Made by a program: the position numbers and the translations under genes. A stretch of 64,000 nt of DNA. It comes from Trypanosoma brucei. Its lineage: Eukaryota. The notes beneath the pieces were generated by a model. The model saw nothing but the letters and a program-made list of their open reading frames with translations, was not told where the DNA came from and did no database searches. Position 1 is the stretch's first letter. Every line of letters begins with the position of its first letter. This document shows positions 1 to 64,000 of this stretch, in pieces. The stretch covers positions 2,784,001 through 2,848,000 of the forward strand of contig CM000208.1 in NCBI GenBank assembly GCA_000002445.1, read 5' to 3'.

Positions 1-1
1 C

Positions 2-2497
2 AACCCAAACCGCTATCCCGAGCGCTCTCCGGACCATGCGGAGTTGGACTTCACCGCTATGTTCGAGGGTGTTGGCGTTGGTTTGTACGGCATTAGCCCG
101 CGTTCCTACATGAAAGGGTACCTGATGTGGGTGTCTTTCAGCTTTGTCACATCGCTTATTTCAAGCGTTATTTGTATTTGCGTTCCTGGGAGTGTTGGGG
201 CAGGTATGCCAGAGGTTATGGCGTATTTAAATGGTGTTGATTACCCCATGTTGGGAAGTTTTGGCGTTTTGCTTGCGAAGATCGCCTCCGTTGTTTTTAG
301 TGTGGCAAGTGGCGTTTGTACCGGCCATTGTGGTACGTTAATGCTAACTGGAGCCATGGTGGGGGCGCAGACGCTTCAGAGACGGCGTTGGATACAGATC
401 GAACACGTAAATATTATTGAGTGCTTCAGGAATCCCCGTGATCGTCGGACAATTGTAGTAATCGGTGCCGCGGCGGGCATTGCATCTGCGTTTAATGTTT
501 CGATTGGGGGTCTCATGGTCGTGGTGGAGTTAATTTCCACTACCATACCAGTCCGCTTCGCTCTTTACGTATTTGCTGCGTCACTGGTTTCTTCGTTGTT
601 TATTCAAGTTTATTTTTCGCACTTTTTGTATTTTGCTGGGCGCGACCGTACCGGGTATTCATCAGGAGAACTAATATCGGAACTGGTTCAGGTGTTCGCG
701 TCAACTATTCCTTTTGAGCAGATTGTGAGAATGCATATATTATATTTCATTCCAACTGTTGTTATTGGTTTTATTTGTGGTGCGCTGTCCGGTGTCTATG
801 TCCGGCTGAGTTGGTTCGCGCTTGTGGTACGGCGGCACTTGGAACAACGCTTCAAAGTGAGAGCCTTCCGCGCGTTGTTACCGGTTGCCTTCACCGTTGC
901 TTATGTTAGTTTGCACTACTGGATGGTTGTTGCCTTTGGGAGTGCCGGCTGGTCACCCCCCTCGTCGGCGCTGAATCCAACCGATAACACGACAGCTGGA
1001 GGTTTAACAACGCTGCGGTGGGGAAACTCATCAGCGGTGTCTCCCCACTTTGTTGATACTCAGAGCGGGCCTTGCGTTGCCGTGCCCCAAACGTTGTCTG
1101 ATTCGCGTGACGTGTCGGTCATATCGTTCTACGGTGCTAACGGCTTCTTCTGTGCGGCACCAAACAATACAGTGATCCCCGTTACTGCAACCGTGCATGA
1201 ACAACAGGTCTGGATTGTACTGCATTCCTATGCTTCTCTTGCTTTCGCCAACGCAGACTCAGCGCTGCAGACGCTTCTCAGTCTGCGGACAGAGACAATG
1301 CTCTCTCTCCCTGTTCTAATGATATTTCTGCTGATTTACTACACGTCTTCCGCAATTTTCCTTGGAATATCGCCGTGTGGGGACACTGTGTTTCCCACAC
1401 TCGTTGTTGGTGCCACCGTTGGCCGTATTGTTGGTCTTGTGGTGTTCCTCATTGTTAGCCCCGGTAGTCGGTCCTCGTGGGCCGATCCGGGCATTTTTGC
1501 TCTTATCGGTGCGGGTAGTTTTGTGGGTGGCACAACGGGACTTGCGTTTTCCATCTGTACCATCCTGATGGAAAGCACAGGACAGTTTCAACACATGTTG
1601 CCACTCATGGTGGGTATCATGATTGCTAAGAAAACAGCGGAGATCTTCACGCATAATATCAATGCTGTTCTCTTAGAGGCGCGTTGTGTGCCTATGTTGA
1701 ATTATATGAATGTGGTGGAGAAGTATCCCATGTTCGACGCTCGCCACGTTATGTCCTCTAAAGTGGTTGTGTTGGAGACGGTAACTCCCATTGGTCGCGT
1801 GGTGGACGTGCTGGAAAACACCCGCCACAACGCTTTTCCTATTGAAAGCGTTAGGGATCAGACGTACAAGGGGGTTGTGATGCGAAGGCAGTTGGAGATC
1901 GTTTTGTGGCACTTATATTACTCGCATCACCTTTCGACTTGTTCGTATGAGTGCGGGAAGCGTGTTGAGGCATCCCTGTATCGGGATAACCTGCATGGTG
2001 TGCTTCCTCCTCTGGAAAAGTGGTTAGATGCGCAGTTGGATCTCTCTCCATATATTGACTATTCGGGGTTTTGCGTGCTCGCCACCGCTACACTCCCGCG
2101 TACGTATCAAATGTTCCTAACCCTTGGGCTTCGTCATCTGACCGTCGTGGACAGCGGAAACCGGATCGTTGGAATCATCACACGGAAAGATCTTATGGCC
2201 GATCGGATCATTGAGTCAATAATCCGAACTGACAGAAGGCGACGGAGAATCCAGGGGTCGAGAAAACATTCCACAAACACCGGGTCAAGTGATGTTGCAG
2301 ATGTTGAGGTTGCCGGTGGGGAGGAGTCGAGTGAAGTTGCGTCCGGAAGGTCAGCGAGCGGGTGGGAAGCTGCGTTGAAATATGAATTTTACCGCTCTGG
2401 TGAGTGGTGTGTGAGTGATGAGGAAGATAGGGTGTCGGAGAACAATTCCATTAGAGAAGAACCCGGCGGGACTTGGAAACCCGATGCTACTTTCTAA
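2..2497 (+). CDS. CLC-type voltage-gated chloride channel, 5'-partial (the ORF is open to the window edge)
   Basis: Reading frame is open from nt 2. The 'M' at nt 44 in the track is a TTG. CLC signatures GxGxPE (GAGMPEV) and GxFxP (GDTVFPT) are present, with many TM helices and two C-terminal CBS-like domains (VVVLETVTPIGRVVDVLENTRHNAFPI; LRHLTVVDSGNRIVGIITRKDL). Confidence 0.85.
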   Translation, partial: NPNRYPERSPDHAELDFTAMFEGVGVGLYGISPRSYMKGYLMWVSFSFVTSLISSVICICVPGSVGAGMPEVMAYLNGVDYPMLGSFGVLLAKIASVVFSVASGVCTGHCGTLMLTGAMVGAQTLQRRRWIQIEHVNIIECFRNPRDRRTIVVIGAAAGIASAFNVSIGGLMVVVELISTTIPVRFALYVFAASLVSSLFIQVYFSHFLYFAGRDRTGYSSGELISELVQVFASTIPFEQIVRMHILYFIPTVVIGFICGALSGVYVRLSWFALVVRRHLEQRFKVRAFRALLPVAFTVAYVSLHYWMVVAFGSAGWSPPSSALNPTDNTTAGGLTTLRWGNSSAVSPHFVDTQSGPCVAVPQTLSDSRDVSVISFYGANGFFCAAPNNTVIPVTATVHEQQVWIVLHSYASLAFANADSALQTLLSLRTETMLSLPVLMIFLLIYYTSSAIFLGISPCGDTVFPTLVVGATVGRIVGLVVFLIVSPGSRSSWADPGIFALIGAGSFVGGTTGLAFSICTILMESTGQFQHMLPLMVGIMIAKKTAEIFTHNINAVLLEARCVPMLNYMNVVEKYPMFDARHVMSSKVVVLETVTPIGRVVDVLENTRHNAFPIESVRDQTYKGVVMRRQLEIVLWHLYYSHHLSTCSYECGKRVEASLYRDNLHGVLPPLEKWLDAQLDLSPYIDYSGFCVLATATLPRTYQMFLTLGLRHLTVVDSGNRIVGIITRKDLMADRIIESIIRTDRRRRRIQGSRKHSTNTGSSDVADVEVAGGEESSEVASGRSASGWEAALKYEFYRSGEWCVSDEEDRVSENNSIREEPGGTWKPDATF

Positions 2498-2620
2498 GGT
2501 AAATAATACCCCTAAGCAATGTGGCGTAGTTGTCAATATACCAACGTTGTGATCCGTACCCACCCGCCATTCTCAATGCAGTTACGACCTTGTCTTTAAG
2601 GAGTCATGAATCAAACGTGC

Positions 2621-2650
2621 GTGTGATGATGATGATTATTATCATCATTC
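2621..2650. repeat. short imperfect inverted repeat (tgatgatgatgat tatt atcatcat) in the CLC 3' flank
   Basis: Read directly from the sequence. Stem is about 8 bp. Confidence 0.3.
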
Positions 2651-3540
2651 TTTTTTTTCTCTAAAGGATGGCAGAGTTACAGCTTTGTGTTCTGAGGGGG
2701 AGTTTAAGTATGGGTGGGTGTACCTCTACAAAATTGGGCACTATCATCAGTAGTATAACCTGGGAGGGGACCGCTCCCGCAGAAATGAGGTTATGGAGTA
2801 GCGTTTGCGGATGTGATTGGACCCAATTGTATCAGCTTACGAGTTTCAGGGGGAAGGGATGATGGGGGTAGCAGATGTGTGATCAGCAGGAAGCCATAAT
2901 TGGCGAGCAAATCCTACTGACACTAACTGCATTCACGCATCTAAAGAAAACAACAACAACAACAAAAGGAAAGACAATGAAAGTGTGGAAATGGAGAAGA
3001 ACGGGATTGTTGAACTGCTCTTTTGGATCATTTATTTCCTTTCCTTTCCTCTACATTGCCTCTTTGCTCTGTTTGGTTAGTCGAGCCGTCCTGGATTGCA
3101 CCCGACGGTGAAGTTGTTATGTAAAAAAAAAAGAATGGGGCTAACTATAACTCTCCCGCACTTTTTTTTTACTTCCTCTTCCCTTTTGTTGCAAAGGGGG
3201 GAAGAAGGCGAAGTATGCTTTTCTGGTCCATTTCTGTTTTTTCTTTTTTTTTTTTACTGTTTGTAAAAGTGTTCTCCATTGAGGTCGAGCATATCGTCCA
3301 AGAGGGGTAATTTTTTTTTTCCCCTTTCCCTCCTTGGCCAACATCTACTTTCCGTCACCGAAGAAAAGCAGACTAAGGAGAAGCATTTCTCCACTTGCCG
3401 CCGAGGGAAGACATCTCCATTCATTCACATCTACAAGGGCGGAAGAAGCTGAAGATCAGCTGCGGCGCTGTGATAGTGGGGAACCATAGGGGCAAGGTGC
3501 TGGAATAGAGGGAGAACGTGTGTGGTGTAGTTGAAGTTCA

Positions 3541-4995
3541 ATGCAGGCCACTTCTAAATCTACTGGATCTTCTGTTTCCATCACGGGGGAACACGAATAT
3601 GTAGTTTACACAGGTGCCACCCTTATTCCATTTTGCGTTGGGAGTGTTGCGCTTCCTTTAACATTGTGCCGTGCTTCTTCTTCAGCAGTCGCCGCATCCT
3701 CTCAAGCGCATGCATTGTCCTCTGCGTCCCGTGGTAACGCCAAGCAGAAGCGTAGCGGGAAGGGTAGTGGCCAACAAGAAACATCTCGTGACGAGGATAC
3801 TGGAGACAATGTTCATGACTACTGCGCAGGAATCAGTCGCTGCACGCACGTCCGGTATATTTACTTTCGTGATGGTTCCGTAGCGTCGCAGGACCTATCG
3901 TACCGTCATCAGTTATTCATGAAGGCAGATGGTGTGAAGCGGTCTGAAATGTTAGATGGAAAGGAGAGTAACCAGGTGTATAGTGCTTCACCACTGTACG
4001 CATTAGTCGATCGAGTTGTGTTCACTCTTCCTAACGGCTTTCCGGAGCGGCGCCGCGAAGTCACGCACCCGCCGTTTTTCATTGTGGACGACACGTGGGC
4101 GGAACATTTGGTGGAGGTGGAGGTGCACTTTCATCCATGGTTGGGCATAGCCCCTTTTACAGCGAGTCACATGGTTCTCTTAAACCAGCGTGTTGACGTC
4201 ACACCGCAGTTGCTAAGCTCAACTCAAGGCCAATGTAAACCACCGTCAACTGTCATCCTCTCACCCGACGAAGAGGAACGTTTAGCGGGTGTTGGGTCAT
4301 CTTCGCTTATTGGAACGAAGAGGTCCAGAGTACCCGAGTGTGGTGTTGTATTGCCTGAGGAAACTAGTGCAGTGCGTATGGATCTTAGTAATTCTGTTTA
4401 TTCACCTGATATGGTTATCCTTGGCGAACCCGGGTTTCGGGAAAGGCTTGTAGACCTCGTGGGGGCCCCTGTCGTAGCCGAGAGGCGTGATGCGATGCGA
4501 ATATTTCACCCGACGCTTGACGTTGTGCGATATCTTGCCGCTGTGCGAGCAATGCCTCAGCCAGAGTTAATGGCACCACCTCGAATATGTCTCTTGCCGT
4601 GGTACCAGCAGTCGGTTCAACCGCTGGCGACGCAACATACGGAGAAGAAATGCGAGAAAAGTGAGCGGTGCGACCGACACGGGACACGCAGTCGCTCCGT
4701 AATGAATGATGATAATATTTGTGATGACTCCGACCACGAAATTGACGTGGGATCCCTACCCCCCTGGTGCTTTCCATTTGAGGTGATAATTCATGCATGC
4801 GAGTCACGGCGGCAGAGTGGTGCCGTTGATGCCATGCGGGCTGTGCTTGCAGAGCTCAAGAAGGAGCAGTTGGAGTTACGTGAAAGCATTGAACAGAACA
4901 TTGCAGCCGCAACAGCAAATGCAGAAGAGCTGCGGGACGTCATCAAACACATGAGCCAGAGGTGCGCTGCTCTTCAGACGTCGTGGAAGCGCTAG
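3541..4995 (+). CDS. hypothetical protein with C-terminal coiled-coil
   Basis: ATG-initiated 484-aa ORF in the same orientation as the neighbouring genes. C-terminal heptad-like region (LAELKKEQLELRESIEQNIAAATANAEELRDV). No domain recognised. Confidence 0.55.
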   Translation: MQATSKSTGSSVSITGEHEYVVYTGATLIPFCVGSVALPLTLCRASSSAVAASSQAHALSSASRGNAKQKRSGKGSGQQETSRDEDTGDNVHDYCAGISRCTHVRYIYFRDGSVASQDLSYRHQLFMKADGVKRSEMLDGKESNQVYSASPLYALVDRVVFTLPNGFPERRREVTHPPFFIVDDTWAEHLVEVEVHFHPWLGIAPFTASHMVLLNQRVDVTPQLLSSTQGQCKPPSTVILSPDEEERLAGVGSSSLIGTKRSRVPECGVVLPEETSAVRMDLSNSVYSPDMVILGEPGFRERLVDLVGAPVVAERRDAMRIFHPTLDVVRYLAAVRAMPQPELMAPPRICLLPWYQQSVQPLATQHTEKKCEKSERCDRHGTRSRSVMNDDNICDDSDHEIDVGSLPPWCFPFEVIIHACESRRQSGAVDAMRAVLAELKKEQLELRESIEQNIAAATANAEELRDVIKHMSQRCAALQTSWKR

Positions 4996-5160
4996 GGAGT
5001 GTGTTCCTTGCGTGTGGTCATGGTTACAGGTTTAGGATGTTGAAGGGCGTTAACCAAGCGAGCGGCATTTACCGTCCCACTTCTGCTGCGTATTGGGGTG
5101 TAACTGTTGAGAAGTCAATTTTTTTGTCTTGAGGCGTACCGTTGCTGTCATCTGCCCAAC

Positions 5161-5305
5161 CCTGTTCCGGTTCCGTTACCAAGCCTGCTCCCCCCCCACA
5201 ATTTCCTGCCTAATATCTTCCCTTTTAGCTTTGTTGCGCACTCTCACATCTGATGCTCCTTTTTTTTTCATTCTTTGAATGATCTCCTTTCACTTCCTCC
5301 CCGCT
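5161..5305 (+). promoter_or_regulatory. polypyrimidine tract / probable trans-splicing acceptor region upstream of the guanylate kinase gene
   Basis: About 145 nt of C/T-rich sequence (ctcccccccc..., ctcctttttttttcattctttg...) ending about 160 nt before the ATG at 5465. This matches kinetoplastid SL-addition signals. Confidence 0.45.
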
Positions 5306-5464
5306 GTGGGTGTCGGTGCTCACGTCCGAGGTATCACTAGTAGGGGGTTATAACTGACTGGTAGCAGAAGAGCGGAGTTCTACGCACGCGCGTACACACA
5401 CAATTTTGTATTGTTTCATACCTTATTGATAACTGACGTTATACGTACTGTTCCATTGAAGTAA

Positions 5465-6085
5465 ATGAGCTCTGGAAGCACGAAGCTTGAAGCAATTGTT
5501 GTATGTGGACCATCCGGTGCGGGAAAGACTACGCTCCTTGAGCGTTTGATGGGCGCTTATCCGAATCGCTTTGGATTTTCCGTATCACACACGACGCGTG
5601 CTCCCCGTGAGGGTGAGGTGCACGGCCGTGAGTACTTCTTCTCGACTCGTGAGAGCATGCTCACAATGGAGAAAGAGGGAAAGTTCATTGAACTATGTGA
5701 TGTTCACGGAAACTTGTATGGCACCAGCATTGATGCGGTTAAGGAGGTTCAAAGTACCGGCAAGGTGTGTGTCATTGACATGGACGTGAAGGGCGCGCAG
5801 AAGCTGCGAGCGAGCGGTTACTTGAAGAATGTACTTTATTTGTTTGTCACGGTGCCATCAATCGATGTTCTGCGCGCGCGAATTCAAAAGCGGGGTGCAT
5901 TGAGTGAGGAAGTGCTTCAGCGGCGCATTGCAACCGCTGAGGTGGAGTTGCACTTTTTGGGGGAAAATCCTACCTTTTTTTCCCACGTCATCACAAATGA
6001 GGAGTTGGAGGTATCGTACAAAAAACTGTGCGAAATCGTTGGGAGCGAGTTTCTGAAATATGGTATGGAGGGGTTAAATAAGTGA
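5465..6085 (+). CDS. guanylate kinase (GMP kinase)
   Basis: P-loop GPSGAGKTTL and GMP-binding motif SHTTRAPREGEVHGREYFF. Size (206 aa) is typical of the family. Confidence 0.9.
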   Translation: MSSGSTKLEAIVVCGPSGAGKTTLLERLMGAYPNRFGFSVSHTTRAPREGEVHGREYFFSTRESMLTMEKEGKFIELCDVHGNLYGTSIDAVKEVQSTGKVCVIDMDVKGAQKLRASGYLKNVLYLFVTVPSIDVLRARIQKRGALSEEVLQRRIATAEVELHFLGENPTFFSHVITNEELEVSYKKLCEIVGSEFLKYGMEGLNK

Positions 6086-6782
6086 TCGTGTGAGTGCCTG
6101 CGTGTGCACGCATTCGATGGCAGAGTGGTGGGACATGTTTTTCTAAAATATGCAAGTGATGCGCTGAAGAACTCTAAGGACATGGGAAAAAAGAATTAAA
6201 AAAAAAAATACTCCTGTTATTATTAATTATGCTATGACATAAACAACGGCAATAATATGTCAATCTGACCCTGATCAGCTTATGGGTAATAGGAGCTGTG
6301 GGATGCGGTGTTGGGGACTAGATATCATGTGAGCCACATCGTAAGTGTGTGTTCGTGTTTAATGGATATAGAGCAAATGGAAACGTTGAACTTGGTTCAG
6401 TGCCGGTCAATGGATCTTCTGGTTAAAAGCGTTCGCACGCCCCTCCCTTGTGGTGTTGGAAAGCTTTCTTAGGGCATACGCGGGTATATATATATATATC
6501 TTCATTGACATGCACATACTGAAATATACATTCCTATGTGTATATATATATTCTTCTTTGTGTGTGCCTTCGTATACGTGTAAACTAAGTGGTGTGTGGT
6601 GGAAACATATAGGGAGGAAACCAACGGAAATGCTTGACGTTTCCTCGCCTTTGTTTTTCTTTACCTTTCCGTGCAGGTCTCGTATGACTCAAAATCTGCT
6701 TCATGTGCTTGGTACAAAACCACTACTGCCGTATTGGGTTACTCTTTGTCCACCAATCATTCAATGTACACGTGGACATATA

Positions 6783-6804
6783 ATATATATATATATATAT
6801 ATAT
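6783..6804. repeat. (AT)n microsatellite
   Basis: atatatatatatatatatatat, read directly. A second short (TA)n lies at 6485-6499. Confidence 0.9.
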
Positions 6805-7680
6805 GCTACTTCTTGTTTGGTTGCCTTGTGACTTCAAGTGGCGGGATGTATGGGGCCTTTTGGCTTATTTATTTATTGAATTTGTGTGACATGTCGACGC
6901 GGTGGGTTTCCATTTCACCTCACTTCACTCCTATTTCTGTTAGCTTTTGCTTTCGCGTTGCTCTTGCGGATGGTGAGGGGGTTCAGGCAATTTCTTCCTT
7001 TCTGTGGCTTCATTCCCCTCTACCCACCCCCGTTACTGTGGAGGTCAGGGCCCGTGGGTTAATGTTTTCATGTTGAAATTTCGGGAGTTTAATACGTAAG
7101 GCAGAAAAGGGTTTCGTTTTGGATGGATATCGCTTCTGCATAAAAGGATGGGCGCAAAGGCTGCTGTACAAATGAGGTTGCTGACGGTTGGTTCCTGCTT
7201 ATTCTGTTTATTCGATGCATTAAAGCTCGTGAGGCAGAGTGAATGAAAATGCATTTTACATCTTTTTTTTGGCATCATTTTTAGTTTCTACGGTTCTGAC
7301 TTAGCACTTCCTTTTTTCTTCTCATCTTTATTGATAATGTGTTACTTTTTTTTTTCGTGGCGGTGAAGTGCGTGAACGGGCGCTAAAGTAACCCCTAAGC
7401 TCTATCTCCACCCTAACGACACTGCAAATCCCTGGCGGCCCCACACATACACGCACTCGCACAGGACCACCATAAGAAAAGGGTGCTTCCACCGTGCACA
7501 GCAACGTTTTCTCCCTTTGCAGGCAAGAAAGAAAACATTTTACACATAAACTTTCCTCATAATTTAAATATTTTAGTTCGGGTTCGACGCTTCGCCCCCC
7601 TCCCCCCCAAATTCATCTGAGAGTCCGGGATGTGTTTGCAACTCACCGCTTCTGCCGGTCAAAGTGGCACTCTATTTTGT

Positions 7681-7740
7681 CGTCGTTTTCCTTTTTTATT
7701 CTTTTACATTCCCGCCTCCGCATACGTACAACCTCCTCAA
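7681..7740 (+). promoter_or_regulatory. polypyrimidine tract upstream of the zf-CW gene
   Basis: cgtcgttttccttttttattcttttacattcccgcctccg... The first in-frame ATG downstream is 7832. Confidence 0.4.
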
Positions 7741-7831
7741 ATGCATTCTGTTGACAATTCGAACGAGCGAAGAACTTGTCTGCAACGTGTGTGGCTGGCA
7801 ATAGTTGTGCATATTTGTTATATATATATAT

Positions 7832-10174
7832 ATGCTAACTCGAAGAGCCGCAGCCCTCTTGGGACAAGGGAGGGAGGACGGCCAAAATAGTGCATCTTCA
7901 TCACATGGTCAGCCTCAACAGCAGCGGCAAGGTTCTTCTTCCCCTTCCCTTGCTCCTTCCGCGCGCCCCTTAGGGGAGTTTAATGGGGGAACGGGGTCGG
8001 ATAGGGCACCACCACCGTATATTCCGCTACCAGAACCGCTATGGGAATTGAGAAGACGCTTTCCATCAGTTACACGCACGGTGCTCTTACAGTGTATACG
8101 CTGTCATCGCTGGGTTGCGCAGCCTGTTACCAAGTCGCCCCCACAGGAAAGCGAACCTGAGGTGACAAAAGAGGGAGAGGTGATCAGTTCATCCATAATT
8201 AAGGCGTCAAATGCAAGTGGAGAGAATGAGTCCGGTGAGGAGCGTGACGGAGAGGAAGAGTGGCGGTCACCGCGTCTACAGCTGCATTACGATAAGGTTG
8301 TCGGATACGTTAAGGGGAACGCTGGGGAGCGTTCGGGGAAGAAAAAGGAACTCTGCCCATACTTCATTCCTAACCCAGCCGTCTTTACGTGCCAATGGAC
8401 TTATTGTGAGTTAGAGGACACATGGTCCGATCTGCGGGGAAAGTGGCTTGGGGAGCTATACGCTGCAATGGGAAGTGCAAAAAATGATAATGAAGGGGGT
8501 TCCCGCAAGAATGGCGGTGTGGGTGATCAGGAGGAACGGAAACGTCTGAATCTTCAACTATCGAGGGAACTTCATGGTCGGCGGAGCGGCCGCCTAGCAG
8601 GGGGACTGCATGGGACCGCAGGCACGAGGGGTGAGTCAACCAAAGTGCAAGAGTGCGCAACGGAGTCAACGCACAGTGGTGGGATGGCTGACCGTGTGGA
8701 TAATCTTGTAAGAAGCGATGAGGCTGTTCTAGCTGCGTTTTGCTGGATTACTTGCGACAGTTGCGGGAAGCTACGGCGTGTTCATCAGCCTTTCCCCGGT
8801 GGCGCACCTTTTGTATGCTCGTTAGCGCTTAACATTGGATCCTGTAGTGTGCCGGAGATCGACGGAGTTAGCGCCATATTTGGAAGTGCGCGTGGCCACT
8901 CGGCCTTAAACAGAAAGTTGGCCTATAGAGATGGTGATGCTGCTCTGCGTGGTGCTGTGAAATCGGACGCTGCAGTTTCGCATGCTAAAGCTCGCCAAGG
9001 GACAGCTCAAAACTCTATTGGGAGTCAGGGTTGCCACCCCAACTCTTTAGAATCTTCGATTCCTCTTCTTCGCTCGCTGACGGCGGCGGTGCGAAAGAGG
9101 TCCCTAGGCGGGTTTATCAAAAATATATTAACAACGCCAGATGAAGTGCGCTCCAAGCGGGAGGAGGTCATGAAGGCCTCTCTCGATCTTGCAGGGGAGA
9201 AACCCAGTGACATCCCCAAACAGCAGTTGGAAGTGGAATCCATCGCTATGAGACCAAGCGATCCGACACTAAAGGTAGACCTTGGCGAACCACATAAGGT
9301 TAAGGTTGAGGAAGATCCCGCGGTTCAACCGAAGCAGACCGGTGAAAGGGGGAAAATTAGCGCTGCCCCACCTGGAAGCGCACGTGGAGGCGCTGAGGAT
9401 GCTAATATAGGCGGCGATGCCGCACCAAAATGTTCTAGACGGCTTGGGTGTCCACCCCGTCCAGTTATGCGGCCGTTGAGTAACAGCGCCGAGCGTCACG
9501 CAGCAACTGGAAACAGTGCGCAAGGAAACCTAACTACACAACCCGGTGCGGCTCCAGCAAGGATCAAGACAGAGGGCTCCATTGGCAGCGGTGTGATGGG
9601 CATTAACTCGAAACCCAATGCTAAATCAGGAACGGACACCGGTCGGACGGCGCGACCAGAAAGCGGACGAGAAGCGGGTATTGAGTCTAAGTCGAATTCC
9701 TCAGATGGACATTCCTCTTTTAGCACAGGAAATAGCGCGAGGTGTACCCGGCGGCAGCTGAAGCTGACCGAAATGCTTGCGCAAGTGGACAGTGGTAAAT
9801 TGCCATCTCCCTCTAGTGCAGTGACCGGTAACGTTTCCAAAAACAAAAACGACAACCGAGGCGCGGCGACCGCTAATCGTTCCCAAGCCAGTGGGCACAA
9901 AGCATCCCGCCGAACCGATAGGAACTGTTCCAAGGTTGAGGAGGCCAGTACCTCTGAGGATGAAGAAGGATATGAAGTAACCCATTGGGTCTGCTGTGAC
10001 GCATGCGACAAGTGGCGTGTCCTATCAAAAAAACTTCCCCATGGGACGAAACGGTGGGAGTGCACTATGCGTGGAGACGGAACCACGTGTGACGATACCG
10101 ATGACGAAGTCAAAATGAATCGTGAGGAAAAGCGTAAGAAGGCGCATAAGGAGCTTAAAAGGAGGAGGACATAG
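7832..10174 (+). CDS. hypothetical protein with three CW-type zinc-finger-like modules
   Basis: The track start 7805 is a TTG. The first in-frame ATG is 7832, still inside a (TA)n tract, so the true start is uncertain. CW-like motifs: LQCIRCHRWV (partial), WITCDSCGKLRRV...PFVCS (second Trp replaced by Leu), and a canonical WVCCDACDKWRVL...RWEC...TCDD near the C-terminus. The rest is low-complexity S/G/A-rich sequence. Confidence 0.6.
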   Translation: MLTRRAAALLGQGREDGQNSASSSHGQPQQQRQGSSSPSLAPSARPLGEFNGGTGSDRAPPPYIPLPEPLWELRRRFPSVTRTVLLQCIRCHRWVAQPVTKSPPQESEPEVTKEGEVISSSIIKASNASGENESGEERDGEEEWRSPRLQLHYDKVVGYVKGNAGERSGKKKELCPYFIPNPAVFTCQWTYCELEDTWSDLRGKWLGELYAAMGSAKNDNEGGSRKNGGVGDQEERKRLNLQLSRELHGRRSGRLAGGLHGTAGTRGESTKVQECATESTHSGGMADRVDNLVRSDEAVLAAFCWITCDSCGKLRRVHQPFPGGAPFVCSLALNIGSCSVPEIDGVSAIFGSARGHSALNRKLAYRDGDAALRGAVKSDAAVSHAKARQGTAQNSIGSQGCHPNSLESSIPLLRSLTAAVRKRSLGGFIKNILTTPDEVRSKREEVMKASLDLAGEKPSDIPKQQLEVESIAMRPSDPTLKVDLGEPHKVKVEEDPAVQPKQTGERGKISAAPPGSARGGAEDANIGGDAAPKCSRRLGCPPRPVMRPLSNSAERHAATGNSAQGNLTTQPGAAPARIKTEGSIGSGVMGINSKPNAKSGTDTGRTARPESGREAGIESKSNSSDGHSSFSTGNSARCTRRQLKLTEMLAQVDSGKLPSPSSAVTGNVSKNKNDNRGAATANRSQASGHKASRRTDRNCSKVEEASTSEDEEGYEVTHWVCCDACDKWRVLSKKLPHGTKRWECTMRGDGTTCDDTDDEVKMNREEKRKKAHKELKRRRT

Positions 10175-10939
10175 TTGGGATTTCCATAACTCGTAGAGTA
10201 CCCGACGCGTTTGAGTGTTGAGATGTCTTTTCGAGCTGCTCAATGCACATGAACTGGCTCTTTTTTGTGACGTTGGTTCTTTGAAACGCACGAGCAAATG
10301 GGAAGAAGGAGCGAAAAAAAAAAGAACCAACAAGTTGCTGCAGGCTTGACCGTACGAACGTGGACCCAAGGGGGGTCCCTTAATAAAGCGTTGTTTTCCT
10401 TTATCTTTTTCCCCCCTCACTGAGACATTCACCTTTGCTGCAGATTATAACGTGCCGCGCACCTTTACACTAACAGAGAGGCTGCAACACATCAGGAAGA
10501 AGATAGTGGCAGGTGGTGTCGGCCTGCTTGACCTAGCCCCGTTGTTCGTAGTGGGTAATGTATGCGTATTGGAGCGAACCGATAGCCCAGGAGGAAAATG
10601 TGTAAGAACACGCCACTGCAAGTGAACAACAACAACAACATACAATCAATCCAAATGTTGTTGCTCCCACATCTGCGGTTGTGGGAGTTAAGTATTTTGT
10701 AACCATTAACACCAGCAAGTGTGTTTAGCGGTGTTCCCCACGATGTCTCTTTCTTTTTGTATTAGTGCACGAAAACGCAAAGCGCTTCGTTTCCCATTCT
10801 TTGTCGTTTATAATCTGTCACAGAAATTGAAGAAGCGGGTTGCATTTGGTTATAGGAGCAAAATTCGGCATAGTGCAACAAAAAAGAGGAAAGTTAGACC
10901 GAAAGAGTAGTAACCATACAACGTTTAGGGCTACAACAA

Positions 10940-13210
10940 ATGGATAGCTCGCTTTGCTTCGTGTGCTCTAGGTGTGAGCACCCCATTTGCTCACACGTGG
11001 ATATTATCACCAAGACTGTGAGCAACGGGACGACAGAACATGCGTTTGTTTATGAGATGGAGGACTTGCTGAACATGGACAGACCTGTTCCGTGTTACAG
11101 TGGTGATGAAATATGTGAAACTCGAGTTCACGTTTCTGAAAAAATTCTCAATGTGCCGCTGCCACCAGCCGCCAGGTTGGTGGCACTAGAGGCCTTAGCA
11201 AACTCGCAGCGAGCTCGGGCCCTTGAGGTTGTCCCATCGGGTCCTGTGACGGATGCCGATAACAGCTTGACATCTGAGGTGGGACATGTCACGACGGACA
11301 GCGGGCAAAACCCCCAAGGCAACCATGATGAGGAAGCTGACAACGTCGCTGGCAACAGTTTGGGGCAAATTTCGCGGATTGGTGGGCAGGGACGCTCATC
11401 GCCGAGTTCCCCAACCAATGGTTCCGGTGATGTGTTAACACGATCTCTTGCGCGTTTTTCCCGTACCAAGGAAACTCGTGTGGACCTCATTTGTGTAAAG
11501 GAGGATGTTCTCTCTGGCGGTCTTGCTCGATGCACCACGGATCGTAGCGCCGACACTCCTCCAGTGCCCTTAACATCATCATTGGTTTCTGACGCCCCCG
11601 GAACCGCCTCTGTCGCTGCTGGTGGCGAGGAGAGTGGGGGAGCCAGTGCTTCACTAATGCGTGGGACACAGAGTACCCTGGGAATAGTGTCGCAAACGCC
11701 GACAGCCACGCGGTGGTTACGACACCCAGGAAACCTTATTGTGGAAGAAGGCTTCGTTCAAGTCAGGCGCCGCACCAAAACGTCCCGCTGTCCGTGGTTT
11801 AACACTTATAACTGTTCGGAGCGGCTGGAATGTCCCGACTGCCACCTTGCGTTGGGATACCTTTTTGTTGTTAAACCCACTACTCAAACCCATTCGCACC
11901 ACGCTCCCGCTCCTGGGCCGGAACCCACTGTGATGGAGGATGCAGAGGAAGGCAGCCCTGTGGGGACGCACCGGCTACAACAAAAAAGGGAGCGAAATGA
12001 GGACCAGGAGGAAGTGGTGCTGACAGTATCAGAGGAGACAACTGCTAGAGAGAACTCATCCACGCAGGAGCAGAAGCAGCAGTGTGAAGGGAAAGGTGCT
12101 GATGAGCCGTTCCCCACAACTTTTGTGGGTCTGGAGCTCAAGAAGATACGGCAGCGTCACTGGGGTTTGCGCGACTTCCAGAAACGATATCATCAGGCTA
12201 AAGACCTCAAAACGTTCCGACTGCTGTTTCCGGAAGCCGAGGAGTTGGAAAGTGTTTATAGTCGTCTTGTGGCTCTGCGGACGCAATCTGAGCTTTACGG
12301 CAATCTCCTGCGTAAGCACAAGGAACAGAATGATGTACAATATGCACTTATTGAGAGCCAGAAGGAACGGATAAGCAGTTATGAGGAGAAGCTTAATACT
12401 ATGCAGCAAATCATTGAGGCTCAGAGAGCTCAACTTGACATGCAGTGTAAGCAAATAAAGCACCAGGAGGAGCTGCTACGCAATCACAAAAGCCAGGTGG
12501 CAACGCAGCAGTATCAGATTCACGTCGAACAACTCCTGCGGAGTGAACAGAGCCGTACGATTGAATCACAGCGTGAACAACTAACACTCATGCAGGCCCA
12601 TCTCCGGGCGCGTGTCATGAAAGAGCAGCTGGAAGAGCGTTATGGGCAGCTCATTTCACTTCTTCAGCATGTGGATGAGCAGCAACAGCAACAGGAGTCG
12701 CCGACATCTCCTAGCAGCACCCCTACGCCCTCCCCTAGTGCGCCTTCGCAGGGAACATCGTGCCCAATTTTGCCTCCGGCGCATCTTGTGGGAGTCATCG
12801 GGCGAGATGTTCGTGAACAGTCACGTGTTTCCTCTGAATATAATCGCAGTGAGGGGAGTCATGGCGCACAGGAACGGTACCCCTCACGAGGGTCCACGCT
12901 GCCAACCTTGCTTGTGAACAGAAATGTGCCTCACAATGAGGGTGAGGCAACTGTGGATAACGGGCCCAGTAACAAATTCTCGGCAGGCAGGTCCGTCGCA
13001 TCAGGTGTTTCTGGCGGTAGGGAAAAAAACCACATCCTTTATGGTTGCAGTACGAGTGCTGCCGAGCAGGCGGTGGGAAGTGCAAGAAGAGCCCCGAGAG
13101 AGCGGGCCCAACTAAGCCCCGTCCAGGAGGCTTCGCCAAATAGAAGTAACGCGAGTGGTAACTGTCCAAGGGGGTCCGTAAGCGACACGAGCACGAGTGG
13201 GGAACCGTGA
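10940..13210 (+). CDS. hypothetical protein (N-terminal Cys/His cluster, central coiled-coil)
   Basis: ATG-initiated 756-aa ORF. N-terminal CFVCSRCEHPICSH. Long Q/E/L-rich heptad region (QQIIEAQRAQLDMQCKQIKHQEELLRNHKSQVATQQYQIHVEQLL). S/P-rich C-terminus. Confidence 0.55.
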   Translation: MDSSLCFVCSRCEHPICSHVDIITKTVSNGTTEHAFVYEMEDLLNMDRPVPCYSGDEICETRVHVSEKILNVPLPPAARLVALEALANSQRARALEVVPSGPVTDADNSLTSEVGHVTTDSGQNPQGNHDEEADNVAGNSLGQISRIGGQGRSSPSSPTNGSGDVLTRSLARFSRTKETRVDLICVKEDVLSGGLARCTTDRSADTPPVPLTSSLVSDAPGTASVAAGGEESGGASASLMRGTQSTLGIVSQTPTATRWLRHPGNLIVEEGFVQVRRRTKTSRCPWFNTYNCSERLECPDCHLALGYLFVVKPTTQTHSHHAPAPGPEPTVMEDAEEGSPVGTHRLQQKRERNEDQEEVVLTVSEETTARENSSTQEQKQQCEGKGADEPFPTTFVGLELKKIRQRHWGLRDFQKRYHQAKDLKTFRLLFPEAEELESVYSRLVALRTQSELYGNLLRKHKEQNDVQYALIESQKERISSYEEKLNTMQQIIEAQRAQLDMQCKQIKHQEELLRNHKSQVATQQYQIHVEQLLRSEQSRTIESQREQLTLMQAHLRARVMKEQLEERYGQLISLLQHVDEQQQQQESPTSPSSTPTPSPSAPSQGTSCPILPPAHLVGVIGRDVREQSRVSSEYNRSEGSHGAQERYPSRGSTLPTLLVNRNVPHNEGEATVDNGPSNKFSAGRSVASGVSGGREKNHILYGCSTSAAEQAVGSARRAPRERAQLSPVQEASPNRSNASGNCPRGSVSDTSTSGEP

Positions 13211-14263
13211 CACGTATGCCCCGTCGTTTGCAGGTGGTCTGTGACCAAAGAGGTTTATATCACTGGTTACGAGGTGAAGTGAATTTCCCTGATTTTTCCT
13301 CTGTACATTCTCGAATTCGCTACTTAATCTGCAGTTACCATGACTCGTTTGACTTTTTGAAATGGGAATGTGAATATCTAAGAAGTTATATGTCACTGCA
13401 CAAGCACACGGGCAGCCGAGACTGAGGACCAGCTTAGTGTCTGCTGTGATTCACGTCGATGTTGTGGTTTGTGAAAAGGCACCAAAGTTAGGTCTGGTTT
13501 CATTGTGTGGGTTGCTTTGATGCCTGTGGGCAGGTCTTGTTGGATGCCTTTGCACAGCTCAGCTGCCACATGAAATGAAGGAAGGGAGTCACGATAGTGC
13601 AAAGAAATATCAATATTTCCGTTTCTGTGGCTTTTTGCTGGATTCTCGTGCTGTGGATACGTTTGTTTGTAGACATTGATACTGGTGTCGAGTGGCGGCA
13701 CAGTATCTCTGAATAAAAAATCCACCATTCCCCCTCCACTTGCCCTTTACCCCCATCCCCCCACTCCCGTCGTGGTGTGGCGATAACTTTTCCCCCCACC
13801 ATCGCTTAACTTATTGAAAAGGGCAGGTACAGGCTCTAAGAGAAGAGGTGAGCTTAAGCTACCGCTTCTGTTTGACATGAGAAGAGGGGGAATGGACTAG
13901 CAAAAGAAAATATACTCAAGTGGCGAAACGGTGTTTGTGGAACCATGTTGGTGAGCACCCCCTATGCATGGATGAAGGGGGGGAAAAAATTACATCCCTC
14001 ATTTTACTGCGTTTTTGCTTGTAGCTCGTGCATGACCCCTGTGAAAAACAAATGTAAAGTGTCCAGAGTTGGATATACGATGAGTGGCCTGTACTTAGTC
14101 CTTAGTTTTGCTTACGTCACTTTCTGCATTCTCCGTTTAAGCTTCTTTCCTCTTTCTCTCGTGGTGTCGGAAGGCGGTTGCCTCCTTAATCGTCAGGAGG
14201 GCAACGTGGTGCGTGGAGTCCTGCCGCGGTGTGTAGGTTTTTGAGCTGTAGGAATATCCCGTC

Positions 14264-14932
14264 ATGCCAGTTGAGCAGTTGGAAGAGGAAAATAAGACTC
14301 TCAGAACGAAGGTTCGGGTGCTGGAGGAGGAACTCAAGCACCGCAATGCCGAATGCGTTAGGCTGAGGGATGAGCTGCAGTTGCTATCGGGGGTGATGCG
14401 GGAAAATGACAGTCAACGCCAATTGATCGATACGTTGCGAGAGGAGCTTGAATTCTCCCGAAAGAGCCATGCGGAGGCGGTAGAGGCGCTTAACGTGGGG
14501 GAGAAGCAAAGGAGAAATGAAGAACACAGACAGCGCATGGCGAGGGTGCAGTTGCAGCTTTCTACCAGTGGGATGGATGTAAAGACGGGTACTTCATCAC
14601 AAGCGGGGGGTGCGGTGTTACCGGTTGTGACCGGAGGTGTGGTACCGACGTCAAGCGGTGTAGAGATCATATGCAAGAGTTCAAACATCTCTTCCCTTGG
14701 GTTCGCGCCGGTGCAGCGACCCCCAGATTTTGCTGGCAGTGCTTATGGGCAATTTTACAGAGGTGTTGCTAATAGTGCTGACCTGGTGGAAGAGGAGGAC
14801 GAGGTTTCACGGCTTATGGCAATGGCGAAGGACGGGGCAATGCTGGACATTAAGCATGCTGAGGTTACCGATGGTGAGGAAAATGAGCTTCTGGAGCGTT
14901 ACAAGGCGTTAAAGCTGTGGAAACCTAACTAG
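14264..14932 (+). CDS. hypothetical small coiled-coil protein
   Basis: ATG start. The N-terminal 100 residues are strongly heptad-like (EEENKTLRTKVRVLEEELKHRNAECVRLRDELQLL). 222 aa. Confidence 0.45.
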   Translation: MPVEQLEEENKTLRTKVRVLEEELKHRNAECVRLRDELQLLSGVMRENDSQRQLIDTLREELEFSRKSHAEAVEALNVGEKQRRNEEHRQRMARVQLQLSTSGMDVKTGTSSQAGGAVLPVVTGGVVPTSSGVEIICKSSNISSLGFAPVQRPPDFAGSAYGQFYRGVANSADLVEEEDEVSRLMAMAKDGAMLDIKHAEVTDGEENELLERYKALKLWKPN

Positions 14933-15279
14933 GTGCATCGGTGTCCTTCAGTGGTAATGTGAGTGTGTGGGGATGTGGATATCGTCCGGTGGTACAAATT
15001 TGTTGATTTTTTCAGTGTGCTTATTGATGCGTTGCATACTTTCAGTTCATATTAATTGTGTTGATATTGTGCCAGCACTTTTGTGCAAGTTGGTGTCATG
15101 ATCGAGTCCGCCAACAGTTTTTGTTTCGGTCATTTTAATTGCCAGCAAGTGCGCGCGTCGACGGAATGCAACGGAGGGAGCTGTCCAACTAACGAAAAGA
15201 ATTTTCAGTGTGGAATATCGAAAAGTTTTGTTTCGATAATGATTGAATGTTGGTAGCACAAGCGCTATGGCGCCTCCAC

Positions 15280-15345
15280 CTCACTTTTTTTTTCAACCCG
15301 TGTACACCAATTTCGGCCTTACTCTCCCACTTTTTAAACATGTGA
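15280..15345 (+). promoter_or_regulatory. pyrimidine-rich tract upstream of the PUF gene
   Basis: tcactttttttttcaacccgtgtacaccaatttcggccttactctcccactttttaaac. Additional C/T-rich sequence lies at 15665-15770 immediately before the ATG at 15773. Confidence 0.35.
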
Positions 15346-15772
15346 CGTGTATGCGCTTCGCTAGTTCTTCAGGGTAACAAACTCTCTAAGGGAGAATAGG
15401 GAATAACGAAGGAAGGAAGAAGGCAGAAGAAGTGATTTACGTAGACGAAAGCGGGTGAAAGCAAAGGAAAAAAGCAAGGGCTGAGGCACAAACGCGAGAA
15501 AAAGAGAGGGGGTTTTCTTTCGAAGTTGGGAAAAGGGTGATCGTCAGGTAGGGTGATATAAAGGAGCGTTGCATTTAGCAAAGAATAACGCCCGGTTGCG
15601 ATAAGTCGTAGAGTGCCACACATCTGACGAACGGTAACCTTTCCCTCGCAGATATAAGGGCACGCACTCACCTGTTCCTTTTAACTCCTCTGGGCGGCCG
15701 TCATATAGCGGAAACTTCTGAGTTGATTGTCGTCTCAGAACTTTGTGTAACTCTTTCTTACCGTTGCGTAAA

Positions 15773-18304
15773 ATGAGTTCAACCAAAGAGCCGCTACACA
15801 TGTTCTCCTTAGGCGTAACGGAGCGCTCATGGGACGATGATGATGGAAATGCGCAGCATCAGCAGCGTCAACAACCGATGCCGCTTAAGATAGGATCTGA
15901 GCAGGGTGGTGGCGTTTACAACAGTAACGTTGCACAGCTTCAGGCCCATGGGCGGTCCGACTTTGGCGCCACGGGTGAAATTCTGGGGTCGTCATCCTAC
16001 CCGTCCAATACGCCACCACCAGGGACGGGTTCCAATGCAATGGGGTGGGTGCGTTACACTGCGATGGACTTTGAGCTTCTACTCCACGAGGGAAAACAAC
16101 CTACGGATGATATGCGCCGTTCGCAGGTCTACGCTAAGTGGTACCAGACGAAAAGGTTAACTGATGATCGCGTTCTCCCGCCCCTGACAAATCCTCGCTA
16201 TGACGCGAAGGGCGATGCGGAGGCCCCGTGGGATCCTGTGGTCCCCATGCGTATTCAAGGCCAGCAAAGCGTCGCCGGAGGCGGCGGCTCAGAGTTGGTA
16301 GGAAAAGGGGGTATTCGTATGGAGCTAGATACCAAAAACCTTCAGCAGGCACATGAGCAGCAAACGTTCAACCCGTACGCGATGTGCTTTCAACAGCAAG
16401 ACGACAATATAATGAGTCCAGGAACGCAGTTCTTTGGCGCCTATGCACCGACGCCGCTAGCAACGATGGCAACACCAAATACACTGCGTGCCTACGCTCA
16501 CTCTCGTATGGGCACACAGGTTCGCAACAATAACAACGTTAACCGCGGGGAAATTACACAAATCATGGCACCTGTGGCGGGGCAAACGCTTTACAACTCG
16601 GACTGGAATGCGACTGGCGACTTCACAGCAGCTCAAGGCATGGTGCCGAATGTCTGTCAGCAATATTACACTCAAGAACAAATGAACACCTTTGATTATT
16701 ATGCCGACCCGACGGTAGTTAATTACTACAATACGGCAACCACCAATGTGACTGACCACACGCAGATGCAGCCAGCCATAATGGCCATCGCCCCTACGGG
16801 GGATATGGGTGCATTACGTGGTCCTGCTGGTAGCGCTGGTCCAATGGCTGGTCCGAGTGGAGGCGCTACTCGAGGTGGTAGACGTAGCGGTGGTAGGGGA
16901 CGTGGAGGTAACAGCGGCAAATGGGGTTCAGGCGCGGCGAGAGGTCGTGGCACAGCCCCTCGTGAGTCGACGCAGCCGTGCTCCGAGTTGTTGGAACATT
17001 TCCGCACTGACGCGGCGAGTGGTGGAGTAAGCCAGTGGCGCATTGCTCATATTCTTAACCACGCCGTGGAGTTTGCGCAAGATCAAGAGGGTAGTCGCTT
17101 TATTCAGCGTGCAGTGGAGAGCGCCACTCATGATGAGGTGGACGCTCTCTTCCGCGAGATTTTCGAGTCTCCCCTCGAACTGGTAGTTGACGTCTTCGGT
17201 AATTATGTACTGCAGAAGCTTCTTGAGGTGGGAAATGCGCGCCAACTTGCCTACGCTGCCACGCGCTTACAGAACAATGTTGTCAATCTCACCCTTCAAA
17301 CATATGGGTGCCGTGTGATCCAAAAGTGCATTGAGGTGATGCCCCCCGAAGGCCTCGATATTATTCTCTCTGAACTTAGGGGCAATGTAGCGAAATGCAT
17401 TCAGGACCAGAACGGAAACCACGTGGTGCAGAAATGCGTGGAGGTTATTCCGCAACGTTGCGGCTTTATTGTCTCGGCGTTCTCTGGACGGGTGATGGAG
17501 TTGGCCACCCATGCGTACGGTTGCCGCGTTATTCAGTGCATTATGGATCATTGCCCCGACCAGGAGGAAGCCATTTTTTCGGAGTTGCTTGATTGCGTAG
17601 GTACTTTGGCCACAGACCAATACGGTAACTATGTCATTCAACATGTGCTGCAGCACATGAAAGATGATGAAAAGGTGGGACGCATCTTCGACGCCTTGAA
17701 GGGGAACTTCTACGAATCCAGCAAGCAGAAATTTGCATCTAATGTAATGGAGAAACTATTTGTGCGTGCTGACCCTCAGCAGCGTATGGAACTTGTCAAC
17801 ATGATGTGCTCACCTATAGGAGATGACAGTGGTGAACCTGTTGAGGTGTTGTCCTTTAAGCGTTCGTCCGCTCCCAAAAAGGAAAATGTTGAGAAGCAGC
17901 GCAACGAGTACGCCAAAAAGGGCCGTCGCGACAGAGAACGCGATCGCGAGAAGGAGAACTCTCTTGGACTTGTGGTTGAAGTGCAGTTGGCGGGAAGAGA
18001 GCCTCCCAGCATGCTTTGCCTTATGATGCAGAATCCTTTCGCTAATTACGTTGCCCAACGCGTACTTGACGCCGCTCACGTTGATCAGTACGTTTGCCTC
18101 ATCGATAATATTCAAAAGTTCCTGTTGCCCATCAGCACCTACACATATGGTGCCCCAATCGTGCAGCGTTTGGTCCGACGCGAGTTAGTAAAGGCTCCCG
18201 ACGACGTTTCGCTAAATCTCGCAGTGAGTGCTGTTTCTGCAGGGGGAAGGGGCAGTTATGGGCACCACCGCAGGGAAGCGCGCGAGCACTTCGATGCCGA
18301 GTGA
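15773..18304 (+). CDS. Pumilio/PUF-family RNA-binding protein (8 PUF repeats)
   Basis: The track start 15743 is a TTG. The first ATG is 15773 (MSSTKEP). The C-terminal half holds eight recognisable PUF repeats (FGNYVLQKLLEVG, YGCRVIQKCIEV, QNGNHVVQKCVEV, YGCRVIQCIMDH, QYGNYVIQHVLQH, FASNVMEKLF, FANYVAQRVLD). The N-terminal half is Q/G/N-rich low complexity with an RGG-like segment (GGRRSGGRGRGGNSG). Confidence 0.9.
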   Translation: MSSTKEPLHMFSLGVTERSWDDDDGNAQHQQRQQPMPLKIGSEQGGGVYNSNVAQLQAHGRSDFGATGEILGSSSYPSNTPPPGTGSNAMGWVRYTAMDFELLLHEGKQPTDDMRRSQVYAKWYQTKRLTDDRVLPPLTNPRYDAKGDAEAPWDPVVPMRIQGQQSVAGGGGSELVGKGGIRMELDTKNLQQAHEQQTFNPYAMCFQQQDDNIMSPGTQFFGAYAPTPLATMATPNTLRAYAHSRMGTQVRNNNNVNRGEITQIMAPVAGQTLYNSDWNATGDFTAAQGMVPNVCQQYYTQEQMNTFDYYADPTVVNYYNTATTNVTDHTQMQPAIMAIAPTGDMGALRGPAGSAGPMAGPSGGATRGGRRSGGRGRGGNSGKWGSGAARGRGTAPRESTQPCSELLEHFRTDAASGGVSQWRIAHILNHAVEFAQDQEGSRFIQRAVESATHDEVDALFREIFESPLELVVDVFGNYVLQKLLEVGNARQLAYAATRLQNNVVNLTLQTYGCRVIQKCIEVMPPEGLDIILSELRGNVAKCIQDQNGNHVVQKCVEVIPQRCGFIVSAFSGRVMELATHAYGCRVIQCIMDHCPDQEEAIFSELLDCVGTLATDQYGNYVIQHVLQHMKDDEKVGRIFDALKGNFYESSKQKFASNVMEKLFVRADPQQRMELVNMMCSPIGDDSGEPVEVLSFKRSSAPKKENVEKQRNEYAKKGRRDRERDREKENSLGLVVEVQLAGREPPSMLCLMMQNPFANYVAQRVLDAAHVDQYVCLIDNIQKFLLPISTYTYGAPIVQRLVRRELVKAPDDVSLNLAVSAVSAGGRGSYGHHRREAREHFDAE

Positions 18305-21269
18305 AAAAATAAAATAAAATAGTTGATAGGAGTTGTTGGACAGTCTGAGTAAATGGAGGAAAAGAGAAAAGAGAAAAGGGGAATAGTGGGTGGTGTGTGA
18401 CGAAATGTAGAGATGCATCACCGCAGTGAGAGTGACGTCGAATTGGCGTCCAATTTCCATATGAGGTCACGACGTTCCTCACAAGCATGAATAAAATGAA
18501 ATGAAGAAGGAAATTTTTTTTTTTTTAAAAAAGAAAAATCAAAACCAATATCAATTAATAAATAAATATATTGTGTCCCCTCCATTTCCCTTGGTTGTCT
18601 GCTCTTTGTTGTTTTTTTTCTTCATTTTACTATTCATTTTATTTCTCTCCATCATGTCACATAATCCCTCAAGCTGTGACCCAGAGGAGGGAAATGAATA
18701 TCAAGAGGAAAAGATATTATATTTCAACATGTTTTGATGTAGAGAAGGATTGCACGTGTGCGTACACTTGAAGGCGTTTGAAGGAAAGGGAGAAGAAAGA
18801 GGGAGGGGAGAAGGAATTGTGATGGAAAGAAAGAGAAAAAAAAAAGAAAAAAAGAAAAAAAAGGGGGGAAAAAAGAGTAAAGGAAGAGCAAAACTAAGAC
18901 ATGCAAGAAAAAATAATATTAAATGAAGAAAGAAGAAACGAAAAAAAAAATCATATTGAATAATTGAGAGGGAATGATTGTTGTTGTTGTTGTTTTTTTT
19001 TTTTGCTCCCTCTTGTATTTTGTAAAGAAAGAAAAGAAAAAGATACGCGTACATCCCCTTTTCTCTTCATTTTCTTTTTTTCTTTTTTTTTTCCCCCTTT
19101 TGTCTCCTTTCCTACGTGAAGATTAATGCAAAAAAGATATTTTGTTGTTTTTTTCACCTTTTATCCCTCCTGAACTCTCGTTACTTCTGTTATATTTTTA
19201 CGATTTATTACTTCTCACTAGTGTTTTGGATGTTGGTGTTGGTTGAGTGTTCTTTGTGTTTTGTTTTTGTTTTTTATTATTTTGTTTCGGATTCTTATTT
19301 GTTTGTTTTATTTTCAATTTTTTTTTGTTGTGATTTAGCGTAGTGACGAGTGAATGGGACGAGAAGAAATACGATAGTGAATAGGAGAGTTTTTGTTCGT
19401 TTGTTTTTTGTTTTTGTTTTTGTGAAAAAGAGAAGTAAAGAAGGAGGAACCGAGCGGAGAAAAAATGGTGGGATGAAAGACAAAGGAATAAAAAATAAAA
19501 AAATAGGAGTGATGACGATGACTATGATGATGATGAATGGTAGAGAGAATAAATTTTATTATGTTGAGGAGTGTAGTGAAAAGGTGACAAAGAATTTTTG
19601 AAAAGGAAGAGATTTTGCAGGTGGAAAAAAGGGAGACGTTTAGTTTGAAAATGAAAGTAAATTGGCTGAATGGGGAGAGGGATTTTTTTAAAAAAAAAAT
19701 TAGTAATAATAATAATAAAATCAGCGAATAGACGAGTGGAATGGCAAAATAACAATATCAACAACAACAGATTAAAAGGAAGGAAAAAAAAAAATAGAAC
19801 AGAGTAAAAGTAAAAAATGCCAACAGAGCACTACTACCACCGAAATCAAGAACAAAACAAATCAATACAGAAAAAAAAAATACGGAAGAAAGACGATGAG
19901 AAACGAGGGAATTCAGAAAAAGAAAAAAAAATAAGAGAGATAAGGAAGGGGGAGCGCACGAAGATGTGAATGAGTGACAAAGCAAATATAACCAAAAGCA
20001 GTTATTATTATTATTATTTGTTATTGTTATTGTTGTTATTGTTAGTAGACAAGAAGGATGAGTGATAACGACGTACCCATTTTTGTCTGTGTTTATGTTT
20101 GTGCTTGTGTGTTTTTTTTTCCCTGTGATTTGCGAAGAATATAAATATATAAATATATATAAGTATATATAAATAAATATATATAAATATTTACTTATAC
20201 AATATGTGTTCGTCTGTGATGTTTTTGTGTGTGTGTCTATGAGCTGCGAAAAGAATGATGAATGAAAATTTATTTCTTTTAAACACTATGTTTGAAGGAA
20301 GTAAAGGCTATAGATTGTTTGACATCGGTGGTGTGAAAGGGGACAAAAAAGCAAAGAGAGGTCAGCTTTTTGTGTTTCATTTGTTTTCTTTTTTCTCCTT
20401 TTTCTCCTTTTTTTCTTTTTTTCTTTTTTTTAAAATCACCATTGAGGTGAACAGGTAGAGGTGTTGTAGAGATATGAAAGTGGATATAACGACGCAGAGC
20501 GTGGCGTAGACAAAAATTAAAAAAAATTAAAATTAATGCAGAAGAAAGGAGGAAAAGGTGTGTGTGGCGGATCTGGAAGGGGAAGTGACGAAAAAAAAAA
20601 ATGAAAGTGAGAAGCATTCACTATCTCCATTTTTTCCTCTTTATTTTGTTGTGCCCGGGAATTTCTTTTTTTTTTTTCTTATTGGACCTTTAGGGAGGAC
20701 GTTGATGCGTTCTTCTCCAATTTTTGTCTTACTTCTTTTATTTTATTTTATTTTATTTCTTGTTTGTAGTGCTGTGCTTTTTCTTCGTCTTCTCTTTGTC
20801 TGTTTTTCTTTTTCTTTTTTTGTTTTCATGTGCTGTTTGTGCCCCTTCTTACATTTTTTTTTCTACACGCAAATCCATTTGATGGACTTGCTTCTGTGGA
20901 GCTGGGGAATCTCAGTTTCGAAATATACAATAATAATAATATTATTATTATTACATTAATATAAATATTATTATTAGTGGTAATATTTATTGTAGTGTTC
21001 GTATCTTTCCTTTTCTCCTTCCATTCCATTCCATTCCATTCCCTTTTCTTTTTCTTCTCCCTTCTCCCTTTTCCCTCTCCTTTCTTTCCTTCCTTATGTT
21101 CTTTTTCTTTTTCCTTCTGATTTTCCTCATTTTACATGTTGACCTTCCGTTGCAGAGGAGTATTTATTATGCTTGTGTGTATGTGAGGGGGGAAAAAAAG
21201 AAGTGAAAAGAAATGTGAAGGTGAAGGCCGAGTGGGATGCATCGGGACGATTGTTATATTTGCTTCATT

Positions 21270-21360
21270 ATATATTATATATTATATATATATATATATA
21301 TTATTATTATTATTATTACCATTATTGTTAATATTAATATTATTATTACTACTACTATTA
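21270..21360. repeat. compound AT-rich microsatellite ((TATAT)n, (TA)n, (ATT)n, (TAT)n)
   Basis: tatatattatatattatatatatatatatatattattattattattacc... read directly. Confidence 0.85.
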
Positions 21361-23400
21361 CTATTTGCCCGCTCCTTCTCTTCTCTTCTCTTCTTTAATT
21401 AATTTACATTTACTCTTCTCCATTCCCCACCCTAACTTTTTTTGGGCGTCGTTGCGTCTCCTCTGTGCCCCCGATGCCTAAGGTTGCTTTTTGTATTTAT
21501 TTCGCTGTTGTGTTTTCTTGTTTGTTCTTGCGCACGTGTTGGAATGTACATGATTTTCTAAATTAAGAGAGAGAGAAAGAGGAAAAACGAAATATTCGCA
21601 AATGATTATATATTAATATATATATATATATATATAAATATGTGCATGTATATGTTTTTTTTTTGGTTCTATCTACGTGTGTTCGCGTCTGTGTTTGTGT
21701 TTGTCTGTTTGTGTTTCTTTCTCTACGAGGAAAGGCAGTAACTGAAAGGAATGCGTGTAGGATACCTGGGGAAATGGAGGAGAGGGATTTTGTGTTTGTT
21801 CGCCTGTGTGGAGGAATGAATAAAAAATTCTTTTTTTTTTTAAAAAAAAGAAAGGCGACGCAAAAAGAAGAGGGACGGTCGTGGGAGAGGAAAAGAGTTA
21901 TATGAAGTGGGTCATTTAAAAGGAGCAAAAAGAAGAAAAAAAATTAAGGAAAACAAATCAAAACGAATTAAAAAAACAACAACAACAACAGGGTAAATGG
22001 ATGAAAGGGGAGGGGGGAAAAAAAAGGGGGAGAGGAGTAAAGGAGCGAAACGGGAGAAGGGGATCGGTAGAAGAATGACAGGAATATATATTTTATATAT
22101 TATTTAGCTGTGGAGAAATTGAAGTTTAGGGGTGATGAAATGAAAAATGGGAATTAGTGCGTATATATATATATGTGTGTGTGTGTGTGCGCGCGTATGT
22201 ATGGCTATTGTGCAGTACATTTACGAGTTATTTAAACATATGTATCCATCAGGAATAATTGAACATGAAGACAAACAACCAAACAAGCAAATGAAACGGA
22301 ATAGATAAATGAGAAGCAGAAGGTGAACATGATGGAGTTTTGAGTGTGTGTGTGTGTGAGTGTGTGCATTTGGTGGTGTAAGAGTAGGAGGAGGGAAGTG
22401 AGGCGTTAGTATAATGAGGAAAAAGATGAGAAAGCATTTTCTTCTTTTCTTCTTCTGAAAAAAATAAAAAGGAGAAGAGGGGGAATGTCAACTGGGAAGG
22501 GAAGACAAGGCAAAGTGCGAATCCTTCCCCGCATGCCTGTTTTATTCTTTCCTTTTCTTTTGTTTTTTAGCAATTGCTGCTGCTGAGGGCCCACTGTTTT
22601 TGTTTATTCCTTTTGTTATACGCCCTTCATCTTCTCTTTTGTTTCTCTTTCCCTCCTTCTTCACCTTCACCCTTGTTTTTTTTCTTTTTCTATTTCATTC
22701 ACTTTCCTTCTTCTATCAGTCACCATATATACACGTGTGAGTTTGTTAGCGGTACCGTCTTGTTACTACTTTTATTTGGCTGCTTTTTTTGTTTTCACTT
22801 TGTTTTTCTGTGGCATTGAACACCATTGTCAAAACCTGCCTCCAGTGATGTTCATTCATTCATTCATTCAACTATTTTATTTGATTTTATTTTTGCGCAT
22901 GTGTACTCCTGCCATCTTTCCATCCATTCCAGTCATCCTGCGTAGTTGAACTTTCCCCTCGTTCCTTTTTTTTTTCTATTTTTTTGTAAAATATTTACAT
23001 TAGTTATAAAAGTGTTGATATGTCCATTGTAGCGCACTCGTAACACCTTCCGTGCATTCAGCATTTGCCCATACATTTTAATTTGCTTATCAATATATGA
23101 ATATATAAATATATAAATATATATATATTTATGTGCATTGATAATTGCACGCGTTGGGAGAAGGAAATGCGGGGCACGTGGTGGCAACGGCAAATGATTT
23201 CGCAAGGATTGACAGCAGATATTTGTGTAATGTCCCCCCCCCAAAAAAAAATAATAGTAATAAATAAATAACAAAAAACAGAAAGAAAAAAAGAACAACA
23301 ACAAAAAGAAACAAAACCGGGTGTAGAAAAATGTACACACACAAAAAAAAAAGAAAAGAGATTATGAATTAAAGGCGTGCAGGAAATTCTTTGTAAAGAA

Positions 23401-23475
23401 CTTTTAGTTTCACTCTGCTCTCTTTTATCTCCTTACTGCTCTGAACACCATTATTTTTTATTTTTATTACTTCGT
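23401..23475 (+). promoter_or_regulatory. polypyrimidine tract plus AG upstream of small ORF 23612
   Basis: cttttagtttcactctgctctcttttatctccttactgctctgaacaccattattttttatttttattacttcgttttcttgcatctacataag. Confidence 0.4.
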
Positions 23476-33700: not shown

Positions 33701-34705
33701 ATGACGGATCCTGTGCGCCGCGATCCCACGGAGTTTCTTCGCGTCCTCCGCCGCATGTCGCGAACGACATCATGGCAGAAAACAATGCTCTTTGCTTCAA
33801 AGGGCCGCATGGTGGGTTACAGGCTTACGCGTGAGCACTACAATACTGTTCTCTTCTCCCAGTCACTCTGGGGGCGTGCGTTGGAAATTGTGCGGGTTGT
33901 GCGGGCGATGCAGGAGGACAAGGTGCAACCCAACGGTGCAACGTACTACTACATTGTTAACGGCATGGGAAACGCCGATCACGGCTGGAATTACGACTTC
34001 AGAATAAATCGTCGATTGGAGAAAATACAACACTGGCGTGTTGCATTGGAGGCGTTGGAGGCGTGCGAAGCTAATGGGTTTGACTCAACCGACACTATGC
34101 ACAACTCGGCATTGATTACACTGGTGATCCCAGGTTTTAATAGGTGGCAGCAGGCGAGTCTTTTGTTACAGCGGATGCTCCGGGAGGACCGTCGCATGCA
34201 TCCCACAATGGTGAAGTTTTACCATGACTGTTTAGTACGCAACAACAGACCGCGGGAGGCTAGTTCTCTCATGCGTCTTGCCGCAGAGCGGGGGGTGCAC
34301 GGGTACGAAGACAAATGGGAGGCGGACGTATATAAGGGACGGCCACTAGATAGTGAAGTTATGAATGAGAGCGAAGGAAATGGGCTGCGGCGGCAAGCTT
34401 CCTCCCTCGCTTTCGCTTCACTGATGTTGCGTGGTGATCAGAGGCCGCTGCCAGAGAATTTGCAGGCACTACTGGAGGAAGAAACCACGAGGAATATTGA
34501 AGCGGAGCGCTCCGTTCCCGTACCGTTTTCTGCAGGGCTTCATGCTACTGAAATAAATAGCGTGTTCCGGCCGCGTGTGTACAGACAGTTATGGTACAAG
34601 TGGCAGCACATCGCCAACCGCTACCGGCCCACGGCCGCTCTCAAACGGCGGCAGCTCGCCCCACGGGATTCTCCAACTGGTATTCCGGGGTTTTACCGTA
34701 TTTGA
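33701..34705 (+). CDS. hypothetical protein with helical-repeat (possibly PPR/TPR-like) organisation
   Basis: ATG start. About 35-aa periodic helical segments (YNTVLFSQSLWGRALEIVRVVRAMQEDKVQPNGATYYYIV; MHNSALITLVIPGFNRWQQASLLLQRMLRED...TMVKFYHDCLVRNNRPREASSLMRL) resemble pentatricopeptide repeats. Not confirmed. Confidence 0.5.
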   Translation: MTDPVRRDPTEFLRVLRRMSRTTSWQKTMLFASKGRMVGYRLTREHYNTVLFSQSLWGRALEIVRVVRAMQEDKVQPNGATYYYIVNGMGNADHGWNYDFRINRRLEKIQHWRVALEALEACEANGFDSTDTMHNSALITLVIPGFNRWQQASLLLQRMLREDRRMHPTMVKFYHDCLVRNNRPREASSLMRLAAERGVHGYEDKWEADVYKGRPLDSEVMNESEGNGLRRQASSLAFASLMLRGDQRPLPENLQALLEEETTRNIEAERSVPVPFSAGLHATEINSVFRPRVYRQLWYKWQHIANRYRPTAALKRRQLAPRDSPTGIPGFYRI

Positions 34706-35674
34706 TGTGGCAGTTGCTGATGTGTGAAGTTGTGTGTGTGTGCGTTATTTCCTGTGTCATTCGCTACTTTTGTGATATAGTCGTTTTTTTTCTTTCACAT
34801 ACTGTCGTCATTAAAGTAATTTGTCTTCGATTTTCGACTCCAAAGCTAACATTTTTGTTCTTGTTCCTTGACGCCGCGAGTATCTCTGCCAGTTCTTCGG
34901 TTTCCTTGAGCGATCGTTGAGCTTATTTGGGTCTTCTTTCATCTGTAATGGAGGCGGGGAAATGCATCGGCCCCATCCACCAGCCGTATTAACCCTGTCT
35001 TTGTGGCTTGGCAGCATTGAGTTGAGGTCGTCTTGCTTTTTTGGTGTGTGTATCCCGTTGTCAGTTCTTGGTGAAGCGGAGAACCGCATATGGGGAAGCA
35101 GTATTGAAAGTCTTCTTCTCTTCACAGTTTTGGTTTTTGTCTTCCGTGTATTCTCGCGGGCGCTGCGACCCCCTCACTCATGTGGTTGGGGTAATCCTCC
35201 AGCCCCCAGAGAGGTGAACGTTTTGTATCTTTAGGCCCCCCCTTTTTTTTTCGGTGCTATGCTCCCCCGATGAACAGATCTTTCTATATCTGTATGTTTT
35301 TCCCCCTCACTCGCATGTCACAGTGCCTACAACGACCATCCGTACATATTATATAGTCATTCTTTCTCCGGCCACTTCCCCTCATCTGATTCTTCAGTCT
35401 TCGAAAGGAAGTCTGCAGAAGCACGGCGTTGTGGAGAGAGTACGGTATAGGAGGAGCGGAAGCGTTACTTCTAACAGTAGGAGGGAGAAAGAGTGAGAAC
35501 TGGGGGAGTAAAGGTATACACGTAAGTCAGTTTGAGGGGCGGGGGAGTTCATACACGTACATGCGGTTGGACAGGTAACTGCACGCACTTACGCATACTG
35601 GCATACACAACCGCTATTGAAAGGGTTTGTAGGGTACATTAGAGAACGGCGACAACATTCTAAAATAAATTTAG

Positions 35675-36907
35675 ATGCCTGCGCTCAGTTGGGCGGATAA
35701 GGCTCGTGGGCTTTCAGCTTCCAGAAGCGGTGGTGCGGATCACATTGTTAGTCGTAAGACTGACACCGCCCTCTCACACACTGGTCTGAAGGGTGAGAAG
35801 AAATATCGACACTACATTGAGGACAGAACTTCAGTTCTACCTCGGGGACTGGAGCCCAACATGTGGGACTTGGTCTGTTCGTACCTTAATGTTCAGGATG
35901 TCAAAAAGTTGAGTGGCACCTGCCGCTTTCTGTGGGAGTTGCTGCGCCCTCGTGACAACGTGTGGCGTGTGCAGTTGGACTACTTTAGGGAAGATATGAA
36001 AAATTTGTATGGTGAGGGCCGCCTACTCTGTACGGAGTTGTTTGTGCCACCATCTTGCAGTGCTTATGAACAAATGAAACTGGAGTTACAGTTATACATA
36101 ATGGACACTCATCGTGAGTGGCAGCTTAAGGACCGTGAAAAAACGGATGGCCCTTACGGTATGTTTTCTTGCCCTTTAACTCTTGCTCATGATCCCTCTA
36201 TCAACGAGGAGGGTTGGCAGGACGAGGATGTTACACCCTTTTCTCAGTTGCGGATAATTCGTGCAGTACGACTTTTCCCTTCGGGGTTATCTACATCCCA
36301 AAGTTTGCGACACAATGGAGGCAGTGGCTCAATCTTCACGCCGAGCGAGTACATGATGTTATGCGAAAATATCAATCATGGTGATTTCACAGGCTCTCGT
36401 TTGGGTGTGCAGGATCACGTAGATGAGGAAGGCGGGTTGTTGCAGTTTGCTCTCATGGAGACTCTCCGTCGTGCCAAGTATCGCAAACCCCCTCGATGCT
36501 CCACGGGTGAAGTGCGCACTTCTTCCCACCTGGTGCTGCGTCATTTTGGCGGTTTGCTGCTATCAATATGCCGTTACGAAGCAGAAGACATTTTAGATTC
36601 CCTTCTCCACAAGCGGGGCCTCGTGGATGACTTCGTTACGTACTGTAACTACAGGGAGCGATCGACAACGAACCGGCCGTGTTTTCCGTTTCCTTGTCAG
36701 TCACGTTACTACATTGCTCCAGAGTTATGCCGAAGGGGCCGTGTGGGTCTTATCATTACGGACTCTGTGCGTTTGCTCGTGGTGGTCGGAAAGGAGCTCG
36801 TGACGCGGGACGATGCGCGATGGGGCAGTGATTTTGCAGCGGCAGCAGCTGCGGGTCGTACGGTATATGGAGGTGGCATGAACCCTCAGCAACCACGATT
36901 GGTGTAG
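35675..36907 (+). CDS. hypothetical protein with N-terminal F-box-like motif
   Basis: LPRGLEPNMWDLVCSYLNVQDVKKLSGTCRFLWELL fits the F-box consensus (LP..l...Il.yL...dl..l..Vck.W..l). 410 aa. Confidence 0.5.
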   Translation: MPALSWADKARGLSASRSGGADHIVSRKTDTALSHTGLKGEKKYRHYIEDRTSVLPRGLEPNMWDLVCSYLNVQDVKKLSGTCRFLWELLRPRDNVWRVQLDYFREDMKNLYGEGRLLCTELFVPPSCSAYEQMKLELQLYIMDTHREWQLKDREKTDGPYGMFSCPLTLAHDPSINEEGWQDEDVTPFSQLRIIRAVRLFPSGLSTSQSLRHNGGSGSIFTPSEYMMLCENINHGDFTGSRLGVQDHVDEEGGLLQFALMETLRRAKYRKPPRCSTGEVRTSSHLVLRHFGGLLLSICRYEAEDILDSLLHKRGLVDDFVTYCNYRERSTTNRPCFPFPCQSRYYIAPELCRRGRVGLIITDSVRLLVVVGKELVTRDDARWGSDFAAAAAAGRTVYGGGMNPQQPRLV

Positions 36908-36995
36908 AATACTTTTTGGTGCTTGCGCAAAAGTTTGGTGTGGCACGTGACTACGGTTTCTTTTGACGCACGGATAGGTCAAGGCTCATCTGTGC

Positions 36996-37075
36996 CTGTT
37001 TTCTGGATTTTTTTTTTTGCTTTGCACACCCTTCACTGAATTTCGACGGTGTGTTTTCCCTCATCGTGGATTACT
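36996..37075 (+). promoter_or_regulatory. polypyrimidine tract upstream of the WD40 gene
   Basis: cctgttttctggatttttttttttgctttgcacacccttcactgaatttcgacggtgtgttttccctcatcg. The first ATG downstream in any frame is 37285. Confidence 0.4.
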
Positions 37076-37284
37076 TGGGTCAGTTGCACATACCTGTAGG
37101 CGGTGCCCTTGCGCCATTATATTCTTTTCCACCCAATCTCATAAACTTTTTACACAGTAGGAAACCTAAGAAACCCGCATATTCGGGTTGAACACCGGCT
37201 TTTGTTTGCCGTGATTCCTGACTCGTGCGGGACGTATTGTTGGGGAGCTTTAGTGGAAAATCGAGAGCATTAGAGTTTCTCTTA

Positions 37285-40200
37285 ATGTACACTACGACAG
37301 CCAAACAGCCCACAGTGGTGGGGGAGCGCGCTTTTTCCATGTCGGAGAAAGTTCTCACGTTCCCTTCCGCCGTAACTTCAATGACAGTTACCCCGGATCA
37401 CGTGTGGCTGGTCATGTCTGACGGAGGTGTGCAGATACGTGATGTTTCCACCACGGAGTTGGTTCACTGCTTCGCTAGCGCATCAAGACCGAGGCGTGTG
37501 GTACGTATATGGTCGATTCTCGCTGTTCCAGATCCTGCTGTGGGGTTACAGGTATGGATGGGGCTGTCCAATGGTGCCGTCGAGGTCTATGACGCACAAA
37601 CTTTCGGCGTATTGCGCCAGCAGACGAAGCACGCGGGTGGGGTATATTGTCTTGCCGAGTTTGGCGGGTACGTGTACTCAGGGAGCAGTGACTTCAAGAT
37701 TGGGCAGTGGTACGCCGCGGACGCACGCCTCGTGCGGATGCTGCACGGTCATAGCAATTATGTGCGCTGTCTTTATGCCGAGGGCAACGCCGTTGTGAGT
37801 GGGTCCGATGATTGTACGGTACGTGTATGGGATGTAGGAAGCGGTGACGCCCAGTTAACGGGACGCTTTCACGACCGCTCGGCCGTGTCTGCTCTGTGTC
37901 GTGTAGGCATTACGATGTGGTCTGGTGATGATAGTGGCCGTGTTGCGGTGTGGAGGCTCGACACATGTGAGGCTTTACACATTCTTCAGGCACATAGCGG
38001 TCGCGTTTCGTCACTGAAGAAGGTTGGATCACGTGTGTACTCTGGTGGCGCAGATGGCGTGATTGCTGTATTTGATGCGGAGGAGGGTCGTTTGCTGAGC
38101 CACGTGAATAATTACCACGGTGTTCGTGTCTCTTCTCTTGTTGTAACGTCGGAGCTGCGACGGTTTTGTATCTGGTCCTCTAGTGCGGACAAGATGATTC
38201 AGTGTTGGCACCAGGATGAGTATACTGTTATGATAGGTGATCAGGAAAGGTTTTCAGAACGTTTTTGGTACGAAACAGGTTCGACACCGTACCGTGAGTT
38301 CCGGGACAGTGTTCTGAAGCACATCGGTAACCTGCGAGAGACACTCAAGATAAGAACGTCCGACAATCCACGTTTAGTAGATATAGTGGGTTTATCTAAC
38401 TCCGCATCGACTGTGGAGGGTTTTCGGAAACGGGAAGCCATACTCAATAAGGAGCTTTCGTCTCTGGAGGGTCGCCAAGCATCACTGGAGAGTCAACTGG
38501 AGCAGTCGAAGGGAGTACTGGAGAATATAGAAAAGGAAACGAGCTTGGTGCTTGGCATTCTTCGTGCAGCTCAAGCTGAGCTTCGATCGCTGGACCCCGT
38601 TTTGCATGGCTCTCTTCTCATGTCGGCAGGAGGCGATGCGAATGGACCGCTTGCAAATATTGTTAGCACGCTATCGGGTCAACCGGCAACAATGACTAAC
38701 GTGCCGAACCCACCTGGCAACTTGGCTGTTCCGACTTCTACCGCTGCAACGACGTCTGCTTGGCCAGCAATTCCCTCAGCAGCTGCGGTGGGTAGTGGAG
38801 CTCAATACGCTGCGTATCAGCCCACTGCAATTCAGGGGCATCCCTTCTATGTAGGCACTCCAGCAACTTATACCCAACCTGCCTCGGTCTCGCACCCAGT
38901 CGCTGGCGTCAGTGGGGCGACAGTGTCCAATTTGCAGAGCCCCGTTCCCCCAGTTCAGGTGTGTGGAACGACTCCTACTGGGGTGTCAACGGCACAAATT
39001 CCTGGTGGCCAGGGTGTGGCCTTTACGGCATTACAACCGGCCGGCACCATGGCTGTGGGAGGACCAACAGGTTCAACAAATGCTGTTCAACAAGTTCCCA
39101 CAGCTGCTACCACACCCAGCGGCACGACTGCCGCAGCAATGGTTGGCGCACTACCGCCTGGTCAGAGCACAGCCACCACATCAGCCCAACCACTCGGAAC
39201 CGCGGCTGCGGGAGCAATGGCTGGCGCACTACCGCCTGGTCAGAGCATAGCCACCACATCAGCCCAACCACTCGGAACCGCGGCTGCGGGAGCAATGGCT
39301 GGCGCACTACCGCCTGGTCAGAGCATAGCCACCACATCAGCCCAACCACTCGGAACCGCGGCTGCAGGAGCAATGGCTGGCGCACTACCGCCTGGTCAGA
39401 GCATAGCCACCACATCAGCCCAACCACTCGGAACCGCGGCTGCGGGAACGATGGCTGGCGCACTACCGCCTGGTCAGAGCATAGCCACCACATCAGCCCA
39501 ACCACTCGGAACCGCGGCTGCGGGAACGATGGCTGGCGCACTACCGCCTGGTCAGAGCATAGCCACCACATCAGCCCAACCACTCGGAACCGCGGCTGCA
39601 GGAGCAATGGCTGGCGCACTACCGCCTGGTCAGAGCATAGCCACCACATCAGCCCAACCACCTAGCACCTTGGGTGTAGGAGGGTCAACAGGGGCTCCAA
39701 CATTTGGACAAAACTTTGCTGTGTCGCTGCAACCTTCGACTGCCACCACCTCCGTTGGGCCGGCTGGGTTAACGTCTTCTGCGGCAAACATGGCAGTTTC
39801 TTCTCAGCCGTTGGGCGCCTCAACTGTCGTTGATGCTTCGGGGCCACTACACAGCGGCCAAAGCCTGACTGGGTCGGCGCATCCGCTCTCTACTCAGGCT
39901 TCCGGAAAACTGATGGGAACGGCATCGGCTGGTGAAAGTGTAACTACGCCCTTTCAACCATTGGGTGCCACTGCAAATGGTAGCTCTTTGGTGTTCACAA
40001 CCGCTGGTCAGAGTTTAACAGCTATACCACAATCTCTTGGGGTCGCATCTACCGGGCAGTCAACGGCACAAATTCCTGGTGGCCAGGGTGTGGCCTTTAC
40101 GGCGTTACAACCGGCTGGCACCATGGCTGTGGGAGGACCAACAGGTTCAACAAATGCTGTTCAACAAGTTCCCACAGCTGCTACCACACCCAGCGGCACG

Positions 40201-40602
40201 ACTGCCGCAGCAATGGCTGGCGCACTACCGCCTGGTCAGAGCATAGCCACCACATCAGCCCAACCACTCGGAACCGCGGCTGCAGGAGGGCCAGCAGGGA
40301 AACCCCCTGTTGAGCAAGATTTTTTATCCACGAAGCGCGTCGTTCCACCCGTTTCTCGTTGTGGAACCGCGCCCCCGTCCAAACACGTCCATTTCGAGCA
40401 GGTAGCTGAAGCTACCACCAGTGGCGGTGTGGTCTACAGGGGCGTAGAATGGACCAATAAAAACGTCGGCAATTATATCCAGCGCCGTTACTACGGGGCG
40501 GAACCAAGTCTTCGGACCCCGGCTCTTGAAAAGCGCAGGAGATTGCAAGGTCGTATGCCGGACGTTAAGTTAGAGCCGTTCAAAAGGAAAGACGAGGGAT
40601 GA
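37285..40602 (+). CDS. WD40-repeat protein with coiled-coil and long A/T/G/P/Q-rich repetitive C-terminal region
   Basis: The track start 37225 is a GTG. The first ATG is 37285, with a second at 37339. The N-terminal 330 aa hold classic WD repeats (GHSNYVRCLYAEGNAVVSGSDDCTVRVWDV). A coiled-coil lies at about residues 400-450. The remainder is low complexity, including a 78-nt tandem array and a duplicated 230-nt block. Short conserved C-terminal tail (VVYRGVEWTNKNVGNYIQRRYYG). Confidence 0.8.
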   Translation: MYTTTAKQPTVVGERAFSMSEKVLTFPSAVTSMTVTPDHVWLVMSDGGVQIRDVSTTELVHCFASASRPRRVVRIWSILAVPDPAVGLQVWMGLSNGAVEVYDAQTFGVLRQQTKHAGGVYCLAEFGGYVYSGSSDFKIGQWYAADARLVRMLHGHSNYVRCLYAEGNAVVSGSDDCTVRVWDVGSGDAQLTGRFHDRSAVSALCRVGITMWSGDDSGRVAVWRLDTCEALHILQAHSGRVSSLKKVGSRVYSGGADGVIAVFDAEEGRLLSHVNNYHGVRVSSLVVTSELRRFCIWSSSADKMIQCWHQDEYTVMIGDQERFSERFWYETGSTPYREFRDSVLKHIGNLRETLKIRTSDNPRLVDIVGLSNSASTVEGFRKREAILNKELSSLEGRQASLESQLEQSKGVLENIEKETSLVLGILRAAQAELRSLDPVLHGSLLMSAGGDANGPLANIVSTLSGQPATMTNVPNPPGNLAVPTSTAATTSAWPAIPSAAAVGSGAQYAAYQPTAIQGHPFYVGTPATYTQPASVSHPVAGVSGATVSNLQSPVPPVQVCGTTPTGVSTAQIPGGQGVAFTALQPAGTMAVGGPTGSTNAVQQVPTAATTPSGTTAAAMVGALPPGQSTATTSAQPLGTAAAGAMAGALPPGQSIATTSAQPLGTAAAGAMAGALPPGQSIATTSAQPLGTAAAGAMAGALPPGQSIATTSAQPLGTAAAGTMAGALPPGQSIATTSAQPLGTAAAGTMAGALPPGQSIATTSAQPLGTAAAGAMAGALPPGQSIATTSAQPPSTLGVGGSTGAPTFGQNFAVSLQPSTATTSVGPAGLTSSAANMAVSSQPLGASTVVDASGPLHSGQSLTGSAHPLSTQASGKLMGTASAGESVTTPFQPLGATANGSSLVFTTAGQSLTAIPQSLGVASTGQSTAQIPGGQGVAFTALQPAGTMAVGGPTGSTNAVQQVPTAATTPSGTTAAAMAGALPPGQSIATTSAQPLGTAAAGGPAGKPPVEQDFLSTKRVVPPVSRCGTAPPSKHVHFEQVAEATTSGGVVYRGVEWTNKNVGNYIQRRYYGAEPSLRTPALEKRRRLQGRMPDVKLEPFKRKDEG
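38986..39215 (+). repeat. copy 1 of a roughly 230-nt intragenic duplication (copy 2 at 40060-40285, about 97% identical)
   Basis: tcaacggcacaaattcctggtggccagggtgtggcctttacggc...cagcccaaccactcggaaccgcggctgc occurs twice. It encodes STAQIPGGQGVAFTALQPAGTMAVGGPTGSTNAVQQVPTAATTPSGTTAAAM(V/A)GALPPGQS... Confidence 0.85.
39125..39660 (+). repeat. 78-nt tandem repeat, about 6.9 copies, encoding AMAGALPPGQSIATTSAQPLGTAAAG
   Basis: Near-identical 26-aa units with A/T variation at unit position 1 and one S-T/I change, read directly from sequence and translation. The minus-strand and alternate-frame ORFs here (39107..39661 and 38961..39665) are artefacts of the repeat. Confidence 0.9.
40060..40285 (+). 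repeat. copy 2 of the intragenic duplication
   Basis: See 38986-39215. Confidence 0.85.
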
Positions 40603-40860
40603 TAGAGAGTTACAAAGCCGTTAAAAGCGTTTCCGGTAAATGGCGTTAAAAAGTATATAGATATTTTTCCATAGAAATTGTCACGGCTTTTTGTGGTGTT
40701 GTTACTCAGGCTGTTTTTTCCGAGGAAACTTCGGGTATCAGGGTGTTGTGTCTTGATCCACTGACTGCCTTTTCTTTATTTACCATCTGACTAGGAACAG
40801 TAATACTGTAGCCTCTACAGTATTGAGAGCGCGGCGCTGACTAACTAGGTGGAATAGACC

Positions 40861-42461
40861 ATGAGAAGCGCGCAGTTCCCACTTGCAGCAATACCGCCCC
40901 CACCACCATCAGCAGCAGTCCCACAACCACCAATGGCAGCAGTCCCGCAACCACCAATGGCAGCAGTCCCGCAACCTCCAATGGCAACAGTCCCGCAACC
41001 ACCAATGGCAGCAGTCCCACAACCACCATCAGCAGCAGTCCCACAACCACCAATGGCAGCAGTCCCGCAACCACCAATGGCAGCAGTCCCACAACCACCA
41101 TCAGCAGCAGTCCCGCAACCACCAATGGCAGCAGTCCCGCAACCACCAATGGCAGCAGTCCCGCAACCTCCAATGGCAGCAGTCCCGCAACCTCCAATGG
41201 CAACAGTCCCGCAACCACCAAGGCAGCAGTCCCACAACCGCCAATGGCAGCAGTCCCACAACCACCATTGGCAGCAGTCCCACAACCACCAATGGCAGCA
41301 GTCCCACAACCTCCAATGGCAGCAGTCCCACAACCACCAATGGCAGCAGTCCCACAACCACCAATGGCAGCAGTCCCACAACCACCAATGGCAGCAGTCC
41401 CACAACCACCATCAGCAGCAGTCCCACAACCACCATCAGCAGCAGTCCCGCAACCACCAATGGCAGCAGTCCCGCAACCACCAATGGCAGCAGTCCCACA
41501 ACCACCATCAGCAGCAGTCCCACAACCACCAATGGCAGCAGTCCCACAACCACCAATGGCAGCAGTCCCACAACCTCCAATGGCAGCAGTCCCACAACCA
41601 CCAATGGCAGCAGTCCCACAACCTCCAATGGCAGCAGTCCCACAACCACCAATGGCAGCAGTCCCACAACCACCAATGGCAGCAGTCCCGCAACCTCCAA
41701 TGGCAGCAGTCCCGCAACCTCCAATGGCAGCAGTCCCGCAACCTCCAATGGCAGCAGTCCCACAACCACCAAAGGCAGCAGTCCCACAACCACCAATGGC
41801 AGCAGTCCCGCAACCACCAATGGCAGCAGCGCGACAGTCACCGCTGGTGGTGGCCCCGGCGTGCCCACCAACTTCCGATGGGCTAAATGCTACTGATGGC
41901 ACGGGTAGTGGATTATCAAAAAGTCTTGTAATACCATCTGCTGCCGGGGGGTTGGCAGTATCATTGTCCGAGACTCAGCAAACTCGTGGATACGGAAGAG
42001 AAACGGAGGAGATTTTTTCAGGTAACCACCCCACTAGCAACCCCAATTTACTGTCTCATTCACCTTTGCTTGCAGGTCTTCCTTCCTGGAACATCCCAAG
42101 TGCTTCAAGTTCTACTTGGGCGGGGTCGACAGTAACTCAAGTCTTTGTGCCCCAGCTGGATGCTGTCCCAGCGCGCAGCGTCATCTTACCGACTGCGGTG
42201 TGGTTTGACGACAGACTAGAGCGTGTAGTTGTTCCTCGAGTGAATGCCACTTCTTCGGTGCCAAAGGGATTACAAGAGGAAGGTTCTAGGCAGCGGTTAA
42301 AGCCGTCATTCAAACGAGTGAAGGACAAATACCTCTGGCGGCTGCCACCGTCGAAAGAGGGTATAGCAAGTGAGTTGTGGCGTGGAGTTTACTGGAAGCA
42401 TGTTGATGTGCATCGTTACGTTTCCAGGCGGTATTTTGGGGGACCGCCACCGGTTGAATAA
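40861..42461 (+). CDS. repetitive proline/alanine-rich protein, (PPMAAVPQ)n about 39 copies plus a unique 200-aa C-terminal domain. The reading frame is broken by a 1-nt deletion near nt 41220
   Basis: ATG 40861 (MRSAQFPLAAIPPPPPSAAVPQ) follows a polyY/AG context and reads (PPMAAVPQ)n until about 41220, where one unit is 23 nt (ccaccaa-ggcagcag, lacking the T of ATG) and shifts the frame. The ORF 41244..42461 continues the same repeat in the next frame into a unique C-terminus ending VYWKHVDVHRYVSRRYFGGPP. It is either a sequencing or assembly error in the array or a genuine pseudogenising frameshift. Confidence 0.5.
40896..41832 (+). repeat. 24-nt tandem repeat array (about 39 units; consensus ccaccaatggcagcagtccc[a/g]caa)
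   Basis: Read directly. Variants include cct/cca, atg to tca (Ser), atg to aag (Lys), and one 23-nt unit. All six frames are open across it, which produces the many overlapping artefactual ORFs on both strands. Confidence 0.95.
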
Positions 42462-42796
42462 CACTAGCTGTAGCCGAAGATGTGTTACTTGTTCATCGTT
42501 TCTTTTGTTTGTTGCTGAAAAGTTATCTGAGTGATCAAAGCATAGGTTGATTGCTGTTTTCTGTGTTTTTGTCTTCCTGTGAACTCCCACATCCTCGTGC
42601 AGTCGCTTCTTCACACCTCTTCTGGGGAGTTGACTTCCCTTTAAGTGCCCAGTAGTATCGTGGAGGTCTGTGTTTCGTAAGTCTCTGTCTTCAGGGTGTT
42701 AACGACATATAAATACATGTACGTGAGTATTGCCTAGAAGTGAACGACGATTTTAATTACATATTAACATATTCCAGAGTGTAATCAGGCTCTGGG

Positions 42797-43729
42797 ATGC
42801 TGCGCCACACATCACGGAACAATGCTTTGCACGCATTTGTTCGCTCACCGCATTACCGAACTATTCCGAGCGCTGGACCAAATGGGATTGTTGTCAACCG
42901 AGATATGCTCGTTCACCAGTTCAGAGACTTCTACAAAACACTTCAACATTGCTCTCTTGTCGACAAAGTCCATTTGATGTCCGAGAGACCCTCGGTAGAA
43001 GCACTACGGGTAGCGGACCAAATGGTTTCCATCGGTGCCACATTTTTAGAGATGCCACTGACAGGTATGGAACATCGCGCGACAGAATTTATGGAGTCAA
43101 TGCGGTATGTTCGTGGTGCTGGTGGACCCTCTACTCTTGCCTCGTACTTGCAAGATACGGAGAATTGCCGGTGTAATAGCGGCGATGTGGTGTGTTTACC
43201 GAATGGCATAGCAGTTGGCCACGGTCCGAGAACAAACGCAGTGGCTCATACTACGCTGAAACAATTGTTCGAAGTGAAAGATGACCAATTTTCTTTTGAT
43301 GTCTTCACTTTAGAACAGGAGGGTGATGCGCCACCGCTTGGGGACTATTTCGGTTTTGCTGGGAGCAACGTATTACTCACTTGGAAAGATGAGCACGGTT
43401 TACTTGCTGTAGATCAATACCAACAGAAACAGCCCCACACGGAGATGAATGTAGTTTATCTTGAACCTGGTTGCCATTTTTTATCTTTCTATGGTGTCGA
43501 CCACACGATAGATGTTTTAGTTCAGAAGGGCTACGAACGCTCAATGGACAGCATTGCTGCTGCGGGTTTGAATCCTATTCCTGTTCAGTGGTCGGAGATG
43601 GACAAACTTGGGATATCGATGAGGGCCGCAGTTCTTCCACTTAAATTCTTCAAGGCGAATGTTGGTGGCATGTTGTCGAGGAACAAGAGTCGTGGAGCCC
43701 GATGGCAGACGCATCAACTGCAGAAATAA
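42797..43729 (+). CDS. amidinotransferase-superfamily protein, DDAH-like (possible pseudoenzyme)
   Basis: NSGDVVCLPNGIAVGHGPRTNAVAHTTLKQLF resembles the DDAH core DGGDV..G..fvGlSkRTN as I remember it. GCHFLSF resembles the His-containing GLHLKSF. The C-terminal region (EMDKLGISMRAAVLPL) aligns to the Cys-nucleophile region (ELEKVDGLLTCCSVLI) but has no Cys. Confidence 0.5.
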   Translation: MLRHTSRNNALHAFVRSPHYRTIPSAGPNGIVVNRDMLVHQFRDFYKTLQHCSLVDKVHLMSERPSVEALRVADQMVSIGATFLEMPLTGMEHRATEFMESMRYVRGAGGPSTLASYLQDTENCRCNSGDVVCLPNGIAVGHGPRTNAVAHTTLKQLFEVKDDQFSFDVFTLEQEGDAPPLGDYFGFAGSNVLLTWKDEHGLLAVDQYQQKQPHTEMNVVYLEPGCHFLSFYGVDHTIDVLVQKGYERSMDSIAAAGLNPIPVQWSEMDKLGISMRAAVLPLKFFKANVGGMLSRNKSRGARWQTHQLQK

Positions 43730-44391
43730 TGGCTGAGGAGACTGTTTGTAGTTTAGCGCGTGCGTGTATGTGTGTGCTCATGGTTGTGGTTAGTACACAA
43801 GAGGGAACATGATGGCAAAGAAGGGCATTTGTTATTCAAAGCAAACCACGAACGTATCAGATCGAATAAACACAGTTCATTTCAGTCACTTTTATCTTGG
43901 GTAACTAACAATTTCATTGAAAGCGGCATGGCTACACATTTGTTTGTGTAGTCCAGTGGGGGAGACATACAAGTTGGGAAAGTTAAGGCATCGATGATGG
44001 CTCTGATTTTAAGCTTTTTTTGTGCCGACCTTGTTATGGACTTGCCACGTTACTGCTGATTGCTGTCAGTTATTGATGTAAGGAAAGGGAGAGTATTTTT
44101 CTTTGTGAAGGTACGTGACCTCTCTGGCTCTGCATTCCCCCTTATTGTTTCTCCTCCTTCTGTTTCGTCACTCGTTGCGTGACACACTTAGGGTGCCGGC
44201 TCGCTCACCTTCATACCCTTTCTCTGGTGTGGCGGGGGCCAATAAAGGGAGCTGTCGGCCGGGCTTGCATTAGCCGAGGGAAAGGGCAAAGGAAGACGCC
44301 CACATTGGTATTCGCAGTACCCTTGAGGTGGCTTCCTTTTAAGAGAAGGACGGGGTGAGTACCAGGCGTGCGCTGGGGAAGCAAGGCAGGT

Positions 44392-46521
44392 ATGACAATA
44401 AGCAGCCCGTGCAACCACGAATATCACCTATGGACCCTCTTCAAACTGCATTCAAAACCTCTTGGTGCTGTGACTAGTGGGGCTCATCACGGACGTTACC
44501 TGACGGAGGATGGTTTTCGGGCCATTGTAGATTCCCTCGTCGGTATGGGTCTACTAGACGGGGGCCACGTGGCAGAAAGGGAGGGAACTGAGAGCAGGAG
44601 TGACAAGAGCGTGGGCGCCGTTGTTTTGTATGGTGAGGTCGAAATTGCAACTGTGCCTTCTACCTCACCTCGTGCAAATGCGTCCACCGAGAGTGCTGGA
44701 GTTTCTGGTGAGGATGCGTTAGAGAGGGTGGATATCAGTCTGAGCATGGACTCGGCCCCTATCTGTTCCTTACCGCACCCAAACGTTGTTATCTCTGAGG
44801 TGGTTCCCCCGGTACGATTACAATCCGAAACCAAATCTTTTGGTGACACCATTGTGCCAGATGCGGAGAGCCATGCGACTGCGGAATTACCGGCTTCGCC
44901 CTGGCAGGTGGACAAGGCGGAGCCTGAGGGGAGCGGGTGGAAGCAGGGGATGGAACCTAGGGAGGACACCGTTCACAGAGGTGTTCACGGAATGCGTATG
45001 CCCTCTGACAATGGCAACCGACATCAGTTGCCAGAGAACATGACAGAAAGGTCGAAGGAGCAAGTGCAGAACACCGATGTTCGACGACGCTTGGTTGATA
45101 GTTATGTGTCTGGCGACTCCCGACAGTCGCAGAAGTGTGTGCAGTGGACTAGACGTGGCGGAGCCGTGTACCCCAATAACCACCTACGAAGTGGAGTTGA
45201 GGGTGAAACGTCTTCCTTTAATGGCACTGGCCTTGACGCTGTAATATCACTTGTGAAGTCTGACAAGACTTCGTGCTTCTCTGATATGGCATTAGACTCG
45301 GCGGCGCTGGACCAGCTACTTCCAAGAAGCGTCGAAAACGATGCGTTAGATAAAGCCAATGATAACATGTTTGTGATGATTGAGGAGGCGGCGGCACAAC
45401 AAGATTCTCTTCACGGTTTCTCACGTGTGAAGTTCTTTCCGGCTGAAAATACCGCGAATAGGCCTGACATTAGAAATCGCGGTCCACGTTTATCGACGCC
45501 ACCGCGTCGTCCTAGAAACCCGGCAGTGATTCTTCCATCTCCCCATGTATCGATCACCGATGAAAGGTATAAGAGGCCAGGTGCGTCACCGAGGCCGTCG
45601 CAATCATCTTTCAGGTCACCGCGCCTTTCCCCTAATAATAGAGGTTCTTCTGTCCGTTTTCATCCATCTACAAGCTTCCAGACTCCAGTCGGTAGACACG
45701 GCGGGGAGGGAACTGGTGACGGACTGGCCGCTGCTGCGACCAAGACCGGTACCCGAGGCGCCGCTTTCGTGGGTCCACGAGCATCAATGGATGAAGAAAG
45801 GACGGCGTTATCAGAGGATGTGAATACTGACGAGAGAAGACAAGTTCAGCAGCTGATGCCCAGACGATCTATCAATACCAGTGGTAGCGGAAGTTGTGGG
45901 TACACCTCGAGAGGCAGCGAAGGATTTCCACAACCTCCGGGGCGCCGCATGGTTGGCGGAGTTACCTCGTTAGAGTCCGCGCAGCCCAGACACCTGCCAC
46001 GGAACGCCGTGGGTTCAACACAAGACGGAATGGGCATGGGGTCGGCTGTGGCCTTACCGCAGTACCGGAGAAAAGCATTACTCACATCGGATGCAACGTC
46101 GGCCGATCACACCTTTGGGGAATGGAGCTCCCTGAGCCCCCAAGGAGTCATGCACCATGGTGCGTGTGCCCCTTTCCGAGGTTCCAACACAAATAGTTCA
46201 CTCAGCGGTGGGCAAGGAAGCGGGACAATGACGAGTGACCCACGAAGATTTGTTGCGAGACCTGCTGTGGGACCCACGGCACCACTGCCACTTCTATTGG
46301 GGCCCCGTGGCCGACGCCGCAGCGCATCAGTTCCATGTTGCCCTCACGGCACGGAGCCTTCGCCACGACCGCCAAGGTCGCTCTCGAAACGTGCCCGTCT
46401 TCGTGCCGAGCGGAAGTGGAGGCCGATGGAGCCACCCGCTGTCCCCCACACAAGAGCCCGCAGTTGGGGTTTCCGTGCCGGAGGAAATGTTACGGCACCG
46501 CTAATCCCAACCTGGGAGTAG
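44392..46521 (+). CDS. hypothetical S/R/P-rich protein
   Basis: The track start 44368 is a GTG. The first ATG is 44392 (MTISSPC). 709 aa, low complexity, Ser/Arg/Pro-rich C-terminal half. No domain recognised. Confidence 0.55.
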   Translation: MTISSPCNHEYHLWTLFKLHSKPLGAVTSGAHHGRYLTEDGFRAIVDSLVGMGLLDGGHVAEREGTESRSDKSVGAVVLYGEVEIATVPSTSPRANASTESAGVSGEDALERVDISLSMDSAPICSLPHPNVVISEVVPPVRLQSETKSFGDTIVPDAESHATAELPASPWQVDKAEPEGSGWKQGMEPREDTVHRGVHGMRMPSDNGNRHQLPENMTERSKEQVQNTDVRRRLVDSYVSGDSRQSQKCVQWTRRGGAVYPNNHLRSGVEGETSSFNGTGLDAVISLVKSDKTSCFSDMALDSAALDQLLPRSVENDALDKANDNMFVMIEEAAAQQDSLHGFSRVKFFPAENTANRPDIRNRGPRLSTPPRRPRNPAVILPSPHVSITDERYKRPGASPRPSQSSFRSPRLSPNNRGSSVRFHPSTSFQTPVGRHGGEGTGDGLAAAATKTGTRGAAFVGPRASMDEERTALSEDVNTDERRQVQQLMPRRSINTSGSGSCGYTSRGSEGFPQPPGRRMVGGVTSLESAQPRHLPRNAVGSTQDGMGMGSAVALPQYRRKALLTSDATSADHTFGEWSSLSPQGVMHHGACAPFRGSNTNSSLSGGQGSGTMTSDPRRFVARPAVGPTAPLPLLLGPRGRRRSASVPCCPHGTEPSPRPPRSLSKRARLRAERKWRPMEPPAVPHTRARSWGFRAGGNVTAPLIPTWE

Positions 46522-47250
46522 CCGAAGTTTTCTGCCCAAATGGGGGAAAAGAATCGGTGTGTGTGTGTGTATGTATGGGGAGACATTGCCTGGGAAAATA
46601 CGCGAATGTTATGGCAGCTGCTGCAACGCGAGTAACTTTGAAAAGTTATAGAAAACAGGGACAATATGTTGTAATCATGCTACTTTGTCCTTCGGCTCCT
46701 ACGAGCAAAGAACTGACCCTCCTCGTTCCTGCCGGACAGTTGGCCATTGTGCTATCCGTACGTGTCGGGCACCGTCGAATCCGGCTCCTTGCATCACAGT
46801 AGCTGTTCTTTCTATATATATTTTTGCTCTTGCTACCGAATAGATGATGGAACTTCAACGTAAAGGCGTGAAAGGGCCAGCGGCTATGGGATGTGGTGCA
46901 TCCCATTAGGCTGGAATACGCAAGTGTACCCTTTTGTACTGTGTCGGATTGTAGTTGCTACGTACCCATATCCTAAAGAGTTTCAAATTATTTTCCATAT
47001 TTTACTCTCTCCAGGAAGCCAATGGAATTCTCATTTGGGCTTCTATTATTACCCTTTGATTTTTGAGACTGTTGACACCCTGTGACATTGCTTATATGTA
47101 TGTATTAACTGTGTGAGCAAGCATGCCCCCCCCTCGTGATGTATAGCAATACATTTGCATGTATAATCGACGTTATGTTGTAACCAGTTTTCTATGTAAA
47201 GTTCTACTGATTTCCTCATCGGTTATCCTGAAAGGGAAGCCTCGTTAGAG

Positions 47251-48201
47251 ATGGTGGTGGGACACCGGGTTCTCACAACTGCCCCGCGGCAGTCTAGTTA
47301 CACTAGGGTTGGGTTGGTGAGACCAGCTCTTCTCAGTTTATCTGTCACCAGTGTTTCTACCGTGCAATACGTGGGGGATGGTGCGTGTTCGTATTGCTGC
47401 TGCAGTAGGCGTTACATTCGCACCATCATCACACCACGCCCTGCTGTTACTACACTTGTATACATTGACAAGTATGGACGGCCGGTTCGAAATGGAACGG
47501 AGACGGATGTTTCACTGATACGCACTCGAGACAACCAATTTTACCTGCAACGCGTGCTGCCCGGCGGGGAGGTGATACGCTGGCGTGCCCCTGGGCTAGA
47601 CCATCTGAAGCATGTTACCAACTTTGAGACGTACAACCTTAATGAGATTGACGAGTATGGTGGGGTTATAATCCCGGCTGGTGTGATGCCTACAACACCC
47701 AACGACCCCCCGAGTTATCACGATGCGGTGTATTACATTAACCGCATGGAGGCCACGGAAAAGATCACTCGCAAGACCAGACGCCGCTGGCACCGCCGCC
47801 TCTATGCCCATTGGAAGGAGAGCCCAGATAAATTCTTTAACTACTCCATAAGCGCCTACGGGGTTCCGTTCATTGTACTCTTGTGGTTAACCATCCGTGG
47901 TTTTCACAGCATAAAGAACAACAAACCATTCTGGGACGTTAATGTGTATGGAAAAACAGATGAGGAGTCCGATGCACGCGACCCTTGGCTGCGGCTGATG
48001 CGGTTCTCAGACCGCCACCCCGAGCACGAGGGGCTTGACCTGACTGTCACAATGATGTCCCCAGGACAGTCGCGGCTGTCAAACTCTCGTGCAGAGCTGC
48101 GGGAGTCGGACTTTACGGACCCACATTTTCACAGTGAGTTGTGGTGGAAGCTACGGCACGTGCGGTACTACGGGCACTGGCCAAAGGGCTTGTCGGAGTA
48201 A
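47251..48201 (+). CDS. hypothetical protein (one predicted TM segment)
   Basis: ATG start. 316 aa. Basic, hydroxylated N-terminus. Hydrophobic segment YGVPFIVLLWLTIRGF. No family recognised. Confidence 0.5.
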   Translation: MVVGHRVLTTAPRQSSYTRVGLVRPALLSLSVTSVSTVQYVGDGACSYCCCSRRYIRTIITPRPAVTTLVYIDKYGRPVRNGTETDVSLIRTRDNQFYLQRVLPGGEVIRWRAPGLDHLKHVTNFETYNLNEIDEYGGVIIPAGVMPTTPNDPPSYHDAVYYINRMEATEKITRKTRRRWHRRLYAHWKESPDKFFNYSISAYGVPFIVLLWLTIRGFHSIKNNKPFWDVNVYGKTDEESDARDPWLRLMRFSDRHPEHEGLDLTVTMMSPGQSRLSNSRAELRESDFTDPHFHSELWWKLRHVRYYGHWPKGLSE

Positions 48202-48721
48202 GTAAAGGTGATGGTGATTTATTGTGAAAACAGAGACAATGCCGGTAGTGTGCGCAGAGGAAGGCACACAAGAGGGGAGAAAAACTGGGCAAGGGGAAGT
48301 CATCTCATTTATCGTTTGTAGTTGTTAATCAGCTTGCATTTGCTTTGTTACGCATGCAGTTGCATCCGGGAATCCTCCTCCTGAGTCAAATGCAGTCAAG
48401 CAGGTACACACGGGGCAGCGAAGGTAATAGGGTGAAAATTGTAACTGCCATCGTCTTTTTGTTGCTTACCATCATTTTTTTTTTTGTGGATGGAGGTCTG
48501 CACTACTTCATGAGTGTTTGCACTGGCTCACATTGGCAAAAGGATGATTTTCCTTCCAATGCTTTCATTCTTTCCCTTTGAATCATCTCCTTCATTTGAG
48601 ATCATCATTCCCCTTTCTTTTACCGCTCCCTACACGCTCGTCCCACTGCCATCACTCCATATTCTGACTTCCACGTGGTTAAGAGCGGTATGTATGAATA
48701 TATAGTTTTTGCTTTCACACC

Positions 48722-48791
48722 TCTTCCCCGGCATCTTTACCTTTTTCTATTGTGTGTGAAGTATCCTGTTTTGTTTCCCAATTGCTTTCAG
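48722..48791 (+). promoter_or_regulatory. polypyrimidine tract and AG acceptor immediately upstream of the thioredoxin-like gene
   Basis: ctcttccccggcatctttacctttttctattgtgtgtgaagtatcctgttttgtttcccaattgctttcag followed by AAATG. The GTG 'start' at 48752 in the track lies inside this tract. Confidence 0.5.
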
Positions 48792-48793
48792 AA

Positions 48794-49297
48794 ATGACCC
48801 AAAACATTATTCGTCGCATCTTTGGCAATCGTGAACTGCCGGAGAACCTTAGCGGTAGCGAGTACGAGCGCTACATGCAGGAAAACTTTCCCAAGTGGAT
48901 TGATGAGTTTGAAAAGGGCGGGTTTCTTGAGGCAACAAAACTCCCAGCCATAAAGAGTGAGAGGGATTTCTTGAGCAAACTCATTGAACACAAAGACGAA
49001 ATTATGGTGGTTAAGTACTGGAAGCACGGATGCATCCCGTGCCTCTCATTGGCGGAAATGTACAAACAGGTATCGGAGCAATGCAAAAAAGAAAACCGCC
49101 GTATTGCGTGGTACAGTGTGAATACAAAAGATGTTAGCGCGCGATCGTTAGTTGACTACCAACTCGTTAACGGAACCCCCACAGTCCAGACATTCAGTAG
49201 GATGAAACAGGTGGGTAAAGAAATTCGAGCAATAAGTGCGGAGGAGCTAATGAGGGAGCTTTCTTTACGCGAGGCTGCTCTGAATACAGAGAGTTAG
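48794..49297 (+). CDS. thioredoxin-fold protein (atypical CIPC motif)
   Basis: MVVKYWKHGCIPCLSLAEMYKQVSEQ aligns to the thioredoxin active-site region (VVDFWAEWCGPCK...), with CxxC present as C-I-P-C. Size is 167 aa. Confidence 0.6.
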   Translation: MTQNIIRRIFGNRELPENLSGSEYERYMQENFPKWIDEFEKGGFLEATKLPAIKSERDFLSKLIEHKDEIMVVKYWKHGCIPCLSLAEMYKQVSEQCKKENRRIAWYSVNTKDVSARSLVDYQLVNGTPTVQTFSRMKQVGKEIRAISAEELMRELSLREAALNTES

Positions 49298-49566
49298 GTT
49301 GAATGGAGGAGACCACTCTTCCCCATGTCTTTTCCTTACGGAAAGGCTCTGATCTTCACACGAAATCAAACTGTTCTTTTTTAGGAAGTAACGGTGGCAC
49401 ATAGTAGGCGGCGTTATGTATGGATGTCGTCCTGATATTGTCCCTGGTTGCACTGTTCGGAACACACCCCCACCTCTCATCTTCTACCTCTGTGCCCTTT
49501 TAGCTCAACAGTCAGGACACAATTCGTGTCGTTATGGACAGGGTGGTCAAATTTTCACACACATAT

Positions 49567-49584
49567 GTATATATATATATATAT
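49567..49584. repeat. (TA)n microsatellite
   Basis: tatatatatatatatata, read directly. Confidence 0.9.
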
Positions 49585-49644
49585 TCCTTGCATTTTCCCT
49601 TTTCCCTGGGTTAGATACGCTCTTCGGAGCTGTGACGTTAATAA

Positions 49645-51099
49645 ATGGAAGGGGCCGCTGGAGGGCATGACAATAGAAACGCTTCCACGAAAAGTTTGAC
49701 AGCATGGCAAACTAATTTGGAGGAAGAGAAGTGTGCACTCCTATCAGCGGTAGGAAGCGCTGACGGCAAGCAGAATGAGGAATGTGAGGAAGCCGTTATG
49801 TTCCCGGGAGGAGGATGTAATGTTGTCAGCGCTGTTAATGGCGCGCCCGCTATCAGTGTTTTCCCAGCTAAGGTGGGTTACTTTGGTTATTATTTTGCTC
49901 TTGGGTCCGTTATCGCCTTTTACGGTGTCATTTTCACATCGAAAGGTATGAGCCCAAGCCACATTGGACTGCTGCTGTCGTTCACACCTCTAGCAAATAC
50001 CGTGCTTTTCCCTACCGTCACGTACATAGCCGATCGTTTTCAGTGTTCGAGTCACATTCTTGTAATGTGTTGCATCGCAAGCTCATTTTTCACTGCTGTC
50101 TTTTTGCTGAGCAACACAACCGTGGCAGCGCTCATCTCGTTTCACTTACTTGTGGTGACCCGATCCCCTATTAGCCCACTTCTGGATCAGCATACACTTT
50201 CCATATTCCCTAAGGAGGGGAGAGTAAAGGATTGGGGGGCATTACGTTCCTTCGGAGCTCTTGGTTGGGGTGTTGGAAGTGCCGTATCTGCAACTACGGT
50301 TGATTTAACGTCCACATGGGCTTTGGCGTCTTTTTTGTTTGCGGCCGGCCAAGTGGGCGTGCTCTACTGTGTTTTAAGGTCGAAGCCATATGAAGTGGTG
50401 GAGAGGACCCCGATGCAATTTCATGAGGTGTTTCTTTTCGTACTTCATCATAGGCGTTTACTATTGTTCCTCACTGCCTCATGTTTTATGGGCGCCGGGT
50501 TTGCACTCGTCAATAACTTTCTGTTTGTTTTCTTGGAGACCCTCGGTGGGTCAAAGGTTCTGATGGGGCTGTCGCTTGCCCTGACCGTCAGCACCGAAAT
50601 TCCCATATTTCAGAACGCTAAATACTTTCAGGAACTCTTCACCGACCGTCAGATGCTTTCGATATCTATGGCCACGTGGATGCTTCGTGTCGTTGGATAT
50701 TCTCTGTTGCAGAATCCGTGGTTGGTATTACTGCTGGAACCACTTCACGGCATCACGTTCGGTTTCACGTGGTTGCCGGGTGTGCATATTGTTAATACCG
50801 TTTTCCCGCCGAACCTCTCCAACTCTGCAACGGGGTTTCTATATTTCTTTGTCAACGGCATCGGACCGATTACTGGCAGCGTTCTTGGGGGGGCCATCTA
50901 TGAGTGGCTGGGACCTAGGGTTATGTTCCGAGCCGCCGCGTTTGTTGTCTTTTGTGTGCTTGTCTTATTCGTATTTCTCGATCGATACCTTGAAAAAGAA
51001 GAAGCAGTTTCTGCTACCGCTGGCGACACTTTGGCTTGCACGACCGATGCTGTTGTCGCAGGAGAAGTGCGGCTTTCTGGTGAAAGCGAGAGGTGCTAG
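49645..51099 (+). CDS. major facilitator superfamily (MFS) transporter
   Basis: ATG is the first start after the polyY/AG at about 49605. About 12 hydrophobic helices in two halves with a central loop. MFS-like motifs are present (GALRSFGALGWGVG; LGPRVMFRAAAF). Confidence 0.7.
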   Translation: MEGAAGGHDNRNASTKSLTAWQTNLEEEKCALLSAVGSADGKQNEECEEAVMFPGGGCNVVSAVNGAPAISVFPAKVGYFGYYFALGSVIAFYGVIFTSKGMSPSHIGLLLSFTPLANTVLFPTVTYIADRFQCSSHILVMCCIASSFFTAVFLLSNTTVAALISFHLLVVTRSPISPLLDQHTLSIFPKEGRVKDWGALRSFGALGWGVGSAVSATTVDLTSTWALASFLFAAGQVGVLYCVLRSKPYEVVERTPMQFHEVFLFVLHHRRLLLFLTASCFMGAGFALVNNFLFVFLETLGGSKVLMGLSLALTVSTEIPIFQNAKYFQELFTDRQMLSISMATWMLRVVGYSLLQNPWLVLLLEPLHGITFGFTWLPGVHIVNTVFPPNLSNSATGFLYFFVNGIGPITGSVLGGAIYEWLGPRVMFRAAAFVVFCVLVLFVFLDRYLEKEEAVSATAGDTLACTTDAVVAGEVRLSGESERC

Positions 51100-51372
51100 A
51101 AAACGTAAGTTTCTCACACGTTCTTCATACCGGTATCGGTAATCTAAACTATCCTATTGTTTGTGTTTCCGTTATCCCAACCCAACTGAAATACGTGGAA
51201 TGAGTGTGTGGGTTGTTGCTAGGGGCATGCATAAAACTTCGTGGCAATATGCCACCTGTGGCCCGCTGTCTCACTGTTGGGAGCTGGGTTTTTTAGGTGT
51301 GAGTTCTTCTGTACGCTGAGTTAACAAACTCCCCCTTTCCCCCTTATTATTAACCAGCCTAAATTTTATCCG

Positions 51373-51840
51373 ATGCAGGCAGTGGGTGAAACGTCCGTGT
51401 CAGGAGGATGGGCTGAAGATGAAGATTATCTACTCGGCGCCCGTTCCTGCGGGGATGGGGCGACCGTACCACTGAACATCGCCCATGTTCACCAGTCTGC
51501 GACTACCCAAAGGCGACGGGAGTTCTCTGAAATATTTTCTGTTGGTAACTCTATGAGGATGCACTCGGACTCTCCCGTTGCAAGTAGCATTGACACATGT
51601 TTAATTGGATCTTCAGGAGAGGAACGTCTTTCTCCCACTGTGGCAGACGATCAACGTGTTTTGGAATGCTTAGCTTCTATTGCATACCTAGTGGGGTCAC
51701 CACTTCAGCGCTCACAACCCACAGCCGCAGAACCAGTGCAAAAGGCGTTATGCGTTGTGAGAAAACTGCTTCAGCGCGGCGTTAACCCGGAGCAGATAAT
51801 TAACGTAATTGAGTCCCGGGACGGAGTGGGGGGGGGGTAA
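51373..51840 (+). CDS. hypothetical small protein
   Basis: ATG-initiated 155-aa ORF in a 0.7-kb inter-gene space. The ORF ends inside a G10 homopolymer (51828-51837), so its C-terminus is sensitive to run-length error. Confidence 0.35.
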   Translation: MQAVGETSVSGGWAEDEDYLLGARSCGDGATVPLNIAHVHQSATTQRRREFSEIFSVGNSMRMHSDSPVASSIDTCLIGSSGEERLSPTVADDQRVLECLASIAYLVGSPLQRSQPTAAEPVQKALCVVRKLLQRGVNPEQIINVIESRDGVGGG

Positions 51841-52162
51841 CAATACCGAAGATTTTTGAATAAGAGAACATGTACGATGTCCCTCATGCCAACGAGCAAG
51901 GTGTCGGACGTCGGGTTGTGACTACGCCTGCAGGGTGGAACCGATTGTTTTTTGTTTTTTCACCTACAGAAGAGCCAGTTGCTACGGTTGTTACGCTCAA
52001 ATTCAGTGAAGATTTACTGCTACTGCTCGCTTTTTCTTTTTTCACTCCTGTTCCCCCTGACAATTGTGAAGAAGACCAGTGTAATTATCAGCACTCGATA
52101 CAAAGTAAGGGAGTGAAAGTGGAGAATAAAACCTAACAAACCGACCACTGCAGGTGATTAAA

Positions 52163-52945
52163 ATGTTATCAGGAAAGGTGGCGCTTGTTACTGGATCGAC
52201 CAGTGGTATCGGGTTTGGAATTGCGAGGCAGCTGGCGGCAGCTGGTGCCGACATTCTCCTCAACGGAAAAGAATCTTCCCTGAGGGACGCGAGTTTGTTG
52301 GAAAACTTGGAAAAGTACGGGCGACGTGTTCGCTACTTTGGTGCGGATAACAGGTGCAGACCGGCCCTCGAGGATATGGTGAAGTATGCAGAGGACGAGC
52401 TTGGCAAAGTGGATATTCTGGTTAATAACGCGGGGATACAGCATGTCGCATCCGTGACTACACTCCCAGCGGAGAAATGGAATGATGTCATCTCTATAAA
52501 CCTTAGTGCATCTTTCCACACCATACAACTTTGCCTACCGCGCATGCAACAACGGGGTTGGGGCCGGATAATCAACATTTCTTCCGTCCATGGCATAGTT
52601 GGTTCGGCTAATAAAGCGGCGTACTGCGCTGCCAAGCATGGGTTACTCGGTCTTACTAAAGCAGTTGCACTAGAGGTCGCGACAACAGGCGTCACTTGCA
52701 ACGCCGTGTGCCCCGGCTATGTTCGCACACCTTTAGTTGAGGTGCAAGTGAAGGCCATCGCCGATGCAAAGTTTAATGGAGATATTGAAGCCGCGAAAGT
52801 TGAGCTTCTGCGGGAAAAGCAACCTTCAAAGAGCTTCATAACAGTTGAACAGGTTGGGGATGTTGTACTGTGGCTCGCGAATCCGTCTTCCAGTCAAATC
52901 AACGGCTCAAACATTACAGTGGACGGTGGCTGGACAGCACAGTAG
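52163..52945 (+). CDS. short-chain dehydrogenase/reductase, bacterial-type D-3-hydroxybutyrate dehydrogenase-like
   Basis: The track start 52154 is a GTG. The ATG is 52163 (MLSGKVALVTGSTSGIGFGIA). SDR motifs TGxxxGIG, NNAG, catalytic Ser and YCAAKHG (YxxxK). The overall pattern is close to bacterial BDH (MLKGKVAVVTGSTSGIGLGIA). Confidence 0.9.
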   Translation: MLSGKVALVTGSTSGIGFGIARQLAAAGADILLNGKESSLRDASLLENLEKYGRRVRYFGADNRCRPALEDMVKYAEDELGKVDILVNNAGIQHVASVTTLPAEKWNDVISINLSASFHTIQLCLPRMQQRGWGRIINISSVHGIVGSANKAAYCAAKHGLLGLTKAVALEVATTGVTCNAVCPGYVRTPLVEVQVKAIADAKFNGDIEAAKVELLREKQPSKSFITVEQVGDVVLWLANPSSSQINGSNITVDGGWTAQ

Positions 52946-52968
52946 GAATAAGGGCCAAAGATACTCCT

Positions 52969-52982
52969 CCCCCCCCCCCCCC
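52969..52982. repeat. C14 homopolymer in the BDH 3' flank
   Basis: cctcc(c)14, read directly. Confidence 0.9.
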
Positions 52983-53872
52983 AAAGAAAAAGGTGGAGGA
53001 CAACGTCTTTAATATGAGTGATACACTTTTCCTCTTAACATGGAGTCCACACGTGGTGTGGTTGTGACAACTTCAACCTCAAAGGAGGAAGAGGACGGTA
53101 CTAGTGTGTGTCAACGAACAAAGACATCTTATAAGTGAGGGGAGAGGTTGAATTATTATTGACTCATTTTTATCCAAGTTCGTCGACTTTTTCCGTGGCT
53201 TTTCCTCCACATTCGCTTAAACAAATTGTTGTATATTGCGGGATTCGCGTATCAACCCCAACTCTCCACCTTCTTCGTGATCATGGCGGGTCGTTCAAGC
53301 GAGTGCCGTTCCCGCCATACTCTCGTCACAAGCGTGTAGTTTTTCCTGTGTGCGCTTCCACACCCCATCAAGAAACAATTGGAAGTCAACTTTAAAGCAC
53401 AATGTGTTCTCAGTTGTGTTTACACATGTTTATGTGTTTGTGCGTGTGCGCGTGCGTGTTTGCGTAAGGGGGGTGTCGTTTGTGGGGAGATATGAAGCTG
53501 TGCTGTGACACCCGTGAAAGAAGGCGATGCAACTCTGTGCGGGAAATTTGTAGTGTGACCTTTTTTTTTTCTTTTTGCGCATGTTCTCACGAAGATACAC
53601 GCGCCCAAAACTGTTGTCATCCTGTTAGTCGCTATAAGTGTATATGCAGCCCCATGAGGGAGTGATTTTTTTTTGTTTCTTCGTTTTTGTTTTTCGTTTT
53701 TAGTGGACCACAGAGTATTCTATTCCAATCGCTGAGAGTTAAGCAAATATTTGAAGCGCGTATTGCGTGCCTCGTTTCGCTACCTCTCCTATGTTGGTGG
53801 TTGCTATTTTTTCCCCTTTGCTGTGGGATGAATATTTTTTGCTTGCTCTTTATCTTTTTTTTCCTCATTCAA

Positions 53873-53894
53873 TGTGTGTGTGTGTGTGTGTGTA
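53873..53894. repeat. (GT)n microsatellite
   Basis: gtgtgtgtgtgtgtgtgtgtgt, read directly. Confidence 0.9.
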
Positions 53895-54081
53895 TGGGGG
53901 AGGGGGAACGAAAAGAAAATACTTACTGCACGCCACCTTTCCATTTGGTTTCTGTATAGCGAAGAGGAAGTGAGGGCAAAGTGGAGGTAAACAAGAGCAA
54001 GGTGTTTCTCAGTCAGAGACGTGAGGGGGTAGAGGGACGCTCTTTTTTCCCCCTAATTTATAGTGGTGGAGTCGGTGAAAG

Positions 54082-56046
54082 ATGACGCTATGGAGTGCGA
54101 CGCGTATGTTTAAGCGTACATCTACCCGTTTCAGTGCTTCCATCACTCAGTGGCTCTACATGAACTGCAGGAACCGTTGTTTCTCTCAGTGCTCGGCTTC
54201 CATGCGGAGGGGGTCACGTGCACTTGCATGGGGACGACGGATGCTCCTTTGCGCAGTCGCTGTTACCACCTCTTACGTCTTCATTGATTATGCAACCGCT
54301 CAGTCAATTACTCGTTCCATGCGGGCATTAATCACAACGGCACGCGTAGTATACATGTACAAGGGGGCAACACCCGAAACATCTGAAGAACGTTCTAACC
54401 TTCACCGTGCAGCCGCTTTGTCGCTTCTTAACCTTTGTTTGAGGAATGAAGGACTTTACATAAAGTTGGGGCAGTCACTAACGGCTATGAACCACATATT
54501 GCCATGGGAATACATCGATGTTCTCACCGTTTTGTTAGATAGAGCTCCGGTTGTGCCCCTCGATGAGGTCCGTAGAATCATCCAGGAAGAGACGGGAAGG
54601 TCATGTGAAGAGCTGTTCGTTCGTTTCGACCCCAATCCCATAGCATCCGCCTCAATTGCACAGGTGCACCGGGCTCTGATGCAGCCGTCGGATCCAATAC
54701 AGTCCCCAGTGGAAGTTTGTGTAAAGGTGCAGAAACCCCATATTCGGCGTCAAGTGTTTTGGGACCTTCAAACGTACCGTTTTGTTTTGCATGTACTGGG
54801 CGCTGCATTTAATATACCCGTTGCTTGGATGAAGGAAACTGTCGTTGAAGGCATCCGCCGTGAAGTGGACTTTTCCATAGAGGCGAGAAATGCTACTCGT
54901 ATACGACAGGATTTTGCAGACCGCAGGGATTTGTATGTGCCGGAGGTGTATGGGGATCTTGTTACCCCTCGGCTACTTGTGATGGAGTGGGTAGATGGAG
55001 TGAAATTGGTCGACGTGGTGGCTGTGCGGGAGCAATTTGATGAAGTGAAGGTTCTCCAAACCGTCTTCGGTGCCTTCGGTGACATGATTTTTAAGAGCGG
55101 CTTCGTGCATTGTGATCCTCATGGGGCAAACATTCTTGTGCGTCCACAACCATATCCAATGGAAGAGGAGGCGTCTGGAAAGTCGAAGGAGTTGAGGCAG
55201 CCAGGTGGGAGGTGTTGCAACCCGCAGGTCGTTTTGTTGGATTTCGGGCTGTGCTGCCCCGAATCAGAGCGGTTCCGCCTTGAGTACGCTCTTCTGCTCA
55301 AGGCGATGATAATGCAAGACATGGTGACGGTGAGGAAAATAGTTTATTCGTGGGGTGTCGACGACGAAAAAACATTTTCAACCCTTCAGTTGCGTAGGTC
55401 TTACGCATCCCTTCACCGAAGGAACTGTGGTGAGATGACAAGGGAGGAGGCAATGCACATGCACAATGAAGAGAGGGAGCGCATTATGAATGTGCTGAAG
55501 AGGGAGGAACAGTTACCCTGTGAATTAGTTCTAGTTGGAAGAAGTATTGATATTCTTCATGGGGTTAATCGTCTGTATGGTGGGCTTGTGAACCACATGA
55601 GGGTTTTTGGTCGCCGTGCAGTTTCAGCACTGGGTCGTCTTAATACATATGAAGATATTCAGCTCTACTTAACGCATCTCGTTGGCCTTTCCAACGGTAA
55701 TGCAGGAGAAGAGGCAATTCCGCCGTGTTGTAGTGGCAAACTCTTGTCTTTATTTGACCCTACACTCGAGCACCAACGGCGTGAAGAGGCCGCAGCCGTT
55801 CTTAAGTTTCGAAGTGGGGTAACCGCTGCTTTTCGTTACCGAGTCTGGGAGGGTATTATCTCTTTACTGATGTTGTTTCAGTTTGAGCTGGCACTCCTCT
55901 TTTTGGATGCCTACCACATGTTCATTCGGTGGTACAGCAAAGTGTTTGAAGTATCCATTTGGAACTGGATGGATGCGCGTTGGCAGAGGTTCATAAAGGC
56001 GGGGTGTTGTGGGAAGAAGGAAAACAAGTTTTATTCCATACGGTAA
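54082..56046 (+). CDS. ABC1/ADCK (aarF-domain) atypical protein kinase
   Basis: ABC1 signatures ASASIAQVHRA, VDFSIEARNATR and HCDPHGANILV, then DFG. The N-terminus is basic and presequence-like (MTLWSATRMFKRTSTRFSAS). Confidence 0.85.
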   Translation: MTLWSATRMFKRTSTRFSASITQWLYMNCRNRCFSQCSASMRRGSRALAWGRRMLLCAVAVTTSYVFIDYATAQSITRSMRALITTARVVYMYKGATPETSEERSNLHRAAALSLLNLCLRNEGLYIKLGQSLTAMNHILPWEYIDVLTVLLDRAPVVPLDEVRRIIQEETGRSCEELFVRFDPNPIASASIAQVHRALMQPSDPIQSPVEVCVKVQKPHIRRQVFWDLQTYRFVLHVLGAAFNIPVAWMKETVVEGIRREVDFSIEARNATRIRQDFADRRDLYVPEVYGDLVTPRLLVMEWVDGVKLVDVVAVREQFDEVKVLQTVFGAFGDMIFKSGFVHCDPHGANILVRPQPYPMEEEASGKSKELRQPGGRCCNPQVVLLDFGLCCPESERFRLEYALLLKAMIMQDMVTVRKIVYSWGVDDEKTFSTLQLRRSYASLHRRNCGEMTREEAMHMHNEERERIMNVLKREEQLPCELVLVGRSIDILHGVNRLYGGLVNHMRVFGRRAVSALGRLNTYEDIQLYLTHLVGLSNGNAGEEAIPPCCSGKLLSLFDPTLEHQRREEAAAVLKFRSGVTAAFRYRVWEGIISLLMLFQFELALLFLDAYHMFIRWYSKVFEVSIWNWMDARWQRFIKAGCCGKKENKFYSIR

Positions 56047-56647
56047 TTTTGACGATAAGTTGTTTCTAAATTTGTAGGGTGAAAGTCCATGAAAGGTGAC
56101 TCACCTTACACGAGTATAATTATTCTGAACCCCGTGGGTTGTCGCGGTTTAATTTTTTTTATTTTGCATAAGAGTACTGATATTTACAACTTCTATAAGT
56201 GCTTAACGTTGATTCTGAGGTTCTTCGTAGTACTTTATCCTTCTTGCACTCCTGCTACTTACTTGTCATATCTTACATCGTATATCATGCGCGCTGCCAT
56301 ACACTTGTCCATTCTCTTTGTGTGTGTGTTTTGCGTTTGTATGTGTTCATTGTCGCTCCTGTTATTATTATTGCAGCTATAGTTTGATGCGGTTTTCGTT
56401 CTACCGTCAACGCTATCTCGAATTTTGTTGCTGTTGCTGTAGAAAATACGTTATTTTTCCCTTCCCTGAAATTGCGAGGCTCTAGGCATTTGTTGTTGCT
56501 TCTCTTATTTGTCAGGCTTGACACTCCTCCTTAAATTGCTGTACGGGACTGGGGCCCATCAGACCATTTGCCGTTTGAAAGGAAGGTAACAAAAAAAAGG
56601 AGGAAGGAAGTACACAATCACATTGGATAGAGCAGAAAGAGAGAGGA

Positions 56648-57256
56648 ATGAAAAGATATATTCAACACAAGGAAAGTCTACCCGCGCAAGTGGGCATAAA
56701 GCGATACCGCACCACGGCAGCAGAGGGCGCCACCCTTGCATCGTCCACCGCACATGGAGGTGATACGGCGGAACTGGTAGATCGTGGTATCGAGAGCGGA
56801 GTGTGCCACGAACATGAAGAGTCAAATGGGGGCAACGTACAGAGTGTGGAGAAAAGAACTCCCTCACTAGAGCCGACATGCGCCGACAGTGACAGCAGCT
56901 CTGAAAACGAAGATGATTATGACGAGTTAAATAAGGAAAGATTGCGGCTCGAGCAGATGCAACGGGATAAGAAACAAACTGAGGACAGAAAGGGCTCGAT
57001 CGGTGGGAGCGCCACTGGTACTTTCTCACCTCGGTCAGAGAAGATGGGAATTGCCGGAAACGGCAACAGTGCTGTGGGAGGGGTTTCCTCATACAATCAT
57101 GACGTTTTATTCCGTGGTGGTAAGTGGAGGGATAAGAATCACGAACCTGCTGAGAGTGAATCGAAGAAGAAGAAAAAGGAAAAGTGGGAGGCAGTTGTGA
57201 ATGACACGCAGCGTTCCGCTGCGTACCAGCACTTTATGAAAAGTTACTTTAAGTGA
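56648..57256 (+). CDS. hypothetical acidic protein with basic C-terminal tail
   Basis: First ATG after the polyY/AG (56400-56560). 202 aa. Acidic centre (DSDSSSENEDDYDE). Lys-rich C-terminus (SESKKKKKEKWEAV). Confidence 0.4.
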   Translation: MKRYIQHKESLPAQVGIKRYRTTAAEGATLASSTAHGGDTAELVDRGIESGVCHEHEESNGGNVQSVEKRTPSLEPTCADSDSSSENEDDYDELNKERLRLEQMQRDKKQTEDRKGSIGGSATGTFSPRSEKMGIAGNGNSAVGGVSSYNHDVLFRGGKWRDKNHEPAESESKKKKKEKWEAVVNDTQRSAAYQHFMKSYFK

Positions 57257-57798
57257 AGGGAAGCGGACGTATACTCTCGCATTCGTGACATGGAGGGGTT
57301 CCGTGCAACGCTATTTTTTTCAAAAAAAATGGTTGGGGTGTTAAGACCGCTTAAACGGTCTTTTGTCGTACCATGCGAGTAAAATTATTCTCGGTTGGCG
57401 GCCGGTGTGTCTTCGGTGTTCCGGAGGTTGGTCCCATCTGCTGCATCTTTCTTTTGGATGAGCACTCCCAATTTCACTGAGTTACTTCCACGTGTCCACG
57501 TGTTGATGAATGGTGGCTGTGTCTTTTCTCCAACGTAGCGTTTAGTGCGCTGAATGCCGCTCTTTCAGGCGGTGTGTGACGAAGTTGTTCTTTCATTTGG
57601 TAGTGTATATTTCGTGCTTACCATGTGACCCCTCACGTGCTTCGGAAGTTTTCATTTGTCTAATTCTGTTGGGGAGCTTTGTGTGTGTGGTTGGTGTTCC
57701 TGGTATACTGACATATCGAATGGCGGCAAAGGAAGCCATGGAAACAAACTTATTCATAACTGTATGCCAATATACATTTAAATCTATATCCATATATG

Positions 57799-57820
57799 TA
57801 TATATATATATATATATATA
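57799..57820. repeat. (TA)n microsatellite
   Basis: tatatatatatatatatatata, read directly. Confidence 0.9.
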
Positions 57821-57902
57821 CTATCTGCTATGTGCAGTGTTTTACCCATTTGTACACTGCCTTTTTCTTACTCTTTAAGCTGCTGATAGCGGTAATACCC
57901 TG

Positions 57903-58880
57903 ATGAAGTACCTGGAGAATACCACTACTATTGTAAAACCAAATGGGAAGAAAAATGGCCTTACGAAATCGTCTAGTGAATGTATCAATTATTCCTTGTG
58001 TGAGGGCGCTGACTGCAACGCAAGGGCAGATTTGCAGGAGGGAGGCGCTAGCTGCCCTTGTTCACCACCGCTAGCTGCGGAAAGAATGGGTTGTGAACAG
58101 CAAAAATACGCCGCATCATCTCTTGGAGATGGACAACATAGAGGAAAACGCGGGCGCGGTGGCGAAGTTAGTAACGGGAACTGCGAGAATGTTTTACCTG
58201 AAGCATCTCCGTGTGTGAGCGCGGAGGTATCAGCTTCTTCAATTGTTCACAGTGCTGTCGCCGTGGGAGCATCCCCCGTCACACTTGAGTCGAGGAAAGA
58301 GACGGAACGGAGGGGTAAACGCATAAGTTGGCACGACGACGAAAACGGTGGCGTGGAGTCTGACTCTTTGAGCTCATCGTCCCTCCGCTCGGGTGCTAAG
58401 AGGAGAATTGACAACATGTTCATTTACCCGAGGGAACAACTTAGTTTACCCAAGGTAATTACAGAAAATACACCCTACTGCGAAAGGCAAAACGACGATG
58501 GAACATCTTACATCTCGTACAAGCTTCAGGGCCCTTCCCGTCGTTTCACAATGTGGAGACAACGACCGGTATCAGGAGATTGTGAAGGTAGAAAGGAATC
58601 GAAATTTGAGGATCAACCATGTGGTAATCGACCGCACAAAAGGATTAACTCGCTATTTTCATCCATATATGAATCGTACGATCCCAAATCTGATGAGCAA
58701 ACTGTGCAGCTGCGTATAGCAACGTTTGATGAGGAATCTGAGGTTAATGGCGCTTTGTGCGCTGGTAATTTGCAGATGCCGTTTGCATGCGTGTCGCGTA
58801 TCACTAACGACCCAGTGCCAATTCCGCTTGCGCCTTCAACTGAACCAAAGAACGCTCAAGTAAATGGGCAACACAGTTAA
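57903..58880 (+). CDS. hypothetical protein
   Basis: ATG is the first start after the polyY/AG (57840-57880). 325 aa. Cys-rich N-terminal segment. No family recognised. Confidence 0.45.
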   Translation: MKYLENTTTIVKPNGKKNGLTKSSSECINYSLCEGADCNARADLQEGGASCPCSPPLAAERMGCEQQKYAASSLGDGQHRGKRGRGGEVSNGNCENVLPEASPCVSAEVSASSIVHSAVAVGASPVTLESRKETERRGKRISWHDDENGGVESDSLSSSSLRSGAKRRIDNMFIYPREQLSLPKVITENTPYCERQNDDGTSYISYKLQGPSRRFTMWRQRPVSGDCEGRKESKFEDQPCGNRPHKRINSLFSSIYESYDPKSDEQTVQLRIATFDEESEVNGALCAGNLQMPFACVSRITNDPVPIPLAPSTEPKNAQVNGQHS

Positions 58881-59458
58881 AAAAGACGCGCACACATTTA
58901 TAGAGGGGGTGCGTTTCTTAATAATTTGCACTTATCTATTTTTATGTTACGCAAATCATGTGAGCAAAACTCTGGAATTGTGAAATATTGTCTTGACAGG
59001 GACGTGAACAGTCGCAGAAACAGTCAAGCGCGTTCCCTTTTACTGTTTTTATTCCTTCCGCTATTGATACGCGTGCACCCGTGTCTTTGTGTCTGCCCTA
59101 TGTTCACTCGACGCGATTATCTTTTTCTTTCGACATCGCCGCTAGAAGAGTCACACCGCTATTTCTTTTGAACAACAGCGTTCCTGCTTCCAGAGTGTTG
59201 TATTTCTTTCTGGTCGTTGATGATAACACACTAGCAGCTCAGCGTCACGATCATCAATTTGCCTCCGTCCATTTGCTTTTTCTTCTGCACCAATTTTTGG
59301 GTTTGTTCCGACTGCAATCTCGCTTTTTAAAAGAAGTCAAGAATAGCTTCGCTTTCAGCACTTTAATCATTGGTAAGCGTATTTTAACGACAAATAAACG
59401 AAGGGGAAAGGAGAGGGTGAAAACAACATCGAGGCGAATTCGTGTAGTGTTCTACGAA

Positions 59459-60748
59459 ATGCAACAGTCAATTCGGCTTGCTGATCGCCTCGCGGATGTG
59501 CCACCGTATTCCGTGTGGACAGAAATGACACCCCTCGCCAACAAGCACGGGGCTGTTAACCTCGGTCAAGGTTTCCCCAATTTTCCTCCACCCGATTTCC
59601 TCTTGAAGGAAGCCCATCGTGTGTTTGATGAAAGTGTTGTGACACCAACGAACCAGCAGTATGCGCGAACGCAGGGCAACCTGGAGCTTGTGTCCGAACT
59701 GAAGCGTATATACGCAAAACATCTTGGGTGGCCCGATATAGGTGACGAGAACATCGTCATTACCAACGGCACAACTCAGGGACTGAACATGGTATTTCAG
59801 GCTATTGTCAATCCAGGCGATGAAGTGATTACATTTGAGCCCTTCTACGACGCTTACCAATGTGACATCCAACTGGCGGGTGGTGTGGTAAGGTTTGTGC
59901 AGATGATTCCTGGTTCTACAGGCCTTGCGGACTCGTGGACCTTCAGTGAGGAGCAGTTACGGTCACTGATAAACCCGCGGACAAAAGCTATACTTGTCAA
60001 CACACCACAGAACGTTCCCGGGAAGGCGTGGACGCGGGAAGAAATGAATATTGTCGCATCCCTTGCTTTGGAGCATAACCTTATCGTTGTGTCCGACGAG
60101 GTGTATATGCATCTTGTGTACGCGACCCCGCATCCCATTGAGGGACAGAAACACTCGCATCTCTCAATAGCAGCGTTGCCGGACATGCGTGACCGCTGCG
60201 TCACACTGTGCAGTTCTGGTAAGACGTTTTCGGCTACGGGCTGGAAGATTGGCTGGGCGGTGGGCCCCACGAAGCTTATTCAGGCTCTGAGCTTGTTGGA
60301 ATTGTACCAAACATTCAACGTGGCCACACCCTTGCAGATTGCAACGGCCCGCGGCCTTCGCATTGCGGAGGAAGTCGGTTACTACGAGAATCTTCTCTCG
60401 CAATACGAAAAGCGTCGGAAGCTCCTTTGTGACATGCTTGCAAAGAATAACTTACCCCCAACCATACCCTCAGGTGGGTTCTTCGTTCTAGCGGACATCT
60501 CACTTGTGGACCCCAAGCATTATCTTGACCCCAATGAAAGGTCGGTTGGTCGAGACTGGCAGTTCTGTCGGTGGCTCACACGCACATTGAAGGTGTGTGC
60601 GATCCCTGTGACTGCTTTCTGCCAGAAGGAGAATCGCCCGGTATATGATAAGTTCGTTCGGTTTGCTTACTGCAAGAAGGAGGAAGACATTATAGAGGCT
60701 GGCATACGCCTTGAAAGACTGAGCGAGTACCTGCTTCCTGCCCATTAG
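59459..60748 (+). CDS. class-I PLP-dependent aminotransferase, kynurenine aminotransferase / cysteine-conjugate beta-lyase-like
   Basis: The track start 59081 is a GTG. The first ATG consistent with family length is 59459 (MQQSIRLADRL). NLGQGFPNFPPPDF is a KAT-type N-terminal motif. The PLP lysine context is SSGKTFSATGWKIGW. 429 aa. Confidence 0.85.
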   Translation: MQQSIRLADRLADVPPYSVWTEMTPLANKHGAVNLGQGFPNFPPPDFLLKEAHRVFDESVVTPTNQQYARTQGNLELVSELKRIYAKHLGWPDIGDENIVITNGTTQGLNMVFQAIVNPGDEVITFEPFYDAYQCDIQLAGGVVRFVQMIPGSTGLADSWTFSEEQLRSLINPRTKAILVNTPQNVPGKAWTREEMNIVASLALEHNLIVVSDEVYMHLVYATPHPIEGQKHSHLSIAALPDMRDRCVTLCSSGKTFSATGWKIGWAVGPTKLIQALSLLELYQTFNVATPLQIATARGLRIAEEVGYYENLLSQYEKRRKLLCDMLAKNNLPPTIPSGGFFVLADISLVDPKHYLDPNERSVGRDWQFCRWLTRTLKVCAIPVTAFCQKENRPVYDKFVRFAYCKKEEDIIEAGIRLERLSEYLLPAH

Positions 60749-62035
60749 TAAAACCTTCAATTGAATTGGACATCAGGGATCTGTGGCCGGCCATTTTTTG
60801 TTCGCTTTTGTAGGAGGAGGTTTACCCTTTCATTGTGCAAAACGTAGTCCGTATTTATCTTTCAGCGATACGAGATTCTTTTTTATGTTACTTTCACTCG
60901 TCTATATTTTTAGTACAATGCGGCCGGCCAGGATAAACTCATGCTTGCTTTTCGTACTTTCTCCGGTTTTCGAAAACATTTTCTTTTCTTATTCAATAAT
61001 ATAACCTTTTATTTAGTTTTTTATTTCTTCGTTTTGCCATACATTAATTTTTCTTCCTCTTGTGTCTTTTCCCCCCGGCGCGGTGCGCCGTTGCAGTGAA
61101 TTTTTGTGGCCGACGTTCTGCGTGACCGTTATTTGCCCTCTCTTGGATCCATTTCTCCCTTTCTATCAATTTTAAAGCGAAAATAATTATTTTCCGCTAT
61201 TTTTATCGATCGGATTGCTCCCCCCCCTATTTCTGAATTGTAGGTAATCTGTGTCTGTGCATATGGTTTTGCTTGGTTCAATACACTGTGATGAAAACGT
61301 GTTTCGCTCCATATTTGAGCTGATGCTATGCAACCCTATTGTAGCGCAGGTGTCGACACTGAAGAAGGAAAGGAAATGAAAACAAATGAGAACATGATAA
61401 CTGTTGAAGGGTGTGAATGTATTTCTTCCCTCACAATCTCCTTAGTGAATATTTTAACGTTTACGTGTTGCGTCGTTAAGTGATGAGCACACCGAGTTGT
61501 GGAAAAGGGGTAGTAGTATCTGACATATTTTCCGAGAAAAGTACTTTCAAGTTACTTGGATACGGGAGTCACTTACCTCTTTCCGGGACAGGGAGTTAGG
61601 CGTCTTGGAAGTCCGGCTGAGAGTGATGTAGGGCAAAAAGAAAACGAGTAGCCAATTTTTTTTTGTGTGTGTGTCTTCACAAACCCGATTTTTATGTGCC
61701 GTCTCCATTCCTCAAATTATTTTTATGAAAGGCTGGTACGACAGCGTGGTGATGTATGCAGTTTCCCCTAGTTTTTTTTCTCTGACTCACCTTTTTTTTA
61801 AAAAAAAAGTTCCGTGTCATACTGTTGGGTGCCGTGTGGGAGTATATGGTGGCCAACCTGTTATCTCCTTTATCTTCCTCTTTCTCCGTTATGTTATACG
61901 CATCAACGTTTTCTTTTCAAATCTACTCCTTCTATTTCTGTTTCTACTTCTTTATTATTATTTTTATTCTCGTGACATTGTCTTCACTGTTGTTTCACAC
62001 CCCCGAAATCGTTGTATTTTGAATACCAGCTTTCC

Positions 62036-62893
62036 ATGGATACTTCCTCGGAGCTGTTTATTAGAGACAGATTTCCCGAGTTTGTATGCAAACGCAGTGC
62101 ATTATGCGGTAGCGGGGTTCAATCATTGCCATATGTATCATCAATTGCGGTTGATTCAAATGTCGAAACCGTTGGTTGTGGTAACCCTCCCTGGTGCCGT
62201 GCAGTGGAGGGATTTTCTGCACTTGAGCGAACTGTTCGGGAGAAGCTGAAGCGTCTCTTCGAGCGACAATACGAGTTTCTTCAACCCAAATTTGTGTCCG
62301 ATGAAGAAGAGGAGAACATGAAGCAGGGAGAAATTGGCAAGGAGGCGCAAGAGGTGCAGAAACTGTTGAAAGAATTAGAACGGATGGTTTCAGGATGTGA
62401 CCTCCACCGACGCGCGCCCAGTGAGGATGAGCGAAGGGTTTCTTGTAATGTCAAGAGATACCTCTCGCTTCATCTCTTGGAACTTACTCAAATGTTCAGG
62501 GGAGGGCAAATATTATTCGCAACAAAGTTGAAGCAGCGAGAAGAGAAGGTGAATCGATATAAGTTGATTGGCTCACCGGAGGCACACAGGCGGATGGAGC
62601 AGGAAGACCGAATAACGCACTATCTCGAAAAGGGTTATACGCAAACAGATATTAAAGAGCTTCTACTCGAGGATGAGCGTGAGCAGCGCGTCGGTCGAGA
62701 AATTAGCGAAATCGTCGAAAGCATTAAGGAACTTCATACCGTGTTTGAGAGCCTTAACTCGTTGGTAGTTGACCAGGGTTCTGCCTTAGACCGTATTGAT
62801 GTTGCCATTCAACAGACGAGAACTAGTGTGGCTGATGGCGTCACTATGTTGAAAGACGCACGAAACAATTCGAGCAGTTGTACACTAATGTAA
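62036..62893 (+). CDS. syntaxin-like Qa-SNARE (t-SNARE motif present; no C-terminal TM in this frame)
   Basis: The track start 62012 is a TTG. The ATG is 62036 (MDTSSELF). The SNARE motif ISEIVESIKELHTVFESLNSLVVDQGSALDRIDVAIQQTRTSVADGVTMLKDA has the conserved Q. The ORF stops at TAA 62891 without a membrane anchor. Confidence 0.7.
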   Translation: MDTSSELFIRDRFPEFVCKRSALCGSGVQSLPYVSSIAVDSNVETVGCGNPPWCRAVEGFSALERTVREKLKRLFERQYEFLQPKFVSDEEEENMKQGEIGKEAQEVQKLLKELERMVSGCDLHRRAPSEDERRVSCNVKRYLSLHLLELTQMFRGGQILFATKLKQREEKVNRYKLIGSPEAHRRMEQEDRITHYLEKGYTQTDIKELLLEDEREQRVGREISEIVESIKELHTVFESLNSLVVDQGSALDRIDVAIQQTRTSVADGVTMLKDARNNSSSCTLM

Positions 62894-63212
62894 GCGCACC
62901 GGTCGAAGCATACAGTTTTTTTCACCCCCTTTCGCGGGCATATCTATTGTTATCATCACCTCACTTCCTCCGTTCTTTGTGGTTGCCGCTGGTAACTGGT
63001 ATATTATGTGTGGGTTTCGTATAGTTTCTGTTATGGAGATCTAAATTAGTGAGGCAGTATGGTATGGGATCGCGCAGCCCTTGTGTGGATGCTCTCTTGC
63101 TCTTGCATGATTCCCCAATTTTCCTGTGTATCGTTACCACTCTCTCGTGAGACGCATTTTTTATTTTTCGTTTGTTGCGGTACAAAAGATATTAAGGCAA
63201 AAAAGAGTGTAT

Positions 63213-63860
63213 ATGCGTCCGTTAACGGAGGAAGAGACAAAAAAGCTGTTTGACAAGCTTGCACAATACATTGGACCGAACACTGCCCACCTGCTTCAGC
63301 AGAAGGGAACCAAATCGGCTGGTGTTGCTCCTTTCAACAATGGCAAGACCACCGGCAATAATGGGAGCAACGATGATGATGATGGTGATGACGGCGAAGA
63401 ACAAAACTCGCAGCAGACTTATGTCTTCCGTTTGCACAAGAACCGTATTTGGTACATGCCACTGAGGCTGGCCAAACTCGCAAGTTGCGTGGCGAAGTCC
63501 AACTTAATGGGAATTGGTGTTCTCTTCGCTAAGGTCACGCACCACGGTCATGTGCGACTGCAGGTAACGGCGTTAGAATATATTGCACAGTACTCTCTCT
63601 TTAAAGTGTGGTTGAAACCAAGTCAAGAGCAGAAGTTTCTGTATGGTGGCCACGTCACGCGTGCCGGTTTGGGTCGTATTACAGAAGCAACACCGCGACA
63701 TCAAAAAGTGGCTGTCTTTTCTATGGGCGATGTACCCCTCGGTTTTGGTGTGGCAGCGCTTGGGACGTTGGAGTGCAGGCGGTGTGAGATGAACAGCACC
63801 GTATTATTTCATGAAGCTGATGTTGGCGAGTACTTGCGTAACGAGGCACGCTTGACGTAG
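63213..63860 (+). CDS. NIP7: 60S ribosome biogenesis protein NIP7 homolog
   Basis: The track start 63126 is a GTG. The ATG is 63213 (MRPLTEEETKKLFDKLAQYIGPNTAHLL), which matches the NIP7 N-terminus. A C-terminal PUA-like region is present. It carries a roughly 40-aa G/N/D-rich insertion (KGTKSAGVAPFNNGKTTGNNGSNDDDDGDDGEEQNSQQ). Confidence 0.85.
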   Translation: MRPLTEEETKKLFDKLAQYIGPNTAHLLQQKGTKSAGVAPFNNGKTTGNNGSNDDDDGDDGEEQNSQQTYVFRLHKNRIWYMPLRLAKLASCVAKSNLMGIGVLFAKVTHHGHVRLQVTALEYIAQYSLFKVWLKPSQEQKFLYGGHVTRAGLGRITEATPRHQKVAVFSMGDVPLGFGVAALGTLECRRCEMNSTVLFHEADVGEYLRNEARLT

Positions 63861-64000
63861 CATACCTGTCCGGAGAAGTGAAGAAGAGAAAATAAGTAAT
63901 ACGTGTAACATTTTTTAAGCGCTGTGGGGCCTCTCCCCATCTCCCCCTTTCTCTACCTCTATAAAAATAGGAGGAGAAACTGTGGTGTACTCTCCGTTGT

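What the first reader, a model, noticed from the sequence alone, without database searches (positions are those of the whole stretch)
7832..10174. Protein with three CW-type zinc-finger modules (one canonical, two degenerate) in a low-complexity scaffold
zf-CW domains (W-x-C-D-x-C-x-K-W-R ... W-x-C ... C) are histone-tail methyl-lysine readers. The C-terminal copy is canonical (WVCCDACDKWRVL...RWEC...TCDD). A middle copy has the second Trp replaced by Leu (WITCDSCGKLRRV...FVCS). An N-terminal copy is partial (LQCIRCHRWV). A protein made of multiple CW fingers linked by S/G/A-rich disorder is an unusual architecture. It could be a chromatin or mRNA-processing factor, so it is a candidate epigenetic reader. 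The start codon is uncertain because ATG 7832 is embedded in a (TA)n tract.
Basis: partly seen in the sequence, partly recalled or inferred. Interest (0 to 1): 0.5.

Follow-up and report, generated by a model that had tools for sequence, protein, structure and literature searches.

The report
Known trypanosome chromatin factor ZCW1
This ORF is the already named and partly studied Trypanosoma brucei chromatin protein ZCW1; it has one intact and one degenerate CW zinc finger, and the proposed third one is a conserved four-cysteine module that cannot be shown to be a CW finger.

Summary
The ORF 7832-10174 (+) is real. Its 780-aa product is identical to T. brucei TREU927 Q389G9, which is Tb927.10.11720, published as ZCW1. 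Published work describes ZCW1 as a nuclear Znf-CW protein found at RNA polymerase II transcription start regions. It co-purifies with SET26, FACT, SWR1-complex subunits, H2A.Z and H2B.V.

Two of the three claimed CW modules hold up.
- **C-terminal module (aa 718-758):** it passes the Pfam threshold (31.7 bits against 27.5). It has all four Cys, both cage Trp (W719, W728) and the core Trp (W742).
- **Middle module (aa 304-342):** it is a true CW homologue. Pfam gives E about 1e-5, and 8 of 8 orthologues tested hit the family. hhalign against the C-terminal module gives 94% probability. The 'right-wall' cage Trp is aliphatic (L/M/I/V/T) in all 21 homologues. This is nevertheless the best-conserved stretch of the protein.
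- **N-terminal segment:** it is a conserved four-Cys module (C88, C91 ... C187, C192) split by an insert of about 95 aa. None of 19 orthologues gave a zf-CW hit. The resemblance is limited to a CxxCxxW knuckle.

Multi-CW proteins are common, so the architecture is not unusual. The start codon is settled by an in-frame TAG 30 nt upstream. The gene is already known and interest is low. The only modest open point is what the invariant degenerate CW and the N-terminal module bind.

The parts
7832..10174 (+). Complete CDS of ZCW1 (Tb927.10.11720, UniProt Q389G9): 780 codons plus the stop codon.
   Evidence: The ORF is. The protein sequence matches EAN78551.1/XP_823379.1/Q389G9 exactly. Q389G9 is listed as Tb927.10.11720, ZCW1, in Supplemental Table S1 of PMC8559703. 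Cross-linked peptides KKAHK at 769, KLAYR at 362 and SDAAVSHAKAR at 386, reported for Tb927.10.11720 (780 aa) in PMC12749359, fit this sequence.
7802..7804 (+). In-frame TAG stop 30 nt upstream of the ATG. It fixes ATG 7832 as the first possible start.
   Evidence: Read directly from the sequence. The ORF listing starts at TTG 7805.
7819..7833 (.). (TA)7.5 microsatellite that overlaps the first two bases of the start codon.
   Evidence: Tandem Repeats Finder.
7670..7767 (+). Pyrimidine-rich tract (7670-7719) followed by the first AG (7766-7767). This is a candidate spliced-leader acceptor and is inferred only.
   Evidence: Sequence. No RNA data were available.
8015..8467 (+). N-terminal conserved module, aa 62-212. 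It comprises a YIPLP strand, a helix, the zinc knuckle LLQC88-x2-C91-x2-W94, a variable acidic insert of about 95 aa containing the WRSPRL motif, then IPNPxxFxC187-x4-C192 and a helix. It is a putative single-zinc module and is not a demonstrable CW.
   Evidence: C187 and C192 are invariant, and C88, C91 and W94 nearly invariant, in 21 homologues. AlphaFold2 gives local pLDDT of 65-79, with a hairpin at 83-87/94-98 and a strand at 178-180. There is no zf-CW hit.
8546..8599 (+). Conserved helical motif LNxxLxxELxxRRSxRLA (aa 239-256).
   Evidence: Alignments A1 and A4. A helix is predicted at aa 231-248.
8741..8857 (+). Middle, degenerate CW zinc finger (aa 304-342). It has C308, C311, C329, C338, the floor Trp W305 and the core residue F327. 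The right-wall Trp is replaced by L314. It is the most conserved block of the protein.
   Evidence: Pfam gives 25.7-26.4 bits, E about 1e-5, and 8 of 8 orthologues hit. hhalign gives 94% probability. Mean identity is 0.71-0.72 across 21 homologues, against 0.47-0.62 for the C-terminal CW. Position 314 is L/M/I/V/T in all of them.
9053..9187 (+). Conserved helical block PLLRxLTxALRKRxLGxFVKxxxxxPxEVRxKRExV (aa 408-452).
   Evidence: Alignments. Helices are predicted at aa 404-432 and 436-452.
9437..9460 (+). RRLGCPPR (aa 536-543), conserved in Trypanosoma. It aligns with an AT-hook (RKRGRPRR) in Novymonas and may be a degenerate AT-hook.
   Evidence: Alignment A1. Motif scan of the orthologues.
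9983..10105 (+). C-terminal canonical CW zinc finger (aa 718-758). It has W719 (floor), C722, C725, W728 (right wall), W742 (core), C744 and C753, followed by an acidic DDTDDE stretch.
   Evidence: Pfam scores 31.7 bits against a gathering score of 27.5. It aligns to the MORC3 CW domain. All these residues are invariant in 21 homologues. A generic CW profile scores it 46.9 bits.
10112..10171 (+). Basic C-terminal tail KMNREEKRKKAHKELKRRRT (aa 761-780), predicted helical. It may be a nuclear-localisation or nucleic-acid-binding tail; this is an inference.
   Evidence: Sequence. A helix is predicted at aa 756-779.

Best explanation
The ORF is the T. brucei gene ZCW1 (Tb927.10.11720). It encodes a largely disordered nuclear scaffold protein with three conserved cysteine modules.

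Proposed mechanism:
- The C-terminal CW finger has a complete zinc site and a complete two-Trp cage. It most likely binds the methylated H3K4 tail, a mark that is concentrated at trypanosome RNAPII transcription start regions. This would help hold ZCW1 on that chromatin.
- The rest of the protein serves as a platform for partners: SET26, FACT, SWR1-complex subunits including YEA1, and H2A.Z/H2B.V.
- The middle CW finger has lost the right-wall Trp in every homologue, yet it is the most conserved block. It therefore probably does not read trimethyl-lysine. More likely it binds a different conserved ligand, such as a partner protein or an unmethylated or differently modified tail. The degenerate MORC2 CW, which binds an arginine-rich protein surface, is a precedent.
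- The N-terminal four-Cys module is likewise taken to be a zinc-stabilised interaction module.

What is shown: the gene's identity, the presence and conservation of the modules, and the state of the cage residues. From the literature: nuclear and start-region localisation, and the partners. What is inferred: the H3K4me binding and the ligands of the other two modules.

The confidence of 0.65 is for the whole mechanism. Taken separately, the identity as ZCW1 is about 0.99, the count of two CW fingers plus one non-CW four-Cys module about 0.85, and H3K4me reading by the C-terminal CW about 0.6.
For: Identity: the sequence matches Q389G9 exactly, and Q389G9 is Tb927.10.11720/ZCW1.

Localisation and partners: ZCW1 is exclusively nuclear and enriched at RNAPII start regions together with H2A.Z. 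It associates with SET26, most histones and variants, the FACT subunits SPT16 and POB3, and SWR1/SRCAP subunits (PMC8559703).

H3K4me3 marks trypanosome transcription initiation regions (PMC9508842).

C-terminal CW: Pfam score above threshold. W719 and W728 align to the two Trp of the MORC3 CW WVQCDACLKWR motif, the conserved pair that forms the methyl-lysine pocket in CW domains (PMC9043364). All of these residues are invariant in 21 homologues.

Middle CW: homology is established. Position 314 is never aromatic. Conservation is the highest in the protein.

Precedent: the MORC2 CW lacks one cage Trp, binds no histone peptide, and instead contacts its own ATPase module (PMC5811534).

N-terminal module: four co-conserved Cys and a locally confident beta-hairpin.
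Against: No binding data for any ZCW1 module were found in the papers searched (the ZCW1 term, 32 papers; the gene-ID search found none). A review calls ZCW1 a methyl-lysine reader only by inference from the domain.

In a 2026 pull-down, SET26 was enriched on unmodified recombinant H2A.Z-H2B.V nucleosomes. That preprint does not mention ZCW1. So recruitment of this network to start regions need not depend on H3K4 methylation.

The structure predictions were poor, with mean pLDDT of 39.9 and 44.4. The middle CW scored below 50, so there is no structural support for pocket geometry.

Residues that complete the pocket, equivalent to MORC3 E453 or ZCWPW1 W303, could not be assigned.
Confidence: 0.65

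Rival explanations
1. All three segments are CW-type methyl-lysine readers, and the protein reads several methylated histone tails at once.
For: The three segments share a CxxC knuckle followed by a distal Cys pair, and each has an aromatic residue before the third Cys: F185, F327 and W742. Multi-CW proteins exist elsewhere.
Against: The middle module lacks the right-wall Trp in 21 of 21 homologues. The N-terminal module lacks the floor Trp (L85), has an insert of about 95 aa and a C-x4-C distal pair rather than C-x8-C. It gives no zf-CW hit in any of 19 orthologues, and its score is within the shuffle background. hhalign gives only 12-33% probability over 12-13 columns. Loss of a single cage Trp abolishes histone-peptide binding in MORC2.
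Confidence: 0.05
2. Start-region targeting does not depend on methyl-lysine reading. ZCW1 is brought to chromatin by its partners (SWR1-C, BDF2, SET26, H2A.Z-H2B.V nucleosomes), by DNA contacts, or both. Its CW fingers act mainly as protein-protein or regulatory modules, as in MORC2 and in MORC3 autoinhibition.
For: SET26, BDF2 and SWRC2 are enriched on unmodified recombinant H2A.Z-H2B.V nucleosomes. The degenerate MORC2 CW binds its own ATPase domain, and the MORC3 CW autoinhibits. Most orthologues outside Trypanosoma carry canonical AT-hooks next to the C-terminal CW. The most conserved module is the one with the broken cage.
Against: The C-terminal CW keeps every residue needed for a methyl-lysine cage in all 21 homologues. 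That is hard to explain without selection for the pocket. H3K4me3 coincides with the places where ZCW1 is found.
Confidence: 0.25
3. The protein is an mRNA-processing factor rather than a chromatin factor.
For: Only the general point that gene expression in trypanosomes is controlled largely after transcription, together with the protein's long disordered S/G/A-rich linkers.
Against: ChIP-seq shows enrichment at start regions. The partners are histones, FACT, SET26 and SWR1-C. Pfam finds no RNA-binding domain.
Confidence: 0.02

Closest known systems
Trypanosoma brucei ZCW1 (Tb927.10.11720, UniProt Q389G9; Staneva et al. 2021, Genome Res 31:2138)
   Same: The 780-aa sequences are identical. It is the same gene.
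   Different: Nothing differs. In the text I could read, the published description treats it as a Znf-CW protein. I found no discussion of a second, degenerate CW or of the N-terminal four-Cys module. The domain figure itself is an image that I could not read.
Reader-competent CW domains: MORC3, MORC4, ZCWPW1, ZCWPW2, Arabidopsis ASHH2/SDG8
   Same: The C-terminal module has the four Zn-binding Cys, both pocket Trp and the core Trp, with canonical spacing. It aligns to the MORC3 and ASHH2 CW structures.
   Different: The host architecture differs: there is no ATPase, PWWP or SET domain in the same chain. The pocket-completing C-terminal element (MORC3 E453, ZCWPW1 W303, the ASHH2 alpha1 helix) could not be identified. 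Binding has not been tested.
Degenerate CW domains: MORC1 and MORC2 (and KDM1B/LSD2, from my own recollection of the literature)
   Same: The middle module is a folded-type CW with one cage Trp missing. Like the MORC2 CW, it is expected not to bind H3K4me3 and may bind a protein surface instead.
   Different: MORC2 loses the floor Trp (Thr496) and keeps the right-wall Trp505. The ZCW1 middle CW does the reverse: it keeps W305 and has an aliphatic residue at 314. The signature CGK[LMIVT]RRxxQPFPGGxPFxC was found only in the kinetoplastid ZCW1 family. Every hit outside that family matched only the C-terminal part of the profile.
PHD fingers (for example KMT2D PHD6)
   Same: The N-terminal knuckle PSVTxxVLLQCxRCHRWV weakly resembles PYVEEDLLIQCRHCERWM of KMT2D PHD6 (E 0.43). 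PHD and CW fingers share this kind of zinc-knuckle hairpin; that last point is my own knowledge.
   Different: The N-terminal module has only four conserved Cys, enough for one zinc site, whereas a PHD finger has eight ligands. H92 is not conserved outside Trypanosoma and Leishmaniinae. The match is not significant.

Membership tests
T. brucei ZCW1 (Tb927.10.11720) | Protein sequence identical to the reference protein Q389G9 | tested here: met
   The sequence matches EAN78551.1/XP_823379.1/Q389G9 exactly, 780 aa, on a contig of 4.05 Mb. The mapping from Q389G9 to the gene and the name comes from PMC8559703 and PMC12749359.
zf-CW (PF07496): C-terminal module, aa 718-758 | Profile score at or above the Pfam gathering score of 27.5 bits | tested here: met
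   31.7 bits, E 1.5e-7, over profile positions 1-46 of 47.
zf-CW (PF07496): C-terminal module, aa 718-758 | Four Zn-binding Cys, two pocket Trp and one core Trp | tested here: met
   C722, C725, C744, C753, W719, W728 and W742 are all invariant in 21 homologues. The definition of these features is from PMC9043364.
zf-CW (PF07496): C-terminal module, aa 718-758 | Binds a methylated H3K4 tail | not testable with these tools
   No binding data were found in the literature searched. It is inferred from the intact cage.
zf-CW (PF07496): middle module, aa 304-342 | Profile score at or above the Pfam gathering score of 27.5 bits when scored on its own | tested here: not met
   25.7-26.4 bits. This is just under the cut-off.
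zf-CW (PF07496): middle module, aa 304-342 | Statistically significant homology to CW profiles, and four Cys in CW spacing | tested here: met
   E 1.2e-5 to 2.7e-6, with 8 of 8 orthologues tested hitting. hhalign against the C-terminal module gives 94% probability, E 1e-7. My own CW profile gives 21.8 bits. C308, C311, C329 and C338 are invariant.
zf-CW (PF07496): middle module, aa 304-342 | Both pocket Trp present | tested here: not met
   W305 is present. Position 314 is L/M/I/V/T in 21 of 21 homologues.
zf-CW (PF07496): N-terminal module, aa 62-212 | Any significant match to a CW profile | tested here: not met
   No Pfam hit on the native segment. No zf-CW hit on any of 19 spliced orthologous modules. 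My own CW profile gives 2.1 bits; the 95th percentile of shuffles is 3.0-3.9. hhalign gives 12-33% probability over 12-13 columns.
zf-CW (PF07496): N-terminal module, aa 62-212 | CW fold: a beta-hairpin zinc knuckle packed against the distal Cys pair | tested here: inconclusive
   AlphaFold2 predicts a hairpin at 83-87/94-98 and a strand at 178-180 with local pLDDT of 65-79, but the models are poor overall. Foldseek found nothing significant.
PHD finger | C4HC3 ligand set binding two zinc ions | tested here: not met
   The N-terminal module has only four conserved Cys. The PHD matches are weak and isolated: one of 19 members in Pfam at E 0.078, and E 0.43 in PDB.

The most novel reading that the evidence does not exclude
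The kinetoplastid-specific, near-invariant middle CW (floor Trp kept, right-wall Trp always aliphatic) and the split N-terminal four-Cys module may be readers of a kinetoplastid-specific chromatin feature. Candidates are the H2A.Z or H2B.V tails or surface, or an unmethylated or otherwise modified tail. Combined with the canonical H3K4me-reading CW, this would make ZCW1 the multivalent factor that directs SWR1-C to the promoter-less transcription start regions of trypanosomes.
Probability: 0.12. Interest if true: 0.55.

Novelty: already known. Interest (0 to 1): 0.18.

Why it matters
The main result is that the finding is already explained. The gene is annotated as a CW-type zinc finger protein. 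As ZCW1 it has been localised, mapped by ChIP-seq and characterised by affinity-purification proteomics.

What this analysis adds is small:
- A clean domain dissection: one canonical CW, one degenerate CW and one non-CW four-Cys module.
- The observation that the degenerate CW, not the canonical one, is the most constrained part of the protein across trypanosomatids.

If the degenerate CW turns out to bind a specific partner or histone variant, that would help explain how H2A.Z/H2B.V domains are targeted in organisms without classical promoters. That question has to be settled at the bench and is not a discovery from the sequence.

Tried and rejected
1. AlphaFold2 on the full length with an 11-sequence alignment gave mean pLDDT 39.9. 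On aa 58-455 with a 12-sequence alignment it gave 44.4. Both are too poor to judge pocket geometry or whether C88, C91, C187 and C192 cluster.
2. Foldseek of the second model against PDB found nothing at E<=0.001. MORC3 CW chains appeared at E 2-3, too weak to interpret.
3. PDB profile searches found nothing meaningful with the native N-terminal module, with aa 58-455 or with the spliced N-terminal module.
4. I tested whether the N-terminal module is a CW interrupted by an insert. I removed the insert in 19 orthologues and scanned them against Pfam. None hit zf-CW. I reject the idea as undemonstrated, though it is not disproved.
5. Literature searches for the gene ID and for ZCW1 found only the 2021 survey, a 2021 review and a 2025 XL-MS/Hi-C paper. 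None contains binding or structural data.
6. tRNA and Rfam scans of the window were both empty.
7. The antisense ORF 9496-10113 (205 aa) lies entirely inside the conserved sense CDS. I took it to be spurious and did not pursue it.
Full report
**Observation**

The window is trypanosomatid-like. All large ORFs lie on the + strand, in the manner of a polycistronic unit. An ORF runs from TTG 7805 to the stop codon at 10172-10174. ATG 7832 overlaps the end of a (TA)7.5 tract at 7819-7833.

**Identity**

The 780-aa product is an exact match to T. brucei brucei TREU927 EAN78551.1/XP_823379.1/UniProt Q389G9, which lies on a 4.05-Mb contig. It is 99% identical to the T. b. equiperdum protein, and near-identical copies in T. 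b. gambiense and T. equiperdum fall in the same 90% cluster. Supplemental Table S1 of Staneva et al. 2021 (PMC8559703) lists Q389G9 as Tb927.10.11720, named ZCW1, with domain Znf-CW and nuclear localisation. [quoted passage not shown] Its cross-linked peptides fit this sequence: KKAHK at 769, KLAYR at 362 and SDAAVSHAKAR at 386. The gene is therefore already annotated and named.

**What is published about it**

- ZCW1 is exclusively nuclear.
- It is one of 15 factors enriched together at RNAPII transcription start regions that overlap H2A.Z.
- It co-purifies with SET26, most histones and variants, and the FACT subunits SPT16 and POB3.
- It also co-purifies with apparent SWR1/SRCAP subunits, including the YEATS protein YEA1.
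- The authors suggest it may help direct SWR1 to start regions.
- It is also seen at boundaries between chromosome compartments.
- A review calls its CW domain a methyl-lysine reader, but only by inference.
- I found no binding or structural study.

**The C-terminal module (aa 718-758)**

Pfam zf-CW scores 31.7 bits against a gathering score of 27.5. The whole protein scores 41.9 bits. The module aligns to the MORC3 and ASHH2 CW structures. W719 and W728 sit on the two Trp of the MORC3 WVQCDACLKWR motif, and W742 sits on the Trp of the MORC3 W-x-C motif, the core position. CW domains are defined by four Zn-binding Cys, two pocket Trp and one core Trp (PMC9043364). All seven of these residues are invariant in 21 trypanosomatid-type homologues. 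This is a canonical CW that should be competent as a reader.

**The middle module (aa 304-342)**

- Scored alone it gives 25.7-26.4 bits, E about 1e-5, over profile positions 2-45 of 47. That is just under the gathering score.
- All 8 orthologues tested hit zf-CW.
- hhalign against the C-terminal module gives 94% probability, E 1e-7.
- A CW profile that I built from 188 CW domains of unrelated proteins gives 21.8 bits, against 46.9 for the C-terminal module.

It is therefore a genuine CW homologue. C308, C311, C329, C338 and the floor Trp W305 are invariant, and F327 takes the core-Trp position. The right-wall position 314 is L, M, I, V or T in all 21 homologues and is never aromatic. This block is the best conserved in the protein. 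Mean identity is 0.71-0.72, against 0.47-0.62 for the canonical CW.

MORC2 offers a precedent. Its CW lacks one cage Trp (the floor residue, Thr496), binds no histone peptide, and instead docks on an Arg-rich surface of its own ATPase module (PMC5811534). ZCW1 shows the mirror-image defect.

**The N-terminal segment**

LQCIRCHRWV belongs to a conserved module covering aa 62-212. In order it contains:
- RYIPLPxxL, followed by a helix;
- the knuckle LLQC88-x2-C91-x2-W94;
- a variable acidic insert containing the WRSPRL motif;
- IPNPxxFxC187-x4-C192, followed by a helix.

C187 and C192 are invariant, and C88, C91 and W94 nearly so. This points to a single zinc site assembled across an insert of about 95 aa.

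It cannot be shown to be a CW:
- Pfam gave no hit on the native segment.
- Pfam gave no zf-CW hit on any of 19 orthologous modules with the insert removed.
- My CW profile gave 2.1 bits, while the 95th percentile of shuffles is 3.0-3.9.
- The knuckle alone scores 8.7 bits, a value reached by 7% of shuffles that keep C and W fixed.
- hhalign gave 12-33% probability over 12-13 columns.
- A PDB profile search gave only a weak PHD-like match, to KMT2D PHD6 at E 0.43.

AlphaFold2 predicts a hairpin at 83-87/94-98 and a strand at 178-180 with local pLDDT of 65-79. Both models are poor overall, with mean pLDDT of 39.9 and 44.4, and Foldseek found nothing significant. If the module is a CW at all, it lacks the floor Trp (L85) and has C-x4-C instead of C-x8-C.

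**Architecture and the start codon**

The linkers are S/G/A-rich (30-44%), poorly conserved and predicted to be disordered. The multi-CW architecture is not unusual. Of 117 unrelated proteins recovered by the profile search, 55 have two near-full CW matches and 8 have three. The query profile itself contains CW modules, so the sample favours multi-CW proteins.

The start codon is not really uncertain. An in-frame TAG lies at 7802-7804. ATG 7832 is the only ATG before the conserved block that starts at aa 62, and the next Met is aa 213. The T. vivax protein starts MITRQ, against MLTRR here. A pyrimidine tract at 7670-7719 followed by AG 7766-7767 is a plausible trans-splice acceptor, but this is an inference.

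**Mechanism**

The best-supported reading has four parts.
- ZCW1 is a disordered scaffold.
- Its C-terminal CW reads methylated H3K4. H3K4me3 marks trypanosome start regions.
- The degenerate middle CW, the N-terminal zinc module and the conserved helices (aa 239-256 and 408-452) bind partners such as SET26, FACT and SWR1-C.
- The identity, the anatomy and the state of the cage residues are shown here. Localisation and partners come from the literature. The ligands are inferred.

The main rival is partner-driven or nucleosome-driven recruitment that does not depend on methyl-lysine reading. It draws support from the enrichment of SET26, BDF2 and SWRC2 on unmodified H2A.Z-H2B.V nucleosomes and from the AT-hooks found in most orthologues outside Trypanosoma.

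**Verdict**

The gene is already known as ZCW1, so interest is low. The only residual curiosity is what the invariant degenerate CW and the N-terminal module bind.

Noticed in passing
window 3541-4995 (+): This ORF encodes a YEATS-domain protein (Pfam PF03366). It is an exact match to Q389H2, which is Tb927.10.11690, named YEA1. YEA1 is the putative SWR1-complex subunit reported to co-purify with ZCW1. ZCW1 and one of its physical partners are therefore encoded 2.8 kb apart on the same strand, separated by a guanylate kinase gene (5465-6085). This is probably coincidence in a polycistronic genome. I did not check synteny in other trypanosomatids.
   Followed up: partly
window 15743-18304 (+) and 18305-25114: A Pumilio/PUF-repeat protein gene is followed by about 6.8 kb of AT-rich sequence (GC 32-37%). 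The stretch has many short A/T-rich tandem repeats, no ORF of 200 aa or more on either strand (only scattered short, mostly low-complexity ORFs), no tRNA and no Rfam match. It may be an unusually long UTR or intergenic region.
   Followed up: partly
window 9437-9460 (aa 536-543 of ZCW1); orthologues P0010, P0014-P0018, P0022-P0025: Most ZCW1 orthologues outside Trypanosoma carry one or two canonical AT-hooks (KRGRPPK), generally about 50-160 aa upstream of the C-terminal CW. T. brucei has none. The Trypanosoma-conserved motif RRLGCPPR aligns with the Novymonas AT-hook RKRGRPRR and may be a degenerate remnant.
   Followed up: partly
remote hits (for example P0121, P0080, P0093, P0051): Many unnamed proteins from public assemblies contain two or three canonical CW fingers in tandem. 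Of 117, 55 have two and 8 have three. I did not determine their taxa or their other domains.
   Followed up: no
window 10940-13210 (+) and 25115-28606 (+): The downstream neighbour is 756 aa. It has an N-terminal Cys/His-rich stretch (CFVCSRCEHPICSH) and a Q/E-rich C-terminal half that looks like coiled coil. A 1163-aa acidic-repeat protein lies further downstream. Neither has a Pfam match at E<=0.001.
   Followed up: no
window 9496-10113 (-): A 205-aa antisense ORF lies entirely within the ZCW1 coding region, opposite the C-terminal CW. I took it to be a chance ORF in G+C-rich coding sequence and did not examine it further.
   Followed up: no

What the first reader, a model, noticed from the sequence alone, without database searches (positions are those of the whole stretch)
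37285..42461. Adjacent pair of genes with long A/P/G/T-rich repeat arrays and a similar C-terminal motif, a possible repeat-bearing paralog family
The WD40 gene (37285-40602) and the next gene (40861-42461) both consist largely of Ala/Pro/Thr/Gly/Gln-rich low-complexity sequence organised as tandem DNA repeats (78-nt and 24-nt units). Both end in similar tails: VVYRGVEWTNKNVGNYIQRRYYGAEP versus ELWRGVYWKHVDVHRYVSRRYFGGPP. These share 11 of 26 identities plus conservative I/V and Y/F changes, in a pattern RGV.W....V..Y(I/V).RRY(Y/F)G. I do not recognise this as any named domain. Two neighbouring repeat-containing genes sharing a C-terminal module suggests tandem duplication followed by independent repeat expansion. 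The repeats look like immunodominant repetitive antigens or FG-like scaffold proteins, but that is speculation.
Basis: seen in the sequence. Interest (0 to 1): 0.7.

Follow-up and report, generated by a model that had tools for sequence, protein, structure and literature searches.

The report
Shared tail motif, two trypanosome genes
Two neighbouring Trypanosoma brucei genes of unknown function really do end in the same roughly 20-residue peptide motif, which is conserved in both gene families across trypanosomatid parasites, matches no named domain, and most likely serves as a shared docking site at the end of long, repeat-rich flexible regions.

Summary
The window is T. brucei TREU927 chromosome 10. 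Gene 1 (37285-40602) is a WD40/coiled-coil protein with a 78-nt x6.8 array. Gene 2 carries a 24-nt x38 array. Their tails align at 11/25 identities.

That score alone is weak. Related species settle it:
- Both genes have syntenic orthologues, in the order WD40-B, WD40-A, gene 2, RESC5, in all 8 other assemblies compared.
- Each family keeps its tail almost unchanged, with the core W-x4-V-x2-Y-[IV]-x-R-R-[YF]-x-G-x2-P.
- Profile-profile comparison gives 96% probability, E 2e-9.
- A motif profile run against 1.84 billion proteins found 31 hits, and at least 28 belong to these two families.

No Pfam or PDB sequence match exists. AlphaFold2 shows each tail as a short, low-confidence helix after a long disordered region.

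Most likely this is an ancient shared C-terminal docking motif. The repeat arrays act as spacers that vary by species and strain.

Three corrections:
- Gene 2's reading frame from 40861 is broken by a 1-nt deletion at 41221/41222. The annotated CDS starts at 41244.
- Gene 1 in this assembly is a hybrid of two WD40 paralogues that are separate in other strains.
- The FG-nucleoporin reading fails, and the antigen idea is untested.

Function is unknown. Interest is moderate.

The parts
37285..40602 (+). Gene 1 CDS (XP_823391.1, 1105 aa): WD40 propeller, coiled coil, disordered repeat region and tail motif. In this assembly it is a hybrid of the WD40-B 5' end and the WD40-A 3' part.
   Evidence: Exact protein match. 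Pfam WD40. Hybrid nature from comparison with T. equiperdum and T. b. gambiense.
37351..38208 (+). Beta-propeller of WD40 repeats (aa 23-308).
   Evidence: AlphaFold2 model with pLDDT mostly 85-98. Foldseek matches generic WD40 propellers such as Fbw7, beta-TrCP and LIS1.
37508..38110 (+). About 600-bp core that is 100% identical to both the B and the A gene of T. equiperdum. This is the recombination and gene-conversion zone where the B/A hybrid junction lies.
   Evidence: Sliding identity profile. 601-nt perfect run between B and A in T. equiperdum.
38236..38592 (+). Helical, probable coiled-coil region (aa 318-436).
   Evidence: AlphaFold2 helices 318-436, pLDDT 52-88 by 10-residue block.
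38620..40404 (+). Disordered A/G/T/P/S/Q-rich region (aa 446-1040).
   Evidence: pLDDT below 50 almost throughout. 76% A/P/T/G/Q/S.
39128..39661 (+). 78-nt tandem array, 6.8 copies (26-aa unit).
   Evidence: TRF. 3.2 copies in T. equiperdum and 4.8 in T. b. gambiense.
38975..39214 (+). First copy of a 240-nt dispersed direct repeat. The second copy at 40049-40288 is 97% identical, and the pair brackets the array region.
   Evidence: the repeat finder family D3.
40049..40288 (+). Second copy of the 240-nt dispersed direct repeat.
   Evidence: the repeat finder family D3.
40429..40506 (+). Gene 1 tail motif VVYRGVEWTNKNVGNYIQRRYYGAEP. The core WTNKNVGNYIQRRYYGAEP lies at 40450-40506.
   Evidence: Conserved in family A orthologues.
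40507..40602 (+). Family-A-specific basic extension SLRTPALEKRRRLQGRMPDVKLEPFKRKDEG, plus the stop codon.
   Evidence: Conserved PSLR-x-(P/I/T)-D-L...R-x-P-x-V-K-V-x-P-L in family A alignment A2.
40861..42461 (+). Probable full extent of gene 2. The ATG at 40861 opens MRSAQFPLAAIPPPPPSAAVPQPP..., and the frame is broken by a missing T between 41221 and 41222.
   Evidence: Orthologues begin with the same M-x-(V/I)PPPP pattern.
41244..42461 (+). Gene 2 CDS as annotated (XP_823392.1, 405 aa).
   Evidence: Exact match.
40912..41829 (+). 24-nt tandem array, 38.3 copies, encoding (M/S/L/K)AAVPQPP.
   Evidence: TRF. 31.3 and 30.3 copies in two other assemblies.
42195..42224 (+). Conserved block AVWFDDRLER, followed by VVVP. 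It is predicted as a beta-hairpin and is conserved in gene-2 orthologues as P-x-V-V-(F/Y/W)-x-N/Q...Q-x-V-V-V-P-P.
   Evidence: AlphaFold2 strands 125-128 and 131-134, pLDDT 83-85. Alignment A6.
42372..42449 (+). Gene 2 tail motif ELWRGVYWKHVDVHRYVSRRYFGGPP. The core WKHVDVHRYVSRRYFGGPP lies at 42393-42449 and is followed by PVE and the stop codon.
   Evidence: Near-invariant in 23 orthologues.

Best explanation
The two tails are homologous copies of a short peptide module specific to kinetoplastids. Its shared core is W-x4-V-x2-Y-[I/V]-x-R-R-[Y/F]-x-G-x2-P, with about 32 alignable residues.

Two adjacent, syntenic gene families carry it. WD40-A has a propeller, a coiled coil, a long disordered linker, the tail, and then a basic extension. 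Gene 2 is a small protein without WD40 repeats, with an N-terminal (V/I)PPPP motif, a disordered middle, and the tail at the very C-terminus. The copies separated before the trypanosomatids diverged and have been under strong protein-level purifying selection since. This part is shown.

The inferred mechanism is as follows. The module is a short docking motif that folds, probably as a helix, when it binds a partner. It connects both proteins to the same partner or structure. The low-complexity arrays in front of it are flexible spacers whose sequence and length are free to expand and contract by replication slippage or unequal exchange. Gene 2 would then act as a WD40-less adaptor or competitor for the partner of WD40-A. 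The partner and the cellular process are unknown.
For: Homology and constraint:
- hhalign of family-A tails against gene-2 tails gives probability 96.2%, E 2.2e-9, 32 columns.
- Reciprocal HMM searches find the other family's tails ahead of all noise.
- Conserved order WD40-B, WD40-A, gene 2, RESC5 in T. equiperdum, T. b. gambiense, T. cruzi, T. theileri, Leptomonas, L. infantum, Angomonas and Phytomonas. The A, gene 2, RESC5 part recurs in an unnamed AT-richer kinetoplastid.
- Tail identity is 15-17 of 19 residues between T. brucei and Leishmania, Angomonas or Phytomonas. In these pairs 7-11 of the identical residues use different codons, so selection acts on the protein.
- Tail alignment mean column identity is 68%, against 24% for the gene-2 alignment as a whole.

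Specificity:
- An exhaustive profile search of 1.84 billion representative proteins gave 31 hits at E<=1e-3. At least 28 are A-type or gene-2-type.

Docking-motif character:
- Each tail follows hundreds of residues predicted to be disordered. Each is modelled as an isolated helix: gene 1 residues 1061-1069 at pLDDT about 35-42, and gene 2 residues 187-205 at pLDDT about 65. Neither packs against a domain.
- There is no Pfam domain and no PDB relative.

Spacer behaviour:
- Repeat units differ between species and copy numbers differ between strains.
Against: - No partner, localisation or phenotype is known. No paper in the searchable library mentions the presumed gene IDs, accessions or motif.
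- The helix predictions have low to moderate confidence.
- On a helical wheel, by my own calculation, the conserved residues lie on all sides. That fits a buried or wrapped peptide or a non-helical bound form better than a simple amphipathic helix.
- The high Arg and aromatic content would also suit nucleic-acid or membrane binding.
- Common descent of the two tails is inferred from similarity and adjacency. A 19-residue core cannot support a tree.
Confidence: 0.6

Rival explanations
1. The similarity is chance, or a by-product of low-complexity composition in two repeat-rich proteins.
For: The single pairwise match is short: 25 residues, 30.8 bits. By my arithmetic it would not survive correction for an all-against-all comparison within the window. 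Both proteins are compositionally biased.
Against: The motif lies outside the repeats and is rich in W, Y, R, H and N, not in A, P, T or G. Profile-profile E is 2.2e-9. Cross-family hits precede all noise. Both tails are nearly invariant across trypanosomatids despite many synonymous changes. Only two families carry it among 1.84 billion proteins.
Confidence: 0.02
2. The two tails arose independently and converged because both bind the same partner. They are not descended from one duplicated segment.
For: Short linear motifs do arise convergently. Apart from the tail and proline-rich stretches, the two proteins share nothing alignable. Gene 2 has no WD40 or coiled coil.
Against: Across the two 19-residue cores, 6 positions carry the same residue in nearly every family-A and gene-2 sequence examined (W, V, Y, R, G, P; 5 are invariant in A4). 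Four more are conservatively shared ([IV], R/H, Y/F, aromatic). The spacing is the same, with extra similarity upstream (W/Y-R/K-G-V), which is long for convergence. The genes are adjacent in every genome examined. One divergent kinetoplastid contig has an A-type tail with features of both flavours (WLNPSVSAYVQDRY...FGPPP) and no gene 2 before RESC5.
Confidence: 0.1
3. The tail is not a protein-docking motif. It is a basic and aromatic segment that binds nucleic acid or acidic membranes, or it is one element of a small fold formed together with the conserved upstream blocks of gene 2.
For: The core is rich in Arg, Tyr, Trp and His. Family A continues into a basic stretch, EKRRRLQGR...KRK. Gene 2 has further conserved blocks, including a hairpin at pLDDT 83-85 and W-x-N-R-Y-D-L-Q-P-S-P-S, that could pack with the tail.
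Against: Generic charge or aromatic binding does not normally require near-invariance of specific residues, such as D-V-H-R-Y in gene 2 or N-V-G-N-Y-I-Q-R-R-Y-Y-G in A. AlphaFold2 gave no compact fold, with pTM 0.19. Family A lacks the upstream gene-2 blocks yet keeps the tail.
Confidence: 0.2
4. The ligand of the tail is the WD40 propeller of the neighbouring paralogues themselves, A or B, either in cis as autoinhibition or in trans. Gene 2 would then be a regulator of the WD40 proteins.
For: The propeller resembles peptide-binding propellers of the Fbw7 and beta-TrCP type. The three genes co-occur in every genome examined.
Against: In the AlphaFold2 monomer model of gene 1, the tail does not dock on its own propeller and has pLDDT 35-42. 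Gene adjacency in trypanosomatids does not generally imply functional linkage (general knowledge of polycistronic gene organisation).
Confidence: 0.1

Closest known systems
Short linear motifs / molecular recognition features at the ends of disordered regions (general class)
   Same: About 20 conserved residues embedded in poorly conserved disorder. Predicted to form a helix only weakly on their own. Conserved far more strongly than their surroundings.
   Different: This motif matches no catalogued class that I could test. Pfam and PDB searches found nothing. It is longer and more invariant than typical 3-10-residue motifs.
Peptide-binding WD40 propeller proteins (Fbw7, beta-TrCP, LIS1)
   Same: The N-terminal domain of gene 1 is a WD40 propeller. 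Foldseek E is 1e-22 to 1e-20 against these proteins. Like LIS1, it is combined with a coiled coil.
   Different: There is no F-box or LisH domain. Sequence identity is only 18-29%. The best non-kinetoplastid sequence hits are generic. The resemblance covers the fold only and says nothing about the tail.
Cornifin/SPRR family (PF02389), the label given to the T. equiperdum orthologue of gene 2
   Same: Pro/Gln-rich short tandem repeats give a weak Pfam hit of 28.1 bits.
   Different: The hit is below the 34.8-bit gathering threshold. It lies only in the array, is absent from orthologues without the array, and is compositional.
Gene conversion between adjacent paralogues in T. brucei (TbrPDEB1/TbrPDEB2, PMC2689650, abstract seen)
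   Same: Two closely spaced paralogues exchange a domain-sized segment. Here about 600 bp of the WD40 core is identical between B and A in three Trypanosoma species.
   Different: The boundaries of the homogenised segment are similar in three species. Both reciprocal unequal-crossover products are also seen: the fusion in TREU927 and an extra chimera in T. cruzi.
Trypanosomatid tandem-repeat proteins (for example cytoskeleton-associated repeat antigens; from memory, not tested)
   Same: Long, nearly perfect in-frame tandem arrays whose copy number varies between strains.
   Different: No evidence here for antigenicity or cytoskeletal association. The conserved part is the non-repetitive tail, not the repeats.

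Membership tests
WD40 repeat proteins (Pfam PF00400 and beta-propeller families) | WD40 repeat profile match above the gathering score | tested here: met
   Gene 1 scores 52.6 bits against a cut-off of 27 for PF00400.
WD40 repeat proteins (Pfam PF00400 and beta-propeller families) | Closed beta-propeller fold | tested here: met
   The AlphaFold2 model has 28 strands over residues 23-308 with pLDDT mostly above 85. Foldseek E is about 1e-22 against solved WD40 propellers. Gene 2 has no WD40.
Cornifin/SPRR (PF02389) | Profile match above the gathering score, present in orthologues | tested here: not met
   Gene 2 scores 28.1 bits, below the 34.8-bit cut-off, and only in the array. Seven orthologues give no hit at E<=5.
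FG-repeat nucleoporins | Many FG dipeptides (FG, GLFG, FxFG) spread through the disordered region | tested here: not met
   FG counts are 3 in gene 1 (1 within the disordered region) and 1 in gene 2.
AP2/ERF-type DNA-binding domain (my own lead, from the YRGV-x-W resemblance) | About 60-residue domain with a three-stranded sheet plus a helix, matching PF00847 | tested here: not met
   No Pfam hit for tails or orthologues at E<=5. No PDB sequence hit. Gene 2 ends 3-5 residues after the motif, so there is no room for the rest of the domain. The region is predicted as helix, not sheet.
eIF4E-binding motif Y-x4-L-Phi | Leu at position +5 after Tyr, then a hydrophobic residue | tested here: not met
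   Position +5 is Tyr, or Phe in T. cruzi A, in all aligned family-A and gene-2 tails; none has Leu. The motif definition is from memory.
WW domain | Two Trp about 20-22 residues apart, with a final W-x-x-P and a three-stranded sheet | tested here: not met
   There is no second Trp downstream. Gene 2 terminates at PPP-x-E. No Pfam hit. The definition is from memory.
The new two-family 'tail motif' group (WD40-A and gene-2 orthologues) | Core W-x4-V-x2-Y-[IV]-x-R-R-[YF]-x-G-x2-P near the C-terminus | tested here: met
   Both window genes carry it. Their T. brucei-group cluster representatives (P0001 for gene 2, E 4e-14) and close orthologues of gene 1 (P0079, T. vivax, E 6e-13) score at E<=1e-12 with profile A4, which includes both window tails.
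The new two-family 'tail motif' group (WD40-A and gene-2 orthologues) | Position in the conserved gene order WD40-B, WD40-A, gene 2, RESC5 | tested here: met
   The window has gene 1, gene 2 and then the RESC5 orthologue at 42797-43729. The same order is seen in all 8 other assemblies compared, and the A, gene 2, RESC5 part in one further organism. In the window, B and A are fused.

The most novel reading that the evidence does not exclude
The three adjacent genes (WD40-B, WD40-A and gene 2) form a kinetoplastid-specific modular system. In it, the conserved tail peptide is the ligand of the paralogous Fbw7/beta-TrCP-like propellers or of one shared unknown receptor. Gene 2 carries B's proline motif and A's tail but no propeller, so it would act as a bridging adaptor or competitive regulator. 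The expandable repeat arrays would set the reach or valency. The locus keeps remodelling itself through gene conversion and unequal crossing-over.
Probability: 0.12. Interest if true: 0.6.

Novelty: new member of a known kind. Interest (0 to 1): 0.4.

Why it matters
About half of trypanosome genes have no known function, and these genes are annotated only as 'hypothetical, conserved'.

- The motif is the most strongly constrained part of two such proteins. That gives a concrete experimental handle: tag the proteins, mutate W or RRY, and pull down partners with the peptide.
- The result links three neighbouring genes into one modular family confined to kinetoplastids.
- It flags two probable problems in the TREU927 reference at this locus: a frame break in gene 2 and a fused WD40 gene. 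Anyone designing knock-outs, tags or RNAi against these genes is affected.
- The B/A core identity, together with both reciprocal crossover products, is a clean natural example of concerted evolution and unequal exchange in a trypanosome polycistron.

Tried and rejected
- AP2/ERF-like half-domain, suggested by YRGV-x-W. No Pfam or PDB support, and gene 2 has no room for the domain.
- WW domain and the eIF4E-binding motif Y-x4-L-Phi. Defining residues are absent.
- FG-nucleoporin reading. FG counts are 1-3.
- Cornifin/SPRR annotation. Below threshold and compositional.
- Gene 2 as the detached C-terminal half of the WD40-B paralogue. This was prompted by the shared A-x-VP-x-PP repeats. Rejected because gene 2 is a separate gene downstream of WD40-A in every genome, and B proteins end differently, in ...RRMSF or similar, without the tail.
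- Intramolecular docking of the tail on the propeller. Not seen in the AlphaFold2 monomer model.
- A single-sequence homology search with the non-repeat part of gene 2 found only T. brucei-group proteins. The profile search through the word index returned only 8 proteins. Orthologues had to be recovered by synteny.
- Literature. Nothing on Tb927.10.11850 or 11860, the presumed Leishmania IDs, the UniProt accessions or the motif strings. The TrypTag supplements held as text do not list these genes.
- Rfam found nothing in the window.
- Foldseek against the PDB gave only generic WD40 hits.


Full report
IDENTITY OF THE WINDOW AND THE GENES

The translations of 37285-40602 and 41244-42461 are exact matches to T. 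brucei brucei TREU927 chromosome 10 proteins. These are XP_823391.1 (Q389F7, 1105 aa) and XP_823392.1 (Q389F6, 405 aa), both annotated 'hypothetical protein, conserved'. The next gene downstream, 42797-43729, is the orthologue of genes carrying Pfam RESC5 in other species. From memory, RESC5 is MRB11870 (Tb927.10.11870). That would make the two genes Tb927.10.11850 and Tb927.10.11860, but I could not verify this numbering.

CHECKING THE OBSERVATION

- TRF finds a 78-nt array of 6.8 copies at 39128-39661 and a 24-nt array of 38.3 copies at 40912-41829. These are the only strong arrays in the 64 kb.
- Gene 1 matches Pfam WD40 above threshold.
- Residues 446-1040 of gene 1 are 76% A/P/T/G/Q/S. 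Gene 2 is 23% Pro and 16% Ala.
- The quoted tails sit at 40429-40506 and 42372-42449.
- BLASTP aligns them at 11/25 identities, 17/25 positives and 30.8 bits, with E 3e-7 for that one small comparison.

By my own arithmetic, 30.8 bits would give E of about 0.2 if all coding residues of the window were compared with each other. The pair alone is therefore suggestive and no more.

One detail is wrong. 40861-42461 is not a continuous reading frame. The ATG at 40861 opens MRSAQFPLAAIPPPPPSAAVPQPP..., but one repeat unit lacks a T between 41221 and 41222. The frame shifts there, and the annotated CDS starts at 41244.

The T. equiperdum and T. b. gambiense assemblies break the frame at different places in the same array. 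Gene-2 orthologues in other genera start with the same M-x-(V/I)PPPP pattern. I therefore think the biological gene does run from 40861, and the breaks are sequencing or assembly errors or strain polymorphisms within the array.

RELATED SEQUENCES

A search with the N-terminal 463 residues of gene 1 returned two groups of trypanosomatid WD40/coiled-coil proteins.
- Family A ends in W-(T/V)-N-x-x-V-G-x-Y-I-Q-R-R-(Y/F)-Y-G-x-x-P-S-L-R..., followed by a basic stretch.
- Family B carries A-x-V-P-x-P-P proline repeats and ends differently, in ...RRMSF in Leishmaniinae. It has no tail motif.

Fetching the genomic neighbourhoods showed one conserved gene order: an unrelated gene (409-439 aa in Trypanosoma, longer in the other genera), then WD40-B, WD40-A, a small gene, and RESC5. 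This order holds in T. equiperdum, T. b. gambiense, T. cruzi, T. theileri, Leptomonas pyrrhocoris, L. infantum, Angomonas deanei and Phytomonas. The A, small gene, RESC5 part also appears in an unnamed AT-richer kinetoplastid from a read archive.

The small gene is the orthologue of gene 2. It always begins with a (V/I)PPPP motif. It always ends in W-R-G-x-Y-W-K-H-V-D-V-H-R-Y-(I/V)-A-R-R-Y-F-G-x-P-P-P-x-E at the very C-terminus.

IS THE SHARED TAIL MORE THAN CHANCE?

Four lines of evidence say yes.
- Profile against profile: 10 family-A tails compared with 12 gene-2 tails give hhalign probability 96.2% and E 2.2e-9 over 32 columns.
- Reciprocal HMM searches over 5707 six-frame ORF segments of the window and eight loci. 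The family-A tail HMM finds all nine gene-2 tails (E 5e-6 to 0.15) before the first noise hit (E 0.71). The gene-2 tail HMM finds seven of eight family-A tails (E 0.002 to 0.28) before noise (E 0.65).
- Codon usage: within each family, 13-17 of the 19 core residues are identical between T. brucei and the other genera. Of these identical residues, 6-11 use different codons, so the constraint acts on the protein and not on the DNA.
- Specificity: a 35-position profile of both families, run by HMMER against every one of 1.84 billion representative proteins, gave only 31 hits at E<=1e-3.

The 31 hits break down as follows.
- At least 28 are gene-2-type proteins (111-505 aa, motif at the C-terminal end) or family-A-type proteins (motif followed by PSLR...VKV-x-PL).
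- One more is a divergent 111-aa gene-2 orthologue lying just upstream of RESC5.
- Two look spurious: a bacterial protein with partial repeated matches, and an unnamed repeat protein.

The motif is therefore not a general feature of low-complexity proteins.

WHAT THE LOCUS LOOKS LIKE

Three adjacent genes share modules in pairs.
- B and A share the propeller and coiled coil.
- A and gene 2 share the tail.
- B and gene 2 share the proline motif, and some A proteins also have polyproline runs in their linkers.

One divergent kinetoplastid contig has an A-type protein whose tail mixes both flavours (WLNPSVSAYVQDRY...FGPPP). It has no gene 2 between A and RESC5. This fits gene 2 arising by partial duplication, but it is a single case.

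The repeat arrays are not conserved.
- T. cruzi A has about forty 20-residue units of a different sequence.
- T. rangeli and L. infantum A have other units again.
- T. cruzi gene 2 has no array at all.
- T. theileri gene 2 has five longer units.
- Copy numbers differ among the three T. brucei-group assemblies: 6.8, 3.2 and 4.8 for the 78-nt array, and 38.3, 31.3 and 30.3 for the 24-nt array.

'Independent repeat expansion' is therefore supported. The duplication that created the shared tail is old, not recent.

GENE 1 IS A HYBRID IN THIS ASSEMBLY

In T. equiperdum and T. b. gambiense there are two WD40 genes, 1832 bp apart start to start. B is 453 aa. A is about 1003 aa.
- The window from 36908 to about 38110 is identical to the T. 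equiperdum B gene and its upstream spacer.
- From about 37508 onwards it is identical to A.
- The roughly 600 bp in between is identical to both.

TREU927 gene 1 is therefore B-5'/core/A-3'. That is the deletion product expected from unequal exchange within the shared core, or else an assembly collapse.

The T. cruzi assembly carries the reciprocal product: an extra A-5'/core/B-3' gene between B and A.

The identical core is 587-617 bp of perfect identity with similar boundaries. It exists in T. equiperdum, T. cruzi and T. theileri, with each species having its own sequence. It is absent from Leptomonas, Leishmania, Angomonas and Phytomonas. This indicates ongoing gene conversion within the genus Trypanosoma.

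None of this changes the tail finding, because the tail belongs to the A part. It does mean that the N-terminal 75 residues of the annotated gene 1 belong to the other paralogue.

STRUCTURE AND LIKELY MECHANISM

AlphaFold2 with a 37-sequence alignment models gene 1 in four parts.
- A confident propeller at residues 23-308.
- Helices at 318-436.
- Disorder from 446 to about 1079.
- A short helix over V-G-N-Y-I-Q-R-R-Y (1061-1069) at pLDDT 35-42, not packed against the propeller.

The non-repeat part of gene 2, modelled with 23 sequences, is also mostly disordered. It has one confident hairpin in a conserved block (pLDDT 83-85) and a 19-residue helix over R-G-V-Y-W-K-H-V-D-V-H-R-Y-V-S-R-R-Y-F at pLDDT about 65.

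No Pfam family matches the tails or seven gene-2 orthologues, even at E<=5. No solved structure has a related sequence. The propeller resembles generic peptide-binding WD40 domains.

The picture is a strongly constrained peptide of 20-30 residues at the end of a long, variable, disordered linker. It has a weak intrinsic tendency to form a helix, and it is found in two otherwise different proteins. This is what a docking motif that folds on binding looks like.

I therefore commit to the following. The tail ties WD40-A and gene 2 to a common partner or structure, and the arrays act as expandable spacers. The homology and the constraint are shown. The docking function, the helical bound state and the common partner are inferred. 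Alternatives are nucleic-acid or membrane binding, a small fold formed with gene 2's other blocks, and binding to the paralogous propellers. None of these is excluded.

COMPARISON WITH KNOWN FAMILIES

- Gene 1 is a WD40 protein, tested and met.
- Gene 2 is not a cornifin/SPRR protein. The hit is below threshold and lies only in the array.
- Neither protein is an FG nucleoporin, with 1-3 FG dipeptides.
- The tail is not an AP2, WW or eIF4E-binding motif, because the defining features are absent.
- The tail is an undescribed motif specific to kinetoplastids, within the familiar class of conserved short peptide modules in disordered proteins.

I found no paper mentioning the genes, accessions or motif.

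VERDICT

The motif is a new member of a known kind of feature. Interest is moderate, because the function is unknown, but the motif offers a precise experimental handle and the locus shows clear, ongoing recombination.

Noticed in passing
window 37285-38110 (compare L001 10001-14844 and L002 8168-13157): TREU927 has one WD40 gene where T. equiperdum and T. b. gambiense have two (B at 453 aa, A at about 1003 aa). The window gene is B-5' / shared core / A-3', and 1832 bp are missing. This is either an unequal-crossover deletion allele or an assembly collapse.
   Followed up: yes
L003 12031-13773 (T. cruzi): There is an extra 580-aa gene between B and A. It is the reciprocal chimera, made of the A N-terminus, the shared core and the B C-terminal part with its proline repeats. 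The locus therefore shows both products of unequal exchange in different species.
   Followed up: partly
L001, L003, L004 (B against A genes, about nt 225-835 of each CDS): 587-617 bp of perfect identity between the B and A paralogues in each of three Trypanosoma species, with similar boundaries and species-specific sequence. No such tract exists in Leptomonas, Leishmania, Angomonas or Phytomonas. This points to gene conversion restricted to one genus.
   Followed up: partly
window 41221/41222; L001 about 15800-15900; L002 about 13420-13540: The gene-2 array carries a frame break at a different position in each of three T. brucei-group assemblies. As a result the gene is annotated as 405, 213 and 429 aa. 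These are probably errors within the 24-nt array, and the likely true start is the ATG at 40861.
   Followed up: partly
family B proteins (for example L005 7257-9314, L006 10001-11866); Angomonas A, L007 12292-15252: WD40-B proteins of Leishmaniinae end in ...(T/A)RRMSF, and Angomonas WD40-A ends in ...KRRGSF. From memory, this resembles a basophilic kinase site or a C-terminal 14-3-3-type motif. T. brucei B lacks both this ending and the proline repeats.
   Followed up: no
window 38975-39214 and 40049-40288: A 240-nt direct repeat at 97% identity brackets the 78-nt array region inside gene 1. About 80 residues of the protein are therefore duplicated roughly 1 kb apart.
   Followed up: no
window 35675-36907: The upstream 410-aa gene is syntenic in the Trypanosoma loci (409-439 aa); a longer gene (639-852 aa) occupies that position in Leishmaniinae and Phytomonas, and its orthology was not tested. 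To my eye it contains an F-box-like stretch (LPRGLEPNMWDLVCSYLNVQDVKKLSGTCRFLWELL), but Pfam finds nothing. By gene numbering it may be Tb927.10.11840, named TZP50, a flagellar transition-zone marker in PMC6529878. The mapping is unverified.
   Followed up: partly
window 18300-25100: A stretch of about 6.8 kb with only 32-37% G+C over most of its length, against about 50% elsewhere. It has no ORF of 200 aa or more. No Rfam family reaches its gathering score, and TRF finds no tandem array scoring 150 or more.
   Followed up: partly
L009 484-3095 (unnamed kinetoplastid, SRR7085473): A divergent WD40-A-type protein whose tail combines features of both tail flavours (WLNPSVSAYVQDRY...FGPPP). It is followed directly by RESC5 with no gene-2 orthologue. 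It may represent a state before gene 2 arose or after its loss.
   Followed up: partly

What the first reader, a model, noticed from the sequence alone, without database searches (positions are those of the whole stretch)
38986..40285. 78-nt tandem array flanked by a 97%-identical 230-nt intragenic duplication inside the WD40 gene
Within one CDS, a 26-aa unit (AMAGALPPGQSIATTSAQPLGTAAAG) is repeated about 7 times (39125-39660). The block that leads into the array (38986-39215) reappears almost identically 1.07 kb downstream (40060-40285), including the first repeat unit. Such a structure can arise from unequal recombination between array copies, or it can be an assembly mis-join. Copy number is probably polymorphic. 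The near-identity of the two 230-nt blocks (3 substitutions) suggests a recent event or gene conversion.
Basis: seen in the sequence. Interest (0 to 1): 0.5.

Follow-up and report, generated by a model that had tools for sequence, protein, structure and literature searches.

The report
Variable in-frame repeat array in trypanosome gene
The repeats are real: a seven-copy, 26-amino-acid coding minisatellite plus an older three-unit duplication in the disordered middle of a Trypanosoma brucei WD40 protein, which is an ordinary kind of feature and not an assembly error.

Summary
The window is T. brucei TREU927 chromosome 10. The CDS at 37285-40602 encodes XP_823391.1 (1105 aa). It holds a 78-nt x 6.8 array (39125-39661). 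It also holds two in-frame 230-nt blocks (38985-39214 and 40059-40288) that are 97.8% identical, with 5 mismatches rather than 3.

Both blocks and the 402-nt spacer between them also occur in T. b. gambiense DAL972 and T. equiperdum IVM-t1. Those assemblies carry the same two synonymous block-specific differences. The duplication therefore predates these lineages and is not a TREU927 mis-join.

Only the array varies: 7, 5 and 3 units. The flanks are essentially identical.

The region is an old, in-phase array of about 17 degenerate 25-26-aa units with a Q-P-L-G core. It lies in a roughly 600-aa stretch predicted to be disordered. Other Trypanosoma species carry their own homogenised arrays at the same position.

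Best reading: an ordinary coding minisatellite that turns over by unequal recombination or slippage.

Side finding: in the other two assemblies this locus holds two tandem WD40 paralogues that share a 601-nt identical tract. The TREU927 gene is a hybrid of them and lacks 1.83 kb. That is either a real recombination deletion or a collapsed reference.

The parts
37285..40602 (+). CDS of the WD40 / coiled-coil / repeat protein. It equals XP_823391.1 / EAN78563.1 / UniProt Q389F7 (1105 aa) of T. b. brucei TREU927 chromosome 10. It is probably Tb927.10.11850, but that number is inferred from neighbours and not verified.
   Evidence: ORF list. Exact-sequence look-up. The neighbour at 42797-43729 is RESC5 (Pfam PF26170 in L001). 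TZP50 = Tb927.10.11840 according to PMC6529878.
37354..38211 (+). WD40 beta-propeller (aa 24-309).
   Evidence: Pfam WD40 and beta-propeller families. AlphaFold2 pLDDT 80-94, all-beta. The nearest solved structures are FBXW7-type and designed propellers.
37512..38112 (+). 601-nt tract that is 100% identical between the two tandem paralogues (A and B) of T. b. gambiense and T. equiperdum. In TREU927 it is the junction of the hybrid gene: A-type 5' end before it, B-type body after it.
   Evidence: Alignment of the window with gene 1 and gene 2 of L001 and L002. Megablast co-linearity.
38287..38589 (+). Long helices, probably a coiled coil (aa 335-435).
   Evidence: AlphaFold2 secondary structure H335-360, H363-375, H377-435.
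38608..40458 (+). Region predicted to be disordered and rich in A/G/T/P/S/Q (aa 442-1058). It contains all the repeats.
   Evidence: pLDDT about 30 with no secondary structure. Composition A 21%, G 14%, T 14%, P 11%, S 10%, Q 7%.
38985..39214 (+). Block 1. It consists of two degenerate units (STAQIPGGQGVAFTALQPAGTMAVGG and PTGSTNAVQQVPTAATTPSGTTAAAM), the first canonical unit, and 12 nt of the next.
   Evidence: The unit HMM hits the first degenerate unit at i-E 2e-5.
39125..39661 (+). 78-nt (26-codon) tandem array of 6.8 copies. Four variant types differ at GCG/GCA, GCA/ACG, ATA/ACA and GCT/GTT.
   Evidence: TRF. Unit table.
39662..40058 (+). Spacer made of about five degenerate units of 25-26 aa, in phase with the array (SSQPLGAS, SAHPLSTQ, PFQPLGAT, IPQSLGVA). 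It begins with the TLGVGG element, which is conserved as far as Leptomonas and Leishmania.
   Evidence: Motif positions spaced 25-26 aa apart. Unit-HMM matches end at 81, 106, 131, 157, 182 and 208 of the post-array piece. Consensus 'TLGVGG' and invariant G797.
40059..40288 (+). Block 2, the in-frame copy of block 1. It has one canonical unit and then runs into the unique tail (GGPAGKPPVEQDF...).
   Evidence: It is identical in L001 and L002.
40438..40560 (+). Conserved C-terminal motif (GVEWTNKNVGNYIQRRYYGAEPSLRTPALEKRRR...). Its conservation shows that the reading frame is kept through the array.
   Evidence: Invariant W1056, V1061, Y1064, R1068, L1076 among 13 kinetoplastid orthologues. Only 12 hits among 1.84 billion representative proteins; the matches examined are kinetoplastid WD40 orthologues or Trypanosoma-like fragments of them, and the weakest (P0133, E 2.6e-5) looks unrelated. 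No match to any solved structure.

Best explanation
This is a genuine protein-coding minisatellite inside an old, degenerate repeat region.

The WD40 / coiled-coil protein carries a disordered stretch of about 600 aa. Its core (aa ~575-1005) is an ancient in-phase array of about 17 units of 25-26 aa, built around G-Q-S...Q-P-L-G.

First, in the Trypanozoon stem lineage, three consecutive units (two degenerate and one canonical, 230 nt) came to exist twice in frame, about 1 kb apart. This happened by unequal exchange between misaligned units, or by a conversion tract of the same length. Second, the canonical unit next to block 1 was amplified, and it keeps changing in number and variant content by unequal sister-chromatid or allelic recombination or by replication slippage. 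Counts are 7 in TREU927, 5 in DAL972 and 3 in IVM-t1.

Shown here: the anatomy, the intact frame, the presence of the structure in three assemblies, the restriction of variation to the array, and lineage-specific arrays at the same position in other Trypanosoma.

Inferred: the molecular mechanism, and the function. I propose that the array sets the length and the number of Q-P-L-G motifs of a flexible linker between the propeller / coiled coil and the conserved C-terminal motif.
For: - Array and blocks verified.
- One intact 1105-aa ORF identical to XP_823391.1. The C-terminal motif downstream of the array is conserved across kinetoplastids, so the array is read in frame.
- Blocks, spacer (402 nt) and block 2-to-tail junction (228 nt) are present in DAL972 and IVM-t1. 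The same two block-specific synonymous differences are present there too.
- The 945 nt after the array are identical in all three assemblies, and the 998 nt before it differ at 1-2 sites. Array copy number and variants differ.
- The IVM-t1 difference is an in-frame 303-nt deletion with an ACCACA microhomology at the junction.
- Degenerate units are in phase every 25-26 aa.
- Orthologues carry their own arrays at the same position with a shared Q-P-L-G core: T. melophagium 63 nt x 13.7, T. cruzi 21-aa units, T. grayi 40 aa, T. vivax 19-20 aa.
- AlphaFold2 gives pLDDT of about 30 and no secondary structure for aa 442-1058.
Against: - No reads were available, so the exact copy number in any strain is unverified.
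- IVM-t1 was assembled from 300-bp MiSeq reads plus about 2.4x PacBio (PMC6395869) and could under-count units.
- DAL972 has a 2-nt deletion in its last unit that breaks the frame. That is either a sequencing error or a real pseudogene.
- The same TREU927 gene lacks 1.83 kb upstream relative to the other two assemblies. This locus is therefore not free of assembly or clone problems.
- Whether the block pair arose by duplication or by conversion of pre-existing homologous units cannot be decided. The flanks show only 14-22 nt of weak similarity (z 0.4 upstream, z 2.7 downstream).
- The proposed linker or motif-valency function has no experimental support. No paper in the library mentions the gene.
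Confidence: 0.8

Rival explanations
1. The second block is an assembly mis-join or chimeric clone in the TREU927 reference, and the true gene has one block followed by the array and the tail.
For: Repeats of this kind are classic sources of mis-assembly. The same gene model in TREU927 lacks 1.83 kb that two other assemblies have.
Against: The same arrangement occurs in DAL972 and IVM-t1, whose contigs were assembled de novo. Spacer and block 2 lengths are identical there, and the same two diagnostic differences between the blocks are present. The spacer is joined on its left to a repeat unit and on its right to a block start, so the junctions themselves require two blocks. Each junction is short enough to lie within one Sanger read. 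The frame is intact across all junctions.
Confidence: 0.04
2. The two blocks are not a new duplication. They are two old, already homologous stretches of the degenerate array, and a single 230-nt gene-conversion tract made them alike.
For: The whole region is an in-phase array of homologous 25-26-aa units, so any in-phase pair is a conversion substrate. The identity boundaries are sharp, with short zones of weak similarity just outside (10/14 nt on the left; 22 nt on the right, z 2.7). Gene conversion is clearly active at this locus, as shown by the 601-nt identical tract between the paralogues.
Against: The pattern does not distinguish conversion from unequal crossing-over. There is no outgroup with an unconverted state: the T. 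congolense protein is truncated and carries different repeats. The two fixed differences show no conversion since the Trypanozoon lineages split.
Confidence: 0.3
3. The copy-number differences (7, 5, 3) are artefacts of three different assemblies and not real polymorphism.
For: IVM-t1 rests mostly on 300-bp reads. DAL972 has a frame-breaking 2-nt deletion in the array. Arrays of 400-550 nt are near the limit of single Sanger reads.
Against: The variant content also differs in ways that simple collapse does not produce. ACA units occupy positions 1-3 in DAL972 but only position 1 in TREU927. ACG units occur in TREU927 and IVM-t1 but not in DAL972. The IVM-t1 deletion has a defined, in-frame microhomology junction.
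Confidence: 0.25
4. The array region is not translated because the gene is a pseudogene or mis-annotated, so the repeat is just a non-coding minisatellite.
For: In DAL972 the gene is annotated as two CDSs (739 aa and 270 aa) because of a frameshift in the array.
Against: The unit is 26 codons. The ORF is intact in TREU927 and IVM-t1. The IVM-t1 deletion is 101 codons. A conserved C-terminal motif lies in the same frame downstream in 13 kinetoplastid orthologues.
Confidence: 0.03

Closest known systems
Coding minisatellites / tandem-repeat proteins of trypanosomatids and other microbes (for example T. brucei MARP and GM6/FAZ repeats, T. cruzi SAPA, Leishmania K39, yeast FLO/ALS adhesins). Named from my own knowledge; the abstract of PMC13309793 (listed) says repeat proteins are widespread in protozoan parasites.
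   Same: Head-to-tail units whose length is a multiple of three, near-identical at the DNA level. The array sits inside an ORF. Copy number differs between strains while flanks stay constant. Different units are homogenised in different lineages (concerted evolution).
   Different: The array is small (7 units). It lies in the disordered linker of an intracellular-looking WD40 / coiled-coil protein. There is no evidence of surface exposure or antigenicity. It is embedded in an older degenerate array with a three-unit higher-order duplication.
Higher-order (multi-unit) intragenic duplications in repeat-bearing genes, produced by unequal crossing-over (for example involucrin and mucin-type genes). 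Named from my own knowledge.
   Same: A block of several consecutive, non-identical units is copied in phase and in frame.
   Different: There are only two copies of the block. One copy has a locally amplified unit next to it. The origin (duplication or conversion) is unresolved.
Lepore-type hybrid genes formed by non-allelic homologous recombination between tandem paralogues (delta-beta globin Lepore, red/green opsin hybrids, CYP21A2/CYP21A1P). Named from my own knowledge. This applies to the side finding, not to the array.
   Same: The TREU927 gene has the 5' end of the upstream paralogue and the 3' body of the downstream paralogue. They are joined within a 601-nt tract that is identical in both, and the 1.83-kb interval is lost.
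   Different: It is not shown to be biological. Collapse of a perfect 601-nt repeat in a Sanger-era assembly would look the same.

Membership tests
Coding minisatellite (in-frame tandem-repeat region of a protein) | Head-to-tail copies of a unit whose length is a multiple of three | tested here: met
   78 nt = 26 codons, 6.8 copies, no indels.
Coding minisatellite (in-frame tandem-repeat region of a protein) | The array lies in an intact ORF, and conserved sequence downstream stays in the same frame | tested here: met
   1105-aa ORF. The C-terminal motif is conserved in 13 orthologues.
Coding minisatellite (in-frame tandem-repeat region of a protein) | Units are homogenised at the DNA level, so synonymous sites are also identical | tested here: met
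   Units differ at 1-4 of 78 positions (units 2-7 at no more than 3). The variants include both synonymous (GCG/GCA) and non-synonymous changes.
Coding minisatellite (in-frame tandem-repeat region of a protein) | Copy number varies between strains while the flanks are constant | tested here: met
   7, 5 and 3 units in three assemblies. The flanks are identical over 945 nt and differ at 1-2 sites over 998 nt. Caveat: this compares assemblies, not reads.
Assembly mis-join / chimeric repeat artefact | The arrangement is found in only one assembly | tested here: not met
   Both blocks, the spacer and the tail junction are present in DAL972 and IVM-t1.
Assembly mis-join / chimeric repeat artefact | Junctions break the reading frame or create novel unsupported sequence | tested here: not met
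   The offset is 1074 nt = 358 codons and the frame is continuous.
Assembly mis-join / chimeric repeat artefact | Read depth or spanning reads are inconsistent with the assembly | not testable with these tools
   No read data are accessible.
Ongoing gene conversion between the two blocks | Sharp boundaries of near-identity within otherwise dissimilar sequence | tested here: met
   97.8% identity inside. Flank alignment z = 0.4 upstream and z = 2.7 downstream against shuffles.
Ongoing gene conversion between the two blocks | Block-specific differences are erased or re-sorted independently in separate lineages | tested here: not met
   The same two differences (39030 A/G, 39042 C/T) separate block 1 from block 2 in all three assemblies.
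Lepore-type NAHR hybrid gene (side finding, TREU927 gene model) | Relatives have two tandem paralogues that share an identical tract | tested here: met
   Gene 1 (453 aa) and gene 2 (1003 aa) share a 601-nt tract at 100% identity, with flanks at about 40%, in L001 and L002.
Lepore-type NAHR hybrid gene (side finding, TREU927 gene model) | The hybrid combines the 5' end of the upstream gene with the 3' end of the downstream gene, and the interval is absent | tested here: met
   The 1.2-kb unique part of the interval is found nowhere in the 64-kb window.
Lepore-type NAHR hybrid gene (side finding, TREU927 gene model) | The hybrid is confirmed in the organism by reads or PCR and is not an assembly collapse | not testable with these tools
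   No reads. The homology search for the missing part returned nothing, not even the known proteins, so it is uninformative.
Trypanosomatid tandem-repeat antigens | Repeats are recognised by host antibodies; the protein is abundant or exposed | not testable with these tools
   No localisation or serology was found in the searched literature and supplements.

The most novel reading that the evidence does not exclude
The locus may be a small model of concerted evolution with functional meaning. Two tandem WD40 paralogues keep the same roughly 600-nt stretch of propeller-coding sequence identical by gene conversion, with the same boundaries in T. brucei and in the distant T. melophagium. That tract has mediated a real Lepore-type fusion in TREU927, and independently in T. 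congolense IL3000, so that the reference strain carries one hybrid gene where other strains carry two. The Q-P-L-G array of paralogue B would then be an ancient multivalent short-motif array whose valency is tuned by copy-number change.
Probability: 0.25. Interest if true: 0.45.

Novelty: new member of a known kind. Interest (0 to 1): 0.25.

Why it matters
For the finding itself, the importance is small. It adds one more variable in-frame minisatellite to a parasite genome that has many. It could serve as a strain-typing marker, and it is a caution for short-read assemblies and for proteomics or tagging of this protein.

The more useful result is practical. The TREU927 reference gene model is a hybrid of two paralogues that are separate genes in DAL972 and IVM-t1. 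Work based on the reference, such as RNAi, tagging, orthology tables and pangenome presence/absence calls, may therefore merge two genes or miss one. The conserved identical tract between the paralogues also shows how sharply bounded gene conversion can be in trypanosome core chromosomes.

Tried and rejected
- Searched for residual similarity in the flanks of the two blocks, to decide between an old large duplication and a new small one. Nothing significant was found.
- Searched for further T. brucei-group sequences with the repeat region as query, hoping for independent junctions. Only DAL972 and distant orthologues came back.
- Searched for the paralogue-A-specific 3' part, to see whether TREU927 holds it elsewhere. 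The search returned nothing at all, not even the known 453-aa proteins, so it is uninformative.
- An exact look-up of the 1105-aa product with the look-up of encoding contigs failed. The cluster look-up then identified it.
- Literature and supplement searches returned nothing on the WD40 gene. This covered the inferred gene IDs, the UniProt accession, guessed Leishmania orthologue IDs, the TrypTag supplements and the structure-annotation supplements. The gene number Tb927.10.11850 therefore remains an inference from neighbours.
- The tBLASTn similarity between the downstream 24-nt array and the proline-rich tail of T. melophagium paralogue A could mean that a gene half has been relocated. I rejected this as a conclusion because the sequences are low-complexity and T. 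melophagium has its own separate gene at that position.
- The long ORFs in other frames and on the minus strand across both arrays are by-products of the repeats.
- No Pfam family at E <= 0.01, tRNA gene or Rfam match bears on the repeat region.
Full report
**1. What is in the sequence**

Tandem Repeats Finder reports a 78-nt unit in 6.8 copies at 39128-39661, with 97% matches, no indels and score 998. The repeat finder reports a 240-nt direct repeat, 38975-39214 versus 40049-40288, at 97%.

A base-by-base comparison places the near-identical block at 38985-39214 versus 40059-40288. This is 230 nt at an offset of 1074 nt (358 codons). There are five mismatches:
- 39030 A/G, synonymous
- 39042 C/T, synonymous
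- 39210 G/A, synonymous
- 39143, V/A
- 39170, T/I

Identity is lost immediately outside both ends. The only correction is five substitutions rather than three.

**2. Identity of the gene**

All long ORFs in the window are on the + strand. The ORF at 37225-40602 (annotated ATG at 37285) is, by exact-sequence look-up, XP_823391.1 / EAN78563.1 / Q389F7. This is a 1105-aa 'hypothetical protein, conserved' of T. brucei brucei TREU927, on a 4.05-Mb contig (chromosome 10).

The gene at 42797-43729 is RESC5 (Pfam PF26170 in the syntenic locus). RESC5 is MRB11870 = Tb927.10.11870; that equivalence is my own knowledge. TZP50 is Tb927.10.11840 according to PMC6529878. The WD40 gene is therefore probably Tb927.10.11850, but I could not verify the number.

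The architecture of the protein is as follows:
- Pfam finds WD40 / beta-propeller families only.
- AlphaFold2 with a 13-sequence alignment gives a confident propeller (aa 24-309, pLDDT 80-94) and long helices (aa 335-435).
- It gives no structure for aa 442-1058 (pLDDT about 30) and two short helices in the C-terminal motif.
- The repeats lie wholly in the unstructured part, which is rich in A, G, T, P, S and Q.

**3. The repeats are the young part of an old array**

The motif G-Q-S...Q-P-L-G recurs every 25-26 residues from about aa 575 to aa 1005.

I built an HMM from the canonical 26-aa unit. It finds weak but strictly in-phase matches through the 'spacer', ending at positions 81, 106, 131, 157, 182 and 208 of the post-array piece. 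The region is therefore about 17 units long. Seven units are nearly identical. The '230-nt block' is three consecutive units: two degenerate, one canonical, plus 12 nt of the next.

Orthologues carry different homogenised arrays at the same position but share the Q-P-L-G core:
- T. melophagium: 63 nt x 13.7
- T. cruzi: 21-aa units
- Two unnamed Trypanosoma-like protein fragments (P0128, P0129): 21-aa units
- T. grayi: 40-aa units
- T. vivax: 19-20-aa units

The array as such is therefore old, and it evolves in concert within each lineage. The conserved C-terminal motif GVEWTNKNVGNYIQRRYYGAEPSLR lies in frame behind it in 13 kinetoplastid orthologues. That motif occurs almost nowhere else: 12 hits among 1.84 billion representative proteins.

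**4. Is it an assembly artefact?**

I fetched the syntenic loci of T. equiperdum IVM-t1 (L001) and T. b. gambiense DAL972 (L002).
- Both contain block 1, the array, a 402-nt spacer, block 2 and the tail.
- Spacer and block 2 lengths are identical to TREU927.
- The two synonymous differences that distinguish block 1 from block 2 are the same in all three.
- The 945 nt from spacer to stop codon are identical in all three. The 998 nt before the array differ at one or two sites.

The junctions add a further argument. The spacer is joined to a repeat unit on its left and to a block start on its right, so two blocks are required. A TREU927-specific mis-join is therefore very unlikely.

The blocks differ by 1.4-2.2%, while the gene differs by about 0.1% between these strains. 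The duplication or conversion is thus clearly older than the split of these lineages.

**5. What varies**

Only the array varies.
- TREU927 has 7 units.
- DAL972 has 5, and its last unit carries a 2-nt deletion. That deletion is why the gene is annotated there as 739 aa plus 270 aa.
- IVM-t1 has 3, together with an in-frame 303-nt deletion whose junction lies in an ACCACA microhomology.

Variant content also differs. ACA units occupy positions 1-3 in DAL972 but only position 1 in TREU927. ACG units occur in TREU927 and IVM-t1 only.

This is the behaviour of a minisatellite that turns over by unequal recombination or slippage. One caveat applies: IVM-t1 rests on 300-bp reads plus about 2.4x PacBio (PMC6395869). 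None of the copy numbers could be checked against reads.

**6. Duplication or conversion?**

The flanks of the two blocks show no significant DNA similarity. Alignment against shuffles gives z = 0.4 upstream and z = 2.7 for a 22-nt match downstream. All units are old homologues in phase, so unequal crossing-over and a 230-nt conversion tract predict the same picture. I leave this open and favour duplication about 2:1. The shared fixed differences argue against ongoing conversion of the pre-array part.

**7. Side finding: the TREU927 gene is a hybrid**

In L001 and L002 the locus has two tandem WD40 genes. Gene 1 encodes 453 aa (paralogue A) and gene 2 encodes 1003 aa (paralogue B).
- The two genes share a 601-nt tract at 100% identity, with flanks at about 40%.
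- The window has A's 5' end, then the tract (37512-38112), then B's body.
- The 1.83-kb interval is missing. Its unique 1.2 kb is found nowhere in the window.

This is either a Lepore-type deletion or a collapsed perfect repeat in the reference. The annotated T. congolense IL3000 protein has the same A-head / B-body layout.

In T. melophagium the order is TZP50-like, A, B, X, RESC5. There, A and B share a 623-nt tract at the same position. Its first 527 nt are identical, and blastn finds no other similarity between the two genes. The tract is only 71% identical to the T. brucei tract. Gene conversion with conserved boundaries therefore operates in both lineages.

**8. Verdict**

The feature is real, coding and variable. 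It is an ordinary kind of thing, a new member of a known kind. The mechanism of origin and the proposed role as a flexible, motif-bearing linker are inferences. The hybrid reference gene is the more noteworthy point and needs read-level confirmation.

Noticed in passing
window 37285-38300 (junction tract 37512-38112); L001 8169-13012; L002 8168-13157: The TREU927 WD40 gene is a hybrid of two tandem paralogues that are separate genes in T. b. gambiense DAL972 and T. equiperdum IVM-t1 (453 aa and 1003 aa). 1.83 kb is missing, and the junction lies in a 601-nt tract identical in both paralogues. This is either a real NAHR deletion or a collapse in the reference assembly.
   Followed up: partly
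L003 5655-10541 (T. melophagium) versus window 37512-38112: T. melophagium paralogues A and B share a 623-nt tract at the same position (first 527 nt identical), and blastn finds no other similarity between them. The tract is only 71% identical to the T. brucei tract. This indicates concerted evolution by gene conversion with conserved, sharp boundaries in two distant Trypanosoma lineages.
   Followed up: partly
P0003 (T. congolense IL3000, TCIL3000_10_10020): The annotated T. congolense protein has the same layout as the TREU927 hybrid: paralogue-A N-terminus and paralogue-B body. This is either recurrent recombination or the same kind of assembly collapse.
   Followed up: no
window 40861-42461 (array 40912-41829): The next gene (XP_823392.1, 405 aa) starts inside a 24-nt x 38 array encoding AAVPQPPM. 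One unit is 23 nt long (spacing 167 = 7 x 24 - 1 between 41089 and 41256). The upstream ATG at 40861 is therefore out of frame with the rest. DAL972 has no frameshift among the unit spacings sampled, and IVM-t1 has a +1 indel. The true start and length of this protein are uncertain.
   Followed up: partly
window 40483-40566 and 42375-42458: The downstream array protein ends with WRGVYWKHVDVHRYVSRRYFGG, which resembles the C-terminal motif of the WD40 protein (VYRGVEWTNKNVGNYIQRRYYG). Pairwise BLASTP gives E = 2e-6. Two neighbouring genes thus each combine a repeat array with a similar C-terminal motif.
   Followed up: partly
L002 12150-12225: The last array unit in DAL972 has a 2-nt deletion (GCGATGTGGCGC instead of GCAATGGCTGGCGC). 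This splits the gene into CBH16330 (739 aa) and CBH16331 (270 aa). It is either a sequencing error or a pseudogene in T. b. gambiense.
   Followed up: partly
L001 11820-11840: IVM-t1 lacks the end of block 1 and the first unit, through an in-frame 303-nt deletion. Its junction lies in a 6-nt ACCACA microhomology.
   Followed up: partly
window 39664-39690 (aa 794-802, STLGVGGST): Directly after the array lies a short element, TLGVGG, that is conserved as far as Leptomonas and Leishmania orthologues (invariant G797). The 'spacer' therefore holds at least one conserved motif.
   Followed up: no
window 18305-25114: A 6.8-kb AT-rich stretch (GC 0.32-0.44) has no ORF of 200 aa or more. It follows a gene that looks like a Pumilio-type protein from its translation alone (no domain scan was run on it). 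It contains ATTATT-type simple repeats and has no tRNA or Rfam match. It may be a very long UTR or intergenic region.
   Followed up: partly
window 38961-39665 (+), 39107-39661 (-), 40841-41902 (-): Long ORFs in other frames and on the opposite strand across both arrays are by-products of the repeats and are not genes.
   Followed up: yes

What the first reader, a model, noticed from the sequence alone, without database searches (positions are those of the whole stretch)
40896..41832. About 39 tandem 24-nt units encoding (PPMAAVPQ)n with a single 23-nt unit that splits the gene into two reading frames
The array is nearly perfect, with variants Met to Ser, Thr, Lys or Leu. At about 41215-41222 one unit reads ccaccaa-ggcagcag and lacks one T. 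The ORF that begins at a well-placed ATG (40861, after a polyY/AG context) then leaves the PPMAAVPQ frame and runs into (QQSHNHQWQ)n. The PPMAAVPQ frame continues from 41244 into a unique C-terminal domain and a stop at 42461. This is either a collapse or expansion error typical of repeat assembly, or a real frameshift. A real frameshift would make this locus a recent pseudogene, or a gene expressed from an internal Met with a different N-terminus. Because all six frames are open across the array, the automated ORF track shows many artefactual ORFs on both strands.
Basis: seen in the sequence. Interest (0 to 1): 0.6.

Follow-up and report, generated by a model that had tools for sequence, protein, structure and literature searches.

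The report
Frameshifted proline-repeat gene in trypanosome reference
A single missing base inside a 39-unit coding repeat splits one conserved Trypanosoma brucei gene in the TREU927 reference sequence; two related strains lack the break, so it is most likely a sequencing or assembly error, or a lesion private to this strain, and not new biology.

Summary
Window 40903-41837 holds 39 tandem units encoding (PPMAAVPQ)n, and exactly one unit (41215-41237) is 23 nt. The ORF from ATG 40861 therefore leaves the repeat frame and stops at 41886. The repeat frame resumes from ATG 41244 and ends at 42461.

The window is T. brucei brucei TREU927 chromosome 10. The 405-aa ORF from 41244 is the deposited gene model XP_823392.1.

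Variation between units is synonymous-biased only in the PPMAAVPQ frame, on both sides of the break. Orthologues across trypanosomatids, syntenic upstream of RESC5, join a proline-rich N-terminus directly to the same conserved C-terminal motif.

The 23-nt unit is not shared. T. b. gambiense DAL972 has 31 clean 24-nt units. T. b. equiperdum IVM-t1 has 24 clean in-frame units after the same ATG. Each of these assemblies has a different private lesion elsewhere.

About 3 kb upstream, the TREU927 sequence also lacks 1.8 kb that the other two assemblies carry, and this fuses two WD40 genes.

Best reading: one 533-aa gene (40861-42461), broken by a reference-specific one-base error or haplotype-collapse artefact (about 0.6). 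A real lesion private to the strain or to one allele is about 0.28. Read-level data are needed to decide. Interest is low.

The parts
40768..40794 (+). Polypyrimidine tract (CCTTTTCTTT, 40768-40777, continuing as a pyrimidine-rich stretch) followed by the first AG at 40793-40794. Putative spliced-leader acceptor for this gene.
   Evidence: Regex scan and sequence. No ATG lies between this AG and 40861. The function is inferred and was not tested.
40861..40902 (+). Probable true start codon and unique N-terminus, MRSAQFPLAAIPPP. The first array unit (from 40903) continues it as PPSAAVPQ.
   Evidence: It is the first ATG after in-frame stops. It is identical in IVM-t1. It resembles orthologue N-termini such as MSAFVPPPPPP.
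40903..41214 (+). Upstream sub-array: 13 units of 24 nt, in the PPMAAVPQ frame as read from ATG 40861.
   Evidence: Differences from the consensus unit are 12 synonymous and 11 non-synonymous in this frame, against 2/21 and 3/20 in the other two frames.
41215..41237 (+). The single 23-nt unit, CCACCAAGGCAGCAGTCCCACAA. One base is missing (ATG minus T, or AAG minus A). This is the frameshift point.
   Evidence: It is absent from the DAL972 array and from the IVM-t1 array.
41238..41837 (+). Downstream sub-array: 24 units of 24 nt plus the terminal degenerate unit PPMAAARQ.
   Evidence: Differences are 13 synonymous and 11 non-synonymous in the PPMAAVPQ frame, against 0/24 and 3/21 in the other frames.
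40861..41886 (+). The 341-aa ORF as it stands in the sequence: N-terminus, 13 units, then an out-of-frame (QQSHNHQW)n tail.
   Evidence: This product is not on record in the protein collection.
41244..42461 (+). The deposited gene model: 405 aa, XP_823392.1 / EAN78564.1 / Q389F6, 'hypothetical protein, conserved', T. brucei brucei TREU927. It starts at the first in-frame Met after the break.
   Evidence: 100% identity over 405/405 residues.
41838..42461 (+). Unique C-terminal region, mostly disordered, containing the conserved family motifs, followed by the stop codon.
   Evidence: HMMER hits to trypanosomatid orthologues and alignment A1. The AlphaFold model has mean pLDDT 56.5, with a beta-hairpin at residues 125-134 and a helix at 186-204.
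42378..42440 (+). Family-defining C-terminal motif WRGVYWKHVDVHRYVSRRYFG, followed by GPPPVE and the stop.
   Evidence: The invariant columns W186 R187 W191 D195 V196 H197 R198 Y199 R202 Y204 G206 P208 P209 are shared by 15 sequences. The motif was located by the scan.
40435..40497 (+). Related motif YRGVEWTNKNVGNYIQRRYYG near the C-terminus of the neighbouring WD40 gene.
   Evidence: Pairwise BLASTP gives 11/25 identities, E = 7e-07. The motif is conserved in the T. cruzi and T. melophagium WD40-B orthologues.

Best explanation
Positions 40861-42461 are one gene of T. brucei TREU927 chromosome 10. It lies immediately upstream of RESC5 (Tb927.10.11870), so by numbering it is probably Tb927.10.11860; that identifier is from memory and was not verified.

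The gene encodes a protein of about 533 aa that is largely disordered. The protein has a short unique N-terminus, a lineage-specific expansion of about 39 PPMAAVPQ octapeptides, and a C-terminal region with short conserved motifs. The last motif is a predicted helix, WRGVYWxHVDVHRYIARRYFGxPPPxE, which is shared by orthologues throughout the Trypanosomatidae.

In the reference sequence one repeat unit lacks one base. The annotators therefore started the model at the next in-frame Met (41244; 405 aa).

The missing base is private to this assembly. Most likely it is a base-calling, assembly-join or haplotype-collapse artefact inside an array that single Sanger reads cannot span from unique anchors.

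What is shown: the anatomy, the coding frame on both sides, the orthology and synteny, and the absence of the lesion from two other strains. What is inferred: that the lesion is an artefact; that the polypyrimidine/AG site near 40794 is the splice acceptor; and that the repeat acts as an extended polyproline-type spacer or ligand while the C-terminal helix is a docking motif shared with the neighbouring WD40 protein.
For: 1. Identity of the window. The 405-aa ORF and the neighbouring 1105-aa protein are each 100% identical to TREU927 entries, including the order of repeat variants.

2. Coding frame. Of 47 differences between units and the consensus, 25 are synonymous in the PPMAAVPQ frame, against 2 and 6 in the other frames. 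The ratio is the same upstream (12/11) and downstream (13/11) of the 23-nt unit. The upstream half is in that frame only when read from ATG 40861.

3. Start codon. 40861 is the first ATG after in-frame stops and after the polypyrimidine/AG site. All 11 ATGs before 41244 are in its frame.

4. Orthologues. T. grayi, T. cruzi, T. melophagium, Angomonas, Novymonas, Phytomonas and others have a proline-rich N-terminus that begins at the initiator Met, joined to the same C-terminal motifs. The gene order WD40-A, WD40-B, this gene, RESC5 is conserved in T. melophagium and T. cruzi.

5. The lesion is not shared. DAL972 has 31 units, all of 24 nt, continuous with the C-terminal domain. IVM-t1 has the identical ATG and N-terminus and 24 clean units. 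Each of these assemblies has a different private lesion. DAL972 has an extra T at codon 9. IVM-t1 has a cluster of indels in units 25-28, and that assembly used only 7,508 PacBio reads.

6. The neighbourhood is structurally aberrant in this assembly. A 620-bp segment is duplicated 1,832 bp apart in both DAL972 and IVM-t1 but is single in the window. This fuses WD40 genes A and B into XP_823391.1.

7. Literature. The TREU927 assembly is a collapsed mosaic of two haplotypes with collapsed repeats. In T. brucei, internal repeats whose length differs between alleles produce apparent frameshifts on collapsing (PMC8445201).
Against: No TREU927 reads or independent TREU927 assembly could be examined, so a real deletion is not excluded.

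TREU927 chromosome 10 is finished Sanger sequence, where single-base errors are rare. The 23-nt unit lies only about 355 nt from the left unique flank, within reach of good-quality reads.

All three Trypanozoon assemblies carry some lesion in this gene. That could instead mean relaxed constraint in this subgenus.

The arrays differ in unit number and order (39, 33 and 31 units), so positional homology of the broken unit cannot be established.

The DAL972 and IVM-t1 assemblies are of lower quality than TREU927.
Confidence: 0.6

Rival explanations
1. The one-base deletion is real in TREU927, fixed or on one allele only. It creates a null or truncated allele. Ribosomes starting at AUG 40861 would make a 341-aa product with an out-of-frame QQSHNHQW tail and without the conserved C-terminal module.
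For: The base is missing in a finished reference sequence. Allele-specific premature stops exist in T. brucei and are tolerated because nonsense-mediated decay is lacking (PMC8445201). The other two Trypanozoon assemblies also have private lesions in this gene.
Against: The gene is conserved and syntenic across trypanosomatids. There is no second lesion and no decay of the C-terminal domain, which is 213/213 identical to T. equiperdum OVI. The coding signature is equal on both sides of the break. The lesion is not shared with DAL972 or IVM-t1. The same assembly shows a structural collapse 3 kb upstream.
Confidence: 0.28
2. The deposited model is correct as it stands. The functional gene starts at 41244 (405 aa), and the upstream 13 units with ATG 40861 are a dispensable leader. 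More generally, because nearly every unit carries an in-frame AUG, the array buffers the gene against frameshifts near its 5' end by allowing downstream initiation.
For: Orthologue N-termini such as MTMAAVPTPP (T. grayi) and MLTAAVPPP (T. cruzi) look like a single repeat unit that begins with Met. In DAL972 the upstream ATG gives only an 8-codon ORF (MKSAQFPL*), after which an in-frame array AUG follows. Three strains show three different lesions that all leave some AUG-containing units in frame with the C-terminal domain.
Against: In TREU927, scanning ribosomes meet 11 AUGs in the other frame before 41244. That ORF stops only at 41886, downstream of every array AUG, so reinitiation cannot rescue the frame. 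There is no polypyrimidine run of 8 or more inside the array for an internal spliced-leader site. The upstream units keep the synonymous-biased pattern of coding sequence.
Confidence: 0.07
3. Programmed recoding restores the frame at the 23-nt unit, through a -1 ribosomal frameshift, transcriptional slippage or U-insertion editing.
For: The only support is that a one-base deficit could formally be corrected by a -1 shift, and that the missing base may be a T (U).
Against: There is no X XXY YYZ slippery heptamer in frame anywhere from 40861 to 41260. The only homopolymer run of 5 or more in the gene's repeat region is CCCCC at 40897. The downstream sequence is the same repeat as everywhere else. 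From established knowledge, U-insertion editing acts on mitochondrial transcripts, not nuclear ones. The other strains encode the frame directly.
Confidence: 0.01

Closest known systems
Repeat-associated apparent frameshifts and collapsed repeats in T. brucei genome assemblies (Cosentino, Brink and Siegel 2021, PMC8445201)
   Same: A coding tandem repeat in a diploid genome assembled as a haplotype mosaic. The ORF is truncated by an indel inside the repeat, and the gene model is shortened. Neighbouring near-identical segments are collapsed.
   Different: That paper documents the effect mainly for a PacBio assembly of Lister 427. Here the assembly is Sanger-finished TREU927, and this locus is not mentioned in the text or in the supplement parts that were held. 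No read-level proof is available here.
Trypanosomatid 'hypothetical protein' orthologues: T. grayi XP_009314237.1 (257 aa), T. cruzi PBJ71819.1 (191 aa), T. melophagium XP_067186549.1 (227 aa), Novymonas KAK7196927.1 (425 aa), Phytomonas CCW66219.1 (315 aa)
   Same: The C-terminal motifs (the block aligned with the kinetoplastid consensus W.NRYDLQPSPS, of which only P176 and S177 are invariant; WRGxYWxHVDVHRYIARRYFGxPPPxE at the extreme C-terminus). A proline-rich N-terminus with A-x-VP-x-PP motifs. A position directly upstream of RESC5.
   Different: The orthologues have at most a few short proline-rich repeats (T. grayi has 5 x PPAATVPPP). The 31-39-unit PPMAAVPQ array is specific to the T. 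brucei group. None of these proteins has a described function.
Cornifin / small proline-rich (SPRR) family, Pfam PF02389 (the name given to the T. equiperdum fragments)
   Same: Tandem P/Q-rich octapeptide periodicity. There is a weak Pfam hit (E = 2.6e-06, 28.1 bits).
   Different: The score is below Pfam's gathering cut-off of 34.8 bits. The hit covers only the repeat. From my own knowledge, SPRR proteins are vertebrate epidermal cross-linking substrates with Gln/Lys-rich head and tail domains, which are absent here. The name is a compositional mis-annotation.

Membership tests
Cornifin (SPRR), Pfam PF02389 | Whole-protein score at or above Pfam's gathering threshold | tested here: not met
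   28.1 bits against a cut-off of 34.8. The match is confined to the repeat, residues 7-106 of the 405-aa model.
Conserved trypanosomatid family (orthologues of T. cruzi PBJ71819.1 and T. grayi XP_009314237.1) | C-terminal motif WRGxYWxHVDVHRYIARRYFGxPPPxE at the extreme C-terminus, plus the block aligned with the kinetoplastid consensus W.NRYDLQPSPS | tested here: met
   phmmer E-values run from 1.5e-20 to 4e-05 for 14 trypanosomatid proteins. Fifteen columns are invariant in alignment A1, including P176 and S177; in T. brucei the W.NRYDLQPSPS block reads KDKYLWRLPPS.
Conserved trypanosomatid family (orthologues of T. cruzi PBJ71819.1 and T. grayi XP_009314237.1) | Syntenic position between the WD40-B gene and RESC5 | tested here: met
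   L003 (T. melophagium), L004 and L005 (T. cruzi), L002 and L009 (Trypanozoon). RESC5 = Tb927.10.11870.
Conserved trypanosomatid family (orthologues of T. cruzi PBJ71819.1 and T. grayi XP_009314237.1) | Proline-rich N-terminus continuous with the C-terminal module in one ORF from the first AUG | tested here: not met
   In the window as it stands the ORF is split at 41215-41237. The feature is met if one base is restored, giving 533 aa. In DAL972 the array is continuous with the C-terminal domain.
Unitary (fixed) pseudogene in the T. brucei group | The same disabling lesion shared by related strains, and/or accumulation of further lesions | tested here: not met
   The 23-nt unit is absent from DAL972 and IVM-t1. 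The three assemblies have three different lesions. The C-terminal domain is intact.
Programmed -1 ribosomal frameshift site | Slippery heptamer X XXY YYZ at the shift point | tested here: not met
   No such heptamer occurs in frame between 40861 and 41260.
Assembly or sequencing artefact in a coding tandem repeat | The lesion is private to one assembly, and there is independent evidence of collapse nearby | tested here: met
   The lesion is private to the TREU927 sequence. A 1.8-kb A/B WD40 collapse or deletion lies 3 kb upstream, relative to two other assemblies.
Assembly or sequencing artefact in a coding tandem repeat | Independent reads of the same strain show a 24-nt unit at this position | not testable with these tools
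   No TREU927 reads or second TREU927 assembly are reachable. The rows of Cosentino's Supplementary Table S2 for chromosome 10 were cut from the stored copy.

The most novel reading that the evidence does not exclude
The frameshift is real. The gene tolerates it because almost every octapeptide unit carries an in-frame AUG, so the conserved C-terminal module can still be made from a downstream unit. On this reading the Met-containing repeat acts as a multi-start buffer. That would explain why three Trypanozoon strains carry three different lesions near the 5' end or inside the array while the C-terminal domain stays intact.
Probability: 0.07. Interest if true: 0.5.

Novelty: new member of a known kind. 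Interest (0 to 1): 0.17.

Why it matters
The main consequence is for curation of a heavily used reference genome. The deposited model XP_823392.1 probably lacks its first 128 codons and starts at a false Met. This affects N-terminal tagging, knockout and RNAi design, orthology tables and proteomic databases.

The same neighbourhood hides a second problem. WD40 gene A is missing from the TREU927 proteome because it is fused to gene B.

The work also gives a first description of a pan-trypanosomatid family of disordered proline-rich proteins. The family has a conserved C-terminal helix motif that is shared with the adjacent WD40 protein, and its function is unknown.

If the frameshift were real, TREU927 would be a natural mutant, at least on one allele, of a conserved gene. 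That would be of modest interest.

Tried and rejected
1. Exact-protein look-ups of the 405-aa and 341-aa ORFs and of P0003 found no contig on record.

2. A word-based homology search with the N-terminal 120 aa found nothing relevant. No deposited Trypanozoon protein starts with MRSAQF.

3. A search for the gene identifiers Tb927.10.11860 and Tb927.10.11850 found no paper with these identifiers in its main text. Cosentino's supplementary size-ratio table would give the length of the Lister 427 orthologue, but the stored copy is truncated before chromosome 10.

4. The TREU927 Nanopore paper has nothing on this locus.

5. Logan contigs from T. brucei runs (L007, L008, L012) are short and do not reach the array. 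ERR7929157 is not TREU927, because its 410-aa neighbouring protein differs.

6. Both T. equiperdum OVI contigs stop short. L001 ends inside the array, and L011 ends near the WD40 duplication.

7. The profile built from the family alignment matched no solved structure. The AlphaFold model is too poor (mean pLDDT 56.5, pTM 0.19) for a fold search, so none was run.

8. Bacterial promoter and terminator scans, tRNA search and Rfam search gave nothing relevant.

9. Membership of the Cornifin/SPRR family was rejected because the score is below threshold.

10. Programmed frameshifting was rejected because there is no slippery site.

11. The restored protein has no Lys or Arg between residues 2 and 305. 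The frameshift product yields only very short or very long tryptic peptides.
Full report
**What is in the sequence**

Tandem Repeats Finder reports a single array at 40912-41829: period 24, 38.3 copies, 93% matches, score 1521. I parsed it in the register CCN CCN ATG GCN GCN GTC CCN CAA. This gives:
- a first Ser-variant unit at 40903;
- twelve more 24-nt units up to 41214;
- one 23-nt unit at 41215-41237 (CCACCAAGGCAGCAGTCCCACAA);
- twenty-four 24-nt units from 41238 to 41813;
- a terminal degenerate unit (PPMAAARQ) at 41814-41837.

The ORF from ATG 40861 reads MRSAQFPLAAIPPPPP followed by 13 units. It then moves into (QQSHNHQW)n and stops at 41886. The ORF from ATG 41244 carries PPMAAVPQ into a unique C-terminal region and stops at 42461.

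First, Thr replaces Ala, not Met. Second, the broken unit could equally be the Lys variant CCACCAAAGG (seen at 41766) minus one A. Third, only four of the six frames are completely open.

**Where the window comes from**

The 405-aa ORF is 405/405 identical, including the order of repeat variants, to XP_823392.1 / Q389F6, 'hypothetical protein, conserved', of T. brucei brucei TREU927. The upstream WD40 ORF is 1105/1105 identical to XP_823391.1 of the same strain. The downstream 310-aa gene is RESC5, which is Tb927.10.11870.

All large ORFs are on the + strand, as expected for a trypanosome polycistronic unit.

The window is therefore the TREU927 chromosome 10 reference. The frameshift is part of the deposited sequence, and the annotators dealt with it by starting the model at the next in-frame Met. 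The identifier Tb927.10.11860 for this gene is my inference from the numbering and was not verified.

**Which frame is coding**

Of the 47 single-base differences between units and the consensus unit, 25 are synonymous in the PPMAAVPQ frame. In the other two frames the counts are 2 and 6. The ratio is the same upstream of the break (12 synonymous, 11 not) and downstream of it (13 and 11).

The variable sites are the third positions of two Pro codons, the Met codon, and one Ala codon.

The upstream 13 units are in this frame only when read from ATG 40861. That ATG is the first one after in-frame stops, and the first after a polypyrimidine tract (40768-40777) and its AG at 40793. So both halves of the array are, or very recently were, parts of one coding sequence beginning at 40861. 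Restoring one base gives a 533-aa protein.

**What the gene is**

An exhaustive phmmer search with the C-terminal 212 aa found 17 proteins. All informative hits come from trypanosomatids: T. grayi, T. cruzi, T. melophagium, Angomonas, Novymonas, Phytomonas, and unnamed Logan contigs. All are 'hypothetical'.

They share four features:
- a proline-rich N-terminus beginning at the initiator Met, for example MSAFVPPPPPPGVVVPPPPPP or MTMAAVPTPPAATVPPPPP;
- a short V-x-P-x-V-x-hydrophobic block, predicted as a beta-hairpin;
- a block with the kinetoplastid consensus W.NRYDLQPSPS, of which only P176 and S177 are invariant;
- an invariant extreme C-terminus, WRGxYWxHVDVHRYIARRYFGxPPPxE.

In T. melophagium and T. 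cruzi the orthologue sits in the same place, after two WD40 genes and directly before RESC5.

AlphaFold with this alignment predicts a mostly disordered chain (mean pLDDT 56.5). It has one confident beta-hairpin and a C-terminal helix over the invariant motif. No solved structure matches the profile.

A related 25-residue motif closes the neighbouring WD40-B protein (E = 7e-07 pairwise).

The large PPMAAVPQ array is specific to the T. brucei group. Other species have only a few proline-rich motifs here. In T. cruzi and T. melophagium, however, the WD40-A gene ends in very similar octapeptide or 16-mer arrays.

My functional reading is inference only. I take the protein to be a disordered polyproline-type spacer or ligand with a C-terminal docking helix that it shares with its WD40 neighbour.

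The name 'Cornifin (SPRR) family' given to the T. equiperdum fragments rests on a sub-threshold compositional Pfam hit (28.1 bits against a cut-off of 34.8) and should be disregarded.

**Is the 23-nt unit shared?**

Three other Trypanozoon assemblies were reached.

- T. equiperdum OVI: the contig simply ends inside the array.
- T. b. equiperdum IVM-t1 (L002): it has the identical 5' region and ATG, followed by 24 clean 24-nt units in frame and no 23-nt unit. Further on it has a cluster of indels within about 100 nt (+1, a compensated pair, +3), so only a 213-aa fragment was annotated. That assembly used only 7,508 PacBio RS II reads polished with MiSeq data. Residual long-read errors are therefore plausible there.
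- T. b. gambiense DAL972 (L009): I reached it through the WD40-B protein. It has 31 units, every one exactly 24 nt, continuous with the C-terminal domain. Its private lesion is an extra T at codon 9 of the unique N-terminus (CTT to CTTT, giving MKSAQFPL*), together with two substitutions and a 3-nt deletion.

So the arrays differ in length (39, 33 and 31 units). Each assembly has a different lesion, and the TREU927 lesion is private to TREU927.

**Context that raises the prior for an artefact**

About 3 kb upstream, a 620-bp segment (window 37503-38122) is present once in the window. In both DAL972 and IVM-t1 it is present twice, at 99.2% identity and 1,832 bp apart.

Those strains, like T. 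cruzi and T. melophagium, have two WD40 genes: A (453 aa) and B. The protein cluster for gene A has no TREU927 member. The TREU927 protein XP_823391.1 is the N-terminus of A joined to the rest of B. This is either a real recombinational deletion or an assembly collapse.

Cosentino et al. state that the TREU927 assembly is a collapsed mosaic of both haplotypes and that repeats are collapsed in it. They also state that internal repeats whose length differs between alleles give apparent frameshifts on collapsing (PMC8445201).

**Could the deposited 405-aa model be what the cell makes?**

This is unlikely from the sequence as it stands. Eleven AUGs precede 41244 (40861 and ten in the array), all in the other frame after the shift. 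The ORF they open ends at 41886, beyond every array AUG. Neither leaky scanning nor reinitiation would readily reach 41244 (the scanning model is established knowledge, and its application here is inference).

The array has no pyrimidine run longer than five bases, so an internal spliced-leader acceptor is improbable. There is no slippery heptamer or long homopolymer that would allow programmed recoding.

If the deletion is real, the allele is most probably null for the conserved C-terminal module.

**Verdict**

The feature is real in the deposited sequence and was described accurately. The best explanation is one 533-aa gene (40861-42461) of a conserved trypanosomatid family. It is broken in the TREU927 reference by a private one-base deficit, which is most likely a sequencing, assembly-join or haplotype-collapse artefact (about 0.6). 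A genuine lesion private to the strain or to one allele is the main rival (about 0.28). The idea that Met-containing units allow downstream initiation is a minor rival (about 0.07).

I could not obtain TREU927 reads, a second TREU927 assembly, or the length of the Lister 427 orthologue, so the last step remains open.

This is a curation-level finding. It is one more case of a known kind of repeat-associated gene-model truncation, and it deserves a low interest score. It does have practical value for anyone working on this gene or on the adjacent WD40 genes.

Noticed in passing
window 37503-38122 (within ORF 37225-40602); L009 8386-9005 and 10218-10835; L002 4321-4940 and 6152-6769: A 620-bp segment is single in the window but duplicated in both T. 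b. gambiense DAL972 and T. b. equiperdum IVM-t1 (99.2% identity, 1,832 bp apart). Those strains, like T. cruzi and T. melophagium, have two WD40 genes, A (453 aa) and B. The TREU927 protein XP_823391.1 (1105 aa) is the N-terminus of A fused to the rest of B, and no TREU927 gene A is in the protein collection. This is either a real deletion or an assembly collapse in the reference.
   Followed up: partly
window 40435-40497 and 42378-42440: The two adjacent genes share a C-terminal motif of about 25 aa: YRGVEWTNKNVGNYIQRRYYG and WRGVYWKHVDVHRYVSRRYFG (pairwise E = 7e-07). The motif is conserved in both gene families across Trypanosoma. It is predicted helical and its function is unknown.
   Followed up: partly
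L004 201-2123 (T. cruzi) and L003 844-2820 (T. melophagium): In these species the WD40-A gene ends in long proline-rich arrays, (SVPAPPTA)n and (TVPQPPTASVPPPPAS)n, that closely resemble the T. brucei PPMAAVPQ unit. T. brucei-group gene A (453 aa) lacks such an array. The expanded array therefore sits in a different gene of the same cluster in different lineages.
   Followed up: no
window 39128-39661; L009 around 11838-12345: A second coding tandem array (78-nt period, 6.8 copies, 97% matches) lies in the WD40 gene. In DAL972 the WD40-B gene is annotated as two pieces (739 aa and 270 aa), with the break at the end of this array. This looks like another repeat-associated ORF break in a different assembly.
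   Followed up: no
L009 13416-13460 (DAL972) compared with window 40861-40905: DAL972 has an extra T (CTT to CTTT), two substitutions and a 3-nt deletion in the unique N-terminus. As a result the upstream ATG gives only MKSAQFPL*. The deposited 429-aa DAL972 model starts at the Met equivalent to the TREU927 model's start (L009:13534), not at the first in-frame Met (L009:13510). This suggests annotation transfer.
   Followed up: partly
L002 9823-9922 (IVM-t1): A cluster of indels within about 100 nt of the array (a 25-nt unit, a unit with compensating indels, and a 51-nt double unit) truncates the annotated gene to 213 aa. It is probably residual long-read error in an assembly built from 7,508 PacBio reads.
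   Followed up: partly
window 18300-25100: An AT-rich stretch (GC 0.32-0.44, against about 0.50 elsewhere) of about 6.8 kb has no ORF of 200 aa or more, although it lies inside an otherwise dense same-strand gene array. No tRNA or Rfam family was found there.
   Followed up: no
window 41823-42461 compared with P0002 and L009: The C-terminal domain has two amino-acid states that split the strains. TREU927 and T. equiperdum OVI have NATDG and RETEEIF. IVM-t1 and DAL972 have NAIDG and RETQEIF.
   Followed up: no

Follow-up and report, generated by a model that had tools for sequence, protein, structure and literature searches.

RESC5, an RNA-editing scaffold protein of Trypanosoma brucei, as a DDAH-like pseudoenzyme that has lost both catalytic residues

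The open reading frame (ORF) at positions 42797-43729 (+ strand) of the window, i.e. the whole 64-kb stretch of Trypanosoma brucei DNA analysed here, is a complete coding sequence of 310 amino acids plus stop codon; an in-frame stop closely precedes its ATG. From residue 1 to residue 310 its product matches the PDB chains 8fnc_5 and 8fn4_5 with 100% identity, and its residues 4-286 are likewise identical to those in the crystal entry 8dpk_A (E ~1e-215). The matched chains bear the names 'Mitochondrial RNA binding protein' and 'RNA-editing substrate-binding complex protein 5 (RESC5)' in the PDB, the 90%-identity cluster of the protein is labelled 'mitochondrial RNA binding protein' as well as 'RNA-editing substrate-binding complex', and the domain PF26170 is assigned to 61 out of 61 homologues in a precomputed table. 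The ORF encodes T. brucei RESC5, whose gene is also known as MRB11870, GRBC5 and Tb927.10.11870 (Table 1 in PMC12936278). It is the same protein, with no difference, as the RESC5 of PDB entries 8DPK, 8FN4, 8FN6, 8FNC, 8FNF, 8FNI and 8FNK and of PF26170, and nothing was found that contradicts this identity. The first-pass annotation of this locus had described a protein with the fold of dimethylarginine dimethylaminohydrolase (DDAH), and had not recognised it as RESC5, a core scaffold subunit of the RNA-editing machinery, which is its established function.

All ORFs of at least 200 amino acids in the window lie on the + strand, save those within or overlapping tandem-repeat tracts, an arrangement that fits a trypanosomatid polycistronic unit. 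Directly upstream of the RESC5 gene, a 24-bp tandem repeat (40912-41829; 38 copies, 93% match) encodes MAAVPQPP octapeptides in the ORF 41244-42461; since this array is open in several frames and on both strands, the frame and start of the ORF are putative when read from the sequence alone. Another tandem repeat, of 78 bp (39128-39661; 6.8 copies, 97% match), gives rise to 26-residue units in the C-terminal part of a 1125-aa ORF (37225-40602) with N-terminal WD40 repeats. The otherwise continuous + strand array also includes, just downstream of the ORF of a PUF-repeat protein (15743-18304), a 6.8-kb AT-rich stretch (18300-25100) with a GC content of 0.32-0.37 versus ~0.5 elsewhere. This stretch, of exceptional length for a UTR or intergenic region, comprises short low-complexity repeats only, with no ORF of at least 200 amino acids and no Rfam match; the Rfam scan of the window as a whole returned no match either.

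Single-sequence scans against DDAH models give weak hints at best. Two NCBIfam DDAH equivalogs match RESC5 at E 0.002, with 17 bits against cut-offs of 300-340, and in a single-sequence scan of the PDB the Pseudomonas enzyme (PaDDAH, 3bpb) is reached at E 1.8. Pfam PF19420 (DDAH_eukar) and PF02274 (ADI) do not match RESC5 even at E <= 10, and the gathering score is not attained. This null result was set aside as evidence on family membership, on which it is uninformative because RESC5 is too diverged for these two models and the copy of Pfam used was devoid of PF26170.

The profile of an alignment of 32 full-length RESC5 orthologues (hereafter A1) retrieves bovine and human DDAH1 chains from the PDB at E 0.04-0.15 (HMMER) and, from 1.84 billion representative proteins, seven DDAH proteins at E 2e-7 to 8e-4, all seven being above the Pfam thresholds for DDAH_eukar and/or ADI and carrying the canonical ALHLKS and DGALTCCSV motifs. 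When A1 was compared by hhalign with a second alignment (A3), made of six Pfam-verified DDAH-type proteins drawn from those seven matches, a probability of 99.2% and an E-value of 2.4e-19 were obtained over 236 columns. Along the same line, an AlphaFold2 model of RESC5 computed from A1 (mean pLDDT 77) matches by Foldseek, among PDB structures, the crystal structure 8DPK (TM 0.95, rmsd 2.1 A), followed by about 20 DDAH chains (E 3e-15 to 1e-12, TM 0.7-0.8), the best DDAH1 match having E 3e-15 and TM 0.70-0.80, and, below these, by SxtG, ArgZ, AGAT and arginine deiminase. The five-module alpha/beta propeller fold, a feature of the GME superfamily, is present in RESC5.

By four independent tests, RESC5 is homologous to DDAH. 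The DDAH, or amidinotransferase, fold proposed by the first-pass annotation is borne out by the hhalign comparison and by the predicted structure, which matches both DDAH1 and, lower, arginine deiminase; as to superfamily searches, those by hhalign and by deep profile found DDAH at high significance, and the one by Pfam PF02274 found nothing. Whether RESC5 and DDAH owe their likeness to convergence or to a shared ancestor is left open in the crystal paper (PMC9980740); the sequence statistics given here favour common ancestry over convergence.

Residues 128-147, SGDVVCLPNGIAVGHGPRTN, align to the GDV...RTN core of DDAH in HMMER, hhalign and MAFFT, which is the register originally proposed by eye. 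Residues 129-147, GDVVCLPNGIAVGHGPRTN (43181-43237, + strand), aligned to GGDVL...VG.S.RTN, make up the DDAH 'GGD...RTN' core, with Asp130 and Arg145 kept; G129, D130, R145, T146 and N147 are invariant among the 32 orthologues, and Arg145 is equated with Arg145 of DDAH in PMC9980740. Further along, the D-A-L-H-L-K-S stretch of DDAH aligns on D177-A-P-P180-L-G-D of RESC5 (HMMER, hhalign and MAFFT L-INS-i), the position of the catalytic His being taken by Pro180 (codon CCG, 43334-43336, + strand). The sole invariant Cys of DDAH is aligned to Ala277 (codon GCC, 43625-43627, + strand) by MAFFT and by ungapped extension of the hhalign alignment. The same equivalences, His to Pro180 and Cys to Ala277, are reported for the overlay of the 1.95 A RESC5 crystal structure on bovine DDAH 2CI6 (PMC9980740).

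At the Cys motif, greedy and global hhalign alignments bring up M275 or V279, neither of which is a Cys, in an unstable register of near-zero confidence that was rejected as evidence, and a C-terminal sub-profile (residues 222-290, 20 sequences) searched against the PDB recovered RESC5 and spurious designed repeat proteins only, and no DDAH. As the profile register is soft here, different methods yielding M275, A277 or V279, the assignment of Ala277 depends mainly on the crystal overlay and on MAFFT. Cys residues occur in RESC5 only at positions 52, 124, 126, 133 and 226, with none in 227-310, and therefore no register near the motif gives a thiol; the C-terminal segment ISMRAAVLPL (residues 273-282; 43613-43642, + strand) is free of Cys, as was first noticed by inspection. 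A Cys of the CRCNSGDVVC segment was considered as a substitute nucleophile and rejected, for all alignments have Cys124, Cys126 and Cys133 flanking the GGD motif, and none puts any RESC5 Cys at the nucleophile position; Cys133 is variable among the 32 orthologues. Two features of active DDAHs, the Cys in the C-terminal G-x-L-T/S-C motif and the His in the L-H-L-K/D motif, are absent in RESC5. Both catalytic residues, not one, are thus lost, the crystal overlay agreeing with the alignments, and with both of them lost the hydrolysis of methylarginine would be impossible for RESC5.

The first-pass annotation had paired GCHFLSF with the DDAH His motif GLHLKSF, and had concluded that the catalytic His is kept. 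The pairing is out of register by about 47 residues: GCHFLSF (residues 225-231; 43469-43489, + strand) lies 47 residues beyond the RESC5 segment aligned to the DDAH His motif, PGCHF aligns by hhalign with the 'g..aN.v' region of DDAH, and His227 falls on an invariant DDAH Asn. The likeness probably stems from a neighbouring pseudo-symmetric module of the propeller. The earlier observation is hence confirmed in part, being right on DDAH homology and on the absent Cys and wrong on the His, whose position is occupied by Pro180 in three alignment methods and in the published overlay. Its reading of the protein as a pseudoenzyme is correct and agrees with the descriptions of RESC5 in PMC9980740 and PMC12936278, but it had already been published for this exact protein. 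Although not a catalytic-His motif, GCHFLSF is conserved, and PGCHF belongs to the best-conserved parts of RESC5: G225, C226 and F228 are invariant, and His227 is found in 28 of the 32 orthologues, the other four having Asn or Ser. The available part of PMC9980740 contains no discussion of a role for PGCHF.

The 32 orthologues, mostly environmental or assembly sequences, are 34-74% identical to the T. brucei protein. Position 180 is Pro in 27 of them and Ala in five, never His; position 277 is Ser in 24, Ala in seven and Arg in one, never Cys (0/32), so the nucleophile is missing family-wide, a check that had been proposed at the outset. In every RESC5 orthologue and paralogue examined, bodonid-like sequences included, position 180 holds a residue other than His, and position 277 one other than Cys. 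Six deep-branching bodonid-like orthologues (P0050, P0052, P0053, P0054, P0056 and P0059) read SMRSCVLL at the residues equivalent to 275-281, with a Cys278 directly after the nucleophile-equivalent position that might be left over from the 'TCC' motif of an ancestral DDAH; their His-equivalent position is Ala in five and Pro in P0050. Some public records (JGI; P0030, P0031 and P0041) name RESC5 orthologues 'N-dimethylarginine dimethylaminohydrolase', which is likely a misannotation, since the proteins of those JGI records are without both catalytic residues.

Identity, DDAH homology, fold and family-wide loss of both catalytic residues come from the present analysis, whereas complex membership, RNA contacts (second-hand, via reviews), knock-down phenotype and binding assays are taken from the literature. 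RESC5 was described as monomeric, with a DDAH fold and without the catalytic Cys and His, by Salinas et al. 2023 (PMC9980740), and a 2026 review calls it a 'dimethylarginine dimethylaminohydrolase ... pseudoenzyme' (PMC12936278). In the cryo-EM work summarised in the same review, a charged RESC5-RESC6 crevice encloses the gRNA 3' end in RESC-A (Liu et al. 2023), the U-tail is held by RESC5, RESC6 and RESC10 in the editing-competent complex, and RESC5 stays in a proposed disassembly intermediate; its knock-down leads to broad editing defects (PMC12936278). All of RESC-A, -B and -C contain RESC5, and it is from RESC5/6 that the duplex of gRNA and mRNA projects (PMC11381364); the chain is included in the cryo-EM entries 8FN4 (RESC-A), 8FNI (RESC-B) and 8FNC (RESC-C).

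Almost certainly, then, RESC5 is a DDAH-derived dead enzyme that acts as an RNA-editing scaffold. This nuclear-encoded mitochondrial protein of T. brucei derives from a DDAH of the amidinotransferase superfamily, keeping the propeller fold and Glu/Asp68, Asp74, Arg94, Asp130 and Arg145, and having Ala277 in place of the Cys nucleophile and Pro180 in place of the general acid/base His, whereby methylarginine would no longer be hydrolysed. As a scaffold it pairs with the HEAT-like RESC6, the charged crevice between the two holding the gRNA 3' end (U-tail region), and the RESC5/6 pair is common to all three cryo-EM states, namely RESC-A, which stabilises gRNA, RESC-B, which is competent for editing, and RESC-C. 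Other pseudoenzymes occur in RESC, i.e. RESC1/2, with dead RNA triphosphatase tunnels, and RESC14, a dead phytanoyl-CoA dioxygenase (PMC12936278). Their folds are unrelated to that of RESC5, and the shared theme is the recruitment of an enzyme fold as a non-catalytic RNA- or protein-binding module. A difference lies in ligands, for RESC2 holds the 5' triphosphate of the gRNA in its dead active-site tunnel, and the RESC5 pocket is not known to hold any ligand.

RESC5 has in common with DDAH (human and bovine DDAH1, Pseudomonas PaDDAH) the propeller fold, the GGD...RTN core and a cavity at the active-site position, and among the features of active DDAHs it displays the acidic and Arg residues for the alpha-amino and carboxylate groups of the substrate, plus the Asp of GGD. 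The substrate-binding residues Asp74 and Arg94 (residues 74-94; 43016-43078, + strand), which line the pocket and correspond to Asp78 and Arg98 of DDAH (PMC9980740), are kept together with Asp130 and Arg145, and these four are invariant in the 32 orthologues, position 68 being Glu or Asp. Conversely, Ala277 and Pro180 replace the catalytic Cys and His, Arg71 protrudes into the RESC5 pocket and loops replace some of the pocket helices; functionally, an RNA-editing scaffold without substrate or product binding is opposed to a hydrolase. In thermal shift assays RESC5 bound neither dimethylarginine nor citrulline up to 1 mM, and a 'restored' R71A-P180H-A277C mutant likewise failed to bind them (PMC9980740). 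The authors suggested that the conserved positive pocket might be a binding site for RNA or for partner proteins that contain methylarginine (PMC9980740).

The conservation of the pocket residues, which are invariant all the way from trypanosomes to bodonid-like sequences, suggests selection on the pocket. One might speculate, while considering it rather improbable, that it is a working ligand site and not a relic, for methylarginine of a partner or for a nucleotide of the gRNA 3' tail, and that the paralogues treated below, some of them with a Cys beside the nucleophile position, may represent another kinetoplastid protein whose functions are related and likewise derived from DDAH. A narrower proposal, doubtful in its own right, is that the pocket acts as a reader, binding methylated Arg of the partners RESC13/TbRGG2, RESC8 or RESC12 and thereby tuning the dynamics of RESC assembly, as an addition to the scaffold role and not as a substitute for it. 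In its favour, the four invariant residues are mostly kept in the paralogues as well, methylarginine occurs in RESC13, RESC8 and RESC12, CavityPlus gives the cavity at the DDAH site as the only significant pocket of RESC5, and the idea is the crystal authors' own (PMC9980740). However, free dimethylarginine and citrulline remain unbound up to 1 mM, Arg71 is predicted to clash with a ligand in a pocket whose architecture is unlike that of DDAH, and the positive charge could suit RNA instead, as the authors point out (PMC9980740); moreover, the cryo-EM summaries in PMC12936278 and PMC11381364 report no partner Arg in the pocket.

The first-pass annotation had offered a methylarginine-binding regulator or a different chemistry as possible functions. 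The first of these, as a binder of free methylarginine, is contradicted by the assays mentioned above, and the methylarginine idea survives, speculatively, solely as a reader of protein-bound methylarginine. In its original version, a DDAH with His and without Cys serving as a small-molecule methylarginine sensor or regulator, it was built on the by-eye similarity of GCHFLSF to GLHLKSF and on the kept binding residues, nothing more; the His register already refutes it, Pro180 and not His227 being at that position, and it is hardly credible given the lack of substrate or product binding and the statement, in PMC9980740, that no DDAH homologues were found in kinetoplastids. A different chemistry finds no support either.

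Cys-to-Ser variants of DDAH (C249S, C274S) are catalytically inactive. According to PDB entry titles, such variants have been crystallised in the ligand-bound state (1H70, C249S with citrulline; 3P8P, C274S). That RESC5 is still an enzyme, working through Cys226/His227 of PGCHF or through the Ser277 of most orthologues, is very unlikely, for despite the invariant Cys226, a His227 in 28/32, a Ser277 in 24/32 and a conserved pocket, no RESC5 activity has been reported, residue 277 is Ala and not Ser in T. brucei, His227 gives way to Asn or Ser in four orthologues, and the established function needs no catalysis.

A dead, DDAH-derived scaffold therefore stays the preferred reading, and RESC5 may be regarded as a clear case of an enzyme fold reused as the scaffold of an RNA machine. 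This story is already published (crystal structure in 2023, cryo-EM in 2023, reviews up to 2026), and no new biology is added to it here. The small additions are a sequence-level case for homology of RESC5 and DDAH over convergence, as discussed above with respect to the crystal paper; the observation that position 277 is Ser, not Ala, in most of the sampled orthologues; a caution that 'N-dimethylarginine dimethylaminohydrolase' names on RESC5 orthologues are misleading; and the indication of a conserved, apparently unstudied paralogue of RESC5.

The latter belongs to a second kinetoplastid family with a RESC5-type domain, distinct from RESC5, which was found by the deep profile search. Its members are 350-510 aa long, are ~32% identical to RESC5 in the DDAH-like domain and carry PF26170. 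Their N-terminal leader is longer than that of RESC5, and their C-terminal tail (GAPLxAQ...PVYQPPPRYxPPMHR), absent from RESC5, is conserved. They occur in T. cruzi, T. vivax, T. grayi, T. rangeli, T. conorhini and T. melophagium, as well as in Leishmania, Leptomonas, Novymonas, Angomonas, Bodo saltans and both Phytomonas isolates (sequence set P0060, P0062-P0076 and P0094-P0125, with P0066 and P0108 from Phytomonas); examples are T. cruzi C3747_59g6 (P0095), T. vivax ERJ75_001322100 (P0098), Phytomonas CCW65229.1 and a Bodo saltans hypothetical protein (P0109). The divergent matches of 400-480 aa were at one point considered as the RESC5 of distant lineages, a reading rejected since Phytomonas has a normal RESC5 plus one such protein: the presence in Phytomonas Hart1 of both RESC5 (P0007) and a second protein (P0108) makes the second family one of paralogues.

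The family is apparently uncharacterised. The literature search found no described function, its profile found no structure of the family among those solved, the searches returned no named T. brucei copy, and the 64-kb window contains no gene for it. The idea that RESC7, which RESC-C is said to include (PMC11381364), is a RESC5 paralogue was set aside without being dismissed, the paralogue profile having matched RESC5 chains only among solved structures.

Compared with RESC5, the paralogues have the same DDAH-like domain and likewise no His at the 180-equivalent position, and differ in length, leader, tail and in the Cys that many of them have at the 278- or 279-equivalent position (MAFFT), where they read MRSVCLI and the like. 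Their records are named merely 'hypothetical' or 'RESC5 domain-containing', and the profile of the family matches human DDAH1 at E 1.7e-9.
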